A stretch of DNA of 64,000 bases from Pseudomonadota bacterium (GCA_043806915.1 JAZDGM010000024.1:31240-95239); one strand, 5' to 3'. Shown: positions 1-64,000, counted from the first letter of the stretch. Made by a program: numbers and translations. The notes: generated by a model from the letters alone, not told the origin.

Positions 1-1
1 C

Positions 2-1240
2 CAGTATATCGACGCCTACGGCCCTCAATTCTACGCCTTTCTGAGTTACCTGGACATGTTCGACATGTACGGGTCCTGGTGGTTCACCCTGCTGCTGGGC
101 CTGCTGATGGTCAACCTGATCTTCTGTTCGGCCAAGCGCTTTCCCATGGCCCTCCGGCTGGCCCGGCCCGCCGACCCGGCCAGGATTTCCCTGGACTTCC
201 TGGCCAAGCAGCCGTTCAATACAACCATCCTGATAGCGGGAGACGCCCGCTCCAACCTCCAGGAAGCCAAATCCCTGTTCGAGAAACATTTCCAGCGGCC
301 GGTGGAGACGACCAAGCCCTGGGGGGCCCTTCTTTCCGGAGACAAGGGCGGATTTTCCCGGTTCGGGGTTTACCTGGTCCATTCCAGCCTGTTATTCATC
401 ATGGCCGGCGGGGTGGTGGGCTCCTGGGCCGGTTTTTCCGCTTTCGTGAACATCAACGAAGGCCAAGCGGTCCACCAGGTCATGGGGCGCAAGCCGGCCG
501 GGATGATCGACCTGGGCTTTTCCATCCGGCTGGACAAATTCGTGGTCAATTACTACGACACCGGCGCTCCCAGCGAATACCGGTCCGAGGTCAGCATTAT
601 CGAAAACGGAACGGTGGTGCAAGAAGCCCGGATCAGGGTGAACCACCCCCTGACCTACCAGGGCGTGACCTTCTACCAGTCGTCTTTCGGCCAGTCCCTG
701 TCCGGCCCCCTGACCCTGCTGGTCACCAGGCGCTCCGACCAAAAAACCTTCGAAATACAAGCCGGACAGGGCCGCCTGACCCCCCTGCCGGGGGAAGCCG
801 CGTCCATCGGCGTGCTCGATTTTTCCGAGGATTTGATGAACGCCGGACCCGCCGCCCGCATCCTGATCCGGCCGGACCAGGGGGAAGGCGTCACGGATTG
901 GGCCTTTAAAAACAGGCCGCAATTCCAAAAATCGTCGCCCAGCCCCTACGATGTTTTGCTCAAGGATTATAAACTGACCTATTCCACGGGACTTCAGACC
1001 AATTCCGACCCCGGCGTGGCTTTAATCTGGCTCGGCTGCGGCCTGATGTTGGCGGGCTTTATCGCCGCGTTTTATTTTTCCCATCAAAAGCTGTACCTGG
1101 CCTTGGCCGAGGAGCGTGATTTCACCAAGCTCATCCTGGCCGGCTCGGCTCATCGCAACCAAGGCGCCTTTAAACTCAAATTCGACAACCTCGCGGCCGG
1201 GGCGGACGTCTTCCGCCGAGTGGAGAGACGTAAAAAATGA
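2..1240 (+). CDS. resB: Cytochrome c biogenesis protein ResB/Ccs1 (system II), 5' end cut by window edge
   Basis: The reading frame stays open to base 2 (QYIDAYGPQFYAFLSYLDMFDMYGSWWF...). It has a hydrophobic N-terminal helix and a C-terminal TM segment. Its stop overlaps the downstream ccsA start as ATGA, the usual ResB-CcsA pairing. Confidence 0.85.
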   Translation, partial: QYIDAYGPQFYAFLSYLDMFDMYGSWWFTLLLGLLMVNLIFCSAKRFPMALRLARPADPARISLDFLAKQPFNTTILIAGDARSNLQEAKSLFEKHFQRPVETTKPWGALLSGDKGGFSRFGVYLVHSSLLFIMAGGVVGSWAGFSAFVNINEGQAVHQVMGRKPAGMIDLGFSIRLDKFVVNYYDTGAPSEYRSEVSIIENGTVVQEARIRVNHPLTYQGVTFYQSSFGQSLSGPLTLLVTRRSDQKTFEIQAGQGRLTPLPGEAASIGVLDFSEDLMNAGPAARILIRPDQGEGVTDWAFKNRPQFQKSSPSPYDVLLKDYKLTYSTGLQTNSDPGVALIWLGCGLMLAGFIAAFYFSHQKLYLALAEERDFTKLILAGSAHRNQGAFKLKFDNLAAGADVFRRVERRKK

Positions 1241-2082
1241 GCACGGGTTTCAACAGTTCCCTTCTGCTGAGTCTGATTACTTTTGGGTACTTCGGCGCGT
1301 CCCTGGCTTATCTGAGCCTGGTTGTCTTCAAAAAGGACTTTTTCGCCGCGGTGGGACGGTACGTCACCCTGGCTTCGGTCGCGGCCCATTCCGGCGCCAT
1401 AATCTGGCGCTGGGTCGAATCGTACCAACTGGGGTATGGACACGCGCCTTTCAGCAATCTCTACGAATCGCTCATTTTTTTCGCCTGGACCATCGCCGTG
1501 GTCTACCTTTTGGTGGAATGGAAGCATAAAAACCGGCTGATCGGCGCCTTCGTCATGCCCATGGCCTTCCTCTCCATGGCCTACGCCGGACTGCAACCCA
1601 AGGAAATCCAGCCCCTTTTGCCGGCCCTCAAGTCCAACTGGCTGATCGCCCACGTCATCACCTGCTTCTTGGGGTACGCCGGCTTCGCCCTGGCCGCGGG
1701 CCTGGGGATAATGTTCCTGCTGGCCCCGGACCCCAGAATTCGCCGACCCGCCGGCTTCCTGGCCATGCTGCCGCCGCTGTCGGTCCTGGACAACCTGATC
1801 TACCAGAACATCGTTTTCGGGTTTATCCTGTTGACCGTGGGAATCATCACCGGGTCCATCTGGGCCCACTCGGCCTGGGGTTCATACTGGTCCTGGGACC
1901 CCAAGGAAACCTGGTCCCTGATCACCTGGCTGGCGTACGCGGCCATCCTGCACGCCCGGTTGGTCCGGGGCTGGGCCGGCCGCCGGACCGCCATCATGGC
2001 CTTGATCGGCTTCGCTTGCGTCCTTTTCACCTATTTCGGAGTCAACCTGCTGCTGGCCGGTCTTCATTCCTACGCCAGGTAG
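1237..2082 (+). CDS. ccsA: Cytochrome c-type biogenesis protein CcsA/ResC (heme handling)
   Basis: Polytopic membrane protein carrying the Trp-rich WWD-type motif WGSYWSWDPKETWSLITW. Translationally coupled to resB. Confidence 0.9.
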   Translation: MSTGFNSSLLLSLITFGYFGASLAYLSLVVFKKDFFAAVGRYVTLASVAAHSGAIIWRWVESYQLGYGHAPFSNLYESLIFFAWTIAVVYLLVEWKHKNRLIGAFVMPMAFLSMAYAGLQPKEIQPLLPALKSNWLIAHVITCFLGYAGFALAAGLGIMFLLAPDPRIRRPAGFLAMLPPLSVLDNLIYQNIVFGFILLTVGIITGSIWAHSAWGSYWSWDPKETWSLITWLAYAAILHARLVRGWAGRRTAIMALIGFACVLFTYFGVNLLLAGLHSYAR

Positions 2083-2124
2083 GTTCACGGCCAGGCGGGT
2101 TCACGGGAAGAACACTGGTTCGCC

Positions 2125-2727
2125 ATGTTTAGAAGTTTTCCAGAAAAAATGAAGCCGGCCCGCCGACAAGCGGGTCTCGCCCTATTGCTGCTCGCGCCGA
2201 TTTTACTAGTATCGGGCGTCGCGGCCGGGGCTTCGGACATCGAGGTCGCCGTGACCGGCGACGCCCTGCAACGCATGCTGAACGCGGCCCTGCCCTATAA
2301 GGTCCAATACGCCGGGACCAAGGATGACGCCGCCGCGGAAATCGTCATTTCCAACCCCAAGGTGATCCTGATACCCGGCCGCCCGGGCTCGGTCCTGGTC
2401 AACCTGGACTATACGGGCCAAAGCAAGCTCCTGGGCATCGAACCCTTTTCCGGTCAGACCCGGCCCCGGGTGGCCTTCGAATTCGACCCCCGGCGGGCGG
2501 CCCTGCGCATCTCCCTGCAAGACCTGGTCATCGTGGCCGGAAACAAGATCAAATTCAAGGCCGACCAACTCGTCGCCCCGGTCCTGCTGCCCCTGACCCC
2601 GCCCGAGCCCCTGGCCCTGGAAGGTCACTTGATGAAGACCACGGCCTCCAAGGTCTCCACCGAGGTCCAACGCAATCGCCTCCTCATCAAGTTCGATTAC
2701 CGTTTCATCAAGGTCCCCCTGCCCTGA
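2125..2727 (+). CDS. Hypothetical secreted protein
   Basis: 200 aa ORF with a signal-peptide-like N-terminus (KPARRQAGLALLLLAPILLVSGVAAGA). I recognise no family motif. Confidence 0.5.
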   Translation: MFRSFPEKMKPARRQAGLALLLLAPILLVSGVAAGASDIEVAVTGDALQRMLNAALPYKVQYAGTKDDAAAEIVISNPKVILIPGRPGSVLVNLDYTGQSKLLGIEPFSGQTRPRVAFEFDPRRAALRISLQDLVIVAGNKIKFKADQLVAPVLLPLTPPEPLALEGHLMKTTASKVSTEVQRNRLLIKFDYRFIKVPLP

Positions 2728-2735
2728 CCGCGGTC

Positions 2736-2786
2736 CGGGGCCGCCCGGGGCCGCCCGGGGCCGGAGGGGGGCGGAGGGGGGCGGGG
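2736..2786 (+). repeat. G-run tract with short tandem repeats (potential G-quadruplex)
   Basis: cggggccgcccggggccgcccggggccggaggggggcggaggggggcgggg: six runs of 4-6 G within 51 nt. It lies between two co-directional ORFs. Confidence 0.7.
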
Positions 2787-2830
2787 ATATCCGCCGGGAG
2801 GCATGACCATCCGTGGGGACGTCGCATAAC

Positions 2831-4204
2831 ATGACTGCAAAAACCATATTGCTTCCAGGGATTATTGTCCTGACCGCCCTGTGGCTGCTCCTGCCCAGCG
2901 GGGCCCTCGCCCGGGACGACGATCCCTGGGACAACGTCGCCTACGACTGGGGCGGACGCCTCAAGGCCCAGGGCTCCATTTCCTGGCCGGACAAGCACGG
3001 CTATATGCAGCCTGTCGGGACCAAGCCCTTCCTGGACGGCGGCGGAGAGTTGCGTCTCACCAACGACATCCGCGCGGCCGGCCTGCTGGCCTTTGAAATC
3101 CATTACGAAACCGCGGCCTTGGTCGGCGAGGCCCGGCAAAAAATCAAGGAATTGAAACGGCGGCCGCCTTTCCTTTTCCAATCATGGCCCCTGGGGGACA
3201 AACCCGTTGACGACGACCGCCGCCTGATGGACCTGACCTGGACCATCGCCAAAACGGACAGCTATATCTGGCGTCACCGCTTGGATCGACTCAATATGAC
3301 CATCCCGGCGGAAAACGGCTTTATCCGGCTGGGCCGGCAGACGGTCGCCTGGGGGAACGGCCTGGTGTTCAACCCCCTGGACCTTTTCAGCCCCTTCGCG
3401 CCCACGACCATCGACCGGGATTACAAGGTTGGGGACGACATGGCCCTTACCCAGGTCAAGATTGCCGCTTACGGCGATTTTCAACTTCTGTACATCCCGC
3501 GCCGGAACGTGGACGACCACCAGGTCAAGTGGAAGGAATCGTCCCTGGCCGGCAAGGTTCACCTCGTCCAGGGGGCGACGACCTTCGACCTCATGGCCGG
3601 TCGACACTACAACGACGTCGTCGCCGGCCTGGGGGTCGCGACCAGGATCGGCCGGGCGGCCCTGCGCGTGGATGGGACCTGGACCTTTCTCCGGGACGCG
3701 GACTGGATCTACGCGTACACCGACACCTGGTCCTTTGTGCAAAAAAACATGAAAAGCAAGGACGGCTACCCGTCCCTGGCCGCCAACCTCGACTATTCCT
3801 GGACCTGGTTCAAGAAAAAATTCCGCGGGTTTGTCGAGTATTATTACCAGGGCCTGGGGCGCCGGGACCCCCTGGATTCCCTAGGGGACGAAAAACTCAT
3901 GAAACGGCTGGACCGGGGCGAAATCTTCGTCCTGGGCCAATCCTACGGCGCCGCGAATCTGATGATCGAACTCCATCCCCGGCTGAAATTCCATATAACC
4001 GACATCACCAACCTATTCGACTATTCCGGTTCCATCCAGCCGCGCCTGGTCTGGGACGCGACCCGGGAGTTCCAGGTCACCCTGGGCTCCAACCTGGCCT
4101 ACGGCTTCCGCGGGACGGAGTTCGGCGGTTACACCATTCCCGGGACCGACCTCCGGAGCAAGGGCGCCAACACCCTGTACCTCTGGCTGGCCTATTATTT
4201 CTAA
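2831..4204 (+). CDS. Putative outer-membrane beta-barrel protein
   Basis: Signal peptide MTAKTILLPGIIVLTALWLLLPSGALA. Alternating aromatic-rich strands, and a C-terminal ...LWLAYYF ending in Phe as in OMP sorting signals. Start chosen at the ATG at 2831 rather than the GTG at 2813. Confidence 0.6.
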   Translation: MTAKTILLPGIIVLTALWLLLPSGALARDDDPWDNVAYDWGGRLKAQGSISWPDKHGYMQPVGTKPFLDGGGELRLTNDIRAAGLLAFEIHYETAALVGEARQKIKELKRRPPFLFQSWPLGDKPVDDDRRLMDLTWTIAKTDSYIWRHRLDRLNMTIPAENGFIRLGRQTVAWGNGLVFNPLDLFSPFAPTTIDRDYKVGDDMALTQVKIAAYGDFQLLYIPRRNVDDHQVKWKESSLAGKVHLVQGATTFDLMAGRHYNDVVAGLGVATRIGRAALRVDGTWTFLRDADWIYAYTDTWSFVQKNMKSKDGYPSLAANLDYSWTWFKKKFRGFVEYYYQGLGRRDPLDSLGDEKLMKRLDRGEIFVLGQSYGAANLMIELHPRLKFHITDITNLFDYSGSIQPRLVWDATREFQVTLGSNLAYGFRGTEFGGYTIPGTDLRSKGANTLYLWLAYYF

Positions 4205-4234
4205 AACCCCGGACCGCGGCGGGATAAAAAAAGC

Positions 4235-4264
4235 TTGACAAACACCCGCCCCCCCCTTTATGTC
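4235..4264 (+). promoter_or_regulatory. Candidate sigma70 promoter (TTGACA, 18 nt spacer, TATGTC)
   Basis: TTGACA at 4235-4240 and a TAT-containing -10 at 4259-4264. Sits in an AT-rich intergenic island upstream of the leader ORF. Confidence 0.35.
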
Positions 4265-4285
4265 TGTACAGGGAGAAAAATAACG

Positions 4286-4348
4286 ATGCTTGTTTTCGCG
4301 CGCACTTATTTTTATTTTTACTTTACCGGCGGGGTCGCCATGTCCTAG
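4286..4348 (+). CDS. Candidate 20-aa leader peptide MLVFARTYFYFYFTGGVAMS (Phe/Tyr-rich)
   Basis: GGGAGA sits 9 nt upstream of the ATG. Six consecutive Tyr/Phe codons (tat ttt tat ttt tac ttt) are mostly the AT-rich synonyms. Its stop codon lies inside a hairpin, and an intrinsic terminator follows. Confidence 0.3.
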   Translation: MLVFARTYFYFYFTGGVAMS

Positions 4349-4377
4349 GTGCGCGAGGACATAGGAACTTGACCTTC

Positions 4378-4409
4378 AGCGGAGCGCACACTCCGCTTTT
4401 TTTATTTTT
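4378..4409 (+). terminator. Intrinsic terminator / attenuator hairpin
   Basis: AGCGGAG-cgcaca-CTCCGCT stem-loop followed by TTTTTTTATTTTT. It lies about 60 nt upstream of the GNAT gene start. Confidence 0.6.
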
Positions 4410-4469
4410 AGCCCAGGGAAAAACCCGGAAATAGGGGCGGTTAAGTTGAAAACCACGGAGGAAGAAGGC

Positions 4470-6041
4470 ATGGTCGCCGTTGCAGCCGAGAAAAAAGAAC
4501 GGAAGGAAGCAGGGCTGAGCCTGGGAGAACGCCTGGCCCTGATCGGTCTTATCGACGAAGGCATGAGGCAGCCCACCCGGGACGCGCCCCTGGCGGCGGA
4601 CCTTTTCGGCAACTTGTGGTCCCTGGTCTCCAAAACCGCCTCGGGCGCCAAGATCGACCGCCTGAAGCCCGAGGAATCCCGCAACGGGTTCCAGGTTTTC
4701 GAAATACACGCCGAGTCGGGGGAAACCCTCGGCCGCATGAACATGATCTACCTCAAAAAGCCCATCCCCTGCTACTACCTGGTTTATGTGGAAGTGGCCC
4801 CGCCCTTCCGCAAGCACGGCCTGGGCCGGCGCATCCTGGAAAAATTCCGGGATTTCCTGACGGAAAAATCAGCCATCGGCATCCTGGACAACATCATTCC
4901 CGAGGACGATCCGACCTTCACCATCTACCTGAAGCAGAACTGGGCGCCCATCGAGGATTTCATCGGACCCGGGTTCAGCAAGCCCGAGGACGGGTACATG
5001 GTCTTCATCCCCAACGAACTAGACAAGGACAGCCTGCGCGGGGCGGTGATCAAGCTCCTCTGCCACATCCAGCGCAAGCGGGCCGTCATCGACATGCGGG
5101 ACAACGAGGCCATGGTCCGCCAGACCATCAACGAGTTCAAGGAACTGCATGGCGCGCTCCTGGCTTATTTTCAACCCCAGCTCCAGGCCGGGGACTATAC
5201 GCCCCTGCTCCGGTTCATGTTCACCAGGTTCGTGACCAAGCTCGTCGCCTTTCGGCGGCGCATCGGAGAGTTGCTGGGATACACCGGCGGCGAATCCATG
5301 GAACAGATAACCCTGTCCCCGGAAACGGCCGCCATTCCCATCACGTCCCACGCTCCCGGGGAGCCGGCGGGCGGGCAGGTCCTGCTCGCCTGGAACGGGG
5401 ACGTCCCCTTGTCCAGGGAGTTCCACAAAAACCCGCGCCGGGCCATCGAGCGGCTGCCCAACTACAAAAGACCTTCCCTGGCGGCCTGGCTTAGGGAAAA
5501 GGGCCGGGAAAACGACGAAAACCTGACCCTGGGCGATCTGATGGACCTGGGCTTCGACCCCACCAGGCTGAAGGAAATAACTCTCGACGGACGGGACTAC
5601 ATCTTCGAGCGCATCCAGGCCCGCCAACTGCCGGACCTGGAAAGGACCCGCGAACTGCTCAACCAACTGCAAGGCCTGCTGGCGGGCGCCAAGGCCAGGG
5701 GGGCGAACATCCAGGTCAATCCGCCCCTCCTGGCCGTCGTGAATCGCGCCGCCGCCTACGTTTTGCGGCCCAAGGTGGGCGGCATCCACTGGGAGGAAGC
5801 GGCCGAGCAGGTCCACATCGACCCGGTGCTCAAAGTCATGAACCCGACCATGAGGCTCGACCGGCTGACCACGGCCACGGTCCGAACGGCCCTGGAGATC
5901 GCCGCGGACAAGCTGCAACAGAACCCGCGGGACTTACGGGAGCTATTCGCCTGTTTCGTTTCCTGGGACATAACGACCAACCGGCCCCGGGTGGCGGCCG
6001 ACCCGTCCGGAGCTTTCTTCGAAACGGTCTGGCTGGCCTGA
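4470..6041 (+). CDS. GNAT-domain (N-acetyltransferase-like) protein with long uncharacterised C-terminal region
   Basis: Acetyl-CoA-binding motif-A-like segment VEVAPPFRKHGLGRRILEKF. GGAGG lies 8 nt upstream of the ATG at 4470; a TTG at 4446 is an alternative start. Confidence 0.65.
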   Translation: MVAVAAEKKERKEAGLSLGERLALIGLIDEGMRQPTRDAPLAADLFGNLWSLVSKTASGAKIDRLKPEESRNGFQVFEIHAESGETLGRMNMIYLKKPIPCYYLVYVEVAPPFRKHGLGRRILEKFRDFLTEKSAIGILDNIIPEDDPTFTIYLKQNWAPIEDFIGPGFSKPEDGYMVFIPNELDKDSLRGAVIKLLCHIQRKRAVIDMRDNEAMVRQTINEFKELHGALLAYFQPQLQAGDYTPLLRFMFTRFVTKLVAFRRRIGELLGYTGGESMEQITLSPETAAIPITSHAPGEPAGGQVLLAWNGDVPLSREFHKNPRRAIERLPNYKRPSLAAWLREKGRENDENLTLGDLMDLGFDPTRLKEITLDGRDYIFERIQARQLPDLERTRELLNQLQGLLAGAKARGANIQVNPPLLAVVNRAAAYVLRPKVGGIHWEEAAEQVHIDPVLKVMNPTMRLDRLTTATVRTALEIAADKLQQNPRDLRELFACFVSWDITTNRPRVAADPSGAFFETVWLA

Positions 6042-6227
6042 TTTTTACTTCCCCCGGCGCCGCGGGGCCGGGGTCCGCGACTCTTGTTTTTCCTCTTAGG
6101 CGCCCGGCGTCTCGAGAAGCCATCCTGGGCCTCGTCCCTCCGCGCGGGTGGTTGGGGCCGAAAGCGGGGAGGCGCCTCCGGAATTTACCGGGACCACCAG
6201 AAAATATAGTTATTCCCGCTTTCATGC

Positions 6228-6256
6228 TTGATTTATATTTATTTTTATGATATACT
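6228..6256 (+). promoter_or_regulatory. Candidate sigma70 promoter (TTGATT, 17 nt spacer, TGaTATACT extended -10)
   Basis: Read directly in the AT-rich island upstream of the cheB/cheR fusion gene. Confidence 0.45.
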
Positions 6257-6439
6257 ATTCTTTAGTAGTAATTTTTTGTCCTGAAATAATTCTTCCCCCC
6301 CCCCCAACAAGGTTAAGCGACTCATCATGACCCCCCTGTCAGTACTTCGAATTATTGCCCTGGAAAAACCCGCCGGCCCCGAGGGCGGCGTCATCCCGGC
6401 CGCGGGCCGGCGTTCGCCGTGGTGAGGGGCCGACGTTGC

Positions 6440-9400
6440 ATGGAACCTAAAAAAAGCAAAATCAAAATAATTGAAAAGACCCCCGCCGCGCCGCCGGTCG
6501 AACTTCCTGTTGCGGCGACAATACCCGATAAGGGTTTCCCCATTGTCGGCCTCGGGGCTTCGGCCGGAGGGTTGGCGGCCTTCGAGGCCTTTTTTTCCGG
6601 CATGCCCGCCGACTCCGAGCCGGGCATGGCTTTTGTCCTGGTGCAGCATTTAGCCCCGGACCATAAAAGCATCCTGACCGATCTCATCCAGCGCTACACG
6701 CGAATGCGGGTTTTCGAAGTCGAGGACGGGATGGTGGTGCGGCCTAATTGCGCCTATATCATTCCGCCCAACCGCGACATGGCCTTTCTGAACGGCGCGC
6801 TCCAATTGCTCGAGCCGTCCGCCCCCCGGGGCCAGCGCCTGCCGATCGACTTCTTCTTCCGCTCCCTGGCGCAGGACCAGCACGAGCGGGCCATCGCCGT
6901 CGTGCTTTCGGGCACCGGCAGCGACGGCTCCCAAGGCGTGCGGGCCATCAAGGGCGAGGGCGGCATGGTCATGGTCCAGAACCCGGCCTCCACCGAGTAC
7001 GACGGCATGCCGCGCAGCGCCATCGCCACCGGTTTGGTGGACTACGAGCTGCCGCCGGCCGAGATGCCCGCCCAGCTCATCGCCTATGCGACCCATGCCT
7101 TCGGCAAGACCCGTCCCCTGCCCGCCGTCGCCGCGGCGCCCAAGTCCGAGAACGAGCTAAGGAAGATATTCATCCTGCTGCGCGCCCAGACCGGCCACGA
7201 TTTTTCCCATTACAAGCCGAGCACCATTCTCCGCCGCATCGAACGGCGCATGGCGGTCCAGGAAATAGAAACACTGGAAGGATACGTCAAATACTCCCAG
7301 CAGACCCCCGTGGAAGTGGAGGCCCTCTTTCGCGACCTGTTGATCGGCGTGACCAATTTTTTCCGTGATCCGGAAGCGTTCCAGGCGCTCGGGGAACAGG
7401 TCATCCCGAGGCTCTTTGTCGACAAGCGCGCGGACGCCGTGATCCGCGTCTGGTCGCCGGGATGCTCCACCGGCGAGGAGGCCTATTCCCTCGCCATCCT
7501 CATCACCGAAGGCCAGGATAAAATTAAACGGAATTTCAAAGTGCAGGTCTTCGCCACCGACATCGACAGCCGGGCCATCGCCGCGGCCCGCGCCGGCCTT
7601 TATCCGGCCAGCATCGTCGACGATGTCTCGCCGGAACGGCTGGCGCGCTTTTTCCGGGCCGAGCCCGGCGGCGACGCCTATCGCGTCACCAAGGGCATCC
7701 GGGACATGATCGTTTTTTCCGAGCATGACGTCATCAAGGACCCGCCCTTTTCCAAGCTCGACCTCATCAGTTGCCGCAACGTCCTCATCTACATGGGCGG
7801 GGAGTTGCAGAAGAGGCTCATCCCCCTTTTTCACTACGCCCTGAACCCCGGCGCCTTTCTTTTCCTGGGCTCCTCGGAAACCGTGGGGGAATATGGCGAG
7901 CTGTTTACCGCCCTGGACCGCAAATTGAAGCTGTATCAGGGCAAGGAAAGCCTTCACCACCCGCGGCAGGCCGGCTTGTCCCGGCTTCCGCTCCTGAAGG
8001 ATAATTACGCGACGCGCCCGCCAAGTCACGACAAGGAAGTCTCTCCCCGGAAACGTCCGCTGCGCGAGCTGACCGAACAGGCGCTACTGGAACAGGTTGT
8101 TCAGGCGGGCGCCCTCGTCGACGGTCACGGCGACATCCTCTACCTCCACGGACGTTCCGGCATGTATCTGGAACCGACCCCGGGAGAGGCCGGAATCAAC
8201 AACATTCTGAAAATGGCCCGCGAGGGATTGCGGCCCGACCTGGCCATGGCCCTCCACCAGGCGGCCGGGACCAAGGAAATCGTTCGCTGCCCGGGACTGC
8301 GGGTCAAGACCAACGGCGACTTCGCCGCGGTCGATCTGACCGTCCGGCCGGTCACGGCGGACCAGGACGCGAACCCCGGGACGCCTTTATATCTGGTCGT
8401 CCTGGAAGAAGCGCGACCGTTGGACCATGAGCACGCCGGCTTGCCCGCCGACCTGCTCGCCGGCGCGGAGACGAACCACGCCGACGCCGACACGGAAAAA
8501 CGCATTCTGGCGCTAGGGAAGGAGCTGCGGGCCAAGGAAGAATACCTCCAGGTCGCCATAGAGGAATTGGAGACGTCCAACGAGGAGCTTAAATCCTCGA
8601 ACGAGGAAATGCAGTCGGTCAACGAGGAACTGCAATCCACCAACGAGGAGTTGGAGACCTCCAAGGAGGAATTGCAATCGGTGAACGAGGAGCTGGCCAC
8701 GGTCAACGCCGAACTGCAAACCAAGATCACGGATTTGTCCCAGGCGAACAACGACATGAACAACCTGCTGTCCGGCACCGGCATCGCCACTGTCTTCGTG
8801 GATCACCAACTGCGCATACTGCGCTTCACCCCAACCGCCACGCGGATCATCAACCTGATCCTGAGCGACGTGGGGCGGCCCGTGGGCCATATCGTCACCA
8901 AGCTGATCGGCTACGACAACTTGGTGGGAGACATGCAAGCGGTGCTCGACAATCTGATTCCCCTGGAGCGGGAAGTGCAAACCCAGGCCGGCGCTTGGTT
9001 CATGATGCGCATTCAGCCCTACCGCACCCTCAACAACGTGATCGAGGGCGGGGTGATCTCCTTTGTGGACATCACTGAAATCAAAAAGTTGGAAGCGACC
9101 CTGCGCTTGAACCAAGAGCGCGTCCGGGTCGCCCTCGACGCCTTCTCCATCACCATCTTCAATCAGGACCGAGACCTGCGTTACACCTGGATACATAACC
9201 CCCATCCCCTGTTCTCCCCGGCGCAAGTTATCGGCAAAACGGACGCCGACATATTAGGTGAAAAGGACGCCGCCAACCTGACGGCCATTAAGCAACGGGT
9301 GCTGGCCGCCGGACAAGGGACGAGGCTTGAGGTGCAAACCAGCCTTGACGGGAAGCCCATTTTTTCCGACTTGGTCGTGGAACCGCTGCGCGGCCCCGAA

Positions 9401-9517
9401 GGCGACATCATCGGGATTACCTGCGCCTCGCGGGACCTCGCCGGTCGCGAGATGCAAAGCCAAGCGGAAACCGAGGCGGAAGCGGCGAAAACCGGGAAAT
9501 GTGAAGTTATTAGATGA
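6440..9517 (+). CDS. CheB methylesterase / CheR methyltransferase fusion with coiled-coil and PAS domains
   Basis: CheB-like region (GLGASAGGLAAFEAFF ... GMPRSAI). CheR-like region (FFRDPEAF, VWSPGCSTGEEAYSLAI, CRNVLIYM). Coiled-coil repeat ELETSNEELKSSNEEMQSVNEELQSTNEELETSKEELQSVNEEL, then PAS-like segments. Start taken at the ATG at 6440. Confidence 0.9.
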   Translation: MEPKKSKIKIIEKTPAAPPVELPVAATIPDKGFPIVGLGASAGGLAAFEAFFSGMPADSEPGMAFVLVQHLAPDHKSILTDLIQRYTRMRVFEVEDGMVVRPNCAYIIPPNRDMAFLNGALQLLEPSAPRGQRLPIDFFFRSLAQDQHERAIAVVLSGTGSDGSQGVRAIKGEGGMVMVQNPASTEYDGMPRSAIATGLVDYELPPAEMPAQLIAYATHAFGKTRPLPAVAAAPKSENELRKIFILLRAQTGHDFSHYKPSTILRRIERRMAVQEIETLEGYVKYSQQTPVEVEALFRDLLIGVTNFFRDPEAFQALGEQVIPRLFVDKRADAVIRVWSPGCSTGEEAYSLAILITEGQDKIKRNFKVQVFATDIDSRAIAAARAGLYPASIVDDVSPERLARFFRAEPGGDAYRVTKGIRDMIVFSEHDVIKDPPFSKLDLISCRNVLIYMGGELQKRLIPLFHYALNPGAFLFLGSSETVGEYGELFTALDRKLKLYQGKESLHHPRQAGLSRLPLLKDNYATRPPSHDKEVSPRKRPLRELTEQALLEQVVQAGALVDGHGDILYLHGRSGMYLEPTPGEAGINNILKMAREGLRPDLAMALHQAAGTKEIVRCPGLRVKTNGDFAAVDLTVRPVTADQDANPGTPLYLVVLEEARPLDHEHAGLPADLLAGAETNHADADTEKRILALGKELRAKEEYLQVAIEELETSNEELKSSNEEMQSVNEELQSTNEELETSKEELQSVNEELATVNAELQTKITDLSQANNDMNNLLSGTGIATVFVDHQLRILRFTPTATRIINLILSDVGRPVGHIVTKLIGYDNLVGDMQAVLDNLIPLEREVQTQAGAWFMMRIQPYRTLNNVIEGGVISFVDITEIKKLEATLRLNQERVRVALDAFSITIFNQDRDLRYTWIHNPHPLFSPAQVIGKTDADILGEKDAANLTAIKQRVLAAGQGTRLEVQTSLDGKPIFSDLVVEPLRGPEGDIIGITCASRDLAGREMQSQAETEAEAAKTGKCEVIR

Positions 9518-10818
9518 AAAGCCTGGAAGACCTACCCCATCGCGTGGCGTTTTTGCGCCACAAGGCCGAGGAAAAGGTCCGGAAAGACTTACCCGCCATT
9601 GACTCGCCCCGCTTATCCCCCGACGAAGCCCAACGGCTGCTTCACGAATTGCTGGTGCACCAGATCGAGCTGGAGATTCAGAACGAGGAATTGAGGCGGG
9701 CCCAGGTGGAACTCGACGCCGCTCGAGCCAAGTATTTCGATCTCTATGACCTGGCGCCGGTCGGTTATCTGACCATCGGCGAAAAAGGGCTCATCCTGGA
9801 AGCGAATCTCACCGCCGCCGCTCTATTGGGGACGGCCCGGAAGGCCTTGACCGCGCAGCCGCTCTCCCGGTTCATACACCCAGAGGACCAGGACATCTAC
9901 TATCATCATCGCCAGCAGCTTTTGGGGACCGAACGGCCCCAGGTCTGCGAGTTGCGAATGGCGAGGGCGGACGGCCCGACGTTTCACGCCCGGTTGGACG
10001 CGACCGCGGTTCGGGACGTCGAAAACGGAGAACGCCTTTCCCGCGCCGCGTTCAGCGACATCACGGAACAAAAGCGCATGGAGAAAGCGCTCCGGGAATC
10101 CGAACAAGCGGTTCGCCGTTTGAACGAGCACATCCTGAACATGGTGCTGGTCCTGTCCCACGATATCAGGGGACCCATCGTGGCTATCGCCTCCTCCTTG
10201 AAACTCATGCTGCGCGGCGCCCATGGGCAGTTGGACCAAGGCCCGGCCAAGGCCGCGCAAGACATCCTGGACCATGTCGTCCGACTGATGGGGACGGCGG
10301 ACGACTACCTCGGGAAAGCGGCCGTTGTCGAGGGGGCCATGGAAATGAACCGGGAAACGCTCGACCTGCGGCGGGATATCGTCGATGTCGTCTTGGACGA
10401 ACTATCGATGCTGATCACCGGACGCCAAATTATCGTCGACAATCGCCTGGGGGCCGATTCCGCCGCTCCCCTGACCATAAAAGCCGATAGGACCTGGTTG
10501 AAAGCGGTCTACCGGAACCTTTTCACCAATGCCATCAAATACGGCGGCAAGGGATGCACCATTTCCCTCGGCGTCGAACCGCGCGATTCGCATTATCGAT
10601 TGAACGTCTTCAATAGCGGACCGCCGATCGCCGGAGAAAGCCTGGAACGGCTCTTCGTCAAGTTTGGCCGAGTCCCGGCCCGGGCCGGCTCCGTCCCGGA
10701 CGGCGTCGGGTTGGGGTTGTGCCTTTCCCGGGATATCATCCAAGCCCATGGGGGCGAAATCTGGTACGAGGCCCAACCCGGCGGGTCGAATTTCATCTTC
10801 ACCATTCCAAGGCTGTAG
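9514..10818 (+). CDS. PAS-domain sensor histidine kinase
   Basis: Its start overlaps the upstream stop as ATGA. N-terminal HQIELEIQNEELRRAQ coiled coil, a PAS segment, H-box LSHDIRGPI, and a C-terminal ATPase region (GLGLCLSRDIIQAHGGEIW). Confidence 0.9.
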   Translation: MKSLEDLPHRVAFLRHKAEEKVRKDLPAIDSPRLSPDEAQRLLHELLVHQIELEIQNEELRRAQVELDAARAKYFDLYDLAPVGYLTIGEKGLILEANLTAAALLGTARKALTAQPLSRFIHPEDQDIYYHHRQQLLGTERPQVCELRMARADGPTFHARLDATAVRDVENGERLSRAAFSDITEQKRMEKALRESEQAVRRLNEHILNMVLVLSHDIRGPIVAIASSLKLMLRGAHGQLDQGPAKAAQDILDHVVRLMGTADDYLGKAAVVEGAMEMNRETLDLRRDIVDVVLDELSMLITGRQIIVDNRLGADSAAPLTIKADRTWLKAVYRNLFTNAIKYGGKGCTISLGVEPRDSHYRLNVFNSGPPIAGESLERLFVKFGRVPARAGSVPDGVGLGLCLSRDIIQAHGGEIWYEAQPGGSNFIFTIPRL

Positions 10819-10850
10819 GTCTTTGTGAACCACCTTTAGGAGTAAAAAAG

Positions 10851-12587
10851 ATGGCCCATAAAAGCGCCGACCACGATAAGGCCGCCGAACTGCGAACACG
10901 GGCCGAAATAATCAGCGGGTCCGCCAAGGCGGCCGCGCTGAAGGATATACCGCCCGCGGAGCTCGGAGAGCTGCTCCACGAATTGCGGGTGCACCAGATC
11001 GAGTTGGAGATTCAGAACGAGGAACTGAGGCGGGCCCAGGTGGAACTGGACGCCGCTCGAGCCAAGTATTTCGATCTCTACGACCTGGCGCCGGTCGGAT
11101 ACCTGACCATCGGCGAAAAAGGGTTCATCCTGGAAGCGAATCTCACCGCCGCCGCTCTGTTGGGGACGGCCCGGAGCGCCTTGACCGCGCAGCCGCTCTC
11201 CCGGTTCATACACCAAGAGGACCAGGACATCTACTATAAGCACCGTCACAAGCTTTTTGGGACCGGCGAACCCCAGGTTTGCGAGTTGCGAATGATGCGC
11301 GCGGACGGCCCGCCGTTTTGGGCCCGGCTGGACGCGACCGTCGCGCCGGGCGACGACGGCGCGCCCGTCTGCCGCTGCGTGCTGAGCGACATCGACGCGC
11401 GCAAGCGCGCGGAGGAAGAAAAGGATAAACTCCAAGCCCAGCTTCGACAAGCCCACAAGATGGAGGCCGTCGGGACGCTGGCGTCCGGCATTGCCCACGA
11501 ATTCAACAACCTGCTTCAAGTCATCATCGGGTTCACGCAAATCCTGATGATGGACCGAACCTCCCGGGACCCGGAATACCGCAGCCTGGTCGCCATCCAA
11601 ACGGCGGGTTCCAGGGCGTCGAGCCTGGTCCACCGGCTTCTCCAATTCAGCCGCCATGACGACGCCAACCGCAACCCGGTAAACCTGAATCGGAGCCTCC
11701 AAATGGCCCGGGGCCTGATCGAACGGACCATTCCCGCGACGGTCGCCCTGGAACTACGCACCGACGCCCGACTCTGGGATATAAAGGCCGACCAGGTCCG
11801 GATGGAGCAAGTCCTCCTGCATCTGGCGACTAACGCCGCCGACGCCATGCCCGAGGGAGGTCGACTTGTTCTGGAAACCGAGAATATTGTCTTGGACGAG
11901 GAATACGCCCAGGCCCACCCGGGAGTCCGAACCGGTCGATTTGTTCTTCTGACCGTCTCCGACACCGGCCGCGGCATGGACCGGGAAACCCTGGAAAAAA
12001 TTTTCGATCCGTTTTTCACCACCAAGGATGTCGGCCAGGGAACCGGGCTCGGCTTGGCGTCCGTGTACGGCATCGTCAAGAGCCACGGCGGGTCGATCGA
12101 TTGTTCCAGCGAGCTCGGTCGCGGGACAACCTTCAAAATATATCTACCGGCCATGGAACAGCCCGAGATCGACGAAGGCGGGGAAGTCGCGGCCAAGCCG
12201 CCGTTCCCGGGCGGCGCCGAGACGATCCTGCTCGTGGACGATGAAACCGCCATCAGGGACTTCGCCGCGCACGTCCTGAACAAATTCGGGTACAAGGTCC
12301 TGATCGCCGCCGGCGGCGAGGAGGCCCTTGCCATCCACGCCGACAAATCAAATAAAATCGATTTGGTCATCCTGGACATGGACCTGCCCGGGATGGAAGG
12401 CCAACGGCGCCTCCGGGAATTGCTCCGGATCGACCCGGCGACGCGGGTGATCATCGCCGGCGGGGATTCCGTCGCCGACCGGGTCGGGTCGGCCCTGAAA
12501 GCCGGGGCGGCGCGCCACGTGGACAAGCCATATCAGGTTAAAGGCTTGTTGGACGCCGTGCGGGCCGTCTTGGATGGCCAGGGATAG
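10851..12587 (+). CDS. Hybrid PAS sensor histidine kinase / response regulator
   Basis: AGGAG lies upstream of the ATG at 10851. PAS module nearly identical to that of the upstream kinase. H-box GIAHEFNNLLQVI, ATPase G-boxes (DTGRGM, GTGLGLASV), and a receiver domain (ILLVDDE ... DLVILDMDLPGM ... KP). Confidence 0.9.
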   Translation: MAHKSADHDKAAELRTRAEIISGSAKAAALKDIPPAELGELLHELRVHQIELEIQNEELRRAQVELDAARAKYFDLYDLAPVGYLTIGEKGFILEANLTAAALLGTARSALTAQPLSRFIHQEDQDIYYKHRHKLFGTGEPQVCELRMMRADGPPFWARLDATVAPGDDGAPVCRCVLSDIDARKRAEEEKDKLQAQLRQAHKMEAVGTLASGIAHEFNNLLQVIIGFTQILMMDRTSRDPEYRSLVAIQTAGSRASSLVHRLLQFSRHDDANRNPVNLNRSLQMARGLIERTIPATVALELRTDARLWDIKADQVRMEQVLLHLATNAADAMPEGGRLVLETENIVLDEEYAQAHPGVRTGRFVLLTVSDTGRGMDRETLEKIFDPFFTTKDVGQGTGLGLASVYGIVKSHGGSIDCSSELGRGTTFKIYLPAMEQPEIDEGGEVAAKPPFPGGAETILLVDDETAIRDFAAHVLNKFGYKVLIAAGGEEALAIHADKSNKIDLVILDMDLPGMEGQRRLRELLRIDPATRVIIAGGDSVADRVGSALKAGAARHVDKPYQVKGLLDAVRAVLDGQG

Positions 12588-12680
12588 CGGCGGCGCCGCG
12601 GCGCCGCCCGCGGGGGTCGACCTTTCCACTCCATACGTCGCCGGGGCCGGGGGAGCCTTGTTTTTACCGGCCGGCCGCGG

Positions 12681-13376
12681 CTAGACTTCCAGCCATTCCT
12701 TGCGGACCGGGCTGTCCCCTTCCATGTCTCCCGGGACCCCTTCGAACACGATCCGACCCTGCCCCATGACGTAAACTCGGCTGGATATCTTCAAGGCGAT
12801 GCTCAACTTCTGTTCCACCAGCAGGACGGCGATGCCGCTTTGGGCGATCTCCTCGATCAAGGACCCGACCAGGGTCACCATCTGGGGAGCCAACCCCTCG
12901 GTCGGTTCGTCGATGATGACCAAGCCCGGGTCGCCCATAAGGGTGCGGCAGATGGTCAACATCTGTTGTTCACCGCCCGACAGGAACCCGCCCGGGACGT
13001 GGGCCCGTTCCTTCAACCGCGGAAAAAGCTCGAAGACCTGGTCGAAGCTCCACCGACCTTTGGAGGACGTGTTTTTCCGGCCCAGTTGCAGATTTTGCAT
13101 GACCGTTAGGCCGGGGAAAATCCAGCGGTCCTCGGGGACGAAGCCAATGCCCTTGCGGGCGATTTCGAACGGTTTCAGGCCGGCCAACTCCTCGTCCCGG
13201 AACTTGACCGAGCCTTGGGGCGAAACCAGGCCCATGATGCTCTTGCAGGTGGTCGACCGGCCCACGCCGTTTCGTCCCAGCAGACTGACGATCTCCTTTT
13301 CCCGGACCCGTAGGTCGACGCCCCGCAGGATGTGGCTCTGGCCGTAATAGGCGTGCAAACCCTTGACTTGCAACAT
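12681..13376 (-). CDS. livF: Branched-chain amino acid ABC transporter ATP-binding protein LivF
   Basis: Walker A GRNGVGRST, signature LSGGEQQML, Walker B VIIDEP. Last gene of a livKHMGF-ordered operon. Confidence 0.9.
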   Translation of the reverse strand: MLQVKGLHAYYGQSHILRGVDLRVREKEIVSLLGRNGVGRSTTCKSIMGLVSPQGSVKFRDEELAGLKPFEIARKGIGFVPEDRWIFPGLTVMQNLQLGRKNTSSKGRWSFDQVFELFPRLKERAHVPGGFLSGGEQQMLTICRTLMGDPGLVIIDEPTEGLAPQMVTLVGSLIEEIAQSGIAVLLVEQKLSIALKISSRVYVMGQGRIVFEGVPGDMEGDSPVRKEWLEV

Positions 13377-14128
13377 CAGACCGCCTCCTTGCCCAAATAG
13401 GCTTCCTGAACCTGGCGGTTATTGCGAACCTCGTCCGGAGCGCCGGTGGCGATGAACTGGCCATAGACCAGGACCGAAATCCGGTCGGCCAGTTCGAAGA
13501 CCACGCCCATGTCATGTTCCACGATGAGCAGGGTTTTGTTTTCCGTCACCTGCCGGATCAAATTCACCGCGGCCTCGGTTTCGCTGTGGCTCATGCCCGC
13601 GGTGGGCTCGTCCAGGAGTATCACCTCGGCCCCGCCGGCAATGGTGACTCCGATCTCCAGGGCCCGCTGCTCGGCGTAGGCCAGCTCCCCGGCCAGTTTG
13701 TTCCGGCGGTCGGCCATGTTGATCAGGTCGAGGATTTCCAGGGCTTCCTGGTTCAGTTTTTTCTGGCGGTGACACAGATGCTAAAAGGAATACCTATACC
13801 CCCGCGGCCAGAGCAGGGCGCAGCGGACGTTTTCGAAAACGCTCATTTTGGGAAAGATGTTGGTGATTTGAAAGCTCCGCGACAACCCGCGCCGATTGAT
13901 TTCATGCGGCGGCTTGTTGGTGATGTCATCTCCATTGAGCTTGATGACGCCTCCCGAGACGTCGTAAAACCCGCTGATAAGATTGAACAGCGTCGATTTG
14001 CCCGCGCCGTTGGGACCGATGATGGCGTGCCGCTCCCCCCGGCGCACCGCCAACCGGACGCGGTTGATGATCGCGCTCTTGCCGAAATTCTTATCGACGT
14101 CGATGAGTTCCAGGGCTTCGCCGTTCAT
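13376..14128 (-). pseudogene. livG: LivG-type ABC ATP-binding protein interrupted by a single in-frame TAG (13781-13783)
   Basis: The N-terminal half has Walker A GPNGAGKST and ends ...ALLWPRGYRYSF(TAG). The same frame continues HLCHRQKKLNQEALEILDLINMADRRNKLAGELAYAEQRALEIG... with Walker B ILLDEP. There is no frameshift. The ATGA overlap with livM and the TGATG overlap with livF are both intact. Confidence 0.85.
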
Positions 14129-15414
14129 GGATTCATGGCTCCCGTTTCCTTTAATTCGCGGTGCGCCTGTCGCCAAGCGTTCCTAGCCATTCTCGCGGTC
14201 GGCCGAAACAAAAGGTATCCGACCGCTATCAAGGACAGGGACAGGGCCCAGGGCGCGGTTGACTGGGCGTGGAACTCGATCCCCACAAAATTCATGGCCT
14301 TTTCGGGATCGATGCTCAGGGACAGGTGGTAGTTGAGTTCTATCAGCAGCATGAAGCCCGTGAACAGGACCAGGGCCGGCCCGGCGACGATAACGTAGGA
14401 CTTCAACAGCTTGCCCAGCTTCCCGCCCCGCCGCAAGGGTTCGTGCATCATGATCAACCCGGCCAGGCCGCCGGGCGCCCAGAGCAGCAGGGCGACGAAC
14501 ATGAGGCCATAGTAGAGGACCCAGGCATGGGTTATGGTCGAGAGCAACAGCTCCATCAAGGTGATCAGGACGGCCCCCAGGATCGGTCCGAAAAAGTACC
14601 CCACCCCGCCGATGTAGGTCATCATCAAGACATTGGCCGAGGTGAGTTGCCCCACGACTTCCGCGGTGACGATTTCATAGTTCAGGGCGAACATGCCTCC
14701 GGCGATGCCGGCGAAAAAAGCGGCCTGGGCGAACTGGAGGGTCCTGACGCCGTGGGTGTCGTACCCCACGAAGGCGGTCCGTTCCGGATTGTCCCGCACC
14801 GCGCCGGCCATGCGGCCCAGGGGCGTTTGGGTCTGGAGTTTCATCAGGACAATGCTGACCAGCATCCAGAAGACCACAAGATAATAAACCTCGATCTGTT
14901 GGCCGAAACCGAAGGGGGTCAGGGTGATCCTGGCCATGCGGTCCCCGGACACGCCTTCCTCCCCGCCGAAAAAGCTGGGAAGCATCAAGGCGCTCGCGGC
15001 GATCAGCTCCCCCAGGCCCAGGGAGATGAGGGCGAAGGGCGTGCCGGCTCGCCTGGTGGAGATATACCCGAACAGCAGGCCCGCGACCAGGGCCCCCAGG
15101 CCGCCGCACAGAGGTAGAATTTCCAGCGGCAAGGGCAGGCGGCCGTCATTGACCATGTTCAAGGCGTGCATGGTGAAAAAGCCGCCCAGGCCGAAAAAAA
15201 CGGCGTGGCCGAACGACAGCAGGCCGCACTGGCCCAGCAGCATGTTGTAGGACAGCGCGAAGGTGATGGCGATGCACATTTCGATGAGCACCGAGAGCAT
15301 GAACCTCGAATGAAATAGGTGCGGCAGGATAACCGCCGCCGCCAGGAGCCCCAGCGGAAGGGCCGCGCGCCGCCACAAGCCGGCGGTCGCCGCTGATTGT
15401 TGATTGCGACTCAT
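14125..15414 (-). CDS. livM: Branched-chain amino acid ABC transporter permease LivM
   Basis: Polytopic membrane protein in the livM position. Overlaps livH and livG by 4 nt each. Confidence 0.9.
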   Translation of the reverse strand: MSRNQQSAATAGLWRRAALPLGLLAAAVILPHLFHSRFMLSVLIEMCIAITFALSYNMLLGQCGLLSFGHAVFFGLGGFFTMHALNMVNDGRLPLPLEILPLCGGLGALVAGLLFGYISTRRAGTPFALISLGLGELIAASALMLPSFFGGEEGVSGDRMARITLTPFGFGQQIEVYYLVVFWMLVSIVLMKLQTQTPLGRMAGAVRDNPERTAFVGYDTHGVRTLQFAQAAFFAGIAGGMFALNYEIVTAEVVGQLTSANVLMMTYIGGVGYFFGPILGAVLITLMELLLSTITHAWVLYYGLMFVALLLWAPGGLAGLIMMHEPLRRGGKLGKLLKSYVIVAGPALVLFTGFMLLIELNYHLSLSIDPEKAMNFVGIEFHAQSTAPWALSLSLIAVGYLLFRPTARMARNAWRQAHRELKETGAMNP

Positions 15415-16367
15415 GTTTCACGCGTCCCCATAAGCCCCTTGGGCCGGAAAATAAGCACCAGCACCAGGAACAAGTACGGCAGGATCGGACCGGTATGGGC
15501 GATTTCTATCCGAAAAAGGTCGGACAGCAGGCCGGGGCCGCTCAAATTGATTTTAACGCCCGCCAGGGCGAATAAATCCGTCAAGGAATATTCCAAGCCC
15601 ACGGCGAAGGTCTGAATCACGCCCAACAACAACGAAGCCACGAACGCTCCGGTCAGGGAGCCCATGCCGCCGACCACCACCACCACGAAGACGATCGGCC
15701 CTAGCATGCGGGACATGCCCGGGTCCGTGATCAGGTAGTTGCCGCCGATCACCCCCGCCAAGGCCGCCAAGGCGCTGCCGCCCCCGAACACCATCATGAA
15801 GACCAGGGGGACGTTGTGCCCCAGGGCGCTGACCCCGTCCGGATGGGTCAAGGCGGCCTGGATGATCAAACCGACGCGGGTGCGGGTCAGGACCAGGAAC
15901 AGGACGCCGAACATGAACAGGGCCACCAGGAGCATAAAGGCGCGGTAAGCGGAAAAGTCGGTGGTGAACAGCGTGAACAACGGGAAATCCAGGGCCGCGG
16001 GCACGCGATAATTCATGGCGCTGCGGCCCCAGATCAAAATCACCGCTTCCTCGATCAGAAAGGCCACGCCCACCGTGAACAGCAGTTCGGCCACATGGCC
16101 GTATTTGTGGACCTTGCGCAAGCCGTACCGCTCGATGGCGGCGCCCAGGGCGAAGGCCAGAAGCGGGGAGATGATCAAGGCCGGCCAGAAACCCACCGCC
16201 ACGCTGACCTGATAGGCGAAATACGCCCCCAGCATGTAAAAGCTGGCGTGAGCGAAATTCAAGACCCCCATCATGCTGAAAATCAGGGTCAAGCCGCTGG
16301 ACAGCATGAACAGGAGCATGCCGTAAAGCAAACTGTTGAGGAGGGAAAAAATGATGTATTCAGCCAT
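15411..16367 (-). CDS. livH: Branched-chain amino acid ABC transporter permease LivH
   Basis: Polytopic membrane protein starting MAEYIIFSLLNSLLYG. The ATG at 16367 is preferred over the TTG at 16379. Confidence 0.9.
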   Translation of the reverse strand: MAEYIIFSLLNSLLYGMLLFMLSSGLTLIFSMMGVLNFAHASFYMLGAYFAYQVSVAVGFWPALIISPLLAFALGAAIERYGLRKVHKYGHVAELLFTVGVAFLIEEAVILIWGRSAMNYRVPAALDFPLFTLFTTDFSAYRAFMLLVALFMFGVLFLVLTRTRVGLIIQAALTHPDGVSALGHNVPLVFMMVFGGGSALAALAGVIGGNYLITDPGMSRMLGPIVFVVVVVGGMGSLTGAFVASLLLGVIQTFAVGLEYSLTDLFALAGVKINLSGPGLLSDLFRIEIAHTGPILPYLFLVLVLIFRPKGLMGTRET

Positions 16368-16444
16368 TGCGGTCCCCAAGGGCCGCCCGCTTGAAACGTC
16401 AAGCGGGCGGCCGGCGCGTTTTGTTGGTGAAGAGCGGGGTTAGG

Positions 16445-17728
16445 TTATTTCGCGGGCCGTTCCATTTTGCACACGGTCGGCTTCATGGTCTGCTCCGTTT
16501 CCACGCGCATGTCGGTCCGCCATCCCAGGCCGGTGTCTTCCACATCCAAGGGCACGGAATCGGTCCCGGCCTTGACCATGGTGGAAATAAACATCGGCTG
16601 GTAAAGCTGGTGGTCGTCGGCCCGCATGATCACCTGGCCGTATCGGGTGTCGTACTTCATGCCCTCGAGGGCGAAAGCCACGGCCTTGGGGTCGACTTTT
16701 CCAACCGTGTCAATGGCCTTGGTAACCATTTCCATCATGGTCCGAATGCGGTCGTAGTAGAATTCCAGGGTGGAATAATTGCCGACGGCGTATTTCGTTT
16801 GAAAACCCTCGTAGAAGGTCTTGTCATCGGGCTGGTTGTTTTCCTTCCACAAGTTGTTGTGCCATTCCGTGACCTGCTTGACCCGGTTTTCGCCGGCTTC
16901 GCCGATGGCCGCCGGACTGCCCAGGCCGCCGCCGTAAAAGGTGTAGAACTCCGCGGTCAAGCCGGCTTCCTTGGCTGCCTTGACCAGCAGGGATTGGTCG
17001 GCGCCCCAGTTGCCGGTGATGATCACGGTCGCTCCGGAAGCCTGGATTTTAGCCACGTACGGCGAAAAATCCTTGACCTTGCCCAGGGGATGGAAGGAAT
17101 CGCCCACGATTTCGATATCGGGACGTTTTTTGGCCAACATGGCCTTGGAAGCGTCGCTGACGGCGTGACCGAAAATATAGTCCTGGTTGATCAGATATAC
17201 TTTCTTGACCTCGGGCCGGGCCTTGATGTGCTCGGTGATGACGTCGATTTTGATGTCGACGTGGGCGTCAAAGCGGAAATGCCAGAAGCTGCATTGTTCT
17301 TCCGTGAACGACGGAGTGACGGCGGCGTAGTTGAAAAACACAACCGGATCGGCGGGGTTGCGTTTGTTGTGCTTTTCCAGGGCCTCGATGATCGCCGCCG
17401 CGTTGGCCGAACCATTGCCCTGGGTGACGAAACGGATGCCCTGGTCGATGGCGTTTTGCAACTGGATCAGGGTTTCCTTGGGGCTGACCTTGTTGTCGAA
17501 AGCCACTATTTCCCAATTCTTGCCCGCGACCCCGCCCCGGGCGTTGATCAGGTCGGCCATGTACTGAAAATGCTTCTGTCCGGCGTCGCCGACGTTCCCG
17601 AACGGTCCGGACAACGGATCGATGTAGGCCAGCTTGACCGTATCCGCCGCCAGGGCCTGCACGCTGAAAAGCAGGGTCAAGCCCACTACCACCGCCAACA
17701 GGGTCTCTTTAAACTTTCTCCGCTGCAT
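16445..17728 (-). CDS. Periplasmic amino-acid-binding protein of ABC transporter (LivK/LivJ family)
   Basis: Signal peptide MQRRKFKETLLAVVVGLTLLFSVQALA, a type I periplasmic binding fold length (427 aa), and first position in the liv operon. Confidence 0.88.
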   Translation of the reverse strand: MQRRKFKETLLAVVVGLTLLFSVQALAADTVKLAYIDPLSGPFGNVGDAGQKHFQYMADLINARGGVAGKNWEIVAFDNKVSPKETLIQLQNAIDQGIRFVTQGNGSANAAAIIEALEKHNKRNPADPVVFFNYAAVTPSFTEEQCSFWHFRFDAHVDIKIDVITEHIKARPEVKKVYLINQDYIFGHAVSDASKAMLAKKRPDIEIVGDSFHPLGKVKDFSPYVAKIQASGATVIITGNWGADQSLLVKAAKEAGLTAEFYTFYGGGLGSPAAIGEAGENRVKQVTEWHNNLWKENNQPDDKTFYEGFQTKYAVGNYSTLEFYYDRIRTMMEMVTKAIDTVGKVDPKAVAFALEGMKYDTRYGQVIMRADDHQLYQPMFISTMVKAGTDSVPLDVEDTGLGWRTDMRVETEQTMKPTVCKMERPAK

Positions 17729-18341
17729 TCAATTCTCCTCTCTGTTTCCATGTGGTTGATTCGCCAAAATAAAACTTCGCCCCGCGGCGCCCCGGCCAAT
17801 TCCGGCGCCCGGCCATCCCTGTTCCACGCCCCGGACTGGCCGGGCTCGAAGCACGCGGGGGGCCGGTCCGAGCAAATATCCGGGCAGGACCCGGCCCGAG
17901 GGCGGTCGAAGGGACGGTTAAAAAAACCTAGACAATCCAAATTCCCCGCGACGGAGAGCGTCGCGCGGGTCAACGCGGAAAACTGTCCGCGTTCAAGCCT
18001 GCCTTGACCTCTCCGTGTCGGCCAAAACATAGAACCACACTGCATATTTTTAATTTGGTAAATGCTATTCCATCGGGGAGAGCTTGTCAAGAAAAAAACA
18101 AGGCCGCCTACTATTTGGTAACGACCTGATTTAATTTATTATATATATTTTTTTAGCCAAAGGGGCAAAATTAGGTTGCTAAATAACCATTTATATGACC
18201 AGAATAACGTTCAAATTGCGAACGAACTGAATTTCATTAGGGCGACCGGCCGGCGACCATCGCCCGGCCGCGAAACCCGGCTAGGGCCGCGAGGCCCTTT
18301 TCCGCGGGATCGACCATCACTCGACTGGAGGGCCGGCGACA

Positions 18342-19517
18342 ATGCCATCCACGAAACGGACTGAAATACTGCGCGCGGCGGAGGAAATCCTTTCCCGCAA
18401 GGGTAAAAAAGCCACCATCGCGGAAATAGCGGCCAAGGCCGGCGTCGCCGTCTCGGTGATCTACCACTATTTCCAAAACAAGGAAGATTTGATCTTCTCG
18501 GTGATCGAGGAACGGCTCAATGGGGTCATCGGCGACTTGGACCACCACCTCACGGCCATACGAGACCCGGTGAGCAAGCTGAGTAAAACCATCTGGCTTC
18601 AGCTCCGGGTGCATCACGATTATCCCGATTACACCAACCTGTTGATGTTCGAATGCCGTTCCAGCGCCCGCTTCCGGAAGCACGACGCCTTCAAGGCCAT
18701 CAAAAAATGGTCCGATATCATTCGCCTGACCTTGATCGAGGGGGTCGAGTCCGGCGCCTTCGCCGCCGACCTGGACGTAATACTGGCCCGTGACGCCATC
18801 CTGGGGTTGTTGGACATCGAGAACCTCTTTTCCCTGGCCGCGGGAAAGCCCGAGCAGGGCCTGGACGACGTCGACCGGATAGTGGAAATGGTCCTCGGCA
18901 TGATCGCGCCCAGTTCCGACCGCCCGCAAAAGAACAAGGACTTGGCCGCGCGGATACTGCTTGAAGCGGAACGGGTTTTCGCCGCCAAGGGCTACGAAAA
19001 CGCCACCATGACCAGCATCGCCGGCTTGGCGGGCGTTTCCGAGGGGACTATTTACGAGTATTACAAAAACAAGGAAGACCTCCTCTTTTCCGTCATGGAC
19101 GCCCGGTTTGAGAGTCAGATAGAATCCCTGGTGGAAATATTTCAAGTCGTCTCGCCCATCCGGAAGTTGCGGCGCTTTTTCAAATACCATTTTCTCCTGT
19201 ACGCCACCCAGCCGTTGTTCACCAGGATATTCCTCGGCGACGGCATTTATAACAAATCGTTTTTCCAGTCCCGGGCCTACGAAAAGTTAATGAAATATCT
19301 CGGCGTGATCGAAGAGATCGTGGCGGAAGGCCAGGCCGGGGGAAGCATCAGGCCCGACCTCGACCGGCGCTTGTTTCGAAATCTATTCCTCGGCGCCTTT
19401 ACGCACCTGACCCTGAGGTGGCAGTTATCCGAGCAGGGGGCCGACCTCGATAAAATCAGGGAACTGAACGGAATAGTGGACCTCTTGACGAATTTCCTCG
19501 AGCGTGGGGCCGACTAG
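18342..19517 (+). CDS. TetR-family regulator with two tandem TetR units
   Basis: Two HTH-bearing N-terminal modules in one chain: RTEILRAAEEILSRKGKKATIAEIAAKAGVAVSVIYHYFQNKEDLIFSV and ARILLEAERVFAAKGYENATMTSIAGLAGVSEGTIYEYYKNKEDLLFSV. Confidence 0.85.
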   Translation: MPSTKRTEILRAAEEILSRKGKKATIAEIAAKAGVAVSVIYHYFQNKEDLIFSVIEERLNGVIGDLDHHLTAIRDPVSKLSKTIWLQLRVHHDYPDYTNLLMFECRSSARFRKHDAFKAIKKWSDIIRLTLIEGVESGAFAADLDVILARDAILGLLDIENLFSLAAGKPEQGLDDVDRIVEMVLGMIAPSSDRPQKNKDLAARILLEAERVFAAKGYENATMTSIAGLAGVSEGTIYEYYKNKEDLLFSVMDARFESQIESLVEIFQVVSPIRKLRRFFKYHFLLYATQPLFTRIFLGDGIYNKSFFQSRAYEKLMKYLGVIEEIVAEGQAGGSIRPDLDRRLFRNLFLGAFTHLTLRWQLSEQGADLDKIRELNGIVDLLTNFLERGAD

Positions 19518-19684
19518 CCCGAGTTCCCGCTTACTGGACGCCAAAATAAAACAGGCCATAAAGAGACATCCATCTAGGTAAATGTCAAACCGAGACTAAG
19601 CTGGAAAAATATTGGATGCCCTCGGCATATCGCTCAATGCCAGCGCCTCGCGAGTATAAGAGCCAAAAATTCGGAAGGATTGTC

Positions 19685-20518
19685 ATGTACAAAACATTGC
19701 GCGATTTTACCCAACGCCCCGCTCCGTATTCAAGGTTTACAACCAAGGAACTGTGGACCCGGCCTCATCTTGCTCGCCGGATGCTTCAGTTTCATTTGGA
19801 TCAAAACACGGAGCTCGCGTCGCGACCCCTAGCGGCCATTGATTCGATTGTCGACGGGCTTGACCGCAAAATTTCACTGGCCGGCAAAAAACTGTGCGAT
19901 CTCGGCTGCGGTCCCGGGCTATACGCCACGCGTTTCGCGGAGCGAGGAGCAGATGTTACCGGAGTCGATTTTTCTCGCCGGACGCTGGATTACGCCGCGG
20001 CGGAGGCAACCCGCGCCGGCAGGCCGATTCGCTACCTTCACGCGGATTACCTTACGGACCGTCTCCCCACCGGTTTTGATGTTGTCGCCCTGATTTACTT
20101 TGACTACTGCGCCCTTTCTCCGGACCGCCGCCGGAGTCTATTGGCGAAAATACATGACATGCTGAAACCGGGCGGTAAGGTTGTTCTTGATGTCGTGGGG
20201 ATGGGGAATTTTGCCGCTAAGCACGAGGAGACGATTGTCGAAAGCAATGCGCTGGGAGGTTTCTGGGCCGAGGGAGACTACGTCGTGATTCAGCGGACAA
20301 TACTGTATCCCGATGAGGCCTTGTCCCTGGACCGCGTACTGGTTATTGAACCAACCGAGAGTTGGCAAATATTCAACTGGCTTCAGCATTACACCCCGGA
20401 GCGCCTAGCAGGGGAATTAGGCGAGGCGGGGTTCAAAATAGACGCCATAATGGGGTCATTGGCTGGAGAGCCATTAACCGGCGACAGTGAAATAATGGGC
20501 GTCATAGCAACCAGATAG
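19685..20518 (+). CDS. Class I SAM-dependent methyltransferase
   Basis: Motif I LCDLGCGPGLYATRFAERGADVTGVDFS. Start taken at the ATG at 19685 (MYKTLRDF). Confidence 0.8.
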   Translation: MYKTLRDFTQRPAPYSRFTTKELWTRPHLARRMLQFHLDQNTELASRPLAAIDSIVDGLDRKISLAGKKLCDLGCGPGLYATRFAERGADVTGVDFSRRTLDYAAAEATRAGRPIRYLHADYLTDRLPTGFDVVALIYFDYCALSPDRRRSLLAKIHDMLKPGGKVVLDVVGMGNFAAKHEETIVESNALGGFWAEGDYVVIQRTILYPDEALSLDRVLVIEPTESWQIFNWLQHYTPERLAGELGEAGFKIDAIMGSLAGEPLTGDSEIMGVIATR

Positions 20519-20540
20519 GGAGCAAGGGCTCGGATGGCCG

Positions 20541-20594
20541 CGGACAATTCTCCCTCTCCACCCATTCATGGGAGGAGAGGGAGATAATTGTCCG
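20541..20594. repeat. Long imperfect palindrome just 3' of the methyltransferase gene
   Basis: CGGACAATTCTCCCTCTCC ... GGAGGAGAGGGAGATAATTGTCCG. Hairpin-forming, with no T-run. Confidence 0.5.
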
Positions 20595-20627
20595 GCCCGG
20601 CCCGCCTCCGTTTGGAACAAGGTACTA

Positions 20628-20726
20628 GCGGTCGGTTGAAAATGTAAGGAATATAGCCAAATGAACGTGAGTAAGGCTGGTTCCCAAGCTCTATCTTGGG
20701 AACCTCGGCCAGGGAAGCTCCAGACA
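20628..20726. repeat. Outer extension of the left inverted repeat, including a P1 hairpin (20679-20704)
   Basis: gcggtcggttgaaaatg...gtaaggctGGTTCCCAAGCTctatCTTGGGAACCtcggccagggaagctccag is the reverse complement of 49203-49285, with a roughly 23 nt insertion. Confidence 0.75.
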
Positions 20727-20796
20727 CCTATATGCTTCAACTTCTTTACAAACAGATCAAGTTTTTACTTGACGGTTTGAGGCGAAGCTTCGCCGG

Positions 20797-21052
20797 CTTC
20801 CTCACTCTAGAGATGTAGAGCCCCCGCCCGGCCCATAATCGCCGTCCAGATGATAGACCTTGCCCGGTGAGCCTTCAGGCCTGGGTTCAACGAGACGGAT
20901 GAAATTTCAAACCGATTAATATCGATACCTTCACCGCCGCGCTAGGACTACGGAATGGAAACGCCGCGTTGATTCCCCGTGGTTGCTTTCCGGATAAAGT
21001 GGGGAAGCTAGAGCTTCCCCTTCCCGGGTTCCCAAGCTAGAGCTTGGGAACC
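20797..21052. repeat. Left arm of the ~256 bp inverted repeat (partner 48950-49206); ends in the P2+P1 double hairpin
   Basis: Manual alignment of this segment to the reverse complement of 48950-49206 shows most positions identical. P2 GGGGAAGCTAGAGCTTCCCC is at 21001-21020 and P1 GGTTCCCAAGCTAGAGCTTGGGAACC at 21027-21052. Confidence 0.85.
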
Positions 21053-21204
21053 AGCGGATATTGGATGTCTATGCAAATATTTCCCACCCTCCCCCTCGTT
21101 GGGTCAGAAAAAGCTAACTTGTCGTATTGGCAGCCATATTTACCCTCTCCCTCGGGGAGAGGGCAGGGTGAGGGGCCTTTCAAACCCGCCGCCAAACCCC
21201 GGCT

Positions 21205-21963
21205 TCACCGCTTTTCCAACTCCGCGCCCCCGCGGCCCGAGCAGGCCGGGCAGCGGTCGTTCCTGCCGATGTTGATGGTTTTAAAGGACATTTCCATCCC
21301 GTCGTACACCATTAGCCGGTCGTACAGCGGGCGTCCCAGGCCGGTCAGGATTTTCAAGGCCTCGGTCGCTTGCAGGCAGGCGATCACTCCCGGCGTGGGA
21401 CCCAGGACCGGCGTGACGCCTCCCGCCTCCGGACCCACCGGGAACAGGCATTCCAGGCAGGCCGTCCGGCCGGAGGCGAAGGTGGACAGCATGCCGCAGA
21501 GCCCGTTGACGCCCCCGAAAATCAGGGGGATTCCCCGCGCTAGGCAGGCCCGATTAAGCGCTTTTCTCGTTTCATAATTGTCCAGGGCGTCCAGGACCAA
21601 GTCGTGCCCCTCGATCAGGTCCGCGGCGTTATGCTCGCCCAGGCGGTCTTGAATAATCCGCGTCGAAACCTCGGAATTGAGGCGGGTCAGCTTTTCCAGG
21701 GCCGATTCCGTCTTGGGCCGGCCGAGGTCTTCTTCCCAATGCAGAAGCTGGCGGTTGAGATTGCTCGCGGAAACGTGGTCCAGGTCCATGACGGTCAGGC
21801 CGCCCACTCCCGACGCGGCCAAATACATGGCCGAGATGGAACCCAGGCCGCCCAGGCCCGCGATAAAGACCCGGGACCGGGCCAGCTTGGCCTGCCCTTC
21901 CCGCCCCAGGCCCTCGATAAGCGTCTGCCGCTCGTAGCGCGCTTCCAACCCGGATGCCGTCAT
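21205..21963 (-). CDS. ThiF/MoeB/HesA-family E1-like adenylyltransferase
   Basis: YERQTLIEGLGREGQAKL, the nucleotide-binding loop IAGLGGLGS, and NLNRQ. Two CxxC pairs (CLECL, CPAC). Start taken at the ATG at 21963. Confidence 0.85.
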   Translation of the reverse strand: MTASGLEARYERQTLIEGLGREGQAKLARSRVFIAGLGGLGSISAMYLAASGVGGLTVMDLDHVSASNLNRQLLHWEEDLGRPKTESALEKLTRLNSEVSTRIIQDRLGEHNAADLIEGHDLVLDALDNYETRKALNRACLARGIPLIFGGVNGLCGMLSTFASGRTACLECLFPVGPEAGGVTPVLGPTPGVIACLQATEALKILTGLGRPLYDRLMVYDGMEMSFKTINIGRNDRCPACSGRGGAELEKR

Positions 21964-22608
21964 GCCCGCTCCTCCCCTGGGGTTTCGGCCGATATCGGCG
22001 CGAAAAAAATTTGGCCCGAAACGAAACAAGGTCAAAAAACAAATGGAATGTCAGCGACATCTGTCCGGGAATACACCGCTGCGATTATAACAACCGAAAA
22101 CATTTTCGCAAAAGGAAAATACGACCGTTGCCAGGCGCTTCGGACGGCGGCGCCGGGGGTTGGAGCAGGGACGCTGGTAATTCACCGGCTGAAATCGCCG
22201 GGACGGCGCCTGGGAGCCGGCCGTGAAAAAATATTAGATGCATCAAACTTTTTCCTTGCTTTCCCGAAACTCCATGGTATGTTGCCTCATTCCGGCGAAG
22301 CTAGCGCTTCCCCCGGCGGGGGGGAGACGCCGGGCGGCCGCCGACTTGAAGGAGAATGCGCCACCTCGAAAATTGCCGCCCCGGCAGCCCCCCAGCACAA
22401 GCCAGGCAAACCCAAGGGCGGCGTCAACGCCGGCGAGGCGGAAGAGTCATGTTTTTCCATGGTAACCCAAAAGAGCGGAAAACTTAATATTGCCCGGACA
22501 TTCGTCGGCTAGTATCGCCCAAATCCCGGAGCGAGTGGGGGGCGCTGGGGCGTAAGGCCTGACGGGACATCAATTATAAGAGTATAAGAGCGAAAAGGGG
22601 TTTTCAGT

Positions 22609-25035
22609 ATGAACTGGCGTGGTCTTGGAACAAAAATAGTTGGATCCGGCCTAGCGTTGATTGTTTTCACCCTAGCCCTGGTCCTGGCCATCGTCTGGTA
22701 TAAAACCGGAACGCTCAAGGAACAGATCACTTCAAAACTGGAAGAGGACGCCGTCAAGGATGTTTCGTCCCTGACCCTAAGCCTTTATCAGCGGGCCCAA
22801 GCCCAGTTCGAAATTGTCGAGGACAAGCTGACTTGCGACCTCAATGTCGCCCGGAAAACCCTGGAACGGCAAGGGGGCCTGTCCTTTAATTCCGCCGACA
22901 AGGTCGCCTGGCGGGCGGTCAACCAGTATACCCAAAAGTTAGAGCAGGTGGAGCTGCCCCAAATGACCCTGGGCGGTCGGCCGCTCGACGCTTCTCGGAG
23001 CTTCCAGGACCGCCTGCCGGTGGTCGATGAAGTCCGGGAATTGGTCGGCGCCACTTGCACCGTCTTTCAGCGCCTGAACGAGGAAGGCGACATGCTGCGG
23101 GTCCTGACCAACGTCCCCGCGAAGGACGGAACCAGGGCCGTCGGGACGTACATCCCCCGGACCAACCCCGACGGCCGGGAAAATCCGGTCATCGCCGCGG
23201 TCCTGAAAGGCCAAGCCTATTCGGGCCGGGCCCTGGTCATGGACAAGTGGCATCAAGCCATCTATGAGCCTCTCAAGGACGAAGCCGGCCGGGTGATAGG
23301 CGTGTTGTATGTGGGCGTGGACCTGGACAAGGAACTGGCCGACCTTAAAAACGACCTGGCGGGCTATGTGATCGGCCGCACCGGCTATTGCTTCGTCCTG
23401 GACAGCGAGGGGCGGTATGTCGTTTCCCAAAACAACCAACGCAACGGCGAGTTGATCTGGGACGTCCGCGACGCCGACGGTCGCTTCATGGTCCAGGACA
23501 TTATCCAAGCCGCGATCAAGGCCCCGGCCGGCGAAATCAGCCTGATCCGGTATTCCTGGTCGGACCGCGCGCAAGACGCCCCCAGGCAAAAAGTCGCCGC
23601 CTCCGTTTATTTCCAGCCGCTGGATTGGGTCATCGGCGCCGGGGTCTATGAGGACGAACTGAACGAAACCGCCAAGGGAATAGACGCCTCGGCCCAGGAG
23701 GCGTTGCTCTGGATCGTGGCGGCCGCGGCGGCCGTCCTGATCCTCGGCGGGCTGGGCTTGTTCATTTTTTCCCGTCGCATCACCGGACCGATCTTGCTCC
23801 TGGCCGAGCTTTCCCGGATGTTTTCCGGCGGGGAAATGGAAATTTCCGCCCGGGACAAGAAAGAAATAGAAAAAATAAGCCGCCGCCCGGATGAACTCGG
23901 GGTGATCGGACGGGCCTTTGAAAAGCTGATGCTTTATTTCCAGCAAAAGTCAGGGGAAGCCGAGCGGATCGCCGAGGGCGTACTGGACCTGGACGTGGAA
24001 TTCGCCTCGGCCAAGGACGGTTTGGGAAACGCCTTCCGCGGCATGACCCGGCGACTTAACCAGGCCCTGTCCGAAGTCCGGGAATCCGCCGAGTTGAACG
24101 CCGCGGGCAGCCTGGAAATACGGCAAGCCAACAGGGCCCTTTCGCAGGGCGCCTCCGAGCAAGCCTCCGCCCTGGAGGAAATTTCCAGCTCCATGGTTGA
24201 AATGACCGACACCACCCGGCAAAACGCGGGCACGGCGGCGGAAGCCAAAAAGCTCATGAACGAGACCCGGGGCGCCGCCGAGGACGGCTCGAAAAAAATG
24301 GCCCGCCTGGTTGAAGCCAATTCCGCCATCAATGCGTCCAGCCGGGAAATAGCCAAAATCATCAAGACAATTGAAGGCATCGCTTTCCAGACCAACCTCC
24401 TGGCCCTGAACGCCGCCGTGGAGGCGGCCCGGGCCGGCAAGCACGGCAAGGGCTTCGCCGTGGTGGCTGGAGAGGTCCGGAACCTGGCCGGAAGAAGCGC
24501 CAGGGCCGCCCAGGAGACCACGGCCCTGATCGAGGCCTCCATCGCCAATATCGAGCAGGAAACCACCGCCGTTTACCAGACCGCCGGCTTCCTGGACGCC
24601 ATTGTGGAACGCGTCAACAAGGCGGGTCAGTTGGTGGAGGAAATCCACCGCGCCGGCCAGGACCAGGCCGACGGGATACTCCAGATCACCCAGGGCCTGG
24701 AACAGATCGAGTCCGTGACTCAAAAAAACCTGGCCGTCGCGGAACAGACCTCTTCCGCGGCCGAGGAACTGACCCGGCAGGCGGCCGTGGTCAAGGAACT
24801 GATGGCCCGGTTTCAATTAAAGGACGGTGAAAACGGCGCCGGCCGGGCGCCCCTAGCCCGGGTGGACGACAACCTGTTCCTGCCCAACGCGGGGCCGGGT
24901 CCCGCCGGGCTCGCGCCCGGTCGGGCCGAGGCCTTGAAGGGCGACCGGTTCAAGCGACTCGCCCGCGGGGAAGGAGCCGAGCCCGGAGCGTTGGAGATTT
25001 TTGAGAATCAAGGACGGTCCGGAGGGCGTAATTAA
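22609..25035 (+). CDS. Methyl-accepting chemotaxis protein with large periplasmic Cache-like sensor
   Basis: Two TM helices flank a roughly 330 aa periplasmic domain. A HAMP region follows, then the conserved signalling hairpin [39 protein letters not shown]. Confidence 0.9.
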
Positions 25036-25066
25036 GGTTTCGGCCGGCGGCGCCTTGGGTTAAACT

Positions 25067-25117
25067 GGGGAAGCTGGAGCTTCCCCGCCCGGGTCCCCAA
25101 GCTAACGATTGGGAACC
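25067..25117. repeat. REP-like double hairpin (P2 25067-25086, P1 variant 25092-25117) 3' of the MCP gene
   Basis: GGGGAAGCTGGAGCTTCCCC followed by GGTCCCCAAGCTAACGATTGGGAACC. This is the same two-hairpin module seen at 21.0 and 48.95 kb. Confidence 0.75.
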
Positions 25118-25252
25118 AGCCCTTGAGGCTAGACCGCCGCGCCAGGGGGTTCGGCCGGCGGGCGCCCCGGTTTGGCTCGGACAAGCCGGCGCGGCGCGGG
25201 TTGATGGCTTTTCCCGACAAAAACTTATTTGGACAAGGGCCGAGGCCGCCGG

Positions 25253-26884
25253 ATGAAACCAGACATTTACCCCGATTTGTTCAACTACGTCTACGGGCCG
25301 GTCATGCAGCCCGGTTCCAGCTCCCATACCGCCGGCCCCTGCCGGGTGGGCCTGCTGGCGGCCGGACTCCTGGGCGAGCCGGTCCGCGACATCCACGTCA
25401 CCCTCGACCCGGCGGGCTCCTTTGCCGGCGCCTTCGGCATCATGGCCGAGGACAACGCCATGATCGCCGGGGCCATGGGCCTGGGGCCCGACGACCAGCG
25501 GCTCTTCGACGCCGGGGCCCTGGCCCGGGCCGCCGGAATCGCCTATCGTTTCGACTTCGCCCCCATCAAGGAAAGCAGTCACCCCAACGCCATGAAATTC
25601 CGCCTGACCGGGCAGGGCGGCCGGCAAGTCGAGCTGGTCGGCGACTCCACCGGAGGCGGCCTGGTCGAGACCAGGTCCATCGAAGGGTTTCCCGTCAGGC
25701 TGGCGGGCGACGCCCACACCCTGCTGCTCAAGGACCCGGATTCGATACTCGGGCCGGAAGCCCTAGCCGGCGTCGCGAGATCAATCCCCGGGTTAATCCG
25801 GGTCGAATCCTTTCGTGAACCCGGCCGGGGCGCCCTCCACGTCTTTTTTTCTTCCCGCCCCATCGCGCCGGCAACCTGGCCGACCGAGGTCCTGGCCCTG
25901 GAAAAACACGGCCTCGACCCCATCCTGCCGGTCATCAGGCCCGAGAATAGAAAACCGCCCCTTTTTTCCACCATGGCGGAATGGAAGGAAGCGGCCGCCA
26001 AAAGCAACTGGTCCCTGGCCCGGGCGGTGGTCCAATACCAAATGGACGCCTCGGGCTGGGACGAAAAACAGGTCAGGGAATACCTGCGCTTCCTAACGGC
26101 CAAAATGCACCGTCAGACCCACGCGGCGTACGAGGAAAACTTGCCGGTTCCCGAAAGCCCCTTCAAAATGGATTACCCCGCCCTCTGGACCAAACACGCG
26201 GCGTCCGGGCGGACCCTATCCGACGGCCTGACCGCCGCCATCATCCGCCTGGCCTACGGCGCGGGCGCGGGCCTTCCCGGGGTCGAAACCGTGACCGGCC
26301 CCATGGGGAGCGGCGGCGGGTATTTATACGCGGCCCTGTACGCGGTAATGAAAGCCCGGCGCTGGGCGGAAGACAAGCTCCCCGACGGCCTGCTGGTCGC
26401 CGGAGGCGTGGGGTTGCTCGCTTTTTTCCGGACCGAACCCACGGGCGAATGCCTGGGCTGCACCGGGGAATGCGGGGTCAACGGGGCCATGGCCGCCGCG
26501 GGCCTGGTCGAGATGGCCGGCGGGACCCCGGACCAAGTGGAAGCCGCGGCGTCCCTGTCGCTGCAAGGGTCCCTGGGCTGGCCCTGCGATCCCATTCCGG
26601 GAGGGTTCGGGCAACCCTGCCGCGGCCGGATCATGACCTCGACCTGCATGGCCCCGGTCTTCGCGGACATGGCCCTGGCCGGCCATCCGGCGGTTTTGTC
26701 CCTGGACGAGGCCCTGGACGCGGCCGACCGCGTCGGCCGGGCCCTGCCGCCGGAGCTTCTATGCACGTCCCGGGGAGGCGCGGCGGCCGCGCCCTCGGCC
26801 CGGGAAAAAGCCCTTGCTTTCAAGAAGTGGTTCGAGGAATCGAGGAAAGCCGGCCGACGGATACCGCCGGGAAACCTGATCTGA
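25253..26884 (+). CDS. Iron-sulfur L-serine-dehydratase-family protein (fused beta and alpha domains)
   Basis: N-terminal GPVMQPGSSSHTAGP (GPSSSHT-type motif). A central ACT-like beta segment. C-terminal alpha-domain Cys motifs (CLGCTGECGVNGAMAAAG ... GWPCDPIPGGFGQPC). Confidence 0.8.
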   Translation: MKPDIYPDLFNYVYGPVMQPGSSSHTAGPCRVGLLAAGLLGEPVRDIHVTLDPAGSFAGAFGIMAEDNAMIAGAMGLGPDDQRLFDAGALARAAGIAYRFDFAPIKESSHPNAMKFRLTGQGGRQVELVGDSTGGGLVETRSIEGFPVRLAGDAHTLLLKDPDSILGPEALAGVARSIPGLIRVESFREPGRGALHVFFSSRPIAPATWPTEVLALEKHGLDPILPVIRPENRKPPLFSTMAEWKEAAAKSNWSLARAVVQYQMDASGWDEKQVREYLRFLTAKMHRQTHAAYEENLPVPESPFKMDYPALWTKHAASGRTLSDGLTAAIIRLAYGAGAGLPGVETVTGPMGSGGGYLYAALYAVMKARRWAEDKLPDGLLVAGGVGLLAFFRTEPTGECLGCTGECGVNGAMAAAGLVEMAGGTPDQVEAAASLSLQGSLGWPCDPIPGGFGQPCRGRIMTSTCMAPVFADMALAGHPAVLSLDEALDAADRVGRALPPELLCTSRGGAAAAPSAREKALAFKKWFEESRKAGRRIPPGNLI

Positions 26885-26990
26885 CCGGGAAGGCCCGGGA
26901 CGCGAGGGCCGCCGATCGAGCGGGGAGGCCCCGGGAACGCTCGGGGCGGCCCCGGGAAAGATACCGGGGGGCGCTGCCGCTCCTGGCCCC

Positions 26991-27998
26991 TTAATCCTCG
27001 CCGAAGCGGCGGCCGCCGATTTCCAGGAAAGTCCCGACGCCCCTCTTCCCGGCTTCCTTTAAAATAAAAGCGGCGGCGGCGATATCTTCCACGGCCAGCC
27101 CCAGGGACTTGAACAGGGTGATTTCCCGGTCGTTTTGGCGGCCGGGTTTGAGGCCGGCCAGGACTTGGCCCAGTTCGCCGACAATATGGCTTTCATCCAC
27201 CAGCCCTTCGTCCCGCGGGATGAGGAAATCGCCGGCCTCGGCCACAAGCGCTTCCTTTTTGTCCGCGTATAGCCTGGCTTTCAGCACGCAGTTGGAGTCG
27301 AGCTCCCGGGTCTGGGGCCGAAAGGCGCCCACCGCGTTGATATGGGCGCCGGGCGCCACCCAGTCTCCCGACAAGACCGGCCGGGCGGCGGAAGTGACCG
27401 TGCAGATGATGTCGGCCCCTTCGACCGCTTCCCGGGCCGAGGGGACCGCTTCGACCGTCAACCCGCGTTTCCGGGATTCACGCCGGGCGAAACTGGCCGC
27501 GTTCTCGGGATTGCGGCTGAAAACCCGGACCCGCCGGATGTCCCGGACCAGCATCATGGCTTCGAGGTGAGCCGCGGCCTGGGCGCCGGACCCGAGCAGG
27601 GCCAGGTCCCCGGCCCCGGGCCGGGCCAGGGTCCGGGTCGCGACCCCGGATACGGCCGCGGTCCGGATGGCGGTCAAGGCCGTGGCGTCGACAATGGCCC
27701 GAAGCAAGCCATGGCCGGCCTCGAACAAAAGCACCACCCCGATGTGGGAATCGTGGGGCCCGCCCTCGTTTTTCGGAAAAGCGGAAATGACCTTGATCCC
27801 CATGGCCTGGAGGTCGTCCGCGTAACCGGGCATCCACCCCATGATGCTCTCGCCGTCGGGCAGGACGATTTTTGATCTCAAGGGCATGATAACGCCCCCC
27901 CGGGCCATCCCTTCCAGAGCCTCGGCCATGACTTCCAGGCAGGAGGCCATGGGCAGAAGCTCACGGACCTGATTCTGGTCCGCGATCAGGACTTCCAT
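26991..27998 (-). CDS. Ornithine cyclodeaminase / mu-crystallin family NAD(P) enzyme
   Basis: Family-typical length (335 aa) and Rossmann segment LALLGSGAQAAAHLEAM. Last gene of the corrinoid operon. Confidence 0.85.
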   Translation of the reverse strand: MEVLIADQNQVRELLPMASCLEVMAEALEGMARGGVIMPLRSKIVLPDGESIMGWMPGYADDLQAMGIKVISAFPKNEGGPHDSHIGVVLLFEAGHGLLRAIVDATALTAIRTAAVSGVATRTLARPGAGDLALLGSGAQAAAHLEAMMLVRDIRRVRVFSRNPENAASFARRESRKRGLTVEAVPSAREAVEGADIICTVTSAARPVLSGDWVAPGAHINAVGAFRPQTRELDSNCVLKARLYADKKEALVAEAGDFLIPRDEGLVDESHIVGELGQVLAGLKPGRQNDREITLFKSLGLAVEDIAAAAFILKEAGKRGVGTFLEIGGRRFGED

Positions 27999-28025
27999 AA
28001 TTTGCCTCCCGGTTTCACCGCGCCC

Positions 28026-29453
28026 TTATTTCTTTTTAAGAATGTATTCGATTTCGGACTTGACCGCCTCGTCCAGTGGCGCCGGCTGGTGCGCTTCCAT
28101 GACGGCGATGGTTTTGTCCTTGAGGCGCTTGCCCAGGGTCGGGCCGCCCTTGGACAGCCAGCGTTCCTTCCGGTCCCGGTTGAACAGGGTCGGCTGCCAG
28201 AGCCGGCGGAAATTCTTGTACGTGTGTTCGGCGGTCATGTAGTTGCCGCCGGGGCCGATCAGGTGAATCTGGTCCAGGGCCATGGATTCCTCGTCAAAGG
28301 AAATCCCTTTTTCGAAGGTCCGCATCATGTCGATGCATTCGTCGGCGAAAACGATCAGCTCGGGGGAAGTGGTCAGGCCGGATTCCATGTACCCCACGTC
28401 GTGGGCCAGGTGCTCTCCCGTCAAGAACCCCATCATAATGGTCGTGGCCGCGTCCGAGGCCGCCTGTTCGTCCATGTTATTGCTGTCCGTGTGCCCGGCG
28501 TACCCGAAGTGGGGCAAGCGGTAATACCGGCCCATGTCGGCCGCCGCCGCCCGGGCCAGCATCCATTCCGGGGCGTTGTACACGCTGATGGAGGTCCGCA
28601 TGTCCATGTGATGCAGGCCGTTGCCGTACATGAAGGGCGCGCCGGCGCGCTTGAGCTGGTGGATGACGATGCTCGAAAGCACCTCGGCGTTGCCCAGGGC
28701 CAGGGCGCCGGACAAGGTCACGGGCGCGGCCCCGCCCATCATGGGCGAGGGCTGATGCACCACGGGCACGGCCTTCTCGGCGGTGAACAGGAGTTTTTCC
28801 AGGGAATCCCTGGGCTGCACCAACGGGGTGGTCATCTGGCTGTAGCTGAGCAGGTTGGGGTTGAGCCGGAGGTTATCCTCGCCGCCGGCCGCCGCCGCCA
28901 TGGCGTAAATAGCCTCGCAGTCGGCCCGGTTGTCGGCGATAAAAACAATGGGCTTGGCCGTGTATTCCAGCATCAGGGCGAACTGGGTCTTGAACCGGTC
29001 GTGCTCGGGAGTGTCGGACGGGGCGCCCATGGACATGCAGAAATCGATCCGGGGCAGGGCGTCGACCAGCCGGATGCAGTCCTTGATCTCGCTGGTGGTG
29101 AAGGGCCGATGCTTATCGGTCTTGGGGTCCAGGTAATTGGCGCAATCCGAACCCGTGCCGAAATGGACTTCCCCCTCTTCCAGCCGAATCGCCGCCTCGT
29201 TCCCGCCCCGGCGGCAGAGGACCAGATGGGACGGCGCCTGGCGCAAGGCCCATTCCACCAGGTTGGCGGGCAGGAAGACCAGGGTTTCGTCCTTGATCAC
29301 CGCGTCGGTTTGTCTCAGCAGGTTCAAGGCCTCGGGGTGATGAACGCGAACGCCGGTGCGCCGCAGTATCTCCAAGGAAGCGCGATGAACGAACGCGCAT
29401 TGTTCCTCGCCGAGGAGACTGAATTTGGCCTTGGCCTCGGGAATTTTCGACAT
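28026..29453 (-). CDS. MttB-superfamily methyltransferase, non-pyrrolysine type (paralog 1)
   Basis: 475 aa uninterrupted ORF showing the MttB family pattern (EEQCAFVHRASLEILRRTGVRV..., HFGTGSD, GGAAPVTLSGAL, NYMTAEHT). No internal TAG. Co-operonic with the corrinoid protein and the pterin-binding methyltransferase. Confidence 0.88.
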   Translation of the reverse strand: MSKIPEAKAKFSLLGEEQCAFVHRASLEILRRTGVRVHHPEALNLLRQTDAVIKDETLVFLPANLVEWALRQAPSHLVLCRRGGNEAAIRLEEGEVHFGTGSDCANYLDPKTDKHRPFTTSEIKDCIRLVDALPRIDFCMSMGAPSDTPEHDRFKTQFALMLEYTAKPIVFIADNRADCEAIYAMAAAAGGEDNLRLNPNLLSYSQMTTPLVQPRDSLEKLLFTAEKAVPVVHQPSPMMGGAAPVTLSGALALGNAEVLSSIVIHQLKRAGAPFMYGNGLHHMDMRTSISVYNAPEWMLARAAAADMGRYYRLPHFGYAGHTDSNNMDEQAASDAATTIMMGFLTGEHLAHDVGYMESGLTTSPELIVFADECIDMMRTFEKGISFDEESMALDQIHLIGPGGNYMTAEHTYKNFRRLWQPTLFNRDRKERWLSKGGPTLGKRLKDKTIAVMEAHQPAPLDEAVKSEIEYILKKK

Positions 29454-29532
29454 TACTTCCTCCTTGCGTCATCCTTGGGCCGGAATGCGGCCGCCGGCGA
29501 ATGTGTTTTCAAGGGCTAGGGGAGCGGATGAA

Positions 29533-30663
29533 TCAGTCCCGGTCCATCTTCCCGGCCAGGTCCCGGTAGCGCCGGGCGGCCCGTTCCACCGCCTCGGGGT
29601 TCAATTGTATTCCCAACCCCGGCCCGGACAAAAGCCCCAGACAACCGTTTTTCAGGACCAAGCCCGGGGCCGCCAACAGGTCCTCGGCCAGCAACTGGTG
29701 CATGATCTGGTTGCCCTCGGTCAGATTGGGGACGGTCAGGGCCGCGTGGTGCTGGGCCAGGTCGGTGACGCCGGAAACCGACTGCCCATGCAGGCAGATG
29801 GACAGGCCGGCCGCCTCGGCGACGGCCGCGGCCTTGCGAAAAGCCAGCAACCCGCCGACCTCGTGGATTGATAAAACCAGGACGTCGGCGGCCCGGCGAC
29901 GGCAGATTTCATAGACGTCCTGAATGGTGAAAACCCCCTGGTCCGCGGCGATGGGGACCCGGCAGGATTCCTTGACCTGCTTGAGCGCGGCCAGGCTCCG
30001 GGCCGGGGTCGGCTGTTCGATGAACTCCGGGTCGAAGCGGGACAGCAGATTGATCATGCGGATGGCGGATGCGGGGTCCCAGGCTTCGTTGGCGTCCAGG
30101 CGCAGCCGGCGGGCGCCGATCACGGACCTGACCGCCGCGACGTTCTCCAGGTCCCGGGCCTCGCCCCGGCCGACTTTCAGATAAATGACCGAATGGCCGG
30201 CCGCGACCGCGGCCGCCGCCGACGCGGCCAACTCCTCGGCCGTGTCGCCCTGGGGAAAGCCGAAATAGTCCACCTCGGACCGAAAGGCCCCGCCCAGCAA
30301 CTGGTAGACCGGGCGGCCCGCCGCCTGCCCAATGACGTCCCACAGGGCCATTTCCAGCCCGGCCAGGGTCAGGGCCGCCAGCCGGGGCAGGTCGTTGAAC
30401 CCGCCCAGATGGCGGGCCGACCACATCAGGTTTTCGATATCAAAGGGAGACCGGCCGATCAAACCGGGGATGATCGCTTTCAGAAGCCCCAGGGCCCCCG
30501 TTCCGGGCGCCGGGGCCGTGGATTCCCCCAGCCCGACCAAGCCCTCGTCCGTTTCCACCCGGATGAGCAACACGGCCGCGCCATGGTCGACCCGGCCCGC
30601 CCAGTGATAGGGCTCCCGAAAATCAAGGAAGAGAGGAACAGGTTCGATCGCCGTTATTTTCAT
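29533..30663 (-). CDS. Enolase-superfamily enzyme (mandelate racemase / muconate lactonizing family)
   Basis: N-terminal capping domain plus a barrel with metal-ligand motifs RLDANEAW, FIEQP and IAADQ. The Lys usually found before the VGG motif appears replaced (LSIHEVGG), so subgroup and reaction are unassigned. Confidence 0.85.
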   Translation of the reverse strand: MKITAIEPVPLFLDFREPYHWAGRVDHGAAVLLIRVETDEGLVGLGESTAPAPGTGALGLLKAIIPGLIGRSPFDIENLMWSARHLGGFNDLPRLAALTLAGLEMALWDVIGQAAGRPVYQLLGGAFRSEVDYFGFPQGDTAEELAASAAAAVAAGHSVIYLKVGRGEARDLENVAAVRSVIGARRLRLDANEAWDPASAIRMINLLSRFDPEFIEQPTPARSLAALKQVKESCRVPIAADQGVFTIQDVYEICRRRAADVLVLSIHEVGGLLAFRKAAAVAEAAGLSICLHGQSVSGVTDLAQHHAALTVPNLTEGNQIMHQLLAEDLLAAPGLVLKNGCLGLLSGPGLGIQLNPEAVERAARRYRDLAGKMDRD

Positions 30664-30694
30664 CCCAGGCGGGCCCCCTCGTCCGGCGCCGGGC

Positions 30695-31492
30695 TCAGCC
30701 GGGCAGCCGTCCGGCCCGAAAGGCCTTCAGATATTTCATGCAATAATCGTCGCGACCGGCCAGGGCCTCGGCGGCGATAATGCCCGTCATCATCTTTTCA
30801 TCCAGGGGGTTGACGATGGCCCCGTCCAACCCCTTGGCAATGGCCATCATCATGAAGGTCTGATTCAAAAATTTCCGTGAAGGAAGTCCAAATGAAATAT
30901 TGGACAGGCCGCAGGCGGTGTGAATGCCCGGATAACGACTCCGAATCTGTTCCACGGCCTCGAGAAATTCCCGGCCGAAGGAATTGTTGACGCTGACCGG
31001 CTGCACCAGCGGGTCCACGAAAATATCGTCCAACTTCACGTTGCTTTGAACCAGGGCGTTGACCAGCTTGTCCGCGATGCGCAGCCGGTCTTCCACGGTC
31101 TGGGGCATGCCCTCGTCGCTCATGCACAAGGCGATGACCTTGAAACCGGAACCGGCGACAAGGGGCATCAGCTTGTCGAAGCGGTCTTTTTCGAGGGAAA
31201 TCGAGTTGATCATGGGGGCGCCCCGGTGGACGGACAACCCGGCCTCGATGGCCTGGGGGTTAGGGCTGTCCAGGGCGCACGGCTTGTCCGTGACCGCTTG
31301 CACGTTCTCGACCAGCCACTTCAGGTATTCGGGCTCCTGGTGGACGAACACCCCGGCGTTGACGTCGATGAAGTCCGCGCCGGCCTGGGCCTGGTCAAGG
31401 GCCGTCTTCCTGATATAGTCGGCGTCCTGGGCCGAAATCGCCTGGCCGATGGCTTTTCGGCTGGCGTTGATCAATTCTCCGATAATAATCAT
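30695..31492 (-). CDS. Methyltetrahydrofolate:corrinoid methyltransferase (pterin-binding, MtgA/AcsE/MtrH-like)
   Basis: MIIIGELINASRK, DFIDVNAG, INSISLE, GLSNISFGLP: pterin-binding barrel motifs. Start taken at the ATG at 31492. Confidence 0.85.
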   Translation of the reverse strand: MIIIGELINASRKAIGQAISAQDADYIRKTALDQAQAGADFIDVNAGVFVHQEPEYLKWLVENVQAVTDKPCALDSPNPQAIEAGLSVHRGAPMINSISLEKDRFDKLMPLVAGSGFKVIALCMSDEGMPQTVEDRLRIADKLVNALVQSNVKLDDIFVDPLVQPVSVNNSFGREFLEAVEQIRSRYPGIHTACGLSNISFGLPSRKFLNQTFMMMAIAKGLDGAIVNPLDEKMMTGIIAAEALAGRDDYCMKYLKAFRAGRLPG

Positions 31493-31628
31493 GTCGCGTC
31501 TCCGGCGCCAACCTCGGACCAGGAGCGGCAAGACGCCTTTCCGCTCCCCCGGCCGGGTCGGCTGAAATGAATCGCTCCCAAAACGGGCGGCGGAGGCGTC
31601 CCGCCCGGCCCGCCTCGAGGCGCGGAAA

Positions 31629-32261
31629 TCAGCTCAACATGCCCTTGGCCAGTTTGACCGCGGAACCGGCGTCGGTGGAAAAACCGTCCGCGCCGATCTC
31701 GTCGGCGTAGGCCTGGGTGACGGGCGCCCCGCCCACCAGGATTTTCACCTTGTCCCGCAGGCCGGCCGTCTTGACGGCCTCGATGGTGGCTTTCATCATC
31801 GGCATGGTCGTGGTCAAAAGGGCCGACAGGCAGATCAGGTCCGCATGCCTGGCCTGGGCCTGGCGCACGAATTCCTCGGGAGCGATGTCCACGCCCAGGT
31901 TATGCACTTCCAGGCCCGAGCTTTCCAGCATCATGGCCACCAGATTCTTCCCGATGTCGTGCAGGTCGCCCTTGACCGTGCCGATGACCACCCGGCCCCG
32001 AACCCCGGCCCCGCCCTCGCCCAGCAGGGGCTTGAGAATTTCCACCCCGGTCGCCATCACCTGCGCGGCCATCAGGACCTCGGGGATGAACATGTCCCCG
32101 TTCTCCATCTTTTCGCCGATAACGTCCATGCCCGGGATAAGACCCTGGGCCAGTATCTCCCCGGCCGAAACGCCGGCGTCCAGGTCCCGTTTGACATAGC
32201 CGGCCAAAACGTCCCTGGCCCCATCCATAAGCGCCTGCAAATACTTCTCCTTATCGACCAT
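31629..32261 (-). CDS. Corrinoid (cobalamin-binding) methyl-carrier protein
   Basis: B12-binding signature GDLHDIGKNLV (DxHxxG), plus SALLTTTM and ILVGGAPV. 210 aa, like MtgC/MttC-type proteins. Confidence 0.9.
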   Translation of the reverse strand: MVDKEKYLQALMDGARDVLAGYVKRDLDAGVSAGEILAQGLIPGMDVIGEKMENGDMFIPEVLMAAQVMATGVEILKPLLGEGGAGVRGRVVIGTVKGDLHDIGKNLVAMMLESSGLEVHNLGVDIAPEEFVRQAQARHADLICLSALLTTTMPMMKATIEAVKTAGLRDKVKILVGGAPVTQAYADEIGADGFSTDAGSAVKLAKGMLS

Positions 32262-32296
32262 TTCAGCCTCCTGGTATTAAATGGCGTCCATTGCCC

Positions 32297-32457
32297 GCGC
32301 GTTTTCGAAACGCGGTCCGGTTCGTTTACGGTCAAGCCCCGGGCCTTTTTTCCGGTTGTTCCAGCCCTTGTCGGGGCGGCTCGCGGCTCGTTTTTTTTCG
32401 CTTGACATGGTCAGGCCTTGACTGTATGACTATACTTGTATAGACGATATGTCAAGC
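32297..32457. promoter_or_regulatory. Divergent control region with palindromes (candidate HutC/GntR operators)
   Basis: CGCGTTT-tcg-AAACGCG at 32297-32313. GCTTGACAT at 32400-32408 is paired with ATGTCAAGC at 32449-32457. These enclose TGTATGACTATACTTGTATAGAC, which contains GTAT-N4-ATAC and GTATAGAC elements. TTGACA and TATACT hexamers are also present. Confidence 0.35.
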
Positions 32458-32582
32458 AAAAAACAAATACCTCCCCCCGCCGAAAACTTTCGAAAACAAC
32501 GGCCGGCGGAGGTCCTTCAACCGACTCGGCGACGCGAGGGGTCGACTTCGACCCGGGGCGTTTTTCGGAAAAGAGCACAGCC

Positions 32583-33377
32583 ATGGACCTTAATTCCCAA
32601 AACTTTTCCCGAAAAATCGACGACAGCCCGCTCCCCTTGTACCAAAAGCTGAAAAGCCTGATTGCCACCCGCATCCAAAAAAAGGAATGGCTGCCGGGCC
32701 AGCAGATACCATCCGAGGCGGAATTCGTCGAAACCTATGGCATTTCGCGGATGACGGCCAGCCGGGCCCTGCGGGAGCTGACCTCCGAGGGGTACCTGGT
32801 CAGGGTCCAGGGAGTGGGCACCTTCGTGGCCAGGCGCAAGCCCAAGGCGGATATGCTGCAAATCCGCAGCATCGCCGACGAAATCAGGGAACAGGGCGGC
32901 CTGTATTCCAACCGGGTGGATGTTCTGGTGGAGGAGCCTGCTTCCGAGCCGGTGGCCGAGGAGATGGAAATCGCCCCCGGGGAAAAAGTCTATCACAGCA
33001 TCATCGTGCATCTGGACCGGGGCGCGCCCATCCAGATCGAGGACCGCTATGTCGGCGTCGACATCGCCCCCGAATATATCCGGCAAAATTTCACCCGGAT
33101 CACGCCGACCCAGTATCTACTGGATATCGCCCCTCCGGCCGAGGTGGAGCATCTCCTGGAAGCGATCCTGCCGGACAAGAAGACCATGAAGCTCTTGAAG
33201 ATCGGGCCTCGCGAACCCTGCCTGGTGCTTCATCGGCGCACCTGGACCGCGGGCCGGGTGGTCACCTCGGTCAAGATGATCTATCCCGGCTCCCGGTACC
33301 GGATCGGCGGTCATTTCCGGCTCGACGAGTCCGGCCCCGCCGGTTCCGGGCCGCGCGGGTTTTCCTTCATTCCATGA
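32583..33377 (+). CDS. GntR-family transcriptional regulator, HutC subfamily (UTRA effector domain)
   Basis: wHTH segment PLYQKLKSLIATRIQKKEWLPGQQIPSEAEFVETYGISRMTASRALRELTSEGYLVRVQGVGTFV plus a UTRA-sized C-terminal domain. Lies 19 nt upstream of the hutH-like gene. Confidence 0.85.
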   Translation: MDLNSQNFSRKIDDSPLPLYQKLKSLIATRIQKKEWLPGQQIPSEAEFVETYGISRMTASRALRELTSEGYLVRVQGVGTFVARRKPKADMLQIRSIADEIREQGGLYSNRVDVLVEEPASEPVAEEMEIAPGEKVYHSIIVHLDRGAPIQIEDRYVGVDIAPEYIRQNFTRITPTQYLLDIAPPAEVEHLLEAILPDKKTMKLLKIGPREPCLVLHRRTWTAGRVVTSVKMIYPGSRYRIGGHFRLDESGPAGSGPRGFSFIP

Positions 33378-33396
33378 AAAACCGGAGGAACAGATA

Positions 33397-34926
33397 ATGA
33401 ATGCCATTATTCTCGGCGTCGACGGCATGACCATCGAGGACCTGGTCGCCATCGCCCGGCGCGGGGCGAAGGTCCAGGCCTCGCCGGAAGCCGTCCGCCG
33501 CATCGTTGAAACCCGGCGGCTGGTGGACCAATGGGTGGACCAGGGCCGGGTCATCTACGGCGTCACCACCGGCTTCGGGGCCCTGAGCGGGGTCACGATC
33601 TCCAAGGAAGACACGGGCAGGTTGCAATACAACATCCTTTTGAGCCATTCGGCCGGAGTGGGCGCCCTGTTGGACGAGGAATCCGTGCGGGCGATCATGG
33701 CCCTACGGATCAAGGACATCGCCCGGGGACATTCCGGGGTGCGGTTGGAAACCTTCAACCATCTGATCAGGCTTCTCAACGCCGGAGTGGTCCCCTGCGT
33801 GCCGGAAAAGGGCTCGGTCGGCGCCAGCGGAGACCTGGTGCCCCTGGCGCACCTGGCGCTCCCGCTCATCGGCGAGGGGGAAGCCTTTTATCAGGGCCGA
33901 CGCCTCGGCGGCCGGGAAGCCCTGCGAGCCGTGGGGCTGGAACCGCTGCGCCTGACCTCGGCCGAGGGGCTGGGCTTGCTCAACGGCACTCAATTCATGG
34001 GCGGCCTCGGCGGGCTGGCCGTGCACGACGCGGGCCTTCTTTGCAAGCACACGGACATCGCCGCATCCCTGAGCCTGGAAGTGCTCATGGGCAGCCGGAC
34101 GGAATTCGACCCCAGAATCCAGCGGGTCCGCCCCCACCCCGGCCAGGCCGCGGCGGCGGACAACATGCTGCGCCTAACCCAGAACAGCGAAATAATCTCC
34201 TCCCACAAGGACTGTTCCCGGGTCCAGGACGCCTATACCCTGCGCTGCTCCCCCCAGGTGCATGGGGCCAGCCACGACGCCATCGAATACGCCCGGCGAG
34301 TGCTGGAAACCGAGATTAATTCGTCCACCAACAACCCCCTGTTCTTCCACGAGGAAGGCGATTTTCTCCTGGGCGGCAACTTTCACGACCAACCCGTGGG
34401 CCTGGCCATGGATTTCCTGGGCATCGCGGTCGCGGAACTGGCCAACATTTCCGAACGCCGGGTCGAGCGCCTGGTCAACCCCATGCTCAGCGGCCTACCG
34501 GCCTTTCTGGTGAGCGAGGGCGGGCTTAACTCGGGGTTCATGATCGCCCAGTACACGGCCGCGTCCCTGGTTTCGGAAAACAAGGTCCTGGCCCACCCGG
34601 CCACCGTGGACTCCATCCCCACCTCGGCCAACAAGGAAGACCACGTTTCCATGGGCGCCATCGCGGCCCGCAAGGCCAGGCAGATAGTGGAAAACACGGA
34701 AAACGTGCTGGCCATAGAACTGCTCTGCGCGGCCCAGGCCATGGACCTGTTCACCAACATGAAGCCCGGCGAGGGGTCCCTGCGGGCCCACCAGGTCATC
34801 AGGGAAACCGTGTCCCATTTGGACGAGGACCGCCTGTTGGCCAGGGACATCGCCGCGGTCAGGGCCTTGATCAAGTCGGGCCGCCTGCTGGAAGCCGTGG
34901 AGGAAACCGTGGGTCCCTTGAATTGA
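33397..34926 (+). CDS. hutH: Histidine ammonia-lyase family enzyme (MIO-type)
   Basis: MIO-forming triad in GSVGASGDLVPLAHL. 509 aa, full-length aromatic amino acid lyase architecture. Confidence 0.88.
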   Translation: MNAIILGVDGMTIEDLVAIARRGAKVQASPEAVRRIVETRRLVDQWVDQGRVIYGVTTGFGALSGVTISKEDTGRLQYNILLSHSAGVGALLDEESVRAIMALRIKDIARGHSGVRLETFNHLIRLLNAGVVPCVPEKGSVGASGDLVPLAHLALPLIGEGEAFYQGRRLGGREALRAVGLEPLRLTSAEGLGLLNGTQFMGGLGGLAVHDAGLLCKHTDIAASLSLEVLMGSRTEFDPRIQRVRPHPGQAAAADNMLRLTQNSEIISSHKDCSRVQDAYTLRCSPQVHGASHDAIEYARRVLETEINSSTNNPLFFHEEGDFLLGGNFHDQPVGLAMDFLGIAVAELANISERRVERLVNPMLSGLPAFLVSEGGLNSGFMIAQYTAASLVSENKVLAHPATVDSIPTSANKEDHVSMGAIAARKARQIVENTENVLAIELLCAAQAMDLFTNMKPGEGSLRAHQVIRETVSHLDEDRLLARDIAAVRALIKSGRLLEAVEETVGPLN

Positions 34927-35025
34927 TTTTTTCCGGGCCGGACCTAGCCGCCCGGCCCGGACGACCCTTTTTCGAACCAGTTTCCAAGACCGAGGCCCCC
35001 CGGCCTCGGAAAAAAGGAGCACATA

Positions 35026-36474
35026 ATGAACCCCGATGAATTTGGATTCAACCCGACCCTGACCTTCCTGTCGGAAGAAGATAAGAAGAAGCTCCATGGG
35101 GGCGTATTGAGGCTTTTGGAAGAGACCGGCATGGCCCTCCAACACGAGGAAGCCCTGAAGCTGCTCGGGCGGGCCGGCGCCGACGTCGACGACCCGGAAC
35201 ACGTCAAAATCCCCTCCAAGCTGGTGGAACAAGCCCTCAAAAGCGCTCCCCATAACATCCCGGTCTACAATCGGGAAGGCGAATTGGCCATGGACCTGGG
35301 CGGCCGCCGGGCCTATTATGGGACCGGGTCGGACCTCATGTCCCATGTGGACGCCAAGACCCTGGAACGCCACCGCACCACCATCGAGGACATCCGCCGG
35401 TCGGCCCTGGTCTGCGACGCCCTGCCCAACATCGACTTCATCATGTCCTTCGCCCATCCCCACGAAGTCGACCCGCACCGGTCCTATTTGGAAAGTTTCC
35501 GGGCCATGCTGGAATACTCGGTCAAGCCCATCGTGAACACCGCCGAAAACCGCCGGGACCTGGAAAAGATGTGGGAAGTCTCCGCGGTGCTGCGGGGCGG
35601 GGAACAACAGTTGCGGGACCAGCCCTACACCATTCAGTACGACGAACCCATCAGCCCGCTCAAGCACCCCTTCACCAGCGTGGACAAGCTGATTTTCTGC
35701 GCCCGCAAGGGCATGCCGGTGATTTATTCCCCCGCGCCCATCGCCGGCTCCACCGCGCCCATCACCATCGCGGGGCATGTGCTGCAGGGCCTGGCCGAGT
35801 CGTTCTTCGGCCTGGTGGTCCACCAGCTCGCGGCCGAGGGCGCCCCGTTCCTGATGGGCATCGGCCCCGCCGTCCTGGACATGTCCACCGGTCAATGTTC
35901 GTACAACGCGCCGGAATACCTTCTATCCCTGGCGACCATGGTGGAAATGACCAAATATTACGACCTGCCCAACTGGGGGTACGCCGGCACCAGCGACTCC
36001 CAGATTCCGGACATGCAAGCTTCGTTTGAAGGCGGCCTGCTGACCTTCATCTCCGCCCTGACCGGATCGAACCTCAACCACGACGTGGGGTATATCGACT
36101 TCGGCCTGACCGGCAGCCTGGAATGGATCGTGATCATGGACGAGATCATCAGCCAGATCAGGCGGATTCAGAAAGGCGTCCCCATCACCGAGGAAACCAT
36201 GGCCCTCCCGGTCATCGCCGAGGCCGGCAAGACGGGTCATTTCCTGACCCATCCCCACAGCCTGAAACACCTTCGTTCCGTCCAGTGGCGGCCCAAGTTG
36301 ATGAACCGCCTGGGGTATGAAAAATGGACCAAGCTCGGCGGGGTCGGGCTGCTGGAAAAAGCCGGCCGGCGAGTGGATGAAATTCTGGCCGGATACCAGG
36401 TCAAGCCGCTCGACCCGAGCGCGGCCCAGGAAATCCAAGCGCTTTGCGCCGCATTCACCGGACTGGAGAAATAA
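35026..36474 (+). CDS. MttB-superfamily methyltransferase, non-pyrrolysine type (paralog 2)
   Basis: 482 aa uninterrupted ORF, alignable by eye to paralog 1 (YYGTGSDLMSHVD.., ALPNIDFIMSF, GSTAPITIAGHV, HFLTHPHS). Embedded between the hutH-like gene and the ABC importer genes. Confidence 0.88.
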   Translation: MNPDEFGFNPTLTFLSEEDKKKLHGGVLRLLEETGMALQHEEALKLLGRAGADVDDPEHVKIPSKLVEQALKSAPHNIPVYNREGELAMDLGGRRAYYGTGSDLMSHVDAKTLERHRTTIEDIRRSALVCDALPNIDFIMSFAHPHEVDPHRSYLESFRAMLEYSVKPIVNTAENRRDLEKMWEVSAVLRGGEQQLRDQPYTIQYDEPISPLKHPFTSVDKLIFCARKGMPVIYSPAPIAGSTAPITIAGHVLQGLAESFFGLVVHQLAAEGAPFLMGIGPAVLDMSTGQCSYNAPEYLLSLATMVEMTKYYDLPNWGYAGTSDSQIPDMQASFEGGLLTFISALTGSNLNHDVGYIDFGLTGSLEWIVIMDEIISQIRRIQKGVPITEETMALPVIAEAGKTGHFLTHPHSLKHLRSVQWRPKLMNRLGYEKWTKLGGVGLLEKAGRRVDEILAGYQVKPLDPSAAQEIQALCAAFTGLEK

Positions 36475-36600
36475 CGGAGGCGACCCATTTGGGAATAAAA
36501 ACCCGCCCCGAATCTGGTAGAATCGCCTCCCAAGGTTTGAACCCGCCGGAAGCGTCCCCCGGGGCGCCCGGCCATTTTCCATAATTAGGAAGGAACGGAA

Positions 36601-38136
36601 ATGAAGAAGAAACTGGTATTGTCGATTTTTCTGGTGGTCTTGCTGGGTCTTGGGGCGCCGTTCACGGTTTTCGGCGCGTCCGACGGCAGGTCCGGCGGCA
36701 TCCTCAAGGTCGGCTGCCAACCCACCAACAACCTGGACCCCCATTTTTCAGCCTCCATTTCGGACATTCTGCTGCTGGAGCAGGTTTATCACCATTTGAC
36801 CTTCATCGACGCCAAGAACCAGGCGGTCCCGGACCTGGCGGCATCCTGGGAATCGGCGGACGGCAAGACCTGGGTCTTCCACCTCAAGGACGGCGTCAAG
36901 TTCAGCGACGGCCGGCCGGTCACGTCCAAGGACGTCGTCTTCAGCTACAACCGGCTGCGGGACGCCAAGGTCGGCGCCCCCACGGTCAAGCTGTATGAAA
37001 ACGTGACCGCCATCGAGGCCGTGGCCCCCCTGACCGTCAAATTCACCCTGGCCCGGTCCAACCCCGAATTTCCGGCCGACACGGGCGACTACCACGCCTG
37101 CGTGATCCCGGACGGGACCAAGGACCCGGCCAAGGAACGCCTCGGCAGCGGCCCGTATGTGGTCGCGGCGGTGTTCCCGGAGGACCGGATCGTCCTGAAA
37201 AAGAACCCCCACTTCGCCATGAAGGACGCGGACGGAAGCGCCCTGCCCTATTTAGAGGAAATTCACCTGGTCTTTTCCCCGGACATGGGCGGACAGGTTG
37301 AGGCCCTGCGCGGCGGCGAATTGAACTTCGTCGGCGGCCTGACCACCGAATTCGCCGCGACCGTGGAAAAGGACCCCAACGCCAAGGTGCTTAAAAACGC
37401 CTCCAACATGCACTGGATGATCCACATGCGCTCCGACCAGGGGCATGTGGCGGCGGATAACCGCGTTCGCCAGGCCTTCAAGCTGGCCACCGACCATACG
37501 GCCATCATCAACGCCGTCCGGCCCGGCCTGGCCGCTCCCGGCAACGGCTTCAGCCCGGTGGGACCGGCCTACGGCGAGTACTATCTCAACCAGCCTCCGG
37601 CCACCGACATCGAGAAAGCCAAGGCCCTCCTGGCCGAGGCCGGATACGCCAAGGGCCTCAAGATCGACTTGGTCGCCCAGAACCAGTTGGACGTCATTCC
37701 CATCGCCACGGTCTGGAAGGACCAACTGGCCAAGATCGGCGTGACCGTCAACATCCAGGTCGTTCCCACGGACCTGTACTACGGTGAAGGCGAAAACAGT
37801 TGGCTTAAATGCGATTTCGGCATCACCGACTGGGGCACCAGGGCCACTCCGGTCACCTATTACAACCTGGCCTACACTTCCGACGGTCCCTGGAACGGCG
37901 CCCACTGGTCCGATCCCGAGTTCGACGCCCTGGCCCACCAGGTCGACAGCGAGATGGACCAGGCCAAGCGCGTGCAGTTGTACCACCAAACCCAAAAAAT
38001 CCTGATCGAGCGCGGTCCCGTCATCAACGCCTATTTCGAAATGGCCGTGGCCGGCGTCAGCTCCAAGCTGGAACAGGTGGAACTGGCCTCCGACTGGGCC
38101 CGCACCCGCTTCTGGAACAGCTACTTCAAAAAATAA
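36601..38136 (+). CDS. ABC transporter substrate-binding protein, family 5 (peptide/opine/nickel type)
   Basis: Signal peptide MKKKLVLSIFLVVLLGLGAPFTVFGA and family 5 N-terminal pattern (LKVGCQPTNNLDPH..., DLAASWESADGKTWVFHLKDGVKFSDG). Confidence 0.9.
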   Translation: MKKKLVLSIFLVVLLGLGAPFTVFGASDGRSGGILKVGCQPTNNLDPHFSASISDILLLEQVYHHLTFIDAKNQAVPDLAASWESADGKTWVFHLKDGVKFSDGRPVTSKDVVFSYNRLRDAKVGAPTVKLYENVTAIEAVAPLTVKFTLARSNPEFPADTGDYHACVIPDGTKDPAKERLGSGPYVVAAVFPEDRIVLKKNPHFAMKDADGSALPYLEEIHLVFSPDMGGQVEALRGGELNFVGGLTTEFAATVEKDPNAKVLKNASNMHWMIHMRSDQGHVAADNRVRQAFKLATDHTAIINAVRPGLAAPGNGFSPVGPAYGEYYLNQPPATDIEKAKALLAEAGYAKGLKIDLVAQNQLDVIPIATVWKDQLAKIGVTVNIQVVPTDLYYGEGENSWLKCDFGITDWGTRATPVTYYNLAYTSDGPWNGAHWSDPEFDALAHQVDSEMDQAKRVQLYHQTQKILIERGPVINAYFEMAVAGVSSKLEQVELASDWARTRFWNSYFKK

Positions 38137-38242
38137 TCCGTCGCGGCGCCCCGGCCCGGCAAGCGAGTCGGCCCGGGGCTTCGCCGGAAAAATTTCCAAG
38201 CTGAAACGAACCGGGCCGATATTCCCAAGGGGGTTGCCGCAC

Positions 38243-39112
38243 ATGGAGGACAATAGTCGAACTCAACACGCCGCGGGGTTCGCCCTGTACTGGAAACGGT
38301 TTTTAAAAAACCCGTTTTCAGTGGCCGGAACGGCGATCTTCCTCTTCTTCCTGCTCATGGCGGGCGTCGGCCCCGCGGTCGCCCCCCACGGGTTCCAGGA
38401 ACAAAACATTTCCGAGCGCCTCCGCCCCCCCGGCGCCGCTCATCTCTTCGGGACCGATCAATACGGACGGGATATTTTCAGCCGCATCCTGACCGGGTCC
38501 CGGGGCATTTTCATCCTGGGCGGGTCGGGGACCATCCTGGCGGCCCTGCTCGGGACCGCCATCGGACTCTTTTCCGGGTTTTACGGCGGACTCATCGACG
38601 AGACGATCATGCGGGCCCTGGACATTTTGCTGGCCTTCCCGCCCCTGCTCCTGGCCCTGGTGCTCCTGGCTTCTTCCGGCCCCTCCCTGGTCAACCTGGT
38701 GGCGGTGGTGACCATTCTCTACACGCCCATGCTGGCCCGGGTCGTGCGCGGCCTGACCCTCGACCTGAAAACCAAGGAATTCATCGAGGCGGCCAAGACC
38801 AGGGGCGAATCGAAGTTCTATATTCTATTCAGGGAAATCCTGCCCAACGCCCTGGCCCCGCTCTTCGTCGAAATGTCCATGCGGTTTTCCTACGCCATTT
38901 TCCTGGTCGCTTCCCTGGGCTTTCTGGGCCTGGGCCAGCAACCCCCGTCCCCCGACTGGGGCTTGCAAATTAACGAGGCCCGCCCCTACTTTTCCACCGC
39001 GCCCTGGATGCTGCTTTTTCCGGCGGCGGCCATCTCGGTCCTGGTGGTGTCCACCAACCTGATGAGCGACGGACTACGGCAAGTCCTGCAGCCGACCGCG
39101 GACCGGAGGTGA
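38243..39112 (+). CDS. ABC transporter permease (DppC/OppC-like)
   Basis: Six-TM binding-protein-dependent permease with EAA-like loop (EFIEAAKTRGESKFYILFREILPNALAP). Confidence 0.85.
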   Translation: MEDNSRTQHAAGFALYWKRFLKNPFSVAGTAIFLFFLLMAGVGPAVAPHGFQEQNISERLRPPGAAHLFGTDQYGRDIFSRILTGSRGIFILGGSGTILAALLGTAIGLFSGFYGGLIDETIMRALDILLAFPPLLLALVLLASSGPSLVNLVAVVTILYTPMLARVVRGLTLDLKTKEFIEAAKTRGESKFYILFREILPNALAPLFVEMSMRFSYAIFLVASLGFLGLGQQPPSPDWGLQINEARPYFSTAPWMLLFPAAAISVLVVSTNLMSDGLRQVLQPTADRR

Positions 39113-39114
39113 TT

Positions 39115-41196
39115 ATGGGTTCGGAAGCCGTCCCCACCCTCGACATCGAAAACCTGACCATTGCCTACGAAACGGAAACCGGGACCCTTCTCGCCGTCCG
39201 AAACGCCACGGTCGGCATCCGGAAAGGCGAAAGCTTCGGGCTGGTGGGCGAGTCCGGCTCGGGCAAGACCACCCTGGCCCTGGGCGCCATCCGCTACCTG
39301 CCGGCCAACGGCCGCATCGCCGGCGGACGGGTCCGCTTGCAAGGGCAGAGCCTGACCGATACGCCCTGGCGCGACCTGTTCAACATCTGGGGCAAACGCA
39401 TCGGCATGGTCTACCAAAACCCGGGCGGCGCCCTGAACCCGAGCCTGACCATCGGGCGGCAGATATCCGAGGCCGCGGTTATCCACCAGGGCCTGACCAA
39501 GAAGGAAGGCCTGGCCAAGGCCGTGGAGATGCTCGGCAAGGTGGCCATGCCCAACCCCGCGACCGTGATCAACCTTTATCCCCACCAGTTGTCCGGCGGA
39601 ATGTTGCAGCGCTGCATCATCGCCATGGGCCTGATCAACGACCCCGAACTATTGATCATGGACGAACCCACCACCGCCCTGGACGTCACCACCCAGGCCC
39701 TGGTGCTGGACCTGGTCTCGGACCTCAAAAAACAGTTCGACTCGTCCATTCTCTACATTACCCACGACTTGGCCGTGGTGGCCAAAATCTGCGACCGCAT
39801 CGGCGTCATGTACGCCGGCGAAATGGTGGAAATCGGTCCCAAGCGGGAAATGTTCTTCCATTCGCGCCATCCCTACACCATGAGCCTGTTGGGGTGCATA
39901 CCGCATTTCGACCCCCGGAGCCGCAAGCGCTCCCTGGTCAGCATCCCCGGCCGGATTCCCCGGCTCACCCGGTTGCCCGACGGCTGCATCTTTTCTCCCC
40001 GGTGCTTTTTCGTCCAGGATAGGTGCCGACTGGAGCGTCCGCCGTTCCGGGAAATAGCTCCCGGCCATTTTTCAGCCTGTTTCCACTGGGACGTCCTGCC
40101 GCGACGCGTCGAGGACGTGGCCGGAAGCATCTCGTACCCCCGGCCGGAACAGGCCGCGGTCCTGTTGAAGGCCGATAGGGTGCATAAGGAATTCGACGCC
40201 GTGGAAACCTTTTTCAGCCTGAAGGGAAAAAGCGGAAAAAAGGTCAAGGCGGTCAACGACGTCTCCCTGGAAATACCCGAGGGATACACCCTGGGCATCG
40301 TGGGTGAAAGCGGCTGCGGCAAGACCACCTTCATGAGGACCATCATCGGGCTGCAAGCCCCGACCTCCGGTCAAAACAGCCTGCGCGGGCTGCCCCTGGC
40401 GCCGGAAACGTCCCAACGCCCCCGGGACGTTCTGCGCAAAATACAGATGGTTTTCCAGAACCCCGACGCGTCCCTGAACCCGCGGCACACCCTGGCCCAG
40501 GCCATCGGCCGCCCCATGGTCCTGTTCAACCCCCAAATGGACCGTTCGACCGCCGCTAGAAAGACCCTGGAATTGCTGGAAGCGGTCAACCTTCCGGCCC
40601 ACTACGCCGAGAGGCTGCCCGGGGAGCTCAGCGGCGGGGAAAAACAGCGGGCCGCCATCGCCCGGGCGTTCGCCGCGGACCCGGAACTGGTCCTGCTCGA
40701 CGAACCGCTCTCCGCCCTGGACGTGTCGGTCCAGGCATCCCTGGTCAACCTCCTGTTCGAGCTGCAAGCCCGAAACCGGGCGACCTATCTGTTCATCTCC
40801 CACGACCTGGCGGCGGTCCATCACCTGGCGGACCTGATCGCGGTGATGTACCTGGGCCGGGTCATGGAAGTCGGGGAAGCGGACGACGTCTTCGCGCCTC
40901 CGTTTCATCCGTACACCGAGGCCCTGCTCTCGGCCATTCCGGTGGCCAATCCGGATATCCGGCAGGAAAACATCCGGCTTCATGGTTCGGTCCCCAATCC
41001 CGTGGACCTGCCCTCGGGCTGCGTCTTTCATACCCGCTGCCCCCGAAAAATCGGGCCGATCTGCGAAACCGAGACGCCGCCCTGGCGCGGCGGTAAAAAA
41101 CAGAGCCGGGTCTGGTGCCACTTCGACCTGGACGCCCTGGCCGCCGTGCAGGCCCAAGCCATCCGGTCAGCGGAACAAAACGGGGTGACGGCATGA
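39115..41196 (+). CDS. Fused double ATP-binding protein of ABC transporter (DppD-DppF-like)
   Basis: Two complete cassettes: GESGSGKTT / LSGGMLQR / LIMDEPTTALD and GESGCGKTT / LSGGEKQR / VLLDEPLSALD. A GTG at 39109 is an alternative start. Confidence 0.9.
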   Translation: MGSEAVPTLDIENLTIAYETETGTLLAVRNATVGIRKGESFGLVGESGSGKTTLALGAIRYLPANGRIAGGRVRLQGQSLTDTPWRDLFNIWGKRIGMVYQNPGGALNPSLTIGRQISEAAVIHQGLTKKEGLAKAVEMLGKVAMPNPATVINLYPHQLSGGMLQRCIIAMGLINDPELLIMDEPTTALDVTTQALVLDLVSDLKKQFDSSILYITHDLAVVAKICDRIGVMYAGEMVEIGPKREMFFHSRHPYTMSLLGCIPHFDPRSRKRSLVSIPGRIPRLTRLPDGCIFSPRCFFVQDRCRLERPPFREIAPGHFSACFHWDVLPRRVEDVAGSISYPRPEQAAVLLKADRVHKEFDAVETFFSLKGKSGKKVKAVNDVSLEIPEGYTLGIVGESGCGKTTFMRTIIGLQAPTSGQNSLRGLPLAPETSQRPRDVLRKIQMVFQNPDASLNPRHTLAQAIGRPMVLFNPQMDRSTAARKTLELLEAVNLPAHYAERLPGELSGGEKQRAAIARAFAADPELVLLDEPLSALDVSVQASLVNLLFELQARNRATYLFISHDLAAVHHLADLIAVMYLGRVMEVGEADDVFAPPFHPYTEALLSAIPVANPDIRQENIRLHGSVPNPVDLPSGCVFHTRCPRKIGPICETETPPWRGGKKQSRVWCHFDLDALAAVQAQAIRSAEQNGVTA

Positions 41197-42137
41197 TACG
41201 CTTCCTCATTCGCCGCCTGGGCTTTGTCGCGATCACCATTATCGCTTCCTCGGCCTTGATCTTCCTCGCCACCCAGGTGATGCCCGGGGACGTGGCCCGC
41301 ATGATCCTCGGGCGGTTCGCCACCGACGAGGCCCTCCACGCCCTGCGGGAACAGTTGGGGCTCAACCGGCCCTTGCTCGTCCAGTATTTTTCGTGGCTGT
41401 TCGATTTCGTCCGGGGCGACTGGGGCGTGTCCTTGAGCACCAACAGCCCGGTCATGGAACTGGTCTTTGGCCGGTTGCATAATTCGGCCTGGCTGGCGGG
41501 AGTGGCCTTTGTGCTGTACGTCCCTTTAGGCATTCTGCTGGGGCTCTGGGCCGCCTTGCGCCGCAACACCATCACGGACCAAATCATTTCCATCGGGTCC
41601 CTGTCTTTTATCGGGCTTCCGGAATTCGTCACCGGAGTAATCCTGATCTCGGTTTTCGCCATTAAACTCAAATGGCTCCCGGCCAGCTCGGCCATCATGC
41701 CGGACGCCGGGTTCATGCAGGCCCTGCCGCGCCTGATCCTGCCCGGAGTGTCCACCGCCCTGGTCAGCCTGGCCTATGTCACCCGGATGACCCGGTCGAG
41801 CACCATCGATGTTCTGCACACCGATTACGTGCGCACCGCCTATCTCAAGGGGCTCCGGCCGCGCCGGGTGTTGTTCGGGCACGTCCTTCGAAACGCCCTG
41901 CTGCCCACCATTACCGTGGTGGCCATCGGCGTGGGCTGGCTCATCGGCGGCCTGATCGTGACGGAATCGCTTTTCAGCTACCCCGGGCTGGGCCGCCTGC
42001 TGCTTTTCGCCATCCAGCGCCAGGACCTGCCCCTGATCCAGGCCACGACCCTGCTGTTGGTGCTGATATTCAGCGTGTCCAATCTGGTCGCCGATATTCT
42101 GTACGCCTATCTGAACCCCCGCATCCGCTATGATTGA
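41193..42137 (+). CDS. ABC transporter permease (DppB/OppB-like)
   Basis: MIRFLIRRLGFVAITIIASSALIFL N-terminus typical of DppB-type permeases. ATGA overlap with the ATPase gene. Confidence 0.9.
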   Translation: MIRFLIRRLGFVAITIIASSALIFLATQVMPGDVARMILGRFATDEALHALREQLGLNRPLLVQYFSWLFDFVRGDWGVSLSTNSPVMELVFGRLHNSAWLAGVAFVLYVPLGILLGLWAALRRNTITDQIISIGSLSFIGLPEFVTGVILISVFAIKLKWLPASSAIMPDAGFMQALPRLILPGVSTALVSLAYVTRMTRSSTIDVLHTDYVRTAYLKGLRPRRVLFGHVLRNALLPTITVVAIGVGWLIGGLIVTESLFSYPGLGRLLLFAIQRQDLPLIQATTLLLVLIFSVSNLVADILYAYLNPRIRYD

Positions 42138-42239
42138 CGGGCGGGACGGGGGGATTTGGCAATGACCTGGACGCGAGTCGGCTTCGCCCGCGCGTCCGAA
42201 TCGGCGACGGCGGGGGCCGTCGCTCGCGAGGTATAAAAA

Positions 42240-44273
42240 ATGCTGAACAACAATCAAATCCTTGAGGCCATGGCTATCAGGCTCGACGAGGTCCCCCGGT
42301 CGACCCCGACCTTCGTCCCCGGGGTCAGGCGGGCGCCCGACCGGGGGTTTCGCCTCACCCCGGCCCAGGCCGCCGCGGCCCTGAAAAACGCCCTGCGCTA
42401 TATTCCGCCGGAGCGCCACGCCGAATTGCTCCCCGAATTTGTGAACGAGCTTAAAACCAGGGGCCGCATTTACGGTTATCGCTTTCGGCCGGAAGGACGC
42501 CTGTGGGCCAAACCCGTCCAGGAATACCAGGGCAAATGCCTGGCCGGACGGGCTTTCCAGGTGATGATCGACAACAACCTGGATTTCGAGGTCGCCCTTT
42601 ATCCCTACGAGCTGGTCACCTACGGCGAAACAGGGGCGGTCTGCCAGAACTGGATGCAGTACCGCCTCATCAAAAAATACCTGGAAGCCTTGACCGAGGA
42701 CCAGACCCTGGTGGTTCAGTCCGGCCATCCCCTGGGGCTTTTCCGTTCCGCTCCGGACAACCCCCGGGTGGTCATCACCAACGGGTTGCTGGTGGGGTTG
42801 TACGACAACCCGGCGGATTGGGAAGTGGCGGTCCAGATGGGGGTTTCCTCCTACGGCCAGATGACCGCGGGCGGCTGGATGTACATCGGTCCCCAGGGCA
42901 TTGTTCACGGGACCTACAACACGCTTCTGAGCGCCGGCAGGAAAATGTGCGGCGTGGCCCCGGAATCAAACCTGGCCGGGCTCCTGTTCGTCTCCTCCGG
43001 GCTCGGCGGCATGAGCGGCGCCCAACCCAAGGCCGCTAAAATTTCCGGCGCGGTCTCCCTCACCGCCGAGGTGGACCCTTCCCGGATCGAGACCCGCCGC
43101 CGGCAGGGCTGGGTGGACCTGGTTTCCAGCGACCTGGACCAGGTCATGATCGCCGCGGACCGGGCCCGGGCGCAAAAGCAGGCCCTGTCCATCGCCTACC
43201 ACGGCAACGTGGTGGACCTGCTCGAATACCTCGACGCCCATGACGCGAGGGTCGATCTGCTCTCGGACCAGACATCCTGCCATGTGGTTTATGACGGCGG
43301 GTATTGCCCCCAGGGCCTGACCTTCGAGGAACGAACGGACATGCTGGCCCGCGACCGGGCCGGTTTCCGCGCCCTGGTGGATAAAAGTCTCCGCCGCCAC
43401 TTCCAGCTCATTAAATCCCTGTCCGCCAAGGGCGCCTATTTCTTCGATTACGGCAACGCCTTTTTAAAGGCCGTCTTCGATTCCGGCGTCCGGGAAGCCT
43501 CGAAAAACGGCGTGGACGATAAGGACGGCTTCGTCTTCCCCTCCTACTTCGAGGACCTCATGGGTCCCATCTTCGACTACGGTTACGGCCCGTTCCGCTG
43601 GGTCTGCCTGAGCGGCAGTCCCGAGGACCTAGCCAAAACCGACCGGGCCGCCATGAGCTGCATCGACCCGAACCGCCGCCCCGAGGACCGGGACAACTAC
43701 AACTGGATTCGCGACGCCGGCGAAAACAAGCTCGTGGTGGGCAGCCAGGCCCGCATTCTGTACCAGGACGCCGGGGGGCGGGTCAACATCGCCCTCAAGT
43801 TCAACGAATTGGTCCGGCGGGGAGAAATAGGGCCGGTCATGCTCGGCCGGGACCACCACGACCCGGGCGGGACGGATTCGCCCTTCCGTGAAACAGCCAA
43901 CATCAAGGACGGCAGCAACGTCTGCGCCGACATGGCGGTTCATGGCTTCGCCGGCAACGCGGCCCGGGGCATGTCCCTGGTCGCCCTGCACAACGGCGGC
44001 GGCACCGGCATCGGCAAGGCCGTCAACGGCGGCTTCGGCTTGGTCCTGGACGGCAGCCGACGGGTCGACGACATCATCGGGTCGGCCATGTCCTGGGACG
44101 TCATGGGCGGCGTGGCCCGTCGCAACTGGGCCCGCAACCCCAACGCCATGGAAGTGGCCGCGGCGTACAACCGGGAAAATTCCAACGGCGACCAGATCAC
44201 CATCCCCTTCCTGACCGAGGAAGGCTTGGTCGAACAGGCCGCGGCCGCGTTGTTCACCACGGACAAACAATAA
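42240..44273 (+). CDS. hutU: Urocanate hydratase family, long (about 677 aa) form
   Basis: MTAGGWMYIGPQGIVHGTYNTL and SSGLGGMSGAQPKA (NAD site) motifs. The length resembles the long, eukaryote-like urocanase class. Confidence 0.88.
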   Translation: MLNNNQILEAMAIRLDEVPRSTPTFVPGVRRAPDRGFRLTPAQAAAALKNALRYIPPERHAELLPEFVNELKTRGRIYGYRFRPEGRLWAKPVQEYQGKCLAGRAFQVMIDNNLDFEVALYPYELVTYGETGAVCQNWMQYRLIKKYLEALTEDQTLVVQSGHPLGLFRSAPDNPRVVITNGLLVGLYDNPADWEVAVQMGVSSYGQMTAGGWMYIGPQGIVHGTYNTLLSAGRKMCGVAPESNLAGLLFVSSGLGGMSGAQPKAAKISGAVSLTAEVDPSRIETRRRQGWVDLVSSDLDQVMIAADRARAQKQALSIAYHGNVVDLLEYLDAHDARVDLLSDQTSCHVVYDGGYCPQGLTFEERTDMLARDRAGFRALVDKSLRRHFQLIKSLSAKGAYFFDYGNAFLKAVFDSGVREASKNGVDDKDGFVFPSYFEDLMGPIFDYGYGPFRWVCLSGSPEDLAKTDRAAMSCIDPNRRPEDRDNYNWIRDAGENKLVVGSQARILYQDAGGRVNIALKFNELVRRGEIGPVMLGRDHHDPGGTDSPFRETANIKDGSNVCADMAVHGFAGNAARGMSLVALHNGGGTGIGKAVNGGFGLVLDGSRRVDDIIGSAMSWDVMGGVARRNWARNPNAMEVAAAYNRENSNGDQITIPFLTEEGLVEQAAAALFTTDKQ

Positions 44274-44355
44274 GGGCGAGGCGCAAGGCCCTTGCCCGGC
44301 GGTCCCGGCCCGGCGCTTCCCCGACCGGATCGGGACCGCGACCCAGGATAGACAG

Positions 44356-45966
44356 ATGAAAAAAATAGTCGAATGCGTCCCCAACTTTTCCGAGGGCCGC
44401 GCTCCCGAAATAATCGAAGCCCTGGCCGCGGCCATTCGCCAAACCCCGGGCTGCCGGCTGCTGGACGTGGACCCCGGCAAGTCCACCAACCGGACCGTCT
44501 ACACCTTTGTCGGAGACCCGGAAGCCGTGGTGGAAGGCGCCCTGGCCGCCGCCCGGGTGGCCCGGGAAAAAATCGACATGAGGCGTCACACCGGCGAACA
44601 CCCCCGCTTCGGCGCCCTCGACGTCTGCCCCTTTGTCCCCGTTTCCGGGGTCGACATGGCCGAGTGCGTGGCCATCTCGAAGGAATTCGCCCGCCGCGCC
44701 GCCGAGGAACTGGGGGTCCCCATCTTTCTGTACGAGGAAGCGGCGCCGGCCGAATATCGTAAAAAGCTGCCCGATATTCGCCGGGGGGAATACGAGGGCC
44801 TGGCTCAAAAATTGACCGACCCCCGCTGGAAGCCCGACTTCGGACCGGCCGAATTCATCCCCTCCTGGGGGGCCTCGGCCGTCGGAGCCCGCATGTTCCT
44901 TATCGCCTACAACGTCAACATCCTCGGCGCGCCCAACCAGGCCCACCGGATCGCCTTGAACCTGCGGGAAGCCGGGCGCGGGGACGACCAGCCCGGCCGG
45001 CTTAGGGAAGTCAAGGGCATGGGGTGGTTCGTCGCCGAATATAACCTGGCCCAGGTGACCGTCAACTTGACCGATTTCCGGGTCACCCCCCTTCACGTTT
45101 TGTTCGAGGAAGTGAAAAGGGAAGCCGCGGCCCTGGGCGTCGGCGTGGCCGGGTCCGAAATCGTGGGGGTCGTCCCCCTGGAAGCCATTCTGGCCGCCGC
45201 CGATTATTATATCGAACACGAAAACCTGTTTATCTACCAGGAAGACCAGAAGGCGCGGCTGGCCGTGGAGCGGCTGGGCCTAAGCTCCGCCAATTTCTTC
45301 AATCCCCGGGAAAAAATCATCGAATACATCGTGGCCGAGCCTCCCGACGAACCCTTGGCCGGCCCGACCCTGCGCGGCTTTATCGAGGAAGTCGCTTCCC
45401 GGTCGTCCGCGCCGGGCGGCGGGTCCGTCTCCGCCGCGGCCGCGGCCCTGGGCGTGGGCTTGGGGTCCATGGTCGCCAAGCTCACCCAGGGCGTGCGCAA
45501 GTTCGAGTCGGCTGAACCCGCCTTGCGACGGGCCATACCCGTTCTGCACGACCTGACCCGGAAACTGATCCCCATGATCGACGCGGATACGACCGCCTTC
45601 AACGAATATATGGCCGGCTTGCGGGCCCCCCGGGACACGCGGGAACAGCGGGAAGCCCGGGCCGCCCAAATGGAAGCCGGGTTGAAAACGGCGGTGGAAG
45701 TTCCCCTGAAAACCATGCGGCTCGGCGACCAGGCCTGGGAAGCGCTCCTGGAAGTCGCCCGATGCGGCAACCCCGCCTCCAAATCCGATGTCCAGGTCGG
45801 CGCCAGGATGCTGGAAACCGGCGTCTGGGGCGCCTACCAGAACGTCTTGATCAATATCACGGGCGTCCAAGACCGGGATTTCAGGGAAACCGTGTTGAAG
45901 GAAGCGGAAGCGATCGCGAACCGGGCGCGGGAAAAATGCGCCTCGGTCCTGGATATTCTGAAATAA
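44356..45966 (+). CDS. ftcD: Bifunctional glutamate formimidoyltransferase / formimidoyl-THF cyclodeaminase
   Basis: N-terminal MKKIVECVPNFSEGR (formiminotransferase) and a C-terminal cyclodeaminase segment SSAPGGGSVSAAAAALGVGLGSMVAKLT. Confidence 0.9.
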   Translation: MKKIVECVPNFSEGRAPEIIEALAAAIRQTPGCRLLDVDPGKSTNRTVYTFVGDPEAVVEGALAAARVAREKIDMRRHTGEHPRFGALDVCPFVPVSGVDMAECVAISKEFARRAAEELGVPIFLYEEAAPAEYRKKLPDIRRGEYEGLAQKLTDPRWKPDFGPAEFIPSWGASAVGARMFLIAYNVNILGAPNQAHRIALNLREAGRGDDQPGRLREVKGMGWFVAEYNLAQVTVNLTDFRVTPLHVLFEEVKREAAALGVGVAGSEIVGVVPLEAILAAADYYIEHENLFIYQEDQKARLAVERLGLSSANFFNPREKIIEYIVAEPPDEPLAGPTLRGFIEEVASRSSAPGGGSVSAAAAALGVGLGSMVAKLTQGVRKFESAEPALRRAIPVLHDLTRKLIPMIDADTTAFNEYMAGLRAPRDTREQREARAAQMEAGLKTAVEVPLKTMRLGDQAWEALLEVARCGNPASKSDVQVGARMLETGVWGAYQNVLINITGVQDRDFRETVLKEAEAIANRAREKCASVLDILK

Positions 45967-45973
45967 CCGCCGG

Positions 45974-47035
45974 TTGGCGACAGGAAAACATATTGTGATT
46001 GACCTCGAAAAATTCAACGAACTGTTCCATGTTCCCCCGGCCATGAGAAAATATATCAAGCTGGTGGTCGAACCGCGGGAAATGGAACTGATTCTGGCCC
46101 TGAACGGCGAGACTCTCGACCCGCCGGAAATCGCCCGCCGCCTTGGCCTGCCGGTGGAGGAAGCCGCGGCCTTCCTTGCGCGCTCCTACGAACGCCACGT
46201 AACCACCAAGATCGTGGGCGGGGAAAAAGTCGGCTATGTCTTCGACTACGTGGACGAAACGGGACGGGAAATCCGTTATGCCCCGGCCAAGTTCTACGAC
46301 CGCCTCGACCCGCTGACCATGAACGAAAACTGGACCGATATTCCCGAGGATGTCCGCAAGGAAATTAGCGAGTGGTGGCTGACGGAATATATCGCCAAGG
46401 TCCGGCCCATAGTGGAAAAGATCAAGGAAGACCCGGAAGCCTATTTTCAGATAAAACAGAAGGACTTCCTGTTGGTGGAACAAGCCCTGGAACAGGTGGA
46501 GGCCGCCGAGTTTCACGTGGTGGTCAACTGCGACTGCCGGTCCAGCGAATTGGCTTGCAATCATATGAAGGAAGGCTGCATCCGGTTCGACGACGGGGCC
46601 AGGTACACCGTGGGGCGAGGCCTGGGGCGCGTCCTGACCAAGGACGAGTGCAAAAAGCTGGTCCTGGAAACGGACCGCGACGGCTTGATGCACATCGGCG
46701 CCCTGGGCTGGAAGGAACATGGCCTGTTCGGGTTCTGCAACTGCTGCACCTGCTGCTGTTTCCCCCTCAGGACCGCGGAAAGGCTGCATAGCCAAAAACA
46801 ATACCCCCGCTCCCATTACCTCGCCGTTCGAGACCTGGAAAAATGCATCCACTGCGGGTTATGCACCAAGCGGTGCCAGTTCCACGCCTTTTTTAAGGGC
46901 GAGGACAAACTGGAAATCAAGGGTAAACTGAGGACCAGGGTGCTCTTCGATCCGGAAAAATGCTATGGCTGCGGACTCTGCGCCTCGGCCTGCCCCCAAG
47001 GCGCCATTGTCATGAAAAAGTTGGAACAAGGCTAG
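45974..47035 (+). CDS. Cys-rich iron-sulfur protein (wHTH-like N-terminus, CNCCTCCC cluster, 2x[4Fe-4S] ferredoxin motifs)
   Basis: CIHCGLCTKRCQ and CYGCGLCASACP ferredoxin motifs. Additional Cys clusters NCDCRSSELACNHMKEGC and GFCNCCTCCCFP. Start codon uncertain (TTG at 45974 or GTG at 45995). Confidence 0.7.
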   Translation: MATGKHIVIDLEKFNELFHVPPAMRKYIKLVVEPREMELILALNGETLDPPEIARRLGLPVEEAAAFLARSYERHVTTKIVGGEKVGYVFDYVDETGREIRYAPAKFYDRLDPLTMNENWTDIPEDVRKEISEWWLTEYIAKVRPIVEKIKEDPEAYFQIKQKDFLLVEQALEQVEAAEFHVVVNCDCRSSELACNHMKEGCIRFDDGARYTVGRGLGRVLTKDECKKLVLETDRDGLMHIGALGWKEHGLFGFCNCCTCCCFPLRTAERLHSQKQYPRSHYLAVRDLEKCIHCGLCTKRCQFHAFFKGEDKLEIKGKLRTRVLFDPEKCYGCGLCASACPQGAIVMKKLEQG

Positions 47036-47143
47036 GCGCGCCTCCCCGCGGCCATGACGCCGGCGCCCAAGCCCGAGAGGGGAGACCCCGGCCGGGGAAG
47101 CGCCGGGGCCCTCGTTTAGCCAAGGCGGAGATGGTGAGCCCGA

Positions 47144-47857
47144 ATGATAATATCCGTGGAAAAAGCGGTCACCGCCCAAAACGACCTGATCGCCGCGCGA
47201 CTCCGGGAAAGGCTCGGGGACGAAAAAGTCTTCTGCCTCAATCTTATCGCCGCTCCGGGAGCGGGCAAGACGTCCCTGATAGAAAAAACCATCGCGGGCT
47301 TGGGCGGCCGATTCGGAATACTGGTGGTGGAAGGCGACCCGCGCACCAGCCTCGACGGCGACCGGGTCACGGCCGCCGGGGCCCGGGCCTTTCAGATCAA
47401 CACCCTCGGCGGATGCCACCTCGACGCCCGCATGGTCCAGGTCGAGCTAGACCGGGCGGACCTTGGCGCGGTGGACCTGCTGATTATCGAGAATATCGGC
47501 AACCTGCTCTGCCCCGCCGCCTGGGACCTCGGCGAGGATGTTCGCGTGGTGGTCTCCAGTCTGCCGGAAGGCGCGGACAAGCCGCTCAAATACCCGGAAA
47601 CCTTCAGCCTAGCCCAGGTCCTGGTCATTAACAAGATTGACCTGGGTCCTTTTCTGCCGGTGAAGGCGGCCGATATCCGCGCCGCCGCCCTGCGGGTCAA
47701 CCCCGGACTGGAAGTTTTCGAGGTTTCCTGCCTGACCGGCGCCGGGCTCGACCAGTGGTTGACCTGGCTAGGGGACCGCGTCGGTCAAAAAATGGCCGAA
47801 CTAGGCCCGAAAGACCCCTTACCCCGATCCGGCCCATCGCGAGACCCGCTAGGGTAG
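47144..47857 (+). CDS. hypB: Hydrogenase nickel-incorporation GTPase HypB
   Basis: P-loop AAPGAGKTSL, ENIGNLLCPAAWDLGE, and NKIDL. Confidence 0.9.
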   Translation: MIISVEKAVTAQNDLIAARLRERLGDEKVFCLNLIAAPGAGKTSLIEKTIAGLGGRFGILVVEGDPRTSLDGDRVTAAGARAFQINTLGGCHLDARMVQVELDRADLGAVDLLIIENIGNLLCPAAWDLGEDVRVVVSSLPEGADKPLKYPETFSLAQVLVINKIDLGPFLPVKAADIRAAALRVNPGLEVFEVSCLTGAGLDQWLTWLGDRVGQKMAELGPKDPLPRSGPSRDPLG

Positions 47858-47957
47858 GGGCGGGTTGGGCCGTCTCGGCCTAACCCACCGGTTTACCAGC
47901 TTGTTTTTGTAGGTTTTTTTCTTCGGCCCGATTAAAATTGCCGAATAAGGCCATCCG

Positions 47958-48335
47958 ATGCACGAAATGCCCTTTACCCAAGCCTTGATCGAACTCGCCC
48001 TGGATAAGGCCGAAGGGAAAAAAATTCTAAAAATACACCTCCGGGTCGGTTGGCTGAGCTCCATTGTCCCCGAGTCTGTTCAAGTCTTTTTCGATCATTT
48101 AAGCCGAGACACCTTGGCCGAGGGCGCGGCCCTGGATTTCGAATTCGTCCCCATCAGCCTGGCCTGCCAAGCCTGCGGCCGGGTCCTGGACCTGCCCTAC
48201 CAACCGTCCCGAAACCCCAGGCAGGCCCTGGCCCAGGCCTTCCGGGACGGCTGTCCCTGCGGCGCCGGTAAATTGTCCCTGGCCGGAGGCCTGGGTTTCG
48301 ACGTCGCCGGAGTGGAAATCGAGGACTCCGTCTGA
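47958..48335 (+). CDS. hypA: Hydrogenase nickel-insertion protein HypA
   Basis: N-terminal MHE nickel-site motif. Zinc-site cysteines CQAC ... CPCG. 125 aa. Confidence 0.85.
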   Translation: MHEMPFTQALIELALDKAEGKKILKIHLRVGWLSSIVPESVQVFFDHLSRDTLAEGAALDFEFVPISLACQACGRVLDLPYQPSRNPRQALAQAFRDGCPCGAGKLSLAGGLGFDVAGVEIEDSV

Positions 48336-48369
48336 AAACCCCGCCGAGCCGGGCCGAGGACTGATCTGT

Positions 48370-48738
48370 TCAGGCGAAAATATCCGAGGGGATGTAGGGA
48401 TGGGTCCCCTCGTAAACCGGAATTCCGGCCTTGGCCTTGATCTTGGCGATGATGACGGCGGCATGCGGACAGTGATCCACCAGGCAGGGTCCCAGGTGGA
48501 CGGCCGTGGGCTTTTCATTCATCGGGGCGTTCCAGAGCTTGAGCTGGGCCAGGCGAGTGACGATAGTAGCGCCGGGACAGTCCCCGCAATTCAACAACCC
48601 CATTATTTGGGCGTCCGGAGCGTCTTTGTACCTTGAAAACGTCCCTTCCCGGCGGTTGAAGCCCACAAAACATCGCGAACACCCGATGCAAACGTCGTCC
48701 ATGGCCTTTTTACAGCCGATGATGAGAATTTTTTCCAT
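48370..48738 (-). CDS. CGGC-domain protein
   Basis: MEKILIIGCKKAMDDVCIGCSRCF ... LLNCGDCPG ... GPCLVDHCPH Cys pattern. GGAGG lies 8 nt upstream of the ATG at 48738. The longer ORF to 48936 runs into the repeat region. Confidence 0.75.
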   Translation of the reverse strand: MEKILIIGCKKAMDDVCIGCSRCFVGFNRREGTFSRYKDAPDAQIMGLLNCGDCPGATIVTRLAQLKLWNAPMNEKPTAVHLGPCLVDHCPHAAVIIAKIKAKAGIPVYEGTHPYIPSDIFA

Positions 48739-48874
48739 TTTAAGGCCTCCAATTTTTTTACTAATTTTCTTTAAACAAGGCCAAAAAATCAAGAAAAAAA
48801 TCGCAATTCCTTTTTCCCTGTCAGCGGCCAGGTGAAAATGCAAGGAAAAGGGCCAAATGAAAATGAGTGCGGCT

Positions 48875-48926
48875 GTTTCCCAAGCTAGAGCCTGGGAAAC
48901 AGATAATATTGGATGTCTTTTAAAAA
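48875..48926. repeat. P1-variant hairpin plus ATATTGGATGTCT box (direct copy of 21027-21073)
   Basis: GTTTCCCAAGCTAGAGCCTGGGAAACagataATATTGGATGTCT here, versus GGTTCCCAAGCTAGAGCTTGGGAACCagcggATATTGGATGTCT at 21.03 kb. Confidence 0.7.
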
Positions 48927-48949
48927 AGTCTCCCACGAAACCATTTGCT

Positions 48950-49206
48950 GGTTCCCAAGCTCTAGCTTGGGAACCCGGGAAGGGGAAGCTCTAGCTTCCC
49001 GACTTTATCCGGAAAGCAACCAAGGGGAATCAACGCGGCGTTTCAATTCCGTAGTCTTGGCGCGGCGGTGAAGGTATCGATATTAGTCGGTTTGAAATTT
49101 CATCCGTCTCGTTGAACCCATGCCTGAAGGCTCGCCGGGCAAGGTCTCTCCCCTGGCCGGCGATTATGGGCGGTGGCGGGGTAGCAACATCTCTAGAGTG
49201 AGGAAG
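48950..49206. repeat. Right arm of the ~256 bp inverted repeat (partner 20797-21052)
   Basis: Begins with P1 (48950-48975) and P2 (48982-49001). The reverse complement aligns along its whole length with 20797-21052. Confidence 0.85.
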
Positions 49207-49218
49207 CTGGAGCTTCCC

Positions 49219-49545
49219 TGGCCGAGGTTCCCAAGCTAGAGCTTGGGAACCAGCCCTACTCATTTTCAACCGGTCGCTGATATCCGCCTTGACGTATGGT
49301 TCATATTTCATAAAAATCGGATGTCCTGTTTATAATGTTGGATGTCCTTCAAAAAGAAAGAAAGCACTGGCCGAGGTTCCCAAGCTAGAGATTGGGAACC
49401 AGCCCTACTCATTTTCAACCGGTCGCTGATATCCGCCTTGACGTAAGATTCATATTTCATAAAAACCGGATATCCTGTTTACAATGTTGGGTGTCCTTAC
49501 TTGAAGTGTTCGAAAAGAAAGCATTTAAAATTGGATGTCCTTAAT
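49219..49545. repeat. Tandem direct repeat, 149 bp period (2 full units plus a partial), each unit carrying a P1 hairpin and GGATGTCCT boxes
   Basis: Unit 1 starts at 49219 and unit 2 at 49368, both as tggccgaggttcccaagctagag.ttgggaaccagccctactcattttcaaccggtcgctgatatccgccttgacgta... A third partial copy ends with aaaattggatgtcctt near 49540. Confidence 0.85.
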
Positions 49546-49571
49546 AGAAAGCGCGGTAATGCTCCGCTTGG

Positions 49572-49587
49572 GGGCCGGAAGGTTGCA
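49572..49587 (+). promoter_or_regulatory. Weak candidate sigma54 (-24/-12) promoter
   Basis: gGGCCGGaaggTTGCA has the GG-N10-GC spacing of TGGCAC-N5-TTGCW. It lies about 145 nt upstream of the NifX-like gene. Confidence 0.25.
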
Positions 49588-49732
49588 AAAACGCCACGCC
49601 CGGGGTCGGTTTTTCGCGGTCAACCGAACCCCGCGCTAGGCGGCGCCTCCTTGTGGTCAGGAGGCGGCCCGTAATTAGGGGTTGGCACGATGGTTGCTCC
49701 TTCAACTGGAGAAATCGGACGGGGGTCTGAAC

Positions 49733-50302
49733 ATGAAAGCAGGCTTTGCCGCTTGGGAAAACCGCGTCGCCCCGGTCTTCGACGTGGCGCGCGAGATAAT
49801 TCTAATGGAGACCGAAAACGGCCAGGTAGTCGGCCGGCGGTCCGAGTCCCTGGCGGAAACAGAGCCGATGGAGAGGGCCCGGCGGCTGGAAGCCCTGGGA
49901 GTGGAAATACTGGTTTGCGGGGCCATATCCCGTTTTGTGGAGGAAGTTATTGCTTCCAGGGGCATTCGGGTTATATCCTTTGTGGCGGGAGAGTTGCCGG
50001 AGGTTATCCGGGCCTGGCTGGAAGACGGCCTGGACGACGGTCGGTTCGCCATGCCGGGCAGTTTGGGGCGAAGGTGGGGCGGGACCGGCGGAAAGCATCG
50101 GGCCGGCGGACCGGTTGCGGCCGACCCGGGACAACCCGGGTGCGGCGCCGGGAGCGGACGACGCGGACGAGGCGGCGGCCGGATTGATCGTTCCGGTTAC
50201 TGCGAATGCCCTCGCTGCGGGTTGCGGGAACCCCATGAACGTGGTCTCCCGTGCGTCGAGAGACTTTGTCCTCGCTGCGGCGTGGCCTTGGCGAGGGTTT
50301 GA
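49733..50302 (+). CDS. NifX/NifB-like (dinitrogenase FeMo-cofactor-binding fold) protein fused to a Gly/Arg-rich linker and C-terminal zinc ribbon
   Basis: MKAGFAAWENRVAPVFDVAREIILMETENG ... LGVEILVCGAISRF matches the NifX/NifB C-terminal-domain pattern. The C-terminus reads CECPRCGLREPHERGLPCVERLCPRCG. Confidence 0.78.
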   Translation: MKAGFAAWENRVAPVFDVAREIILMETENGQVVGRRSESLAETEPMERARRLEALGVEILVCGAISRFVEEVIASRGIRVISFVAGELPEVIRAWLEDGLDDGRFAMPGSLGRRWGGTGGKHRAGGPVAADPGQPGCGAGSGRRGRGGGRIDRSGYCECPRCGLREPHERGLPCVERLCPRCGVALARV

Positions 50303-50451
50303 TCCATGTCCCGGTAAAACGCCCGGGCCGGCGAGGCGTTTTGTTACTGTCGGAAGCCGTCCGCCCGTTGGCGGCGGGATTACCATGAAGACATCGATAT
50401 CTGTCCCGAAACGGCGCGCGGTTGTTTTGGAGGCAGGGACGGAGGCAAGGC

Positions 50452-51354
50452 ATGATTCTCGCGGTGGCGTCGGGAAAGGGCGGGACCGGGAAAACCACCC
50501 TGGCGGTGAACCTGGCCAAGGTATTCGGAGCAAAAGTCGGGCTGTTCGACTGCGATGTCGAGGAACCGAACGCCGACCTTTTTTTGAAGGGAAAACTGTT
50601 GACGCGGGAGGTCGCCTCCATTTCGATACCCGAGGTCGACGAAGCGTTGTGCGACGCCTGCGGGGAGTGCGGGCGGTTCTGCCAATTCAACGCCATCGTC
50701 TCCCTGCAAAGCTCGCCCCTGGTTTTTCCGGAGCTTTGCCATGGCTGCGGCGGCTGCACCCTGGTCTGCCCGCAAAAGGCCATTAAAGAAACCGACCAGC
50801 GGATCGGCGTGGTGGAAACCCTGGATGTCGGCGACGGCGTCACCCTGGTGCAAGGGCGGCTGGACGTGGGCGTGGCCATGGCGCCACCCCTGATTCGGGC
50901 GGTCAAGGCGCGCCTGGGGGACGAGACCGACGCGATTTTGGACGCCCCGCCGGGAACATCCTGTCCGGTGATAGCCACGATTCGTGGGGCGGACGCGGTT
51001 ATCCTGGTCACGGAACCGACGCCGTTCGGACTTTACGATTTGATCCTGGCCGTGGAGATGGTCCGGGAACTGGGACGGCCCTTTGGAGTGGTAATCAACC
51101 GGGTGGGGAGCGGCGACGGGCGGGTCCACGATTACTGTCACCGGGAAAAAATCGATATTCTCCTGGAGCTGCCGGACGACCGGCGGATCGCCGAGGCCTA
51201 TTCGCGAGGGCGGCTCATAGTGGAGGCCTTGCCGGAATACCGGGTCGATTTCGAGGGCCTTTTAGTCAAACTCAGGGAGCTGGCCCGCGCCGGGGGGCCG
51301 AACTTGGCGTCGAAAGAGGGAAAAATGAATAATGAACAAACGAGGCCGGCATGA
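50452..51354 (+). CDS. MinD/Mrp-superfamily P-loop ATPase with inserted 2x[4Fe-4S] ferredoxin domain (copy 1)
   Basis: Deviant Walker A ASGKGGTGKTT. CDACGECGRFC and CHGCGGCTLVCP motifs. Confidence 0.85.
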   Translation: MILAVASGKGGTGKTTLAVNLAKVFGAKVGLFDCDVEEPNADLFLKGKLLTREVASISIPEVDEALCDACGECGRFCQFNAIVSLQSSPLVFPELCHGCGGCTLVCPQKAIKETDQRIGVVETLDVGDGVTLVQGRLDVGVAMAPPLIRAVKARLGDETDAILDAPPGTSCPVIATIRGADAVILVTEPTPFGLYDLILAVEMVRELGRPFGVVINRVGSGDGRVHDYCHREKIDILLELPDDRRIAEAYSRGRLIVEALPEYRVDFEGLLVKLRELARAGGPNLASKEGKMNNEQTRPA

Positions 51355-52226
51355 CCACCGAACTGGTAATCATCAGCGGCAAGGGCGGGACCGGCAAGAC
51401 CAGTCTGACCGCTTCCCTGGCGGTGTTGGCCGAAAAGGCGGTCATAGCCGATTGCGATGTGGACGCCGCGGACCTGCACTTGGTCCTTTCCCCGGTGGTC
51501 CGGGAGCGGCGGGAATTCCGGTCCGGTCGGGAAGCAATTATAATCAGTGAAAAATGTTCGGGCTGCGGGGTCTGCCGGGACCTGTGCCGGTTTGAGGCGG
51601 TGGGCCTCGTCGTCGGGCCGGCCGGCCGGGAAGTCATGGCCGTCGACCCGTTTTCCTGCGAGGGCTGTGGGGTCTGCGTCCGTTTTTGTCCGGAAGAGGC
51701 CATCGCTTTTCCGGAACGGCTTTGCGGCGAATGGATGATATCCTCGACCCGGTGCGGCCCCATGGTTCACGCCCGCCTGGGCGTGGCCGCCGAAAATTCC
51801 GGCAAGCTGGTTTCCACGGTCAGGAGGGAAGCCCGCCGGATCGCGGAAGAGGGCCGCCATCCGCTGATACTGGTCGACGGCCCTCCAGGCGTGGGCTGCC
51901 CGGTGATCGCCTCCGTGACCGGGGCGACCAAGGTCCTGGCCGTCACCGAGCCCACGGTTTCGGGCGAGCACGATCTCGAGCGGGTTCTGGCCCTGACCAG
52001 GCATTTCGGCGTTCCCACCTTGGTCTGTGTCAACAAATGGGATATAAACCCGGACATGGCCGAGCGCATCGAGGTGAAAGCCCGGGAGGCGGGAGCGACA
52101 ATCGCCGGTCGAATTCGGTATGATCGGGAAGTCACCGCCGCCCAGATTCGAAAACAGGCCGTGGTTGAAACCGATTGCCCGGCCGCCGGGGACATCTTGG
52201 CGTTATGGCGAAATCTGGAGTTGTAG
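51351..52226 (+). CDS. MinD/Mrp-superfamily P-loop ATPase with inserted 2x[4Fe-4S] ferredoxin domain (copy 2)
   Basis: ISGKGGTGKTS. CSGCGVCRDLC and CEGCGVCVRFCP motifs. 4-nt overlap with copy 1. Confidence 0.85.
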   Translation: MTTELVIISGKGGTGKTSLTASLAVLAEKAVIADCDVDAADLHLVLSPVVRERREFRSGREAIIISEKCSGCGVCRDLCRFEAVGLVVGPAGREVMAVDPFSCEGCGVCVRFCPEEAIAFPERLCGEWMISSTRCGPMVHARLGVAAENSGKLVSTVRREARRIAEEGRHPLILVDGPPGVGCPVIASVTGATKVLAVTEPTVSGEHDLERVLALTRHFGVPTLVCVNKWDINPDMAERIEVKAREAGATIAGRIRYDREVTAAQIRKQAVVETDCPAAGDILALWRNLEL

Positions 52227-52236
52227 GGAATTAGCC

Positions 52237-52623
52237 ATGGAGAAGCTTGATTTTGAATTTTTTAAACCCCTGGCCCAGGACCATGGGGAGAATCCGCGTC
52301 ACCGGGGAGCGTTGGAAATTTTTAACGGCCACGCGAGCCTCAAGGGGGACTGCGGGGATTCCATGAAAATGTGGGTCTTCGTCCAGGACGGCCGCGTGGT
52401 CGGGGCTTCCTTCGACACCGACGGTTGCGGCGCTTCCCGGGCCGCGGGGAGCATGGCGGCCTGCCTGGCCCGCGGGTTGACCGTGGAAGAGGCGGCCCGC
52501 CTGCGTCAGATCGATATTTTGAACGCCCTAGGCGGCCTGCCCGAGGAATCGGAGCACTGCGCGTTTCTGGCGGCCGAAACCCTGAACCGGGCCTGCCGGG
52601 ATTATTTGAAAACCCAGCCTTGA
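52237..52623 (+). CDS. IscU/NifU N-terminal-domain-like Fe-S scaffold protein
   Basis: Three scaffold cysteines in context: GDCGDSM, DTDGCGAS, EHCAFLAAETL. Confidence 0.8.
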   Translation: MEKLDFEFFKPLAQDHGENPRHRGALEIFNGHASLKGDCGDSMKMWVFVQDGRVVGASFDTDGCGASRAAGSMAACLARGLTVEEAARLRQIDILNALGGLPEESEHCAFLAAETLNRACRDYLKTQP

Positions 52624-52849
52624 AGCCGGCCCGGGGCCGTTTGCCGCCGCGCGGCCCCGCGCGCCGGACTTTTTAACTCGTCCGTCGACCCGTTGTGAAA
52701 TTCAGGTTGCAAAATACTTGTTCCGCTTGTTAACCCGGGCCCAAGGGTCTAAGCTGGGTCCACGAGCGGCGAGGCGCCTCCTGGCCTGAAATCAGGTGGA
52801 ACAGCGGGCCGGAGGCTTCGCCGCGGTTGTCGAAAAAGGGAGACGGGAC

Positions 52850-53767
52850 ATGTCCTTGCTGTCGCATCTTGTCGGCGCGCCTGGATTCAGGAATGGTTTC
52901 GCGCAAGTCAACGGCCGGCGCCTGCATTACGTGGGCGTGGGGTCCGGCGAGCTGATGATCTTTATTCACGGGTTTCCCGAATTCTGGGGAGAGTGGGTCG
53001 GCCAGTTGCCCGAGTTCGGCCGCGACCGGCTGGCCGTGGCCCTGGACCTGTGCGGTTACAATCTTTCCTCCATCCCCCTGGACCCGGCCGATTATCAGAT
53101 CGGGCGCCTGGTGGGAGACGTGAAAGGGCTGATCGAGCATTTCGGGTGCGAAAAAGTCACCCTGGCGGCTCACGACTGGGGCGGCGGCGTGGCCTGGGCC
53201 TTGGCCGGACGCTTTCCGGAGTTGGTGGAAAAGCTGATAATCATCAATTCGCCTCACCCGGGGGTTTTCGCCCGGGAGCTTTTACTGAACCCCGCCCAAA
53301 GGGAAGCCAGCGCCTACATGAACGTCCTGAGGGGCCCCGACGCGGAAGCCTTCCTGACCGCGGATAATTTCGCCTGGTTGTCCGCGAGCCTGTGGGGGCC
53401 CGACAGCCGGTGGCGCCCCTCGGAAAGCGAAAAACAACCTTATTTCGAGGCCTGGTCCCGTCCCGGCGCCCTGACCGGCGGCGTCAATTACTACCGGGCT
53501 TCCCCCCTGTATCCGCCGCAAGGCCCGGAGGATGAAACCCGCTTGGAGGGCTTGCTCGGCCTGGCCAAGTCGGTTTTCCAGGTCCGGGTCCCGACCCTGG
53601 TTATCTGGGGCGAGCTGGACCAGGCCCTCCTGCCCGGAAACCTGGTCGGCCTGGAAGAATACGTCGCGGACCTCGCGGTCGCCCGGATTCCCGACGCGGA
53701 CCACTGGGTGGTGCATGAAAAGCCGGACGCGGTCAACCGTTTGATCCGGGATTTCCTGGATGGGTGA
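52850..53767 (+). CDS. Alpha/beta hydrolase (epoxide hydrolase / dehalogenase-like)
   Basis: HGFPEFWGEW oxyanion region and nucleophile elbow AHDWGG. C-terminal DADHWV supplies the catalytic His. Confidence 0.85.
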   Translation: MSLLSHLVGAPGFRNGFAQVNGRRLHYVGVGSGELMIFIHGFPEFWGEWVGQLPEFGRDRLAVALDLCGYNLSSIPLDPADYQIGRLVGDVKGLIEHFGCEKVTLAAHDWGGGVAWALAGRFPELVEKLIIINSPHPGVFARELLLNPAQREASAYMNVLRGPDAEAFLTADNFAWLSASLWGPDSRWRPSESEKQPYFEAWSRPGALTGGVNYYRASPLYPPQGPEDETRLEGLLGLAKSVFQVRVPTLVIWGELDQALLPGNLVGLEEYVADLAVARIPDADHWVVHEKPDAVNRLIRDFLDG

Positions 53768-54052
53768 ACCGGGAAACATGACCGGCCCGACCGGCTCCGG
53801 GGCGGGGCCCCCCCCGGCGCGTTCCGTATTTTCATTGACAGGCCCAAACAGTTTGAGCTACATCCAAAAAAGCTTAGTCGAGCCAATTGCATCACACGGA
53901 TATTTGGCCCAAATCCAGGGACGGCGAAAATTTTAGCCCGCGGACATACCGAAAGATTTTGGTAAGTTAAAATTGAGCCTGACGACAAGTTGGGTCAAGG
54001 ACCCCGGTTTTGCAAGCGGCGAGGTCATATTATTATTGCGGCGAGGATTAAG

Positions 54053-56710
54053 ATGAAAAAAATCCGATTGAAAGTCAACGGACGGCCCAAGCAAGCGCTG
54101 GTGGAAGAAAAGGACGTTCTGTTGGATTATCTGCGGAGCGAACTTAATTTAATCGGGACCAAGCAGTCTTGCGACCGCAAGGGCCAGTGCGGCGCCTGCA
54201 CGGTCATTGTCAACGGTCGGGCGGTGTTGTCTTGCCTGACCAAGATGAAGGACCTGGAAGAGGCCGACGTCATCACCGTGGAAGGCCTGGGGACCCCGGA
54301 CAACCCCCACTTCATCCAGGAAGCCTTTGTGCTGGCCGGCGCGGTCCAATGCGGTTTTTGCACCCCGGGCATGATCATGGCCGCCAAGGCCCTGCTGGAT
54401 AAAAACCCCTCCCCCTCTGGGGAGGAGATCAAGCGCGCCCTGCGGCGAAACCTTTGTCGGTGCACCGGGTACGCCAAAATTATCGAAGCGGTGGAGTTGG
54501 CCGGGCGATTCATTCGCGGCGAGGCTTTTCCCGAACAGATGAAGGTCGACCCCAACGGCGCCAAGATCGGTGTGTCCCATCCTCGCCCGTCCGCTTACCT
54601 GAAAGCCTGCGGAACCGCCGAATTCACGGCCGACCTTAGGGCCCCGGGCGCCCTGGAACTGGCCGCCGTCAGGAGCCCCTGGCCACACGCCGAAATACTG
54701 GGCGTCGACTATGCCGAGGCCCTGGCGTCGCCCGGAGTGGTCGGCGTGATGACCGCCCGGGATATCAAGGGGACCAACCGGTTGAAGTATATCGTGGCCG
54801 ACCGGCCGGTCCTGTGCGAGGACCGGGTCCGCTACATCGGCGACCCCGTGGCCGTGGTCGCGGCCCGGACCCGGGACGAGGCCCTGGCGGCCGTGGAAAA
54901 GGTCCGGGTGGACTACCGGCCCCTGCCGGTCCTAGGCAGTCCGGAAGAAGCCCTGGCGCCCGAGGCCGCGCGGCTTCACCAGGAGTTTCCCAACCTGTGC
55001 TTTTCCTTTCCGACGGTCAAGGGCGACGCGGACCGTGCCCTGGCCGACTCGGCCGTGGTGGTGGAGGCGCGGTTCACCACCGGATGCAACCATCAGGCCC
55101 CCCTGGAGCCGGAAGCCTGCCTGGCCTATTGGGAAGGGGAAGGGGAGGACGCCCAACTGGTGGTCGTCGGCCGGAGCATCAACATTCACCATCACCTGCG
55201 CATGCTTCAGGACGCCGTGGGCTGGGAGAACATGCGTTACGAGGAGGCCTTTACCGGGGGGCAGTTCGGCATCAAGCTCGAAATCAGCTCCGAGGGCGTG
55301 GCCGCCGCCGCGGCGCTCCATTTCCGGCGTCCGGTCCGGTATATTCCCGGCCTGCTCGAGTCCATGCAGATGACGTCCAAGCGCCACCCGTTCGACATGA
55401 AGGTCCGGCTCGGGGCCGACGCCCGGGGCCTGCTGACCGGCTACGACATCGACATCACCGTGGACAACGGCGCCTACCATTCCAACGGCAACGTCATCGT
55501 CAACCGGGCCTTGCAGATGCTGTCCGGTTCCTACAACATTCCCAACGTCAAGGCCCGGTCGCGCCTGGTTTACACCAACAATCCCTGGGGCAGCGCGGCC
55601 CGGGGCGCGGGGCCGCCGCAGGCCCATTTCGCCCTGGAATGCGCCCTGAACAAGTTGGCCGAGAAACTGGGACTCGACCCCCTGGAATTCAGAAAGATGA
55701 ATTCCCTGCGCCCGGGACAAAGCAAATCCACGGGCCAGGTGGTGGAGGAATGGCCGTTCCCGGAACTCTGCTCCGCCATCCAGCCTCATTACGAGAGAAG
55801 CCTTCGGGAAGCCGAGGGACAACGGGAAGGCCGGGTCCGGCGGGGCGTGGGCCTGGCCGCCGGGGCGTTCGGCATCGGCTCGCCCGGGGACCAGGGCGTG
55901 GCCTCGGTGGAATTGGACGAGGACGGCGGCGTGACGATTTACGCCGCCGCGGCCGATCCCGGCGAGGGCAACGACGCCATGTTCACCCAGTTGGGGGCCC
56001 ATGTCATGGGACTGCCCCTGGACAAGGTACGGCTGGTTTCCCGGAACACGGACCTGACCGCGGCCTCGGGCCCGGCGGCCGGCAGCCGCATCACCTTCAT
56101 GATCGGCGGGGCCGTGGAGGACGGACTCAAGAAACTGAAGGCGGCCATGGCGGAAACCGGCGCCGGGAACGCCGCGGAATTGAAGGCGGCCGGTCGGCCG
56201 ATTCGCTATCTCGGCCAGAAAAAGTCCTTGGAAGCCGGGCCCCTTGACCCCCAGACCGGGCAGGGGCCGTCCTTCGACTCCCAGGTGCACGCCTTGCAAC
56301 TGGCGGAAGTCGAGGTCGACCTGGACACCGGGGAGGCGCGGGTTATCCGCATGACCACCGCCGTGGACGCCGGGACGGTCATCAACCCGCTCAATCTCGT
56401 GGGGCAATTGCACGGCGGCATGGACATGGGGACCGGGTGGGCCTTGCGGGAGGAATACGTTCCCGGAAAGACCAAGGATTGGGTCACCTTCAAATATCCG
56501 TCCATGAAAACCGCGTTCGACATGGATGTCATCATCCAGGAGACGCCGCGTAAGCGGGGGACCGCCGGCGCGGTGGGCGTGGGCGAGATGACCATGGTCC
56601 CGACGGCTCCGGCCGTGATCAGCGCGATTAACGACGCCTGCGGCGTTTGGATTCACGATCTCCCGGCCGTTCCGGAAAAGATCAAGGCCGCCCTGGCGGC
56701 CAAGGCTTGA
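54053..56710 (+). CDS. Molybdopterin aldehyde oxidoreductase, single-chain MOP type (2x[2Fe-2S] plus Moco domains)
   Basis: [2Fe-2S] motifs CDRKGQCGACTV and CGFCTPGMIM ... CRCTGY, followed by about 700 aa of xanthine-oxidase-family Moco domains. No FAD domain. The length is close to the Desulfovibrio gigas MOP class. Confidence 0.9.
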   Translation: MKKIRLKVNGRPKQALVEEKDVLLDYLRSELNLIGTKQSCDRKGQCGACTVIVNGRAVLSCLTKMKDLEEADVITVEGLGTPDNPHFIQEAFVLAGAVQCGFCTPGMIMAAKALLDKNPSPSGEEIKRALRRNLCRCTGYAKIIEAVELAGRFIRGEAFPEQMKVDPNGAKIGVSHPRPSAYLKACGTAEFTADLRAPGALELAAVRSPWPHAEILGVDYAEALASPGVVGVMTARDIKGTNRLKYIVADRPVLCEDRVRYIGDPVAVVAARTRDEALAAVEKVRVDYRPLPVLGSPEEALAPEAARLHQEFPNLCFSFPTVKGDADRALADSAVVVEARFTTGCNHQAPLEPEACLAYWEGEGEDAQLVVVGRSINIHHHLRMLQDAVGWENMRYEEAFTGGQFGIKLEISSEGVAAAAALHFRRPVRYIPGLLESMQMTSKRHPFDMKVRLGADARGLLTGYDIDITVDNGAYHSNGNVIVNRALQMLSGSYNIPNVKARSRLVYTNNPWGSAARGAGPPQAHFALECALNKLAEKLGLDPLEFRKMNSLRPGQSKSTGQVVEEWPFPELCSAIQPHYERSLREAEGQREGRVRRGVGLAAGAFGIGSPGDQGVASVELDEDGGVTIYAAAADPGEGNDAMFTQLGAHVMGLPLDKVRLVSRNTDLTAASGPAAGSRITFMIGGAVEDGLKKLKAAMAETGAGNAAELKAAGRPIRYLGQKKSLEAGPLDPQTGQGPSFDSQVHALQLAEVEVDLDTGEARVIRMTTAVDAGTVINPLNLVGQLHGGMDMGTGWALREEYVPGKTKDWVTFKYPSMKTAFDMDVIIQETPRKRGTAGAVGVGEMTMVPTAPAVISAINDACGVWIHDLPAVPEKIKAALAAKA

Positions 56711-56717
56711 GCCGCGC

Positions 56718-57086
56718 ATGACGGCGGCCCCGAACACCGAGGGCGAGGGCCAAGCCCTGGTCCCGGGGCCGCGCGTCAGGCGTATCGATGGTCGCGAGGT
56801 GGTCTTCGACGGGGAAGACTTCCTCGCCGACCCCGACGCCTGGTCGGAGTCCCTGGCTCTGGCCCTGGCCCGCGAAGCCGGACTGCCGGGCCTCGACGAC
56901 GTCCAGTGGCGGGTTGTCAAATTTCTGCGCGAATATTATTACACCCATGGCCGCGCTCCCCTGAACCGCCAACTGCGCGAAGGCGCGGGCCTGAGCCTTC
57001 TGGAATTGGAAAGCCTTTTCCCGGGCGGCATTCAGCGGGGCGCCCGCCGGCTGGCCGGCCTGCCCAACCCCAAAACCTGCCAGTGA
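56718..57086 (+). CDS. TusE/DsrC-family sulfur-relay protein (single C-terminal Cys)
   Basis: DWSESLALALAREAGL..., HWRVVKFLREYYYTHGRAP and the C-terminal AGLPNPKTCQ match the DsrC/TusE fold. Only the near-terminal Cys is present; the second DsrC Cys, about 10 residues upstream, is absent. Confidence 0.8.
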   Translation: MTAAPNTEGEGQALVPGPRVRRIDGREVVFDGEDFLADPDAWSESLALALAREAGLPGLDDVQWRVVKFLREYYYTHGRAPLNRQLREGAGLSLLELESLFPGGIQRGARRLAGLPNPKTCQ

Positions 57087-57104
57087 GGGCCGACGGGAGG
57101 GGTG

Positions 57105-58250
57105 ATGATCTACCTGGATAACGCGGCCACGACCTTTCCCAAGCCCCCGGAAGTCCTGGCGCAAATGACGGCGACCTATGCCCGGCTGGGGTGTTCCCCC
57201 GGACGCGGCGGGTACGACGCCGCCGTGGAGGCGGAGGAATTCGTTTTCCGGGTCCGTTCCCGCCTGGCCGGTTTTTTCGGCGCTCCCGACCCGAACCGGG
57301 TCGTCTTCGCGCAAAACGCCACCGACGCCCTCAACCTGTGCCTGCAGGGAGCGCTCGGCCCCGGGGACCATGTGGTTTCCACCCGGTTGGAACATAATTC
57401 GGTGCTGCGGGTCCTGTTCCATCTCCAGGCCAGCCGGGACGTTCGCTTCGACCTGGTCCCCTTTGACGGCGCCGGGTTCATCGATCCGGACGACGTGGCC
57501 CGGGCCATCCGGCCCGAGACCAGGCTGGTGGTGATCAACCATGCCTCCAACGTCCTGGGGACGGTCCAGCCGGCGGCGGAAATCGGCCGGGCGTGCCGGG
57601 AGCGCGGGGTCCCCCTGGTCCTCGACGCGGCCCAGAGCGCCGGCCTGGTCCCCCTTGACATGACCGCCTGGGGGGTGTCGGCCGTCGCCTTCACGGGACA
57701 TAAGGCCCTCCTGGGCCCGACCGGGATCGGCGGGCTGGCGGTCGCGCCGGAACTGGAATTGGCTTCCACCAGGTTCGGCGGCACCGGAGTGGATTCCCAA
57801 AGCCTTTTTCACACCCCGGACTACCCCCAGCGGTTGGAGGCCGGCACCTTGAACCTTCTGGGCGTGATCGGATTGTCGGCCGGCCTGGATTATTTGGCGA
57901 AGGACGGACCGGGCGCGGTCCCGGCCCGGGAATTGATCCTGGCCGCGAGACTGTGGGACGGGCTGGCCCGGTTGAAGCGAATACAACTTTACGGCCAGGC
58001 TCCCGCCGAAAACCATGTTCCGCTTTTTATCTGCAATGTCGACGGCATGAGACCGACGGACGTCGGGGCGGTCCTGGACGGCGATTTCGGCGTGGCCGTG
58101 CGCACCGGACTGCACTGCGCGCCCCTGGCGCACGAGGATTTGGGGCTGGGCGGCCGGGGCGCGGTTCGATTCAGCCTGGGATACGCCACCACCGCCGCCG
58201 ACATTGACCAAGCCGTCGCCGCCATGGCCCAAATTTGCGGACAAGGCTGA
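57105..58250 (+). CDS. Class V aminotransferase-fold cysteine desulfurase (NifS/CsdA-like)
   Basis: MIYLDNAATTFPKP N-terminus. PLP-lysine context AFTGHKALLGPTGIGGL. Late conserved region RTGLHCAPLAH. Confidence 0.85.
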   Translation: MIYLDNAATTFPKPPEVLAQMTATYARLGCSPGRGGYDAAVEAEEFVFRVRSRLAGFFGAPDPNRVVFAQNATDALNLCLQGALGPGDHVVSTRLEHNSVLRVLFHLQASRDVRFDLVPFDGAGFIDPDDVARAIRPETRLVVINHASNVLGTVQPAAEIGRACRERGVPLVLDAAQSAGLVPLDMTAWGVSAVAFTGHKALLGPTGIGGLAVAPELELASTRFGGTGVDSQSLFHTPDYPQRLEAGTLNLLGVIGLSAGLDYLAKDGPGAVPARELILAARLWDGLARLKRIQLYGQAPAENHVPLFICNVDGMRPTDVGAVLDGDFGVAVRTGLHCAPLAHEDLGLGGRGAVRFSLGYATTAADIDQAVAAMAQICGQG

Positions 58251-58330
58251 TTGTTCTCCCCGGGGCCGGACCTCGTCGGGGCGGCGCCCGCTTTTCCACT
58301 CTTCCCGCGAGCTAAAAACAGGGCCGCCGC

Positions 58331-58359
58331 TTGACCCAGCGGCGGCGATCCTCTAATAT
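58331..58359 (+). promoter_or_regulatory. Candidate sigma70 promoter (TTGACC, 17 nt spacer, TAATAT) overlapped by the GCCGCCGC/GCGGCGGC inverted repeat
   Basis: Hexamers read directly. The 8 bp inverted repeat (58323-58346) spans the -35 element. Confidence 0.5.
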
Positions 58360-58415
58360 TAAGGCAACCGCGCCCACGAAGGGCGCACGAACCTTAAGCA
58401 TAAGGAGGATTTGGA

Positions 58416-58676
58416 ATGGAAGGAAAGCACGAACACAAGCATTTGCACGCCCATGAGCACACCCATGCGCATGCGCACGAACACCGGCATGGGGACGAGG
58501 TTCACAGCCACGAACACACCCATGTCCACAAGCATGAACATGTTCACGAACATTCCCACCAGCACGCGCATTCCGGGGACGTCGAGCTTCACAACCACGA
58601 CCATGAAGGCGAACATGGGCTTCATGAACACGATCATCCCGGGCATGGCGCCGAGGTCCACGGCCATTCCCACTAG
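58416..58676 (+). CDS. Histidine-rich HxH-repeat protein (probable metal-binding/storage)
   Basis: 86 aa with 34 His by my count, mostly in alternating H-x-H register (HEHKHLHAHEHTHAHAHEHRH...). AAGGAGG lies 7 nt upstream of the ATG. It has its own promoter and a strong terminator. Confidence 0.75.
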   Translation: MEGKHEHKHLHAHEHTHAHAHEHRHGDEVHSHEHTHVHKHEHVHEHSHQHAHSGDVELHNHDHEGEHGLHEHDHPGHGAEVHGHSH

Positions 58677-58711
58677 GTTTGTTACAACCTTTACAACTTA
58701 TTGACTATTTC

Positions 58712-58739
58712 GGGCGGCCCCGCCGCCCTTTTTTTTTTT
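58712..58739 (+). terminator. Intrinsic terminator
   Basis: GGGCGGC-ccc-GCCGCCC followed by 11 T. Confidence 0.85.
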
Positions 58740-59107
58740 CGGCCTTTTCGGAAAAAATGGGGGCCGGTCCTAGACCACCACATTCACCACCAGCCCCTTG
58801 AGGTCGAACCCTTCATCGGGCCTTCCGGCGGTTCGTCTTCGACCCGGGCCGCGACCCCGGGCGGCCGGCGCTTCCCGAGGCGAAGGGTCGCGCCCCCGGC
58901 TGTCTTGTTCGGAAAAATCCCGGTTTTTTTCAACTTTTTTGACGGTCGAGACCAGTGGAATCCGCATGGCCAGGTCCTCCCATGCCCCGGGGGTGTTCTT
59001 TCATGATAATTATCGGCAAACCTGACGCTCTACTTTAGTTTTTTTAGAAAAATACTTCAGGAAAACCTACAAAATGACCGAGGGCCGGGATAAAATTCGA
59101 CCATTCA

Positions 59108-59137
59108 TTGACAGTCCGCTTTTCGAAAGACTACAAT
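59108..59137 (+). promoter_or_regulatory. Candidate sigma70 promoter (TTGACA, 18 nt spacer, TACAAT)
   Basis: Near-consensus hexamers 28 nt upstream of the rnj start codon, with a GGAGA RBS between them. Confidence 0.5.
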
Positions 59138-59164
59138 CGAACACCGAGTTGGAAGGAGATTGGC

Positions 59165-60844
59165 ATGATCGACCCGTACGTCGACGTTATCCCCTTGGGG
59201 GGCCTGGGGGAAATCGGGCTGAATATGATGGTTTTGGAGACCGAATCGGACCTGGTGGTCATCGACGCCGGCCTGATGTTTCCGGAAGAGGACATGTACG
59301 GGGTTGACCTGGTCATTCCTGATTTTTCGTATGTCGTCGAAAGGGCCGACCGGGTCAGGGCCATTATCCTGACCCATGGGCACGAGGATCACATCGGGGC
59401 CCTGCCGTTCCTGCTCCGGCAGGTCAACGTTCCGGTTTACGGCACGCAACTGACCCTGGCCCTGGTCAGGAACAGGCTCAGGGAGCATAAACTGCCCTGG
59501 GGAGTCAGCCTGGAAACCGTGGCGCCTCGCGACAAACTCCAGGCGGGCGATTTCGGTTTCGAATTTATCCGGGTCAGCCACAGCATCCTGGACGGAGTGG
59601 CCCTGGGCGTGGAAACGCCGGTGGGCCGTTTTATTCATACCGGGGACTTCAAGATCGACCAGAGCCCCATGGAAGGGGACCGGATGGACCTCATAAAATT
59701 CGCCGAGTACGGCGAAAAAGGGGTCCTGGCCTTGTTTTCCGATTCCACCAACGTGGAACGGCCGGGGTACACCATGAGCGAACAGGCCATCGGCCGGAAA
59801 TTCCGGGAAATTTTCCGGGATTGCCCGGGCCGGATCATCGTGGCCTGCTTTGCTTCCAGCCTGGTGCGAATTCAGCAGGTGGTCGACGTGGCGGAATATT
59901 TCGGCCGCAAGGTCGGCTTCGACGGCCGGAGCATGGTGAACAACGTGGCCATAGCCAAGGAATTGGGATACCTCCGGGTCCCCGAGGACATGGAAATCCG
60001 GGCCTCGGGCCTGAGGGCCTATCCCGACGACAAGGTGGTCCTGGTGACCACCGGGTCCCAGGGGGAGCCCATGAGCGCCCTGGCCCGCATGGCCGCCAAC
60101 GACCACAAGCAGATTCAAATCAAGCCGGGGGACACGGTCATTTTGTCTTCCCGCTTCATCCCTGGAAACGAGCGAGCCATCACCAAGATCATCAACAATA
60201 TGTATCGCCGGGGGGCCCAGGTGATCTACGAGACCGTGTCCGAGGTCCATGTTTCCGGACACGCCTACCAGGAAGAGCTGAAACTGATGATCAACCTGAC
60301 CCGCCCCAGGTTTTTCACGCCCATTCACGGCGAATACCGGCATCTCATCAAGCACGCCGAGCTAGCCCAGGGAGTCGGGATACCCAAGGAAAATTGCTTT
60401 GTGGCGGAAAACGGGGACAGAATAAGGTTCGACTTGGCCGGTTGCCGCAAGATCGACCGCATCGAAACCGGACGGGTCCTGGTGGACGGAAAAGGCGTGG
60501 GCGACGTGGGGCCGGTGGTGTTGCGCGACCGGCGGCACCTGGCCGAGGACGGGGTGGTCCTGGCCTATTTGACCATTGACGAGCGCACGGGAGAGATATT
60601 GACCGGCCCGGACTTGTTTTCCAAGGGGTTTATTTTCGAGGAAGACCAGTCCTTCATCCTGGAGGACGCCAAATGCCTGATCCTCGAGGTTTTTGACCGC
60701 CTGTCCGAATCCAGGGGGCCGGATGGCGCTTTGCTCTACGATTTAGGAGAGATAAAGGTCGAAGTCCACCGGGAGTTGAAGCGGTTTTTTTACCAGATAC
60801 TCGAGCGCCGCCCGGTGATAATTCCTCAAATAGTGGCTCTGTGA
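59165..60844 (+). CDS. rnj: Ribonuclease J (metallo-beta-lactamase / beta-CASP)
   Basis: VIPLGGLGEIGLNMMVLE and HGHEDHIGALPF motifs, with beta-CASP and C-terminal domains. Start taken at the ATG at 59165. Confidence 0.9.
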   Translation: MIDPYVDVIPLGGLGEIGLNMMVLETESDLVVIDAGLMFPEEDMYGVDLVIPDFSYVVERADRVRAIILTHGHEDHIGALPFLLRQVNVPVYGTQLTLALVRNRLREHKLPWGVSLETVAPRDKLQAGDFGFEFIRVSHSILDGVALGVETPVGRFIHTGDFKIDQSPMEGDRMDLIKFAEYGEKGVLALFSDSTNVERPGYTMSEQAIGRKFREIFRDCPGRIIVACFASSLVRIQQVVDVAEYFGRKVGFDGRSMVNNVAIAKELGYLRVPEDMEIRASGLRAYPDDKVVLVTTGSQGEPMSALARMAANDHKQIQIKPGDTVILSSRFIPGNERAITKIINNMYRRGAQVIYETVSEVHVSGHAYQEELKLMINLTRPRFFTPIHGEYRHLIKHAELAQGVGIPKENCFVAENGDRIRFDLAGCRKIDRIETGRVLVDGKGVGDVGPVVLRDRRHLAEDGVVLAYLTIDERTGEILTGPDLFSKGFIFEEDQSFILEDAKCLILEVFDRLSESRGPDGALLYDLGEIKVEVHRELKRFFYQILERRPVIIPQIVAL

Positions 60845-60864
60845 TTTTTTGGTGTTTTTTTCCC

Positions 60865-60893
60865 TTGACAAACCGGCCGAGAACTTACATATT
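60865..60893 (+). promoter_or_regulatory. Candidate promoter for tRNA-Val (TTGACA, 17 nt spacer, CATATT)
   Basis: Hexamers read directly. About 25 nt upstream of the mature tRNA 5' end. Confidence 0.35.
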
Positions 60894-60918
60894 GTCCCGG
60901 TTGATTGCTGATTTCCAT

Positions 60919-60993
60919 AGGCGCGTAGCTCAGGGGGAGAGCGCTACCCTGACACGGTAGAAGTCAAGAGTTCAAATCTCTTCGCGCCTACCA
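60919..60993 (+). tRNA. tRNA-Val (anticodon GAC), CCA encoded
   Basis: Hand-folded cloverleaf: acceptor AGGCGCG/CGCGCCT, D stem GCTC/GAGC, anticodon stem CTACC/GGTAG with loop CTGACAC, T stem AAGAG/CTCTT with loop TTCAAAT. 75 nt. Confidence 0.9.
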
Positions 60994-61150
60994 TGATTAT
61001 TCTCGGGGGTGGGTGACAACGGCCCTTGCTTCGTTAAGTGATTGAAAAAGGCGTCTGGGGCATACCCCTAGCCGCCTTTTGATTTCTTATAGCCGAATTC
61101 AGATCGAGCGCCGGCGGGTGGTCGAGAAAACAGCGAAAGCGTTTCGAGCC

Positions 61151-63067
61151 ATGGACGAAATTAGTTTAAGAGTGGAAGGACGGGCGCCGGAACAGGTCCC
61201 GCGGGGGACAACGGCCTTAAAAATTCTTTCGCCCGACGGCCAGGGCGCCCAGAACCTGGTGGCGGCGCGCCTAAACGGCCGCCTCATCGACTTGGCGCTC
61301 CCCGTCGGGGAGGACGGCGACCTGTCGGGCGTCAAGCGTGAAGACCCCGAAGCCCTGAATATTCTTAGGCATTCCACTGCCCATATCATGGCCGAGGCCG
61401 TGCAGGCCCTGTTCCCGGGCGTCAAGGTGACTATCGGGCCGGCCATCGAGAGCGGCTTCTATTACGATTTCGATTACGACAAGGCCTTCACTCCCGAGGA
61501 CCTGCCCCGCATCGAGGAGAAGATGGCCGAGATCATCAAGGCCGGCCGGCCCTTTGTGCGCCGCGAGACCACCAGCCGGGAGGCGGTGGACTTCTTTTCT
61601 TCCCTGGGGGAAAATTACAAGGTCGAGTTGATCGAGGATTTGGGCGTCGAAACCGTTTCCCTGTACGAACAGGGCGGTTTCACCGACCTCTGCCGCGGTC
61701 CTCACCTGCCTTCCACCAAGCAGGTCCCGTCCTTCAAACTTCTTAGCGTGGCCGGGGCCTATTGGCGCGGGGATGAAAAGCGCCCCATGCTGCAGCGAAT
61801 CTACGGGACCGCCTTTTATAACAAAAAGGATTTGAAGGCCTATTTGACCTTCCTGGAAGAAGCCAAAAAAAGGGACCACCGCCGCCTGGGGCGGGAGTTG
61901 GACCTGTTCTCGATCCAGGATGAAGCCGGGGCCGGCTTGGTCATCTGGCATCCCAAGGGCGGCCTGCTGCGCACCATCATCGAGGATTTCGAGCGCAAGG
62001 AACACCTCAAGCGGGGCTACGACATCGTCATGGGCCCCCAGATTCTCAAGACCGATCTGTGGCAGCGTTCGGGCCATTTTGACAACTACCGTGAAAACAT
62101 GTATTTCACGGTGGTCGACGAACAGAGCTATGGCATCAAGCCCATGAACTGCCTGGCCCACATGTTTATCTACAAGTCCAAGCTGCGGAGTTATCGGGAC
62201 CTGCCCTTGAGGTTTTTCGAGCTGGGCACCGTTCATCGACACGAAAAGTCGGGCGTCCTGCACGGGTTGACCAGGGTCCGTCAGTTCACCCAGGACGACG
62301 CTCACATCCTGTGCGCTCCGGACCAGGTCAACGATGAAATCAAGGGGGTCCTCGATTTTGTCATTGACGTCATGAATATTTTCGGGTTTGAGTACGAGTT
62401 GGAAATCAGCACGCGGCCTGAAAAAAGCATCGGGTCCGATCAAGATTGGGAATTGGCAACCAACGCCCTTTTCCAGGCCCTGGCCGACCAGGGACTGCCC
62501 TACGAAATCAACGAGGGCGACGGCGCTTTTTACGGACCCAAGATCGACGTCAAGTTGAAGGACGCCCTGGGCCGCCGGTGGCAATGCGCCACCATTCAGT
62601 GTGATTTTACCCTGCCCGATCGCTTCGATTTGAGTTATATTGGAGAAGACGGCCAGAAGCACCGACCGGTGATGTTGCACCGGGTTATTTTGGGAAGCGT
62701 GGAAAGGTTTATCGGCGTTCTGATCGAGCATTTCGCCGGGGCCTTTCCGGTCTGGCTGGCGCCGGTTCAAGCCATCGCGCTCACCGTGACGGATCGGGCC
62801 GCGGATCAGGCCAGGGAAGTGGTCCGGAGTCTAAGGGAAGCCGGCGTGAGAGCCGAGGCCGATCTTAGGAATGAAAAGTTGGGTTTCAAAATCAGGGAAG
62901 CCCAGCTTCAGAAAATTCCCTACATGCTCGTGATCGGCGACCAGGAGGTCAGCGGCGGCGGGATCGCGCCCCGGACCAGGACCGGCGAGGATTGGGGCTT
63001 CATGACCGTGGCGGATTTTTTGAAAAAGATCGGACCGGAATTGGGGCCTCCCAGTTCGGGTCGTTGA
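61151..63067 (+). CDS. thrS: Threonine--tRNA ligase
   Basis: TGS-like N-terminus, editing-domain motif HSTAHIMA, class II motifs ([15 protein letters not shown]-type TVHRHEKSG), and a C-terminal anticodon-binding domain. Confidence 0.95.
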
Positions 63068-63185
63068 TCGATATCCCGGCTCGACGCCGGAGGGTTATGG
63101 GTGCGGGGCGGCCTGGCCAATGGGAACGAGCGTGGGCCGGTTCGGAATCACGCGGGGCTGAAAGGAAGACTTAGGAGGTGAGGGA

Positions 63186-63713
63186 ATAGCCAAGAAGTTT
63201 AAGGACCCGGGCAAGAGGGTCAACATCAACGAAATGATCAGGGCCGCCACGGTCAGGCTGATAGGCGCGGAAGGCGATCAGTTGGGTATCGTGACCTTGG
63301 ACGAGGCTTTGAGAAAAGCCAAGGAAGCCGGATTGGACCTGGTGGAAGTCGCCACCGAGGCCGAGCCGCAGGTCTGCCGAATAATGGATTTCGGCCGGTT
63401 TAAATACCAGCAGAGCAAGAAGCAACAGGAATCCAAAAAGAAACAGACCATTATTCAGGTCAAGGAAGTCAAGATAAGGCCCAAGACCGAGGAGCACGAT
63501 TACCAGTTCAAACTCCGGGCCATCAGGAAGTTCCTGGCCCAGAAAAACAAGACCAAGGTCTCCCTGATGTTTCGTGGACGGGAGATCGCCCATGCCAACC
63601 TGGCCCGGGGTATGCTGGAACGGATTGTCGAAGACACCTCCGACCTGGCCTCGGTAGAACAGTTTCCCAAGTTGGAGGGTCGGAACATGACCATGGTTCT
63701 GGCCCCCAAGTAA
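63186..63713 (+). CDS. infC: Translation initiation factor IF-3, probable non-AUG (ATA) start
   Basis: The conserved IF-3 N-terminus [23 protein letters not shown] extends upstream of the first ATG at 63234. AGGAGG at 63173-63178 sits 7 nt before an in-frame ATA at 63186. Confidence 0.8.
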
Positions 63714-63780
63714 TTTAATATGGATTACGCCGACGGCGGGGTTTTAACCAGCCCGCCGGGGCGTAATCTCGGAGGAGCAA

Positions 63781-63978
63781 ATGCCGAAACTAAAAAGCAA
63801 CCGCGGCGCGGCTAAACGGTTCAAGCGCACGGGCAAGGGCAAGATCGCGCGTTCGAAGGCGTTCGCCAGCCACATACTGACGAAGAAGAATACAAAGAGA
63901 AAAATGAACCTGCGCCAAGGCGCCCTGGTCGACAAGGCCAACCTCACCAGCATCAAAAGGCTTCTGCCTTATCTGTAG
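63781..63978 (+). CDS. rpmI: 50S ribosomal protein L35
   Basis: [22 protein letters not shown]... 65 aa, in the canonical thrS-infC-rpmI order. Confidence 0.95.
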
Positions 63979-64000
63979 GGTTCATTTAAAGGAGTATAAA

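Follow-up and report, generated by a model that had tools for sequence, protein, structure and literature searches.

The hut locus in the window (the whole 64-kb stretch of DNA analyzed, carried on contig C24) raises the question of how the third step of histidine breakdown is provided for when its gene, hutI, is not found among the others. The original prediction placed histidine ammonia-lyase (HAL), a long-form urocanase of about 677 aa and FTCD on one strand under a HutC regulator, and Pfam and TIGR profile matches bear this out: HAL, a 677-aa urocanase and a bifunctional FTCD are all encoded on the plus strand behind a GntR/UTRA (HutC-type) regulator (Table 1). It had also seen no HutI, HutG or HutF in the 64-kb window, and whole-genome family searches extended this to the entire contig C24, which gave no match to hutI (TIGR01224), hutG (TIGR01227), hutF (TIGR02022) or Amidohydro_1 (PF01979). 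The folate-dependent histidine degradation of anaerobes such as Clostridia, Bacteroidota and Fusobacterium uses HutH, HutU, HutI, glutamate formiminotransferase and cyclodeaminase, and its mammalian counterpart consists of HAL, UROC1, AMDHD1 and FTCD. The window operon shares with it the enzymes of steps 1, 2 and 4; its long urocanase (about 677 aa) matches UROC1 and PDB entry 6UEK, and its FTCD is bifunctional like the animal enzyme. It departs from that pathway in being without hutI, which lies on other contigs, in the MttB gene and importer that split HAL from urocanase, and in the Fe-S protein and HypB/HypA genes that follow FTCD. Scanning the operon for terminators gave about as many as shuffled sequence.

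Table 1. Features of the hut locus and the divergent operon, in window coordinates
Feature	Position	Strand	Evidence or remark
Promoter-like site (32408-32436), then HutC-type box CTTGTATAGACGA (32436-32447)	32408-32448	+	promoter scan
HutC-type regulator (GntR HTH + UTRA)	ORF 32436-33377	+	PF00392 + PF07702
Histidine ammonia-lyase HutH, MIO-dependent	33397-34926	+	TIGR01225
MttB2, non-pyrrolysine MttB-superfamily methyltransferase	35026-36474	+	PF06253
Opp/Dpp/Nik-family ABC importer, whole block	36601-42137	+	Pfam + NCBIfam, all below equivalog cut-offs
Importer SBP	36601-38136	+	
Importer permease, first	38234-39112	+	
Importer fused double ATPase	39109-41196	+	
Importer permease, second	41115-42137	+	start probably near 41193
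Urocanate hydratase, long form, 677 aa	42240-44273	+	PF17391/PF01175/PF17392, TIGR01228
Urocanase/FTCD junction, 82 bp	44274-44355	.	position of hutI in close relatives
Bifunctional FTCD	44356-45966	+	PF07837 + PF02971 + PF04961, TIGR02024
353-aa protein, C-terminal 2x[4Fe-4S] domain	45974-47035	+	Pfam Fer4 only
HypB-like GTPase, operon tail	47144-47857	+	PF02492
HypA, operon tail	47958-48335	+	PF01155
Divergent operon, whole	26991-32261	-	Pfam
Corrinoid protein, divergent operon	31629-32261	-	
Pterin-binding methyl-corrinoid:THF methyltransferase, divergent operon	30695-31531	-	
Enolase-superfamily protein, divergent operon	29533-30663	-	
MttB paralogue, divergent operon	28026-29453	-	
OCD/mu-crystallin, divergent operon	26991-27998	-	

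The HAL scores 681 bits against the hutH model TIGR01225 (cut-off 539) and keeps the ASG triad of the MIO group, the Y, N and F positions, the SH and E imidazole binders, and the NGTQ, QDAYxxR and GGNFH motifs. Its best PDB matches are HALs, at 443 bits compared with 231 bits for the ergothionase 6S7J. Ergothionase and histidine-betaine trimethylammonia-lyase have the HAL fold without the Ala-Ser-Gly MIO triad (10.1101/2025.08.13.670108); both HALs of this genome retain the triad. All three urocanase domains of Pfam are present in the urocanase, which reaches 428 bits with TIGR01228 (cut-off 375) and has 6UEK (681 aa; 599 bits) as its closest structure. It has 80 orthologues at 66-77% identity, among them enzymes from several phyla that are embedded in UROC-HutI-FTCD clusters. 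Among 60 orthologues with a neighboring hutI, 328 columns are conserved at 95% or more; the window enzyme deviates at five of these, four of which are conservative or lie outside the Pfam-matched core, and no change at the conserved columns is specific to its lineage. The FTCD contains FTCD_N, FTCD and FTCD_C and scores 394 bits against TIGR02024 (cut-off 221), with orthologues at 67-74% identity in the complete clusters of relatives.

One of the three options of the original prediction was that the urocanase-family enzyme acts on a modified urocanate; were this a substituted form, for example thiourocanate or S-methyl-thiourocanate, the locus could do without an imidazolonepropionase. The long form is less studied in bacteria, and a second, short urocanase-like gene on contig C121 (nearest PDB entries 7NED and 8Q9V) scores near the cut-off for S-methyl-thiourocanate hydratase, though below it. 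The window enzyme itself, however, passes the hutU cut-off and gives only 312 and 352 bits against the thiourocanate hydratase models NF058530 and NF058531, where 930 and 880 are required. Neither the conserved columns nor the profile scores give a sign of altered specificity, and the close identity to enzymes of complete hut clusters contradicts the suggestion further. Although the locus shares with ergothioneine/hercynine catabolism (10.1101/2025.08.13.670108) the combination of a HAL-family lyase and a urocanase-family hydratase, its lyase keeps the MIO triad and all HAL residues, unlike ergothionase and the hercynine lyases, and its hydratase falls below the thiourocanate hydratase cut-offs. 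The FTCD directly downstream, moreover, requires formiminoglutamate. A literature search on thiourocanate hydratase returned no matches. The window urocanase is the normal long form of anaerobes, and we regard its use of a substituted urocanate as very improbable.

The option that the step is encoded elsewhere proved to be the right one. The proposed whole-genome check for a HutI homologue yielded two hutI genes above the TIGR01224 equivalog cut-off of 298 bits, C20:59251-60381 (469 bits) and C121:9116-10243 (372 bits), both of them full length with no internal stops. In the same genome no HutG or HutF exceeded its cut-off in profile searches, and FTCD is present in a single copy, that of the window, which is the only formiminoglutamate-consuming enzyme found; formiminoglutamate from either HutI must therefore pass through the window operon. 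The operon of the C20 gene lies behind its own HutC paralogue and a HutC box at C20:57613, and also encodes a cyclodeaminase that stands alone, a SAM methyltransferase and an amino-acid ABC importer of the Liv type. The C121 gene lies within a second hut cluster on a short contig, and the HutI that it encodes is placed on a long branch. The draft assembly comprises 252 contigs, with contamination estimated at 3.8%, and we considered whether the hutI contigs might be contaminants. Because the tetranucleotide composition of C20 and C24 is typical for the genome, contamination of these two contigs is unlikely; we rejected the idea for C20, and it is less certain for the short C121. The most likely source of step 3 for the window operon appears to be the C20 hutI, with the C121 copy as a possible back-up.

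Comparison with relatives indicates how the operon may have come to be without its own copy. Of the related long-urocanase loci, 47 have 6 kb or more on each flank, and 38 of these carry hutI beside the urocanase, usually between it and FTCD; this UROC-HutI-FTCD order is that of the closest Desulfobacterota relatives (L011, L012, L014, L015, L017-L019, L021 and L024-L027). In the window, urocanase and FTCD are only 82 bp apart where these relatives carry hutI, and inspection of the junction sequence revealed no ORF and no N run, which argues that an ancestral hutI between the two genes has been lost, a reading based on how the genes are ordered in relatives rather than on a rooted reconstruction. 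In a quick maximum-likelihood tree the in-cluster Desulfobacterota HutIs form a single clade (SH-aLRT 100), whereas the genome's own C20 HutI groups with the lone HutIs of G145 and G354 (SH-aLRT 100); G145 likewise has a hut cluster without hutI. That about one fifth of long-urocanase loci are without a neighboring hutI is a caution for annotation pipelines.

The regulators and their predicted sites connect the two loci. In Pseudomonas and enterobacteria the hut regulon is repressed by HutC, a member of the GntR/HutC subfamily whose inducer is urocanate. The window operon resembles this arrangement in having a GntR HTH + UTRA regulator at its head and a predicted palindromic box of the GT-N-TA-N-AC type overlapping the promoter. 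The likely real start of the regulator is an in-frame ATG at 32583, giving a protein of 264 aa; the frame 32687-33397, also considered for the regulator, was rejected as it has no Pfam or NCBIfam match. The regulator of the C20 hutI operon has the same two Pfam domains and is 55% identical to that of the window. The palindrome TTGTATATACAA is located just 5' of the hut genes in three relatives (L012, L087 and L121), and its shorter core GTATATAC is found upstream of the hut genes in L108. The C20 hutI promoter contains the only site in the genome with one mismatch to TTGTATATACAA, the best match genome-wide, and the window-promoter box, with two mismatches, is one of 74 such sites in 6.96 Mb and sits in the divergent control region common to the hut and corrinoid operons. 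No HutC box was found at C121 with the patterns used. The candidate boxes at the window and C20 loci point to a shared operator type, and on these motifs the two loci are probably co-regulated and may be co-induced. Among sequencing runs, none of RNA matched window positions 42240-45966, and only two metagenome DNA runs shared about 5% of its words. A canonical, co-regulated hutI elsewhere in the genome, together with normal urocanase kinetics, was the outcome that the original prediction had set against its own reading of a gap, and the C20 copy, with its HutC paralogue and box, supplies most of this in silico. Unlike the Pseudomonas and enterobacterial regulon, the system described here has two paralogous regulators and two loci that split the pathway, and it ends with FTCD rather than with HutF/HutG or HutG.

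We are therefore fairly confident that the window operon is of the ordinary folate-dependent type and encodes steps 1, 2 and 4 of histidine breakdown, that HutI acts in trans, most likely from C20, and that the in-cluster hutI was lost and an MttB2-importer module inserted. In such a pathway HAL would convert histidine to urocanate, the long-form urocanase would convert urocanate to 4-imidazolone-5-propionate, and HutI, most likely made from the C20 operon and possibly backed up from C121, would carry out step 3. FTCD would then use N-formimino-glutamate and THF to give glutamate and 5-formimino-THF, which it would then turn into 5,10-methenyl-THF and ammonia. No new enzyme or chemistry is needed, because the apparent gap resolves into a split regulon.

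The remaining option was that a non-homologous enzyme of the island (serine-dehydratase-like, OCD-like or enolase-superfamily) replaces HutI. With the Fe-S protein and MttB2 added as candidates, it draws on the absence of hutI from the contig and on the several island enzymes of unassigned substrate. It finds no support and is not needed, given two bona fide hutI genes in the genome and the retention of hutI in loci that have MttB2, importer or Fe-S homologues (L011, L137, L143, L173 and L187). For none of the candidate folds is the opening of cyclic amides known, and the genes for the enolase and OCD proteins are part of the divergent corrinoid operon and do not accompany urocanase across the 80 loci. 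The 353-aa Fe-S protein, which starts 8 bp after FTCD, belongs according to the Atlas to a widespread Fer4 family of 320-390 aa; it is absent from all 80 urocanase loci, and homologues with 27-31% identity occur in two HAL-AOR-MttB2 loci. As a member of a ferredoxin-domain family without a hydrolase fold that does not travel with urocanase, it was rejected as a hidden hydrolase and is, by its domain content, an electron-transfer protein. We consider replacement of HutI by any of these proteins highly implausible.

The unusual part of the locus is the B12-type methyltransferase and importer wedged into the hut operon. HAL and urocanase are 7.3 kb apart, a separation that the original prediction did not mention, and the gap is filled by the MttB-family gene and a four-gene Opp/Dpp/Nik-type ABC importer. 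MttB2 has the MttB fold without pyrrolysine (PF06253, 264 bits; open frame with no TAG), and the divergent operon would supply the corrinoid and THF partners that it would need. Known non-pyrrolysine MttB systems are MtgB (glycine betaine), MtpB (proline betaine), MtcB (carnitine), MtyB (gamma-butyrobetaine) and MthB (phosphocholine) (PMC13080624), and all characterized family members keep R312 as the carboxylate binder. MttB2 is like them in its PF06253 fold, the lack of a pyrrolysine codon, the corrinoid protein and pterin-binding methyltransferase next door, and the retention of H348. It is only a distant homologue of MtgB (2QNE, 202 bits), however, and does not reproduce the substrate-residue set of that enzyme (Y97, R312, H348 and F356): R312 aligns to W317, a position at which W or F is conserved across the MttB2 clade, F356 aligns to G360 with F359 adjacent, and Y97 is ambiguous owing to a gap. 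Because the clade is without the carboxylate-binding arginine, its substrate is probably new. A further difference is that MttB2 shares its operon with HAL and an Opp-type importer and not with one of the OpuA/BCCT type.

In many loci an MttB2 orthologue has HAL, an Opp-type ABC importer or both as neighbors. HAL is followed by MttB2, often with an intervening AOR-family gene, in 15 of 80 metagenome loci as well as in G390, G145 and L011, and a homologous importer accompanies the orthologues in 21 of the 80 and in L111-L113. The HutC-HAL-...-MttB2-SBP / CoP-MttB1 arrangement is also kept in G390 (L108), which belongs to another family. These gene orders suggest that MttB2 and the importer form a conserved module of their own that was inserted between HAL and urocanase. 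They would also fit an operon that is a feeder pathway for a methylated histidine derivative rather than primarily a histidine operon, with HutI still needed. A 1- or 3-methylhistidine, an N-alpha-methylated histidine up to hercynine, or a dipeptide containing one of these would enter through the Opp-type importer, MttB2 would transfer the methyl group to the divergent operon's corrinoid protein and thence to THF, and the freed histidine would proceed to HAL, urocanase, HutI and FTCD. Besides the recurrent HAL-MttB2 pair, the conserved synteny and the missing arginine, the location of both HAL genes of the genome less than 5 kb from an MttB gene is in keeping with such a route. Against it, the tightest partners of MttB2 are the AOR gene (22 of 33 loci) and the importer rather than HAL; among loci whose upstream sequence is long enough, about two thirds have no HAL. 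The HAL here is, moreover, a fully canonical MIO enzyme that requires a free alpha-amino group, so N-alpha-methylated substrates would need complete demethylation first, which to our knowledge is not known for non-pyrrolysine MttB enzymes. A literature search found no paper linking MttB to hercynine or histidine, and one on MttB with AOR or HAL gave only unrelated archaeal MAG papers. We judge the feeder pathway unlikely, while giving it more weight than either of the alternatives to HutI discussed above, and retain the histidine operon with HutI in trans as the preferred reading.

What is worth following up is the recurrent operon link between a canonical HAL and an uncharacterized MttB clade, which comes with an importer of its own and, in other loci, with a tungsten-type aldehyde oxidoreductase. 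More doubtful still than the feeder pathway is the general proposal that HAL-(AOR)-MttB2 and the Opp-type importer form a conserved, undescribed anaerobic Desulfobacterota module for corrinoid demethylation of a histidine derivative, with the freed histidine entering the Hut pathway. Its candidate substrates would be 1- or 3-methylhistidine, which would give histidine in one step, hercynine-type betaines or a methylhistidine dipeptide. If this speculation were true, one substrate would yield both methyl-THF and methenyl-THF for the Wood-Ljungdahl pathway, the MttB superfamily would gain a new substrate class, and the first route for methylhistidines in anaerobes would be at hand. Should the HAL-MttB link reflect a shared substrate, anaerobic corrinoid demethylation would extend to histidine derivatives common in animal and fungal detritus. 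The genome itself has no AOR orthologue closer than 36% identity. The SBP of the importer is only distantly related to solved structures, the nearest being 5U4O, AapF and the agropinic-acid binder AgaA.

Searches of the whole draft genome gave no match on contig C24, which carries the window at 31240-95239, for hutI (TIGR01224), hutG (TIGR01227), hutF (TIGR02022) or Amidohydro_1 (PF01979), in agreement with the original prediction that HutI, HutG and HutF are absent from the 64-kb window. Urocanase and FTCD, whose coordinates, like those of HAL, had been predicted exactly, lie 82 bp apart, and the sequence between them is continuous, with neither an ORF nor an assembly gap. Elsewhere in the genome two open frames score above the 298-bit equivalog cut-off for hutI, one on contig C20 (469 bits) and one on C121 (372 bits). 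The suggestion that the missing third step is encoded elsewhere was thus borne out, and replacement of HutI by another enzyme of the island is left unsupported. Neither HutG nor HutF was found above cut-off in the whole genome, and the window FTCD is its only glutamate formiminotransferase; the window, C20 and C121 loci are therefore interdependent, and any formiminoglutamate made would have to go through the window operon. The tetranucleotide composition of C20 and C24 is typical for the assembly. The hut operon without a local hutI is explained by hutI in trans and, as a missing-enzyme puzzle, is ordinary.

Features of the hut operon (32.4-48.3 kb of the window) and of associated loci
Feature	Source	Position	Strand	Remark
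GntR+UTRA (HutC-type) regulator	window	32436-33377	+	ORF; likely start in-frame ATG 32583
HAL	window	33397-34926	+	
MttB2	window	35026-36474	+	non-pyrrolysine MttB-family methyltransferase
Importer, substrate-binding protein (SBP)	window	36601-38136	+	Opp/Dpp/Nik-type ABC
Importer, permease	window	38234-39112	+	Opp/Dpp/Nik-type ABC
Importer, fused ATPase	window	39109-41196	+	Opp/Dpp/Nik-type ABC
Importer, permease	window	41115-42137	+	Opp/Dpp/Nik-type ABC
Urocanase	window	42240-44273	+	677 aa
FTCD	window	44356-45966	+	bifunctional
2x[4Fe-4S] protein	window	45974-47035	+	353 aa
HypB-like	window	47144-47857	+	
HypA	window	47958-48335	+	
Shared control region	window	32262-32582		320 bp
hutI	C20	59251-60381		open frame
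hutI	C121	9116-10243		open frame
C20 hutI operon	L010 (C20)	7772-14871		
Second hut-like cluster	L009 (C121)	329-13401		contig 14.7 kb
AOR gene 5' of MttB2 orthologue	L108	3214-5109	-	AFOR_N + AFOR_C
AOR gene 5' of MttB2 orthologue	L109	7386-9239	+	AFOR_N + AFOR_C
Divergent control region	L108 (G390)	7670-7918		GTATATAC box

The idea that the urocanase acts on a modified urocanate and gives a different product was not supported. The enzyme exceeds the hutU cut-off in a profile search and falls far below those of the thiourocanate and S-methyl-thiourocanate hydratases, and the closest solved structure is 6UEK, a urocanate hydratase of 681 aa (599 bits). Across 60 orthologues that have hutI as a neighbour, 328 alignment columns are at least 95% conserved, and the window enzyme deviates at five (R20, V178, L440, G569 and V595); three of these are conservative aliphatic-to-aliphatic changes, R20 lies in an N-terminal extension beyond the Pfam-matched urocanase domains, and position 569 is N in 6UEK. 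Taken together, these data identify it, at the level of sequence, as the ordinary long form of anaerobes. Lyases acting on hercynine and ergothioneine are MIO-less ones (10.1101/2025.08.13.670108). The window HAL contains the ASG triad and every classical active-site position, matches solved HALs better than ergothionase (443 versus 231 bits), and is canonical by these measures.

The long urocanase has 80 orthologues (66-77% identity) in Desulfobacterota, Clostridia, Negativicutes, Bacteroidota and Lactobacillales, and hutI is in the flank of 38 of the 47 loci that extend at least 6 kb to either side. The nearest Desulfobacterota relatives have HutC-HAL divergent from urocanase-HutI-FTCD, so that the window lacks hutI at precisely the position it occupies in these relatives. 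Identity between their in-cluster HutIs and either HutI of this genome is only 40-44%, and these in-cluster copies form one clade (SH-aLRT 100, 19 rows) in a quick maximum-likelihood tree, in which the C20 HutI branches with the lone HutIs of two sampled genomes of the phylum, G145 and G354 (SH-aLRT 100). G145 has a cluster of urocanase, formiminotransferase, HAL, aldehyde:ferredoxin oxidoreductase (AOR) and MttB2 without hutI, its sole hutI being on a different contig, and the lone hutI of G354 adjoins a HutC paralogue. These layouts indicate that split hut regulons are recurrent in the phylum. The most economical reading would be loss of the in-cluster hutI in a genome already having another. 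A further hutI-less layout was seen in two Desulfobacterota MAG loci (L033 and L043) whose flanks lack both hutI and FTCD, and where a corrinoid-protein gene lies a few kb from urocanase-HAL and HAL is 60-62% identical to that of the window.

The window and C20 regulators share 55% identity across 231 residues, and in each of their promoters an AT-rich palindromic box comes after a TTGACA element. The palindrome TTGTATATACAA was found, independently of this genome, just 5' of the hut genes in L012 (two copies), L087 and L121 (one mismatch, TTGTATATACAG), and the core GTATATAC alone in the intergenic region between HutC and the corrinoid protein in L108. In a scan of the whole 6.96-Mb genome for the 12-mer TTGTATATACAA, the sole one-mismatch site lay in the promoter of the C20 hutI; that of the window operon holds one of 74 two-mismatch sites, the chance of such a site falling within a 320-bp region being ~0.003. 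The C20 hutI and the window operon are probably under the same repressor type. Regulator identity and boxes, which are evidence from sequence, point to co-regulation and so approach the co-regulated hutI elsewhere in the genome that, combined with normal urocanase kinetics, was to refute the original prediction. A single control region (32262-32582) is common to the HutC-hut operon and a divergent operon encoding a corrinoid protein, a pterin-binding methyltransferase, an enolase-superfamily protein, a second MttB (MttB1) and an OCD-family protein. As this layout is kept in G390, a HutC-type repressor may control the corrinoid demethylase genes too.

At the C20 locus a divergent GntR/UTRA regulator is followed by a stand-alone FTCD_C cyclodeaminase, a SAM-dependent methyltransferase (227 aa), HutI and a Liv-type ABC importer. 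G399 (L123) has homologues of the methyltransferase (54% identity) and of the Liv-type SBP (51%) beside hutI and a short hutU, so that methyltransferase and SBP may be regular hut-associated genes in the phylum. The C121 cluster contains a short urocanase-like gene, a PotD-type ABC system, an M20 hydrolase, the genome's second MIO-type HAL, HutI, an AtzE-family amidase and an MttB paralogue. The closest PDB entries to its urocanase-like gene are 7NED and 8Q9V, and the gene reaches 782 bits with the model for S-methyl-thiourocanate hydratase, below the cut-off of 880. Searches of C121 found no FTCD, HutG, HutF or HutC box.

The remaining interest lies in the HAL-(AOR)-MttB2-importer module. MttB2 orthologues (52-71% identity) occur in 6 of 400 genomes sampled from the phylum. 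They are also present on 80 metagenome contigs, accompanied by a homologous ABC importer in 21, HAL (46-73% identity) in 15, the long urocanase in 7 and hutI in 4. Among the 33 contigs with sufficient upstream sequence, a tungsten-type AOR gene (AFOR_N + AFOR_C) lies immediately 5' of MttB2 in 22 (e.g. L164, L169, L173, L187 and L192), with the order HAL-AOR-MttB2 in 12; the tightest partner of MttB2 is AOR rather than HAL. The window has HAL and MttB2 separated by 99 bp without AOR between them, and no AOR orthologue was found in the genome (best match 36% identity). Candidate roles for AOR are oxidation of a substrate aldehyde or supply of low-potential electrons for corrinoid reactivation. 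The wider synteny, HutC-HAL-AOR-MttB2-SBP beside corrinoid protein-MttB1, is kept in G390, and in this genome each of the two HAL genes is at most 5 kb from an MttB gene. Given these recurrent neighbourhoods, the link between HAL and the MttB2 clade looks to be under selection.

MttB2 is distantly homologous to MtgB (202 bits against 2QNE), whose carboxylate-binding arginine is reportedly kept in every characterised family member (PMC13080624). The aligned position is W317 in MttB2, and W or F is conserved there throughout the clade. HAL requires a free alpha-amino group on its substrate. The best-fitting candidate chemistry would be removal of the methyl group from a ring-methylated histidine in one step; N-alpha-betaines would need exhaustive demethylation. 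A role of the module as a HutI substitute was rejected, since module-bearing loci mostly retain hutI (L011, L137, L143, L173 and L187).

HypB-like/HypA nickel chaperone genes (47144-48335) lie at the tail of the operon with the Nik/Dpp-family importer (36601-42137). Import of nickel-histidine is argued against by homologous importers that accompany MttB2 orthologues in loci without a HypB match (the HypA search covered 12 loci). The 2x[4Fe-4S] protein, which begins 8 bp 3' of FTCD, belongs to a widespread, uncharacterised family of 320-390 aa, represented in this genome by about a dozen paralogues, and homologues (27-31% identity) adjoin HAL-AOR-MttB2 in L151 and L164.
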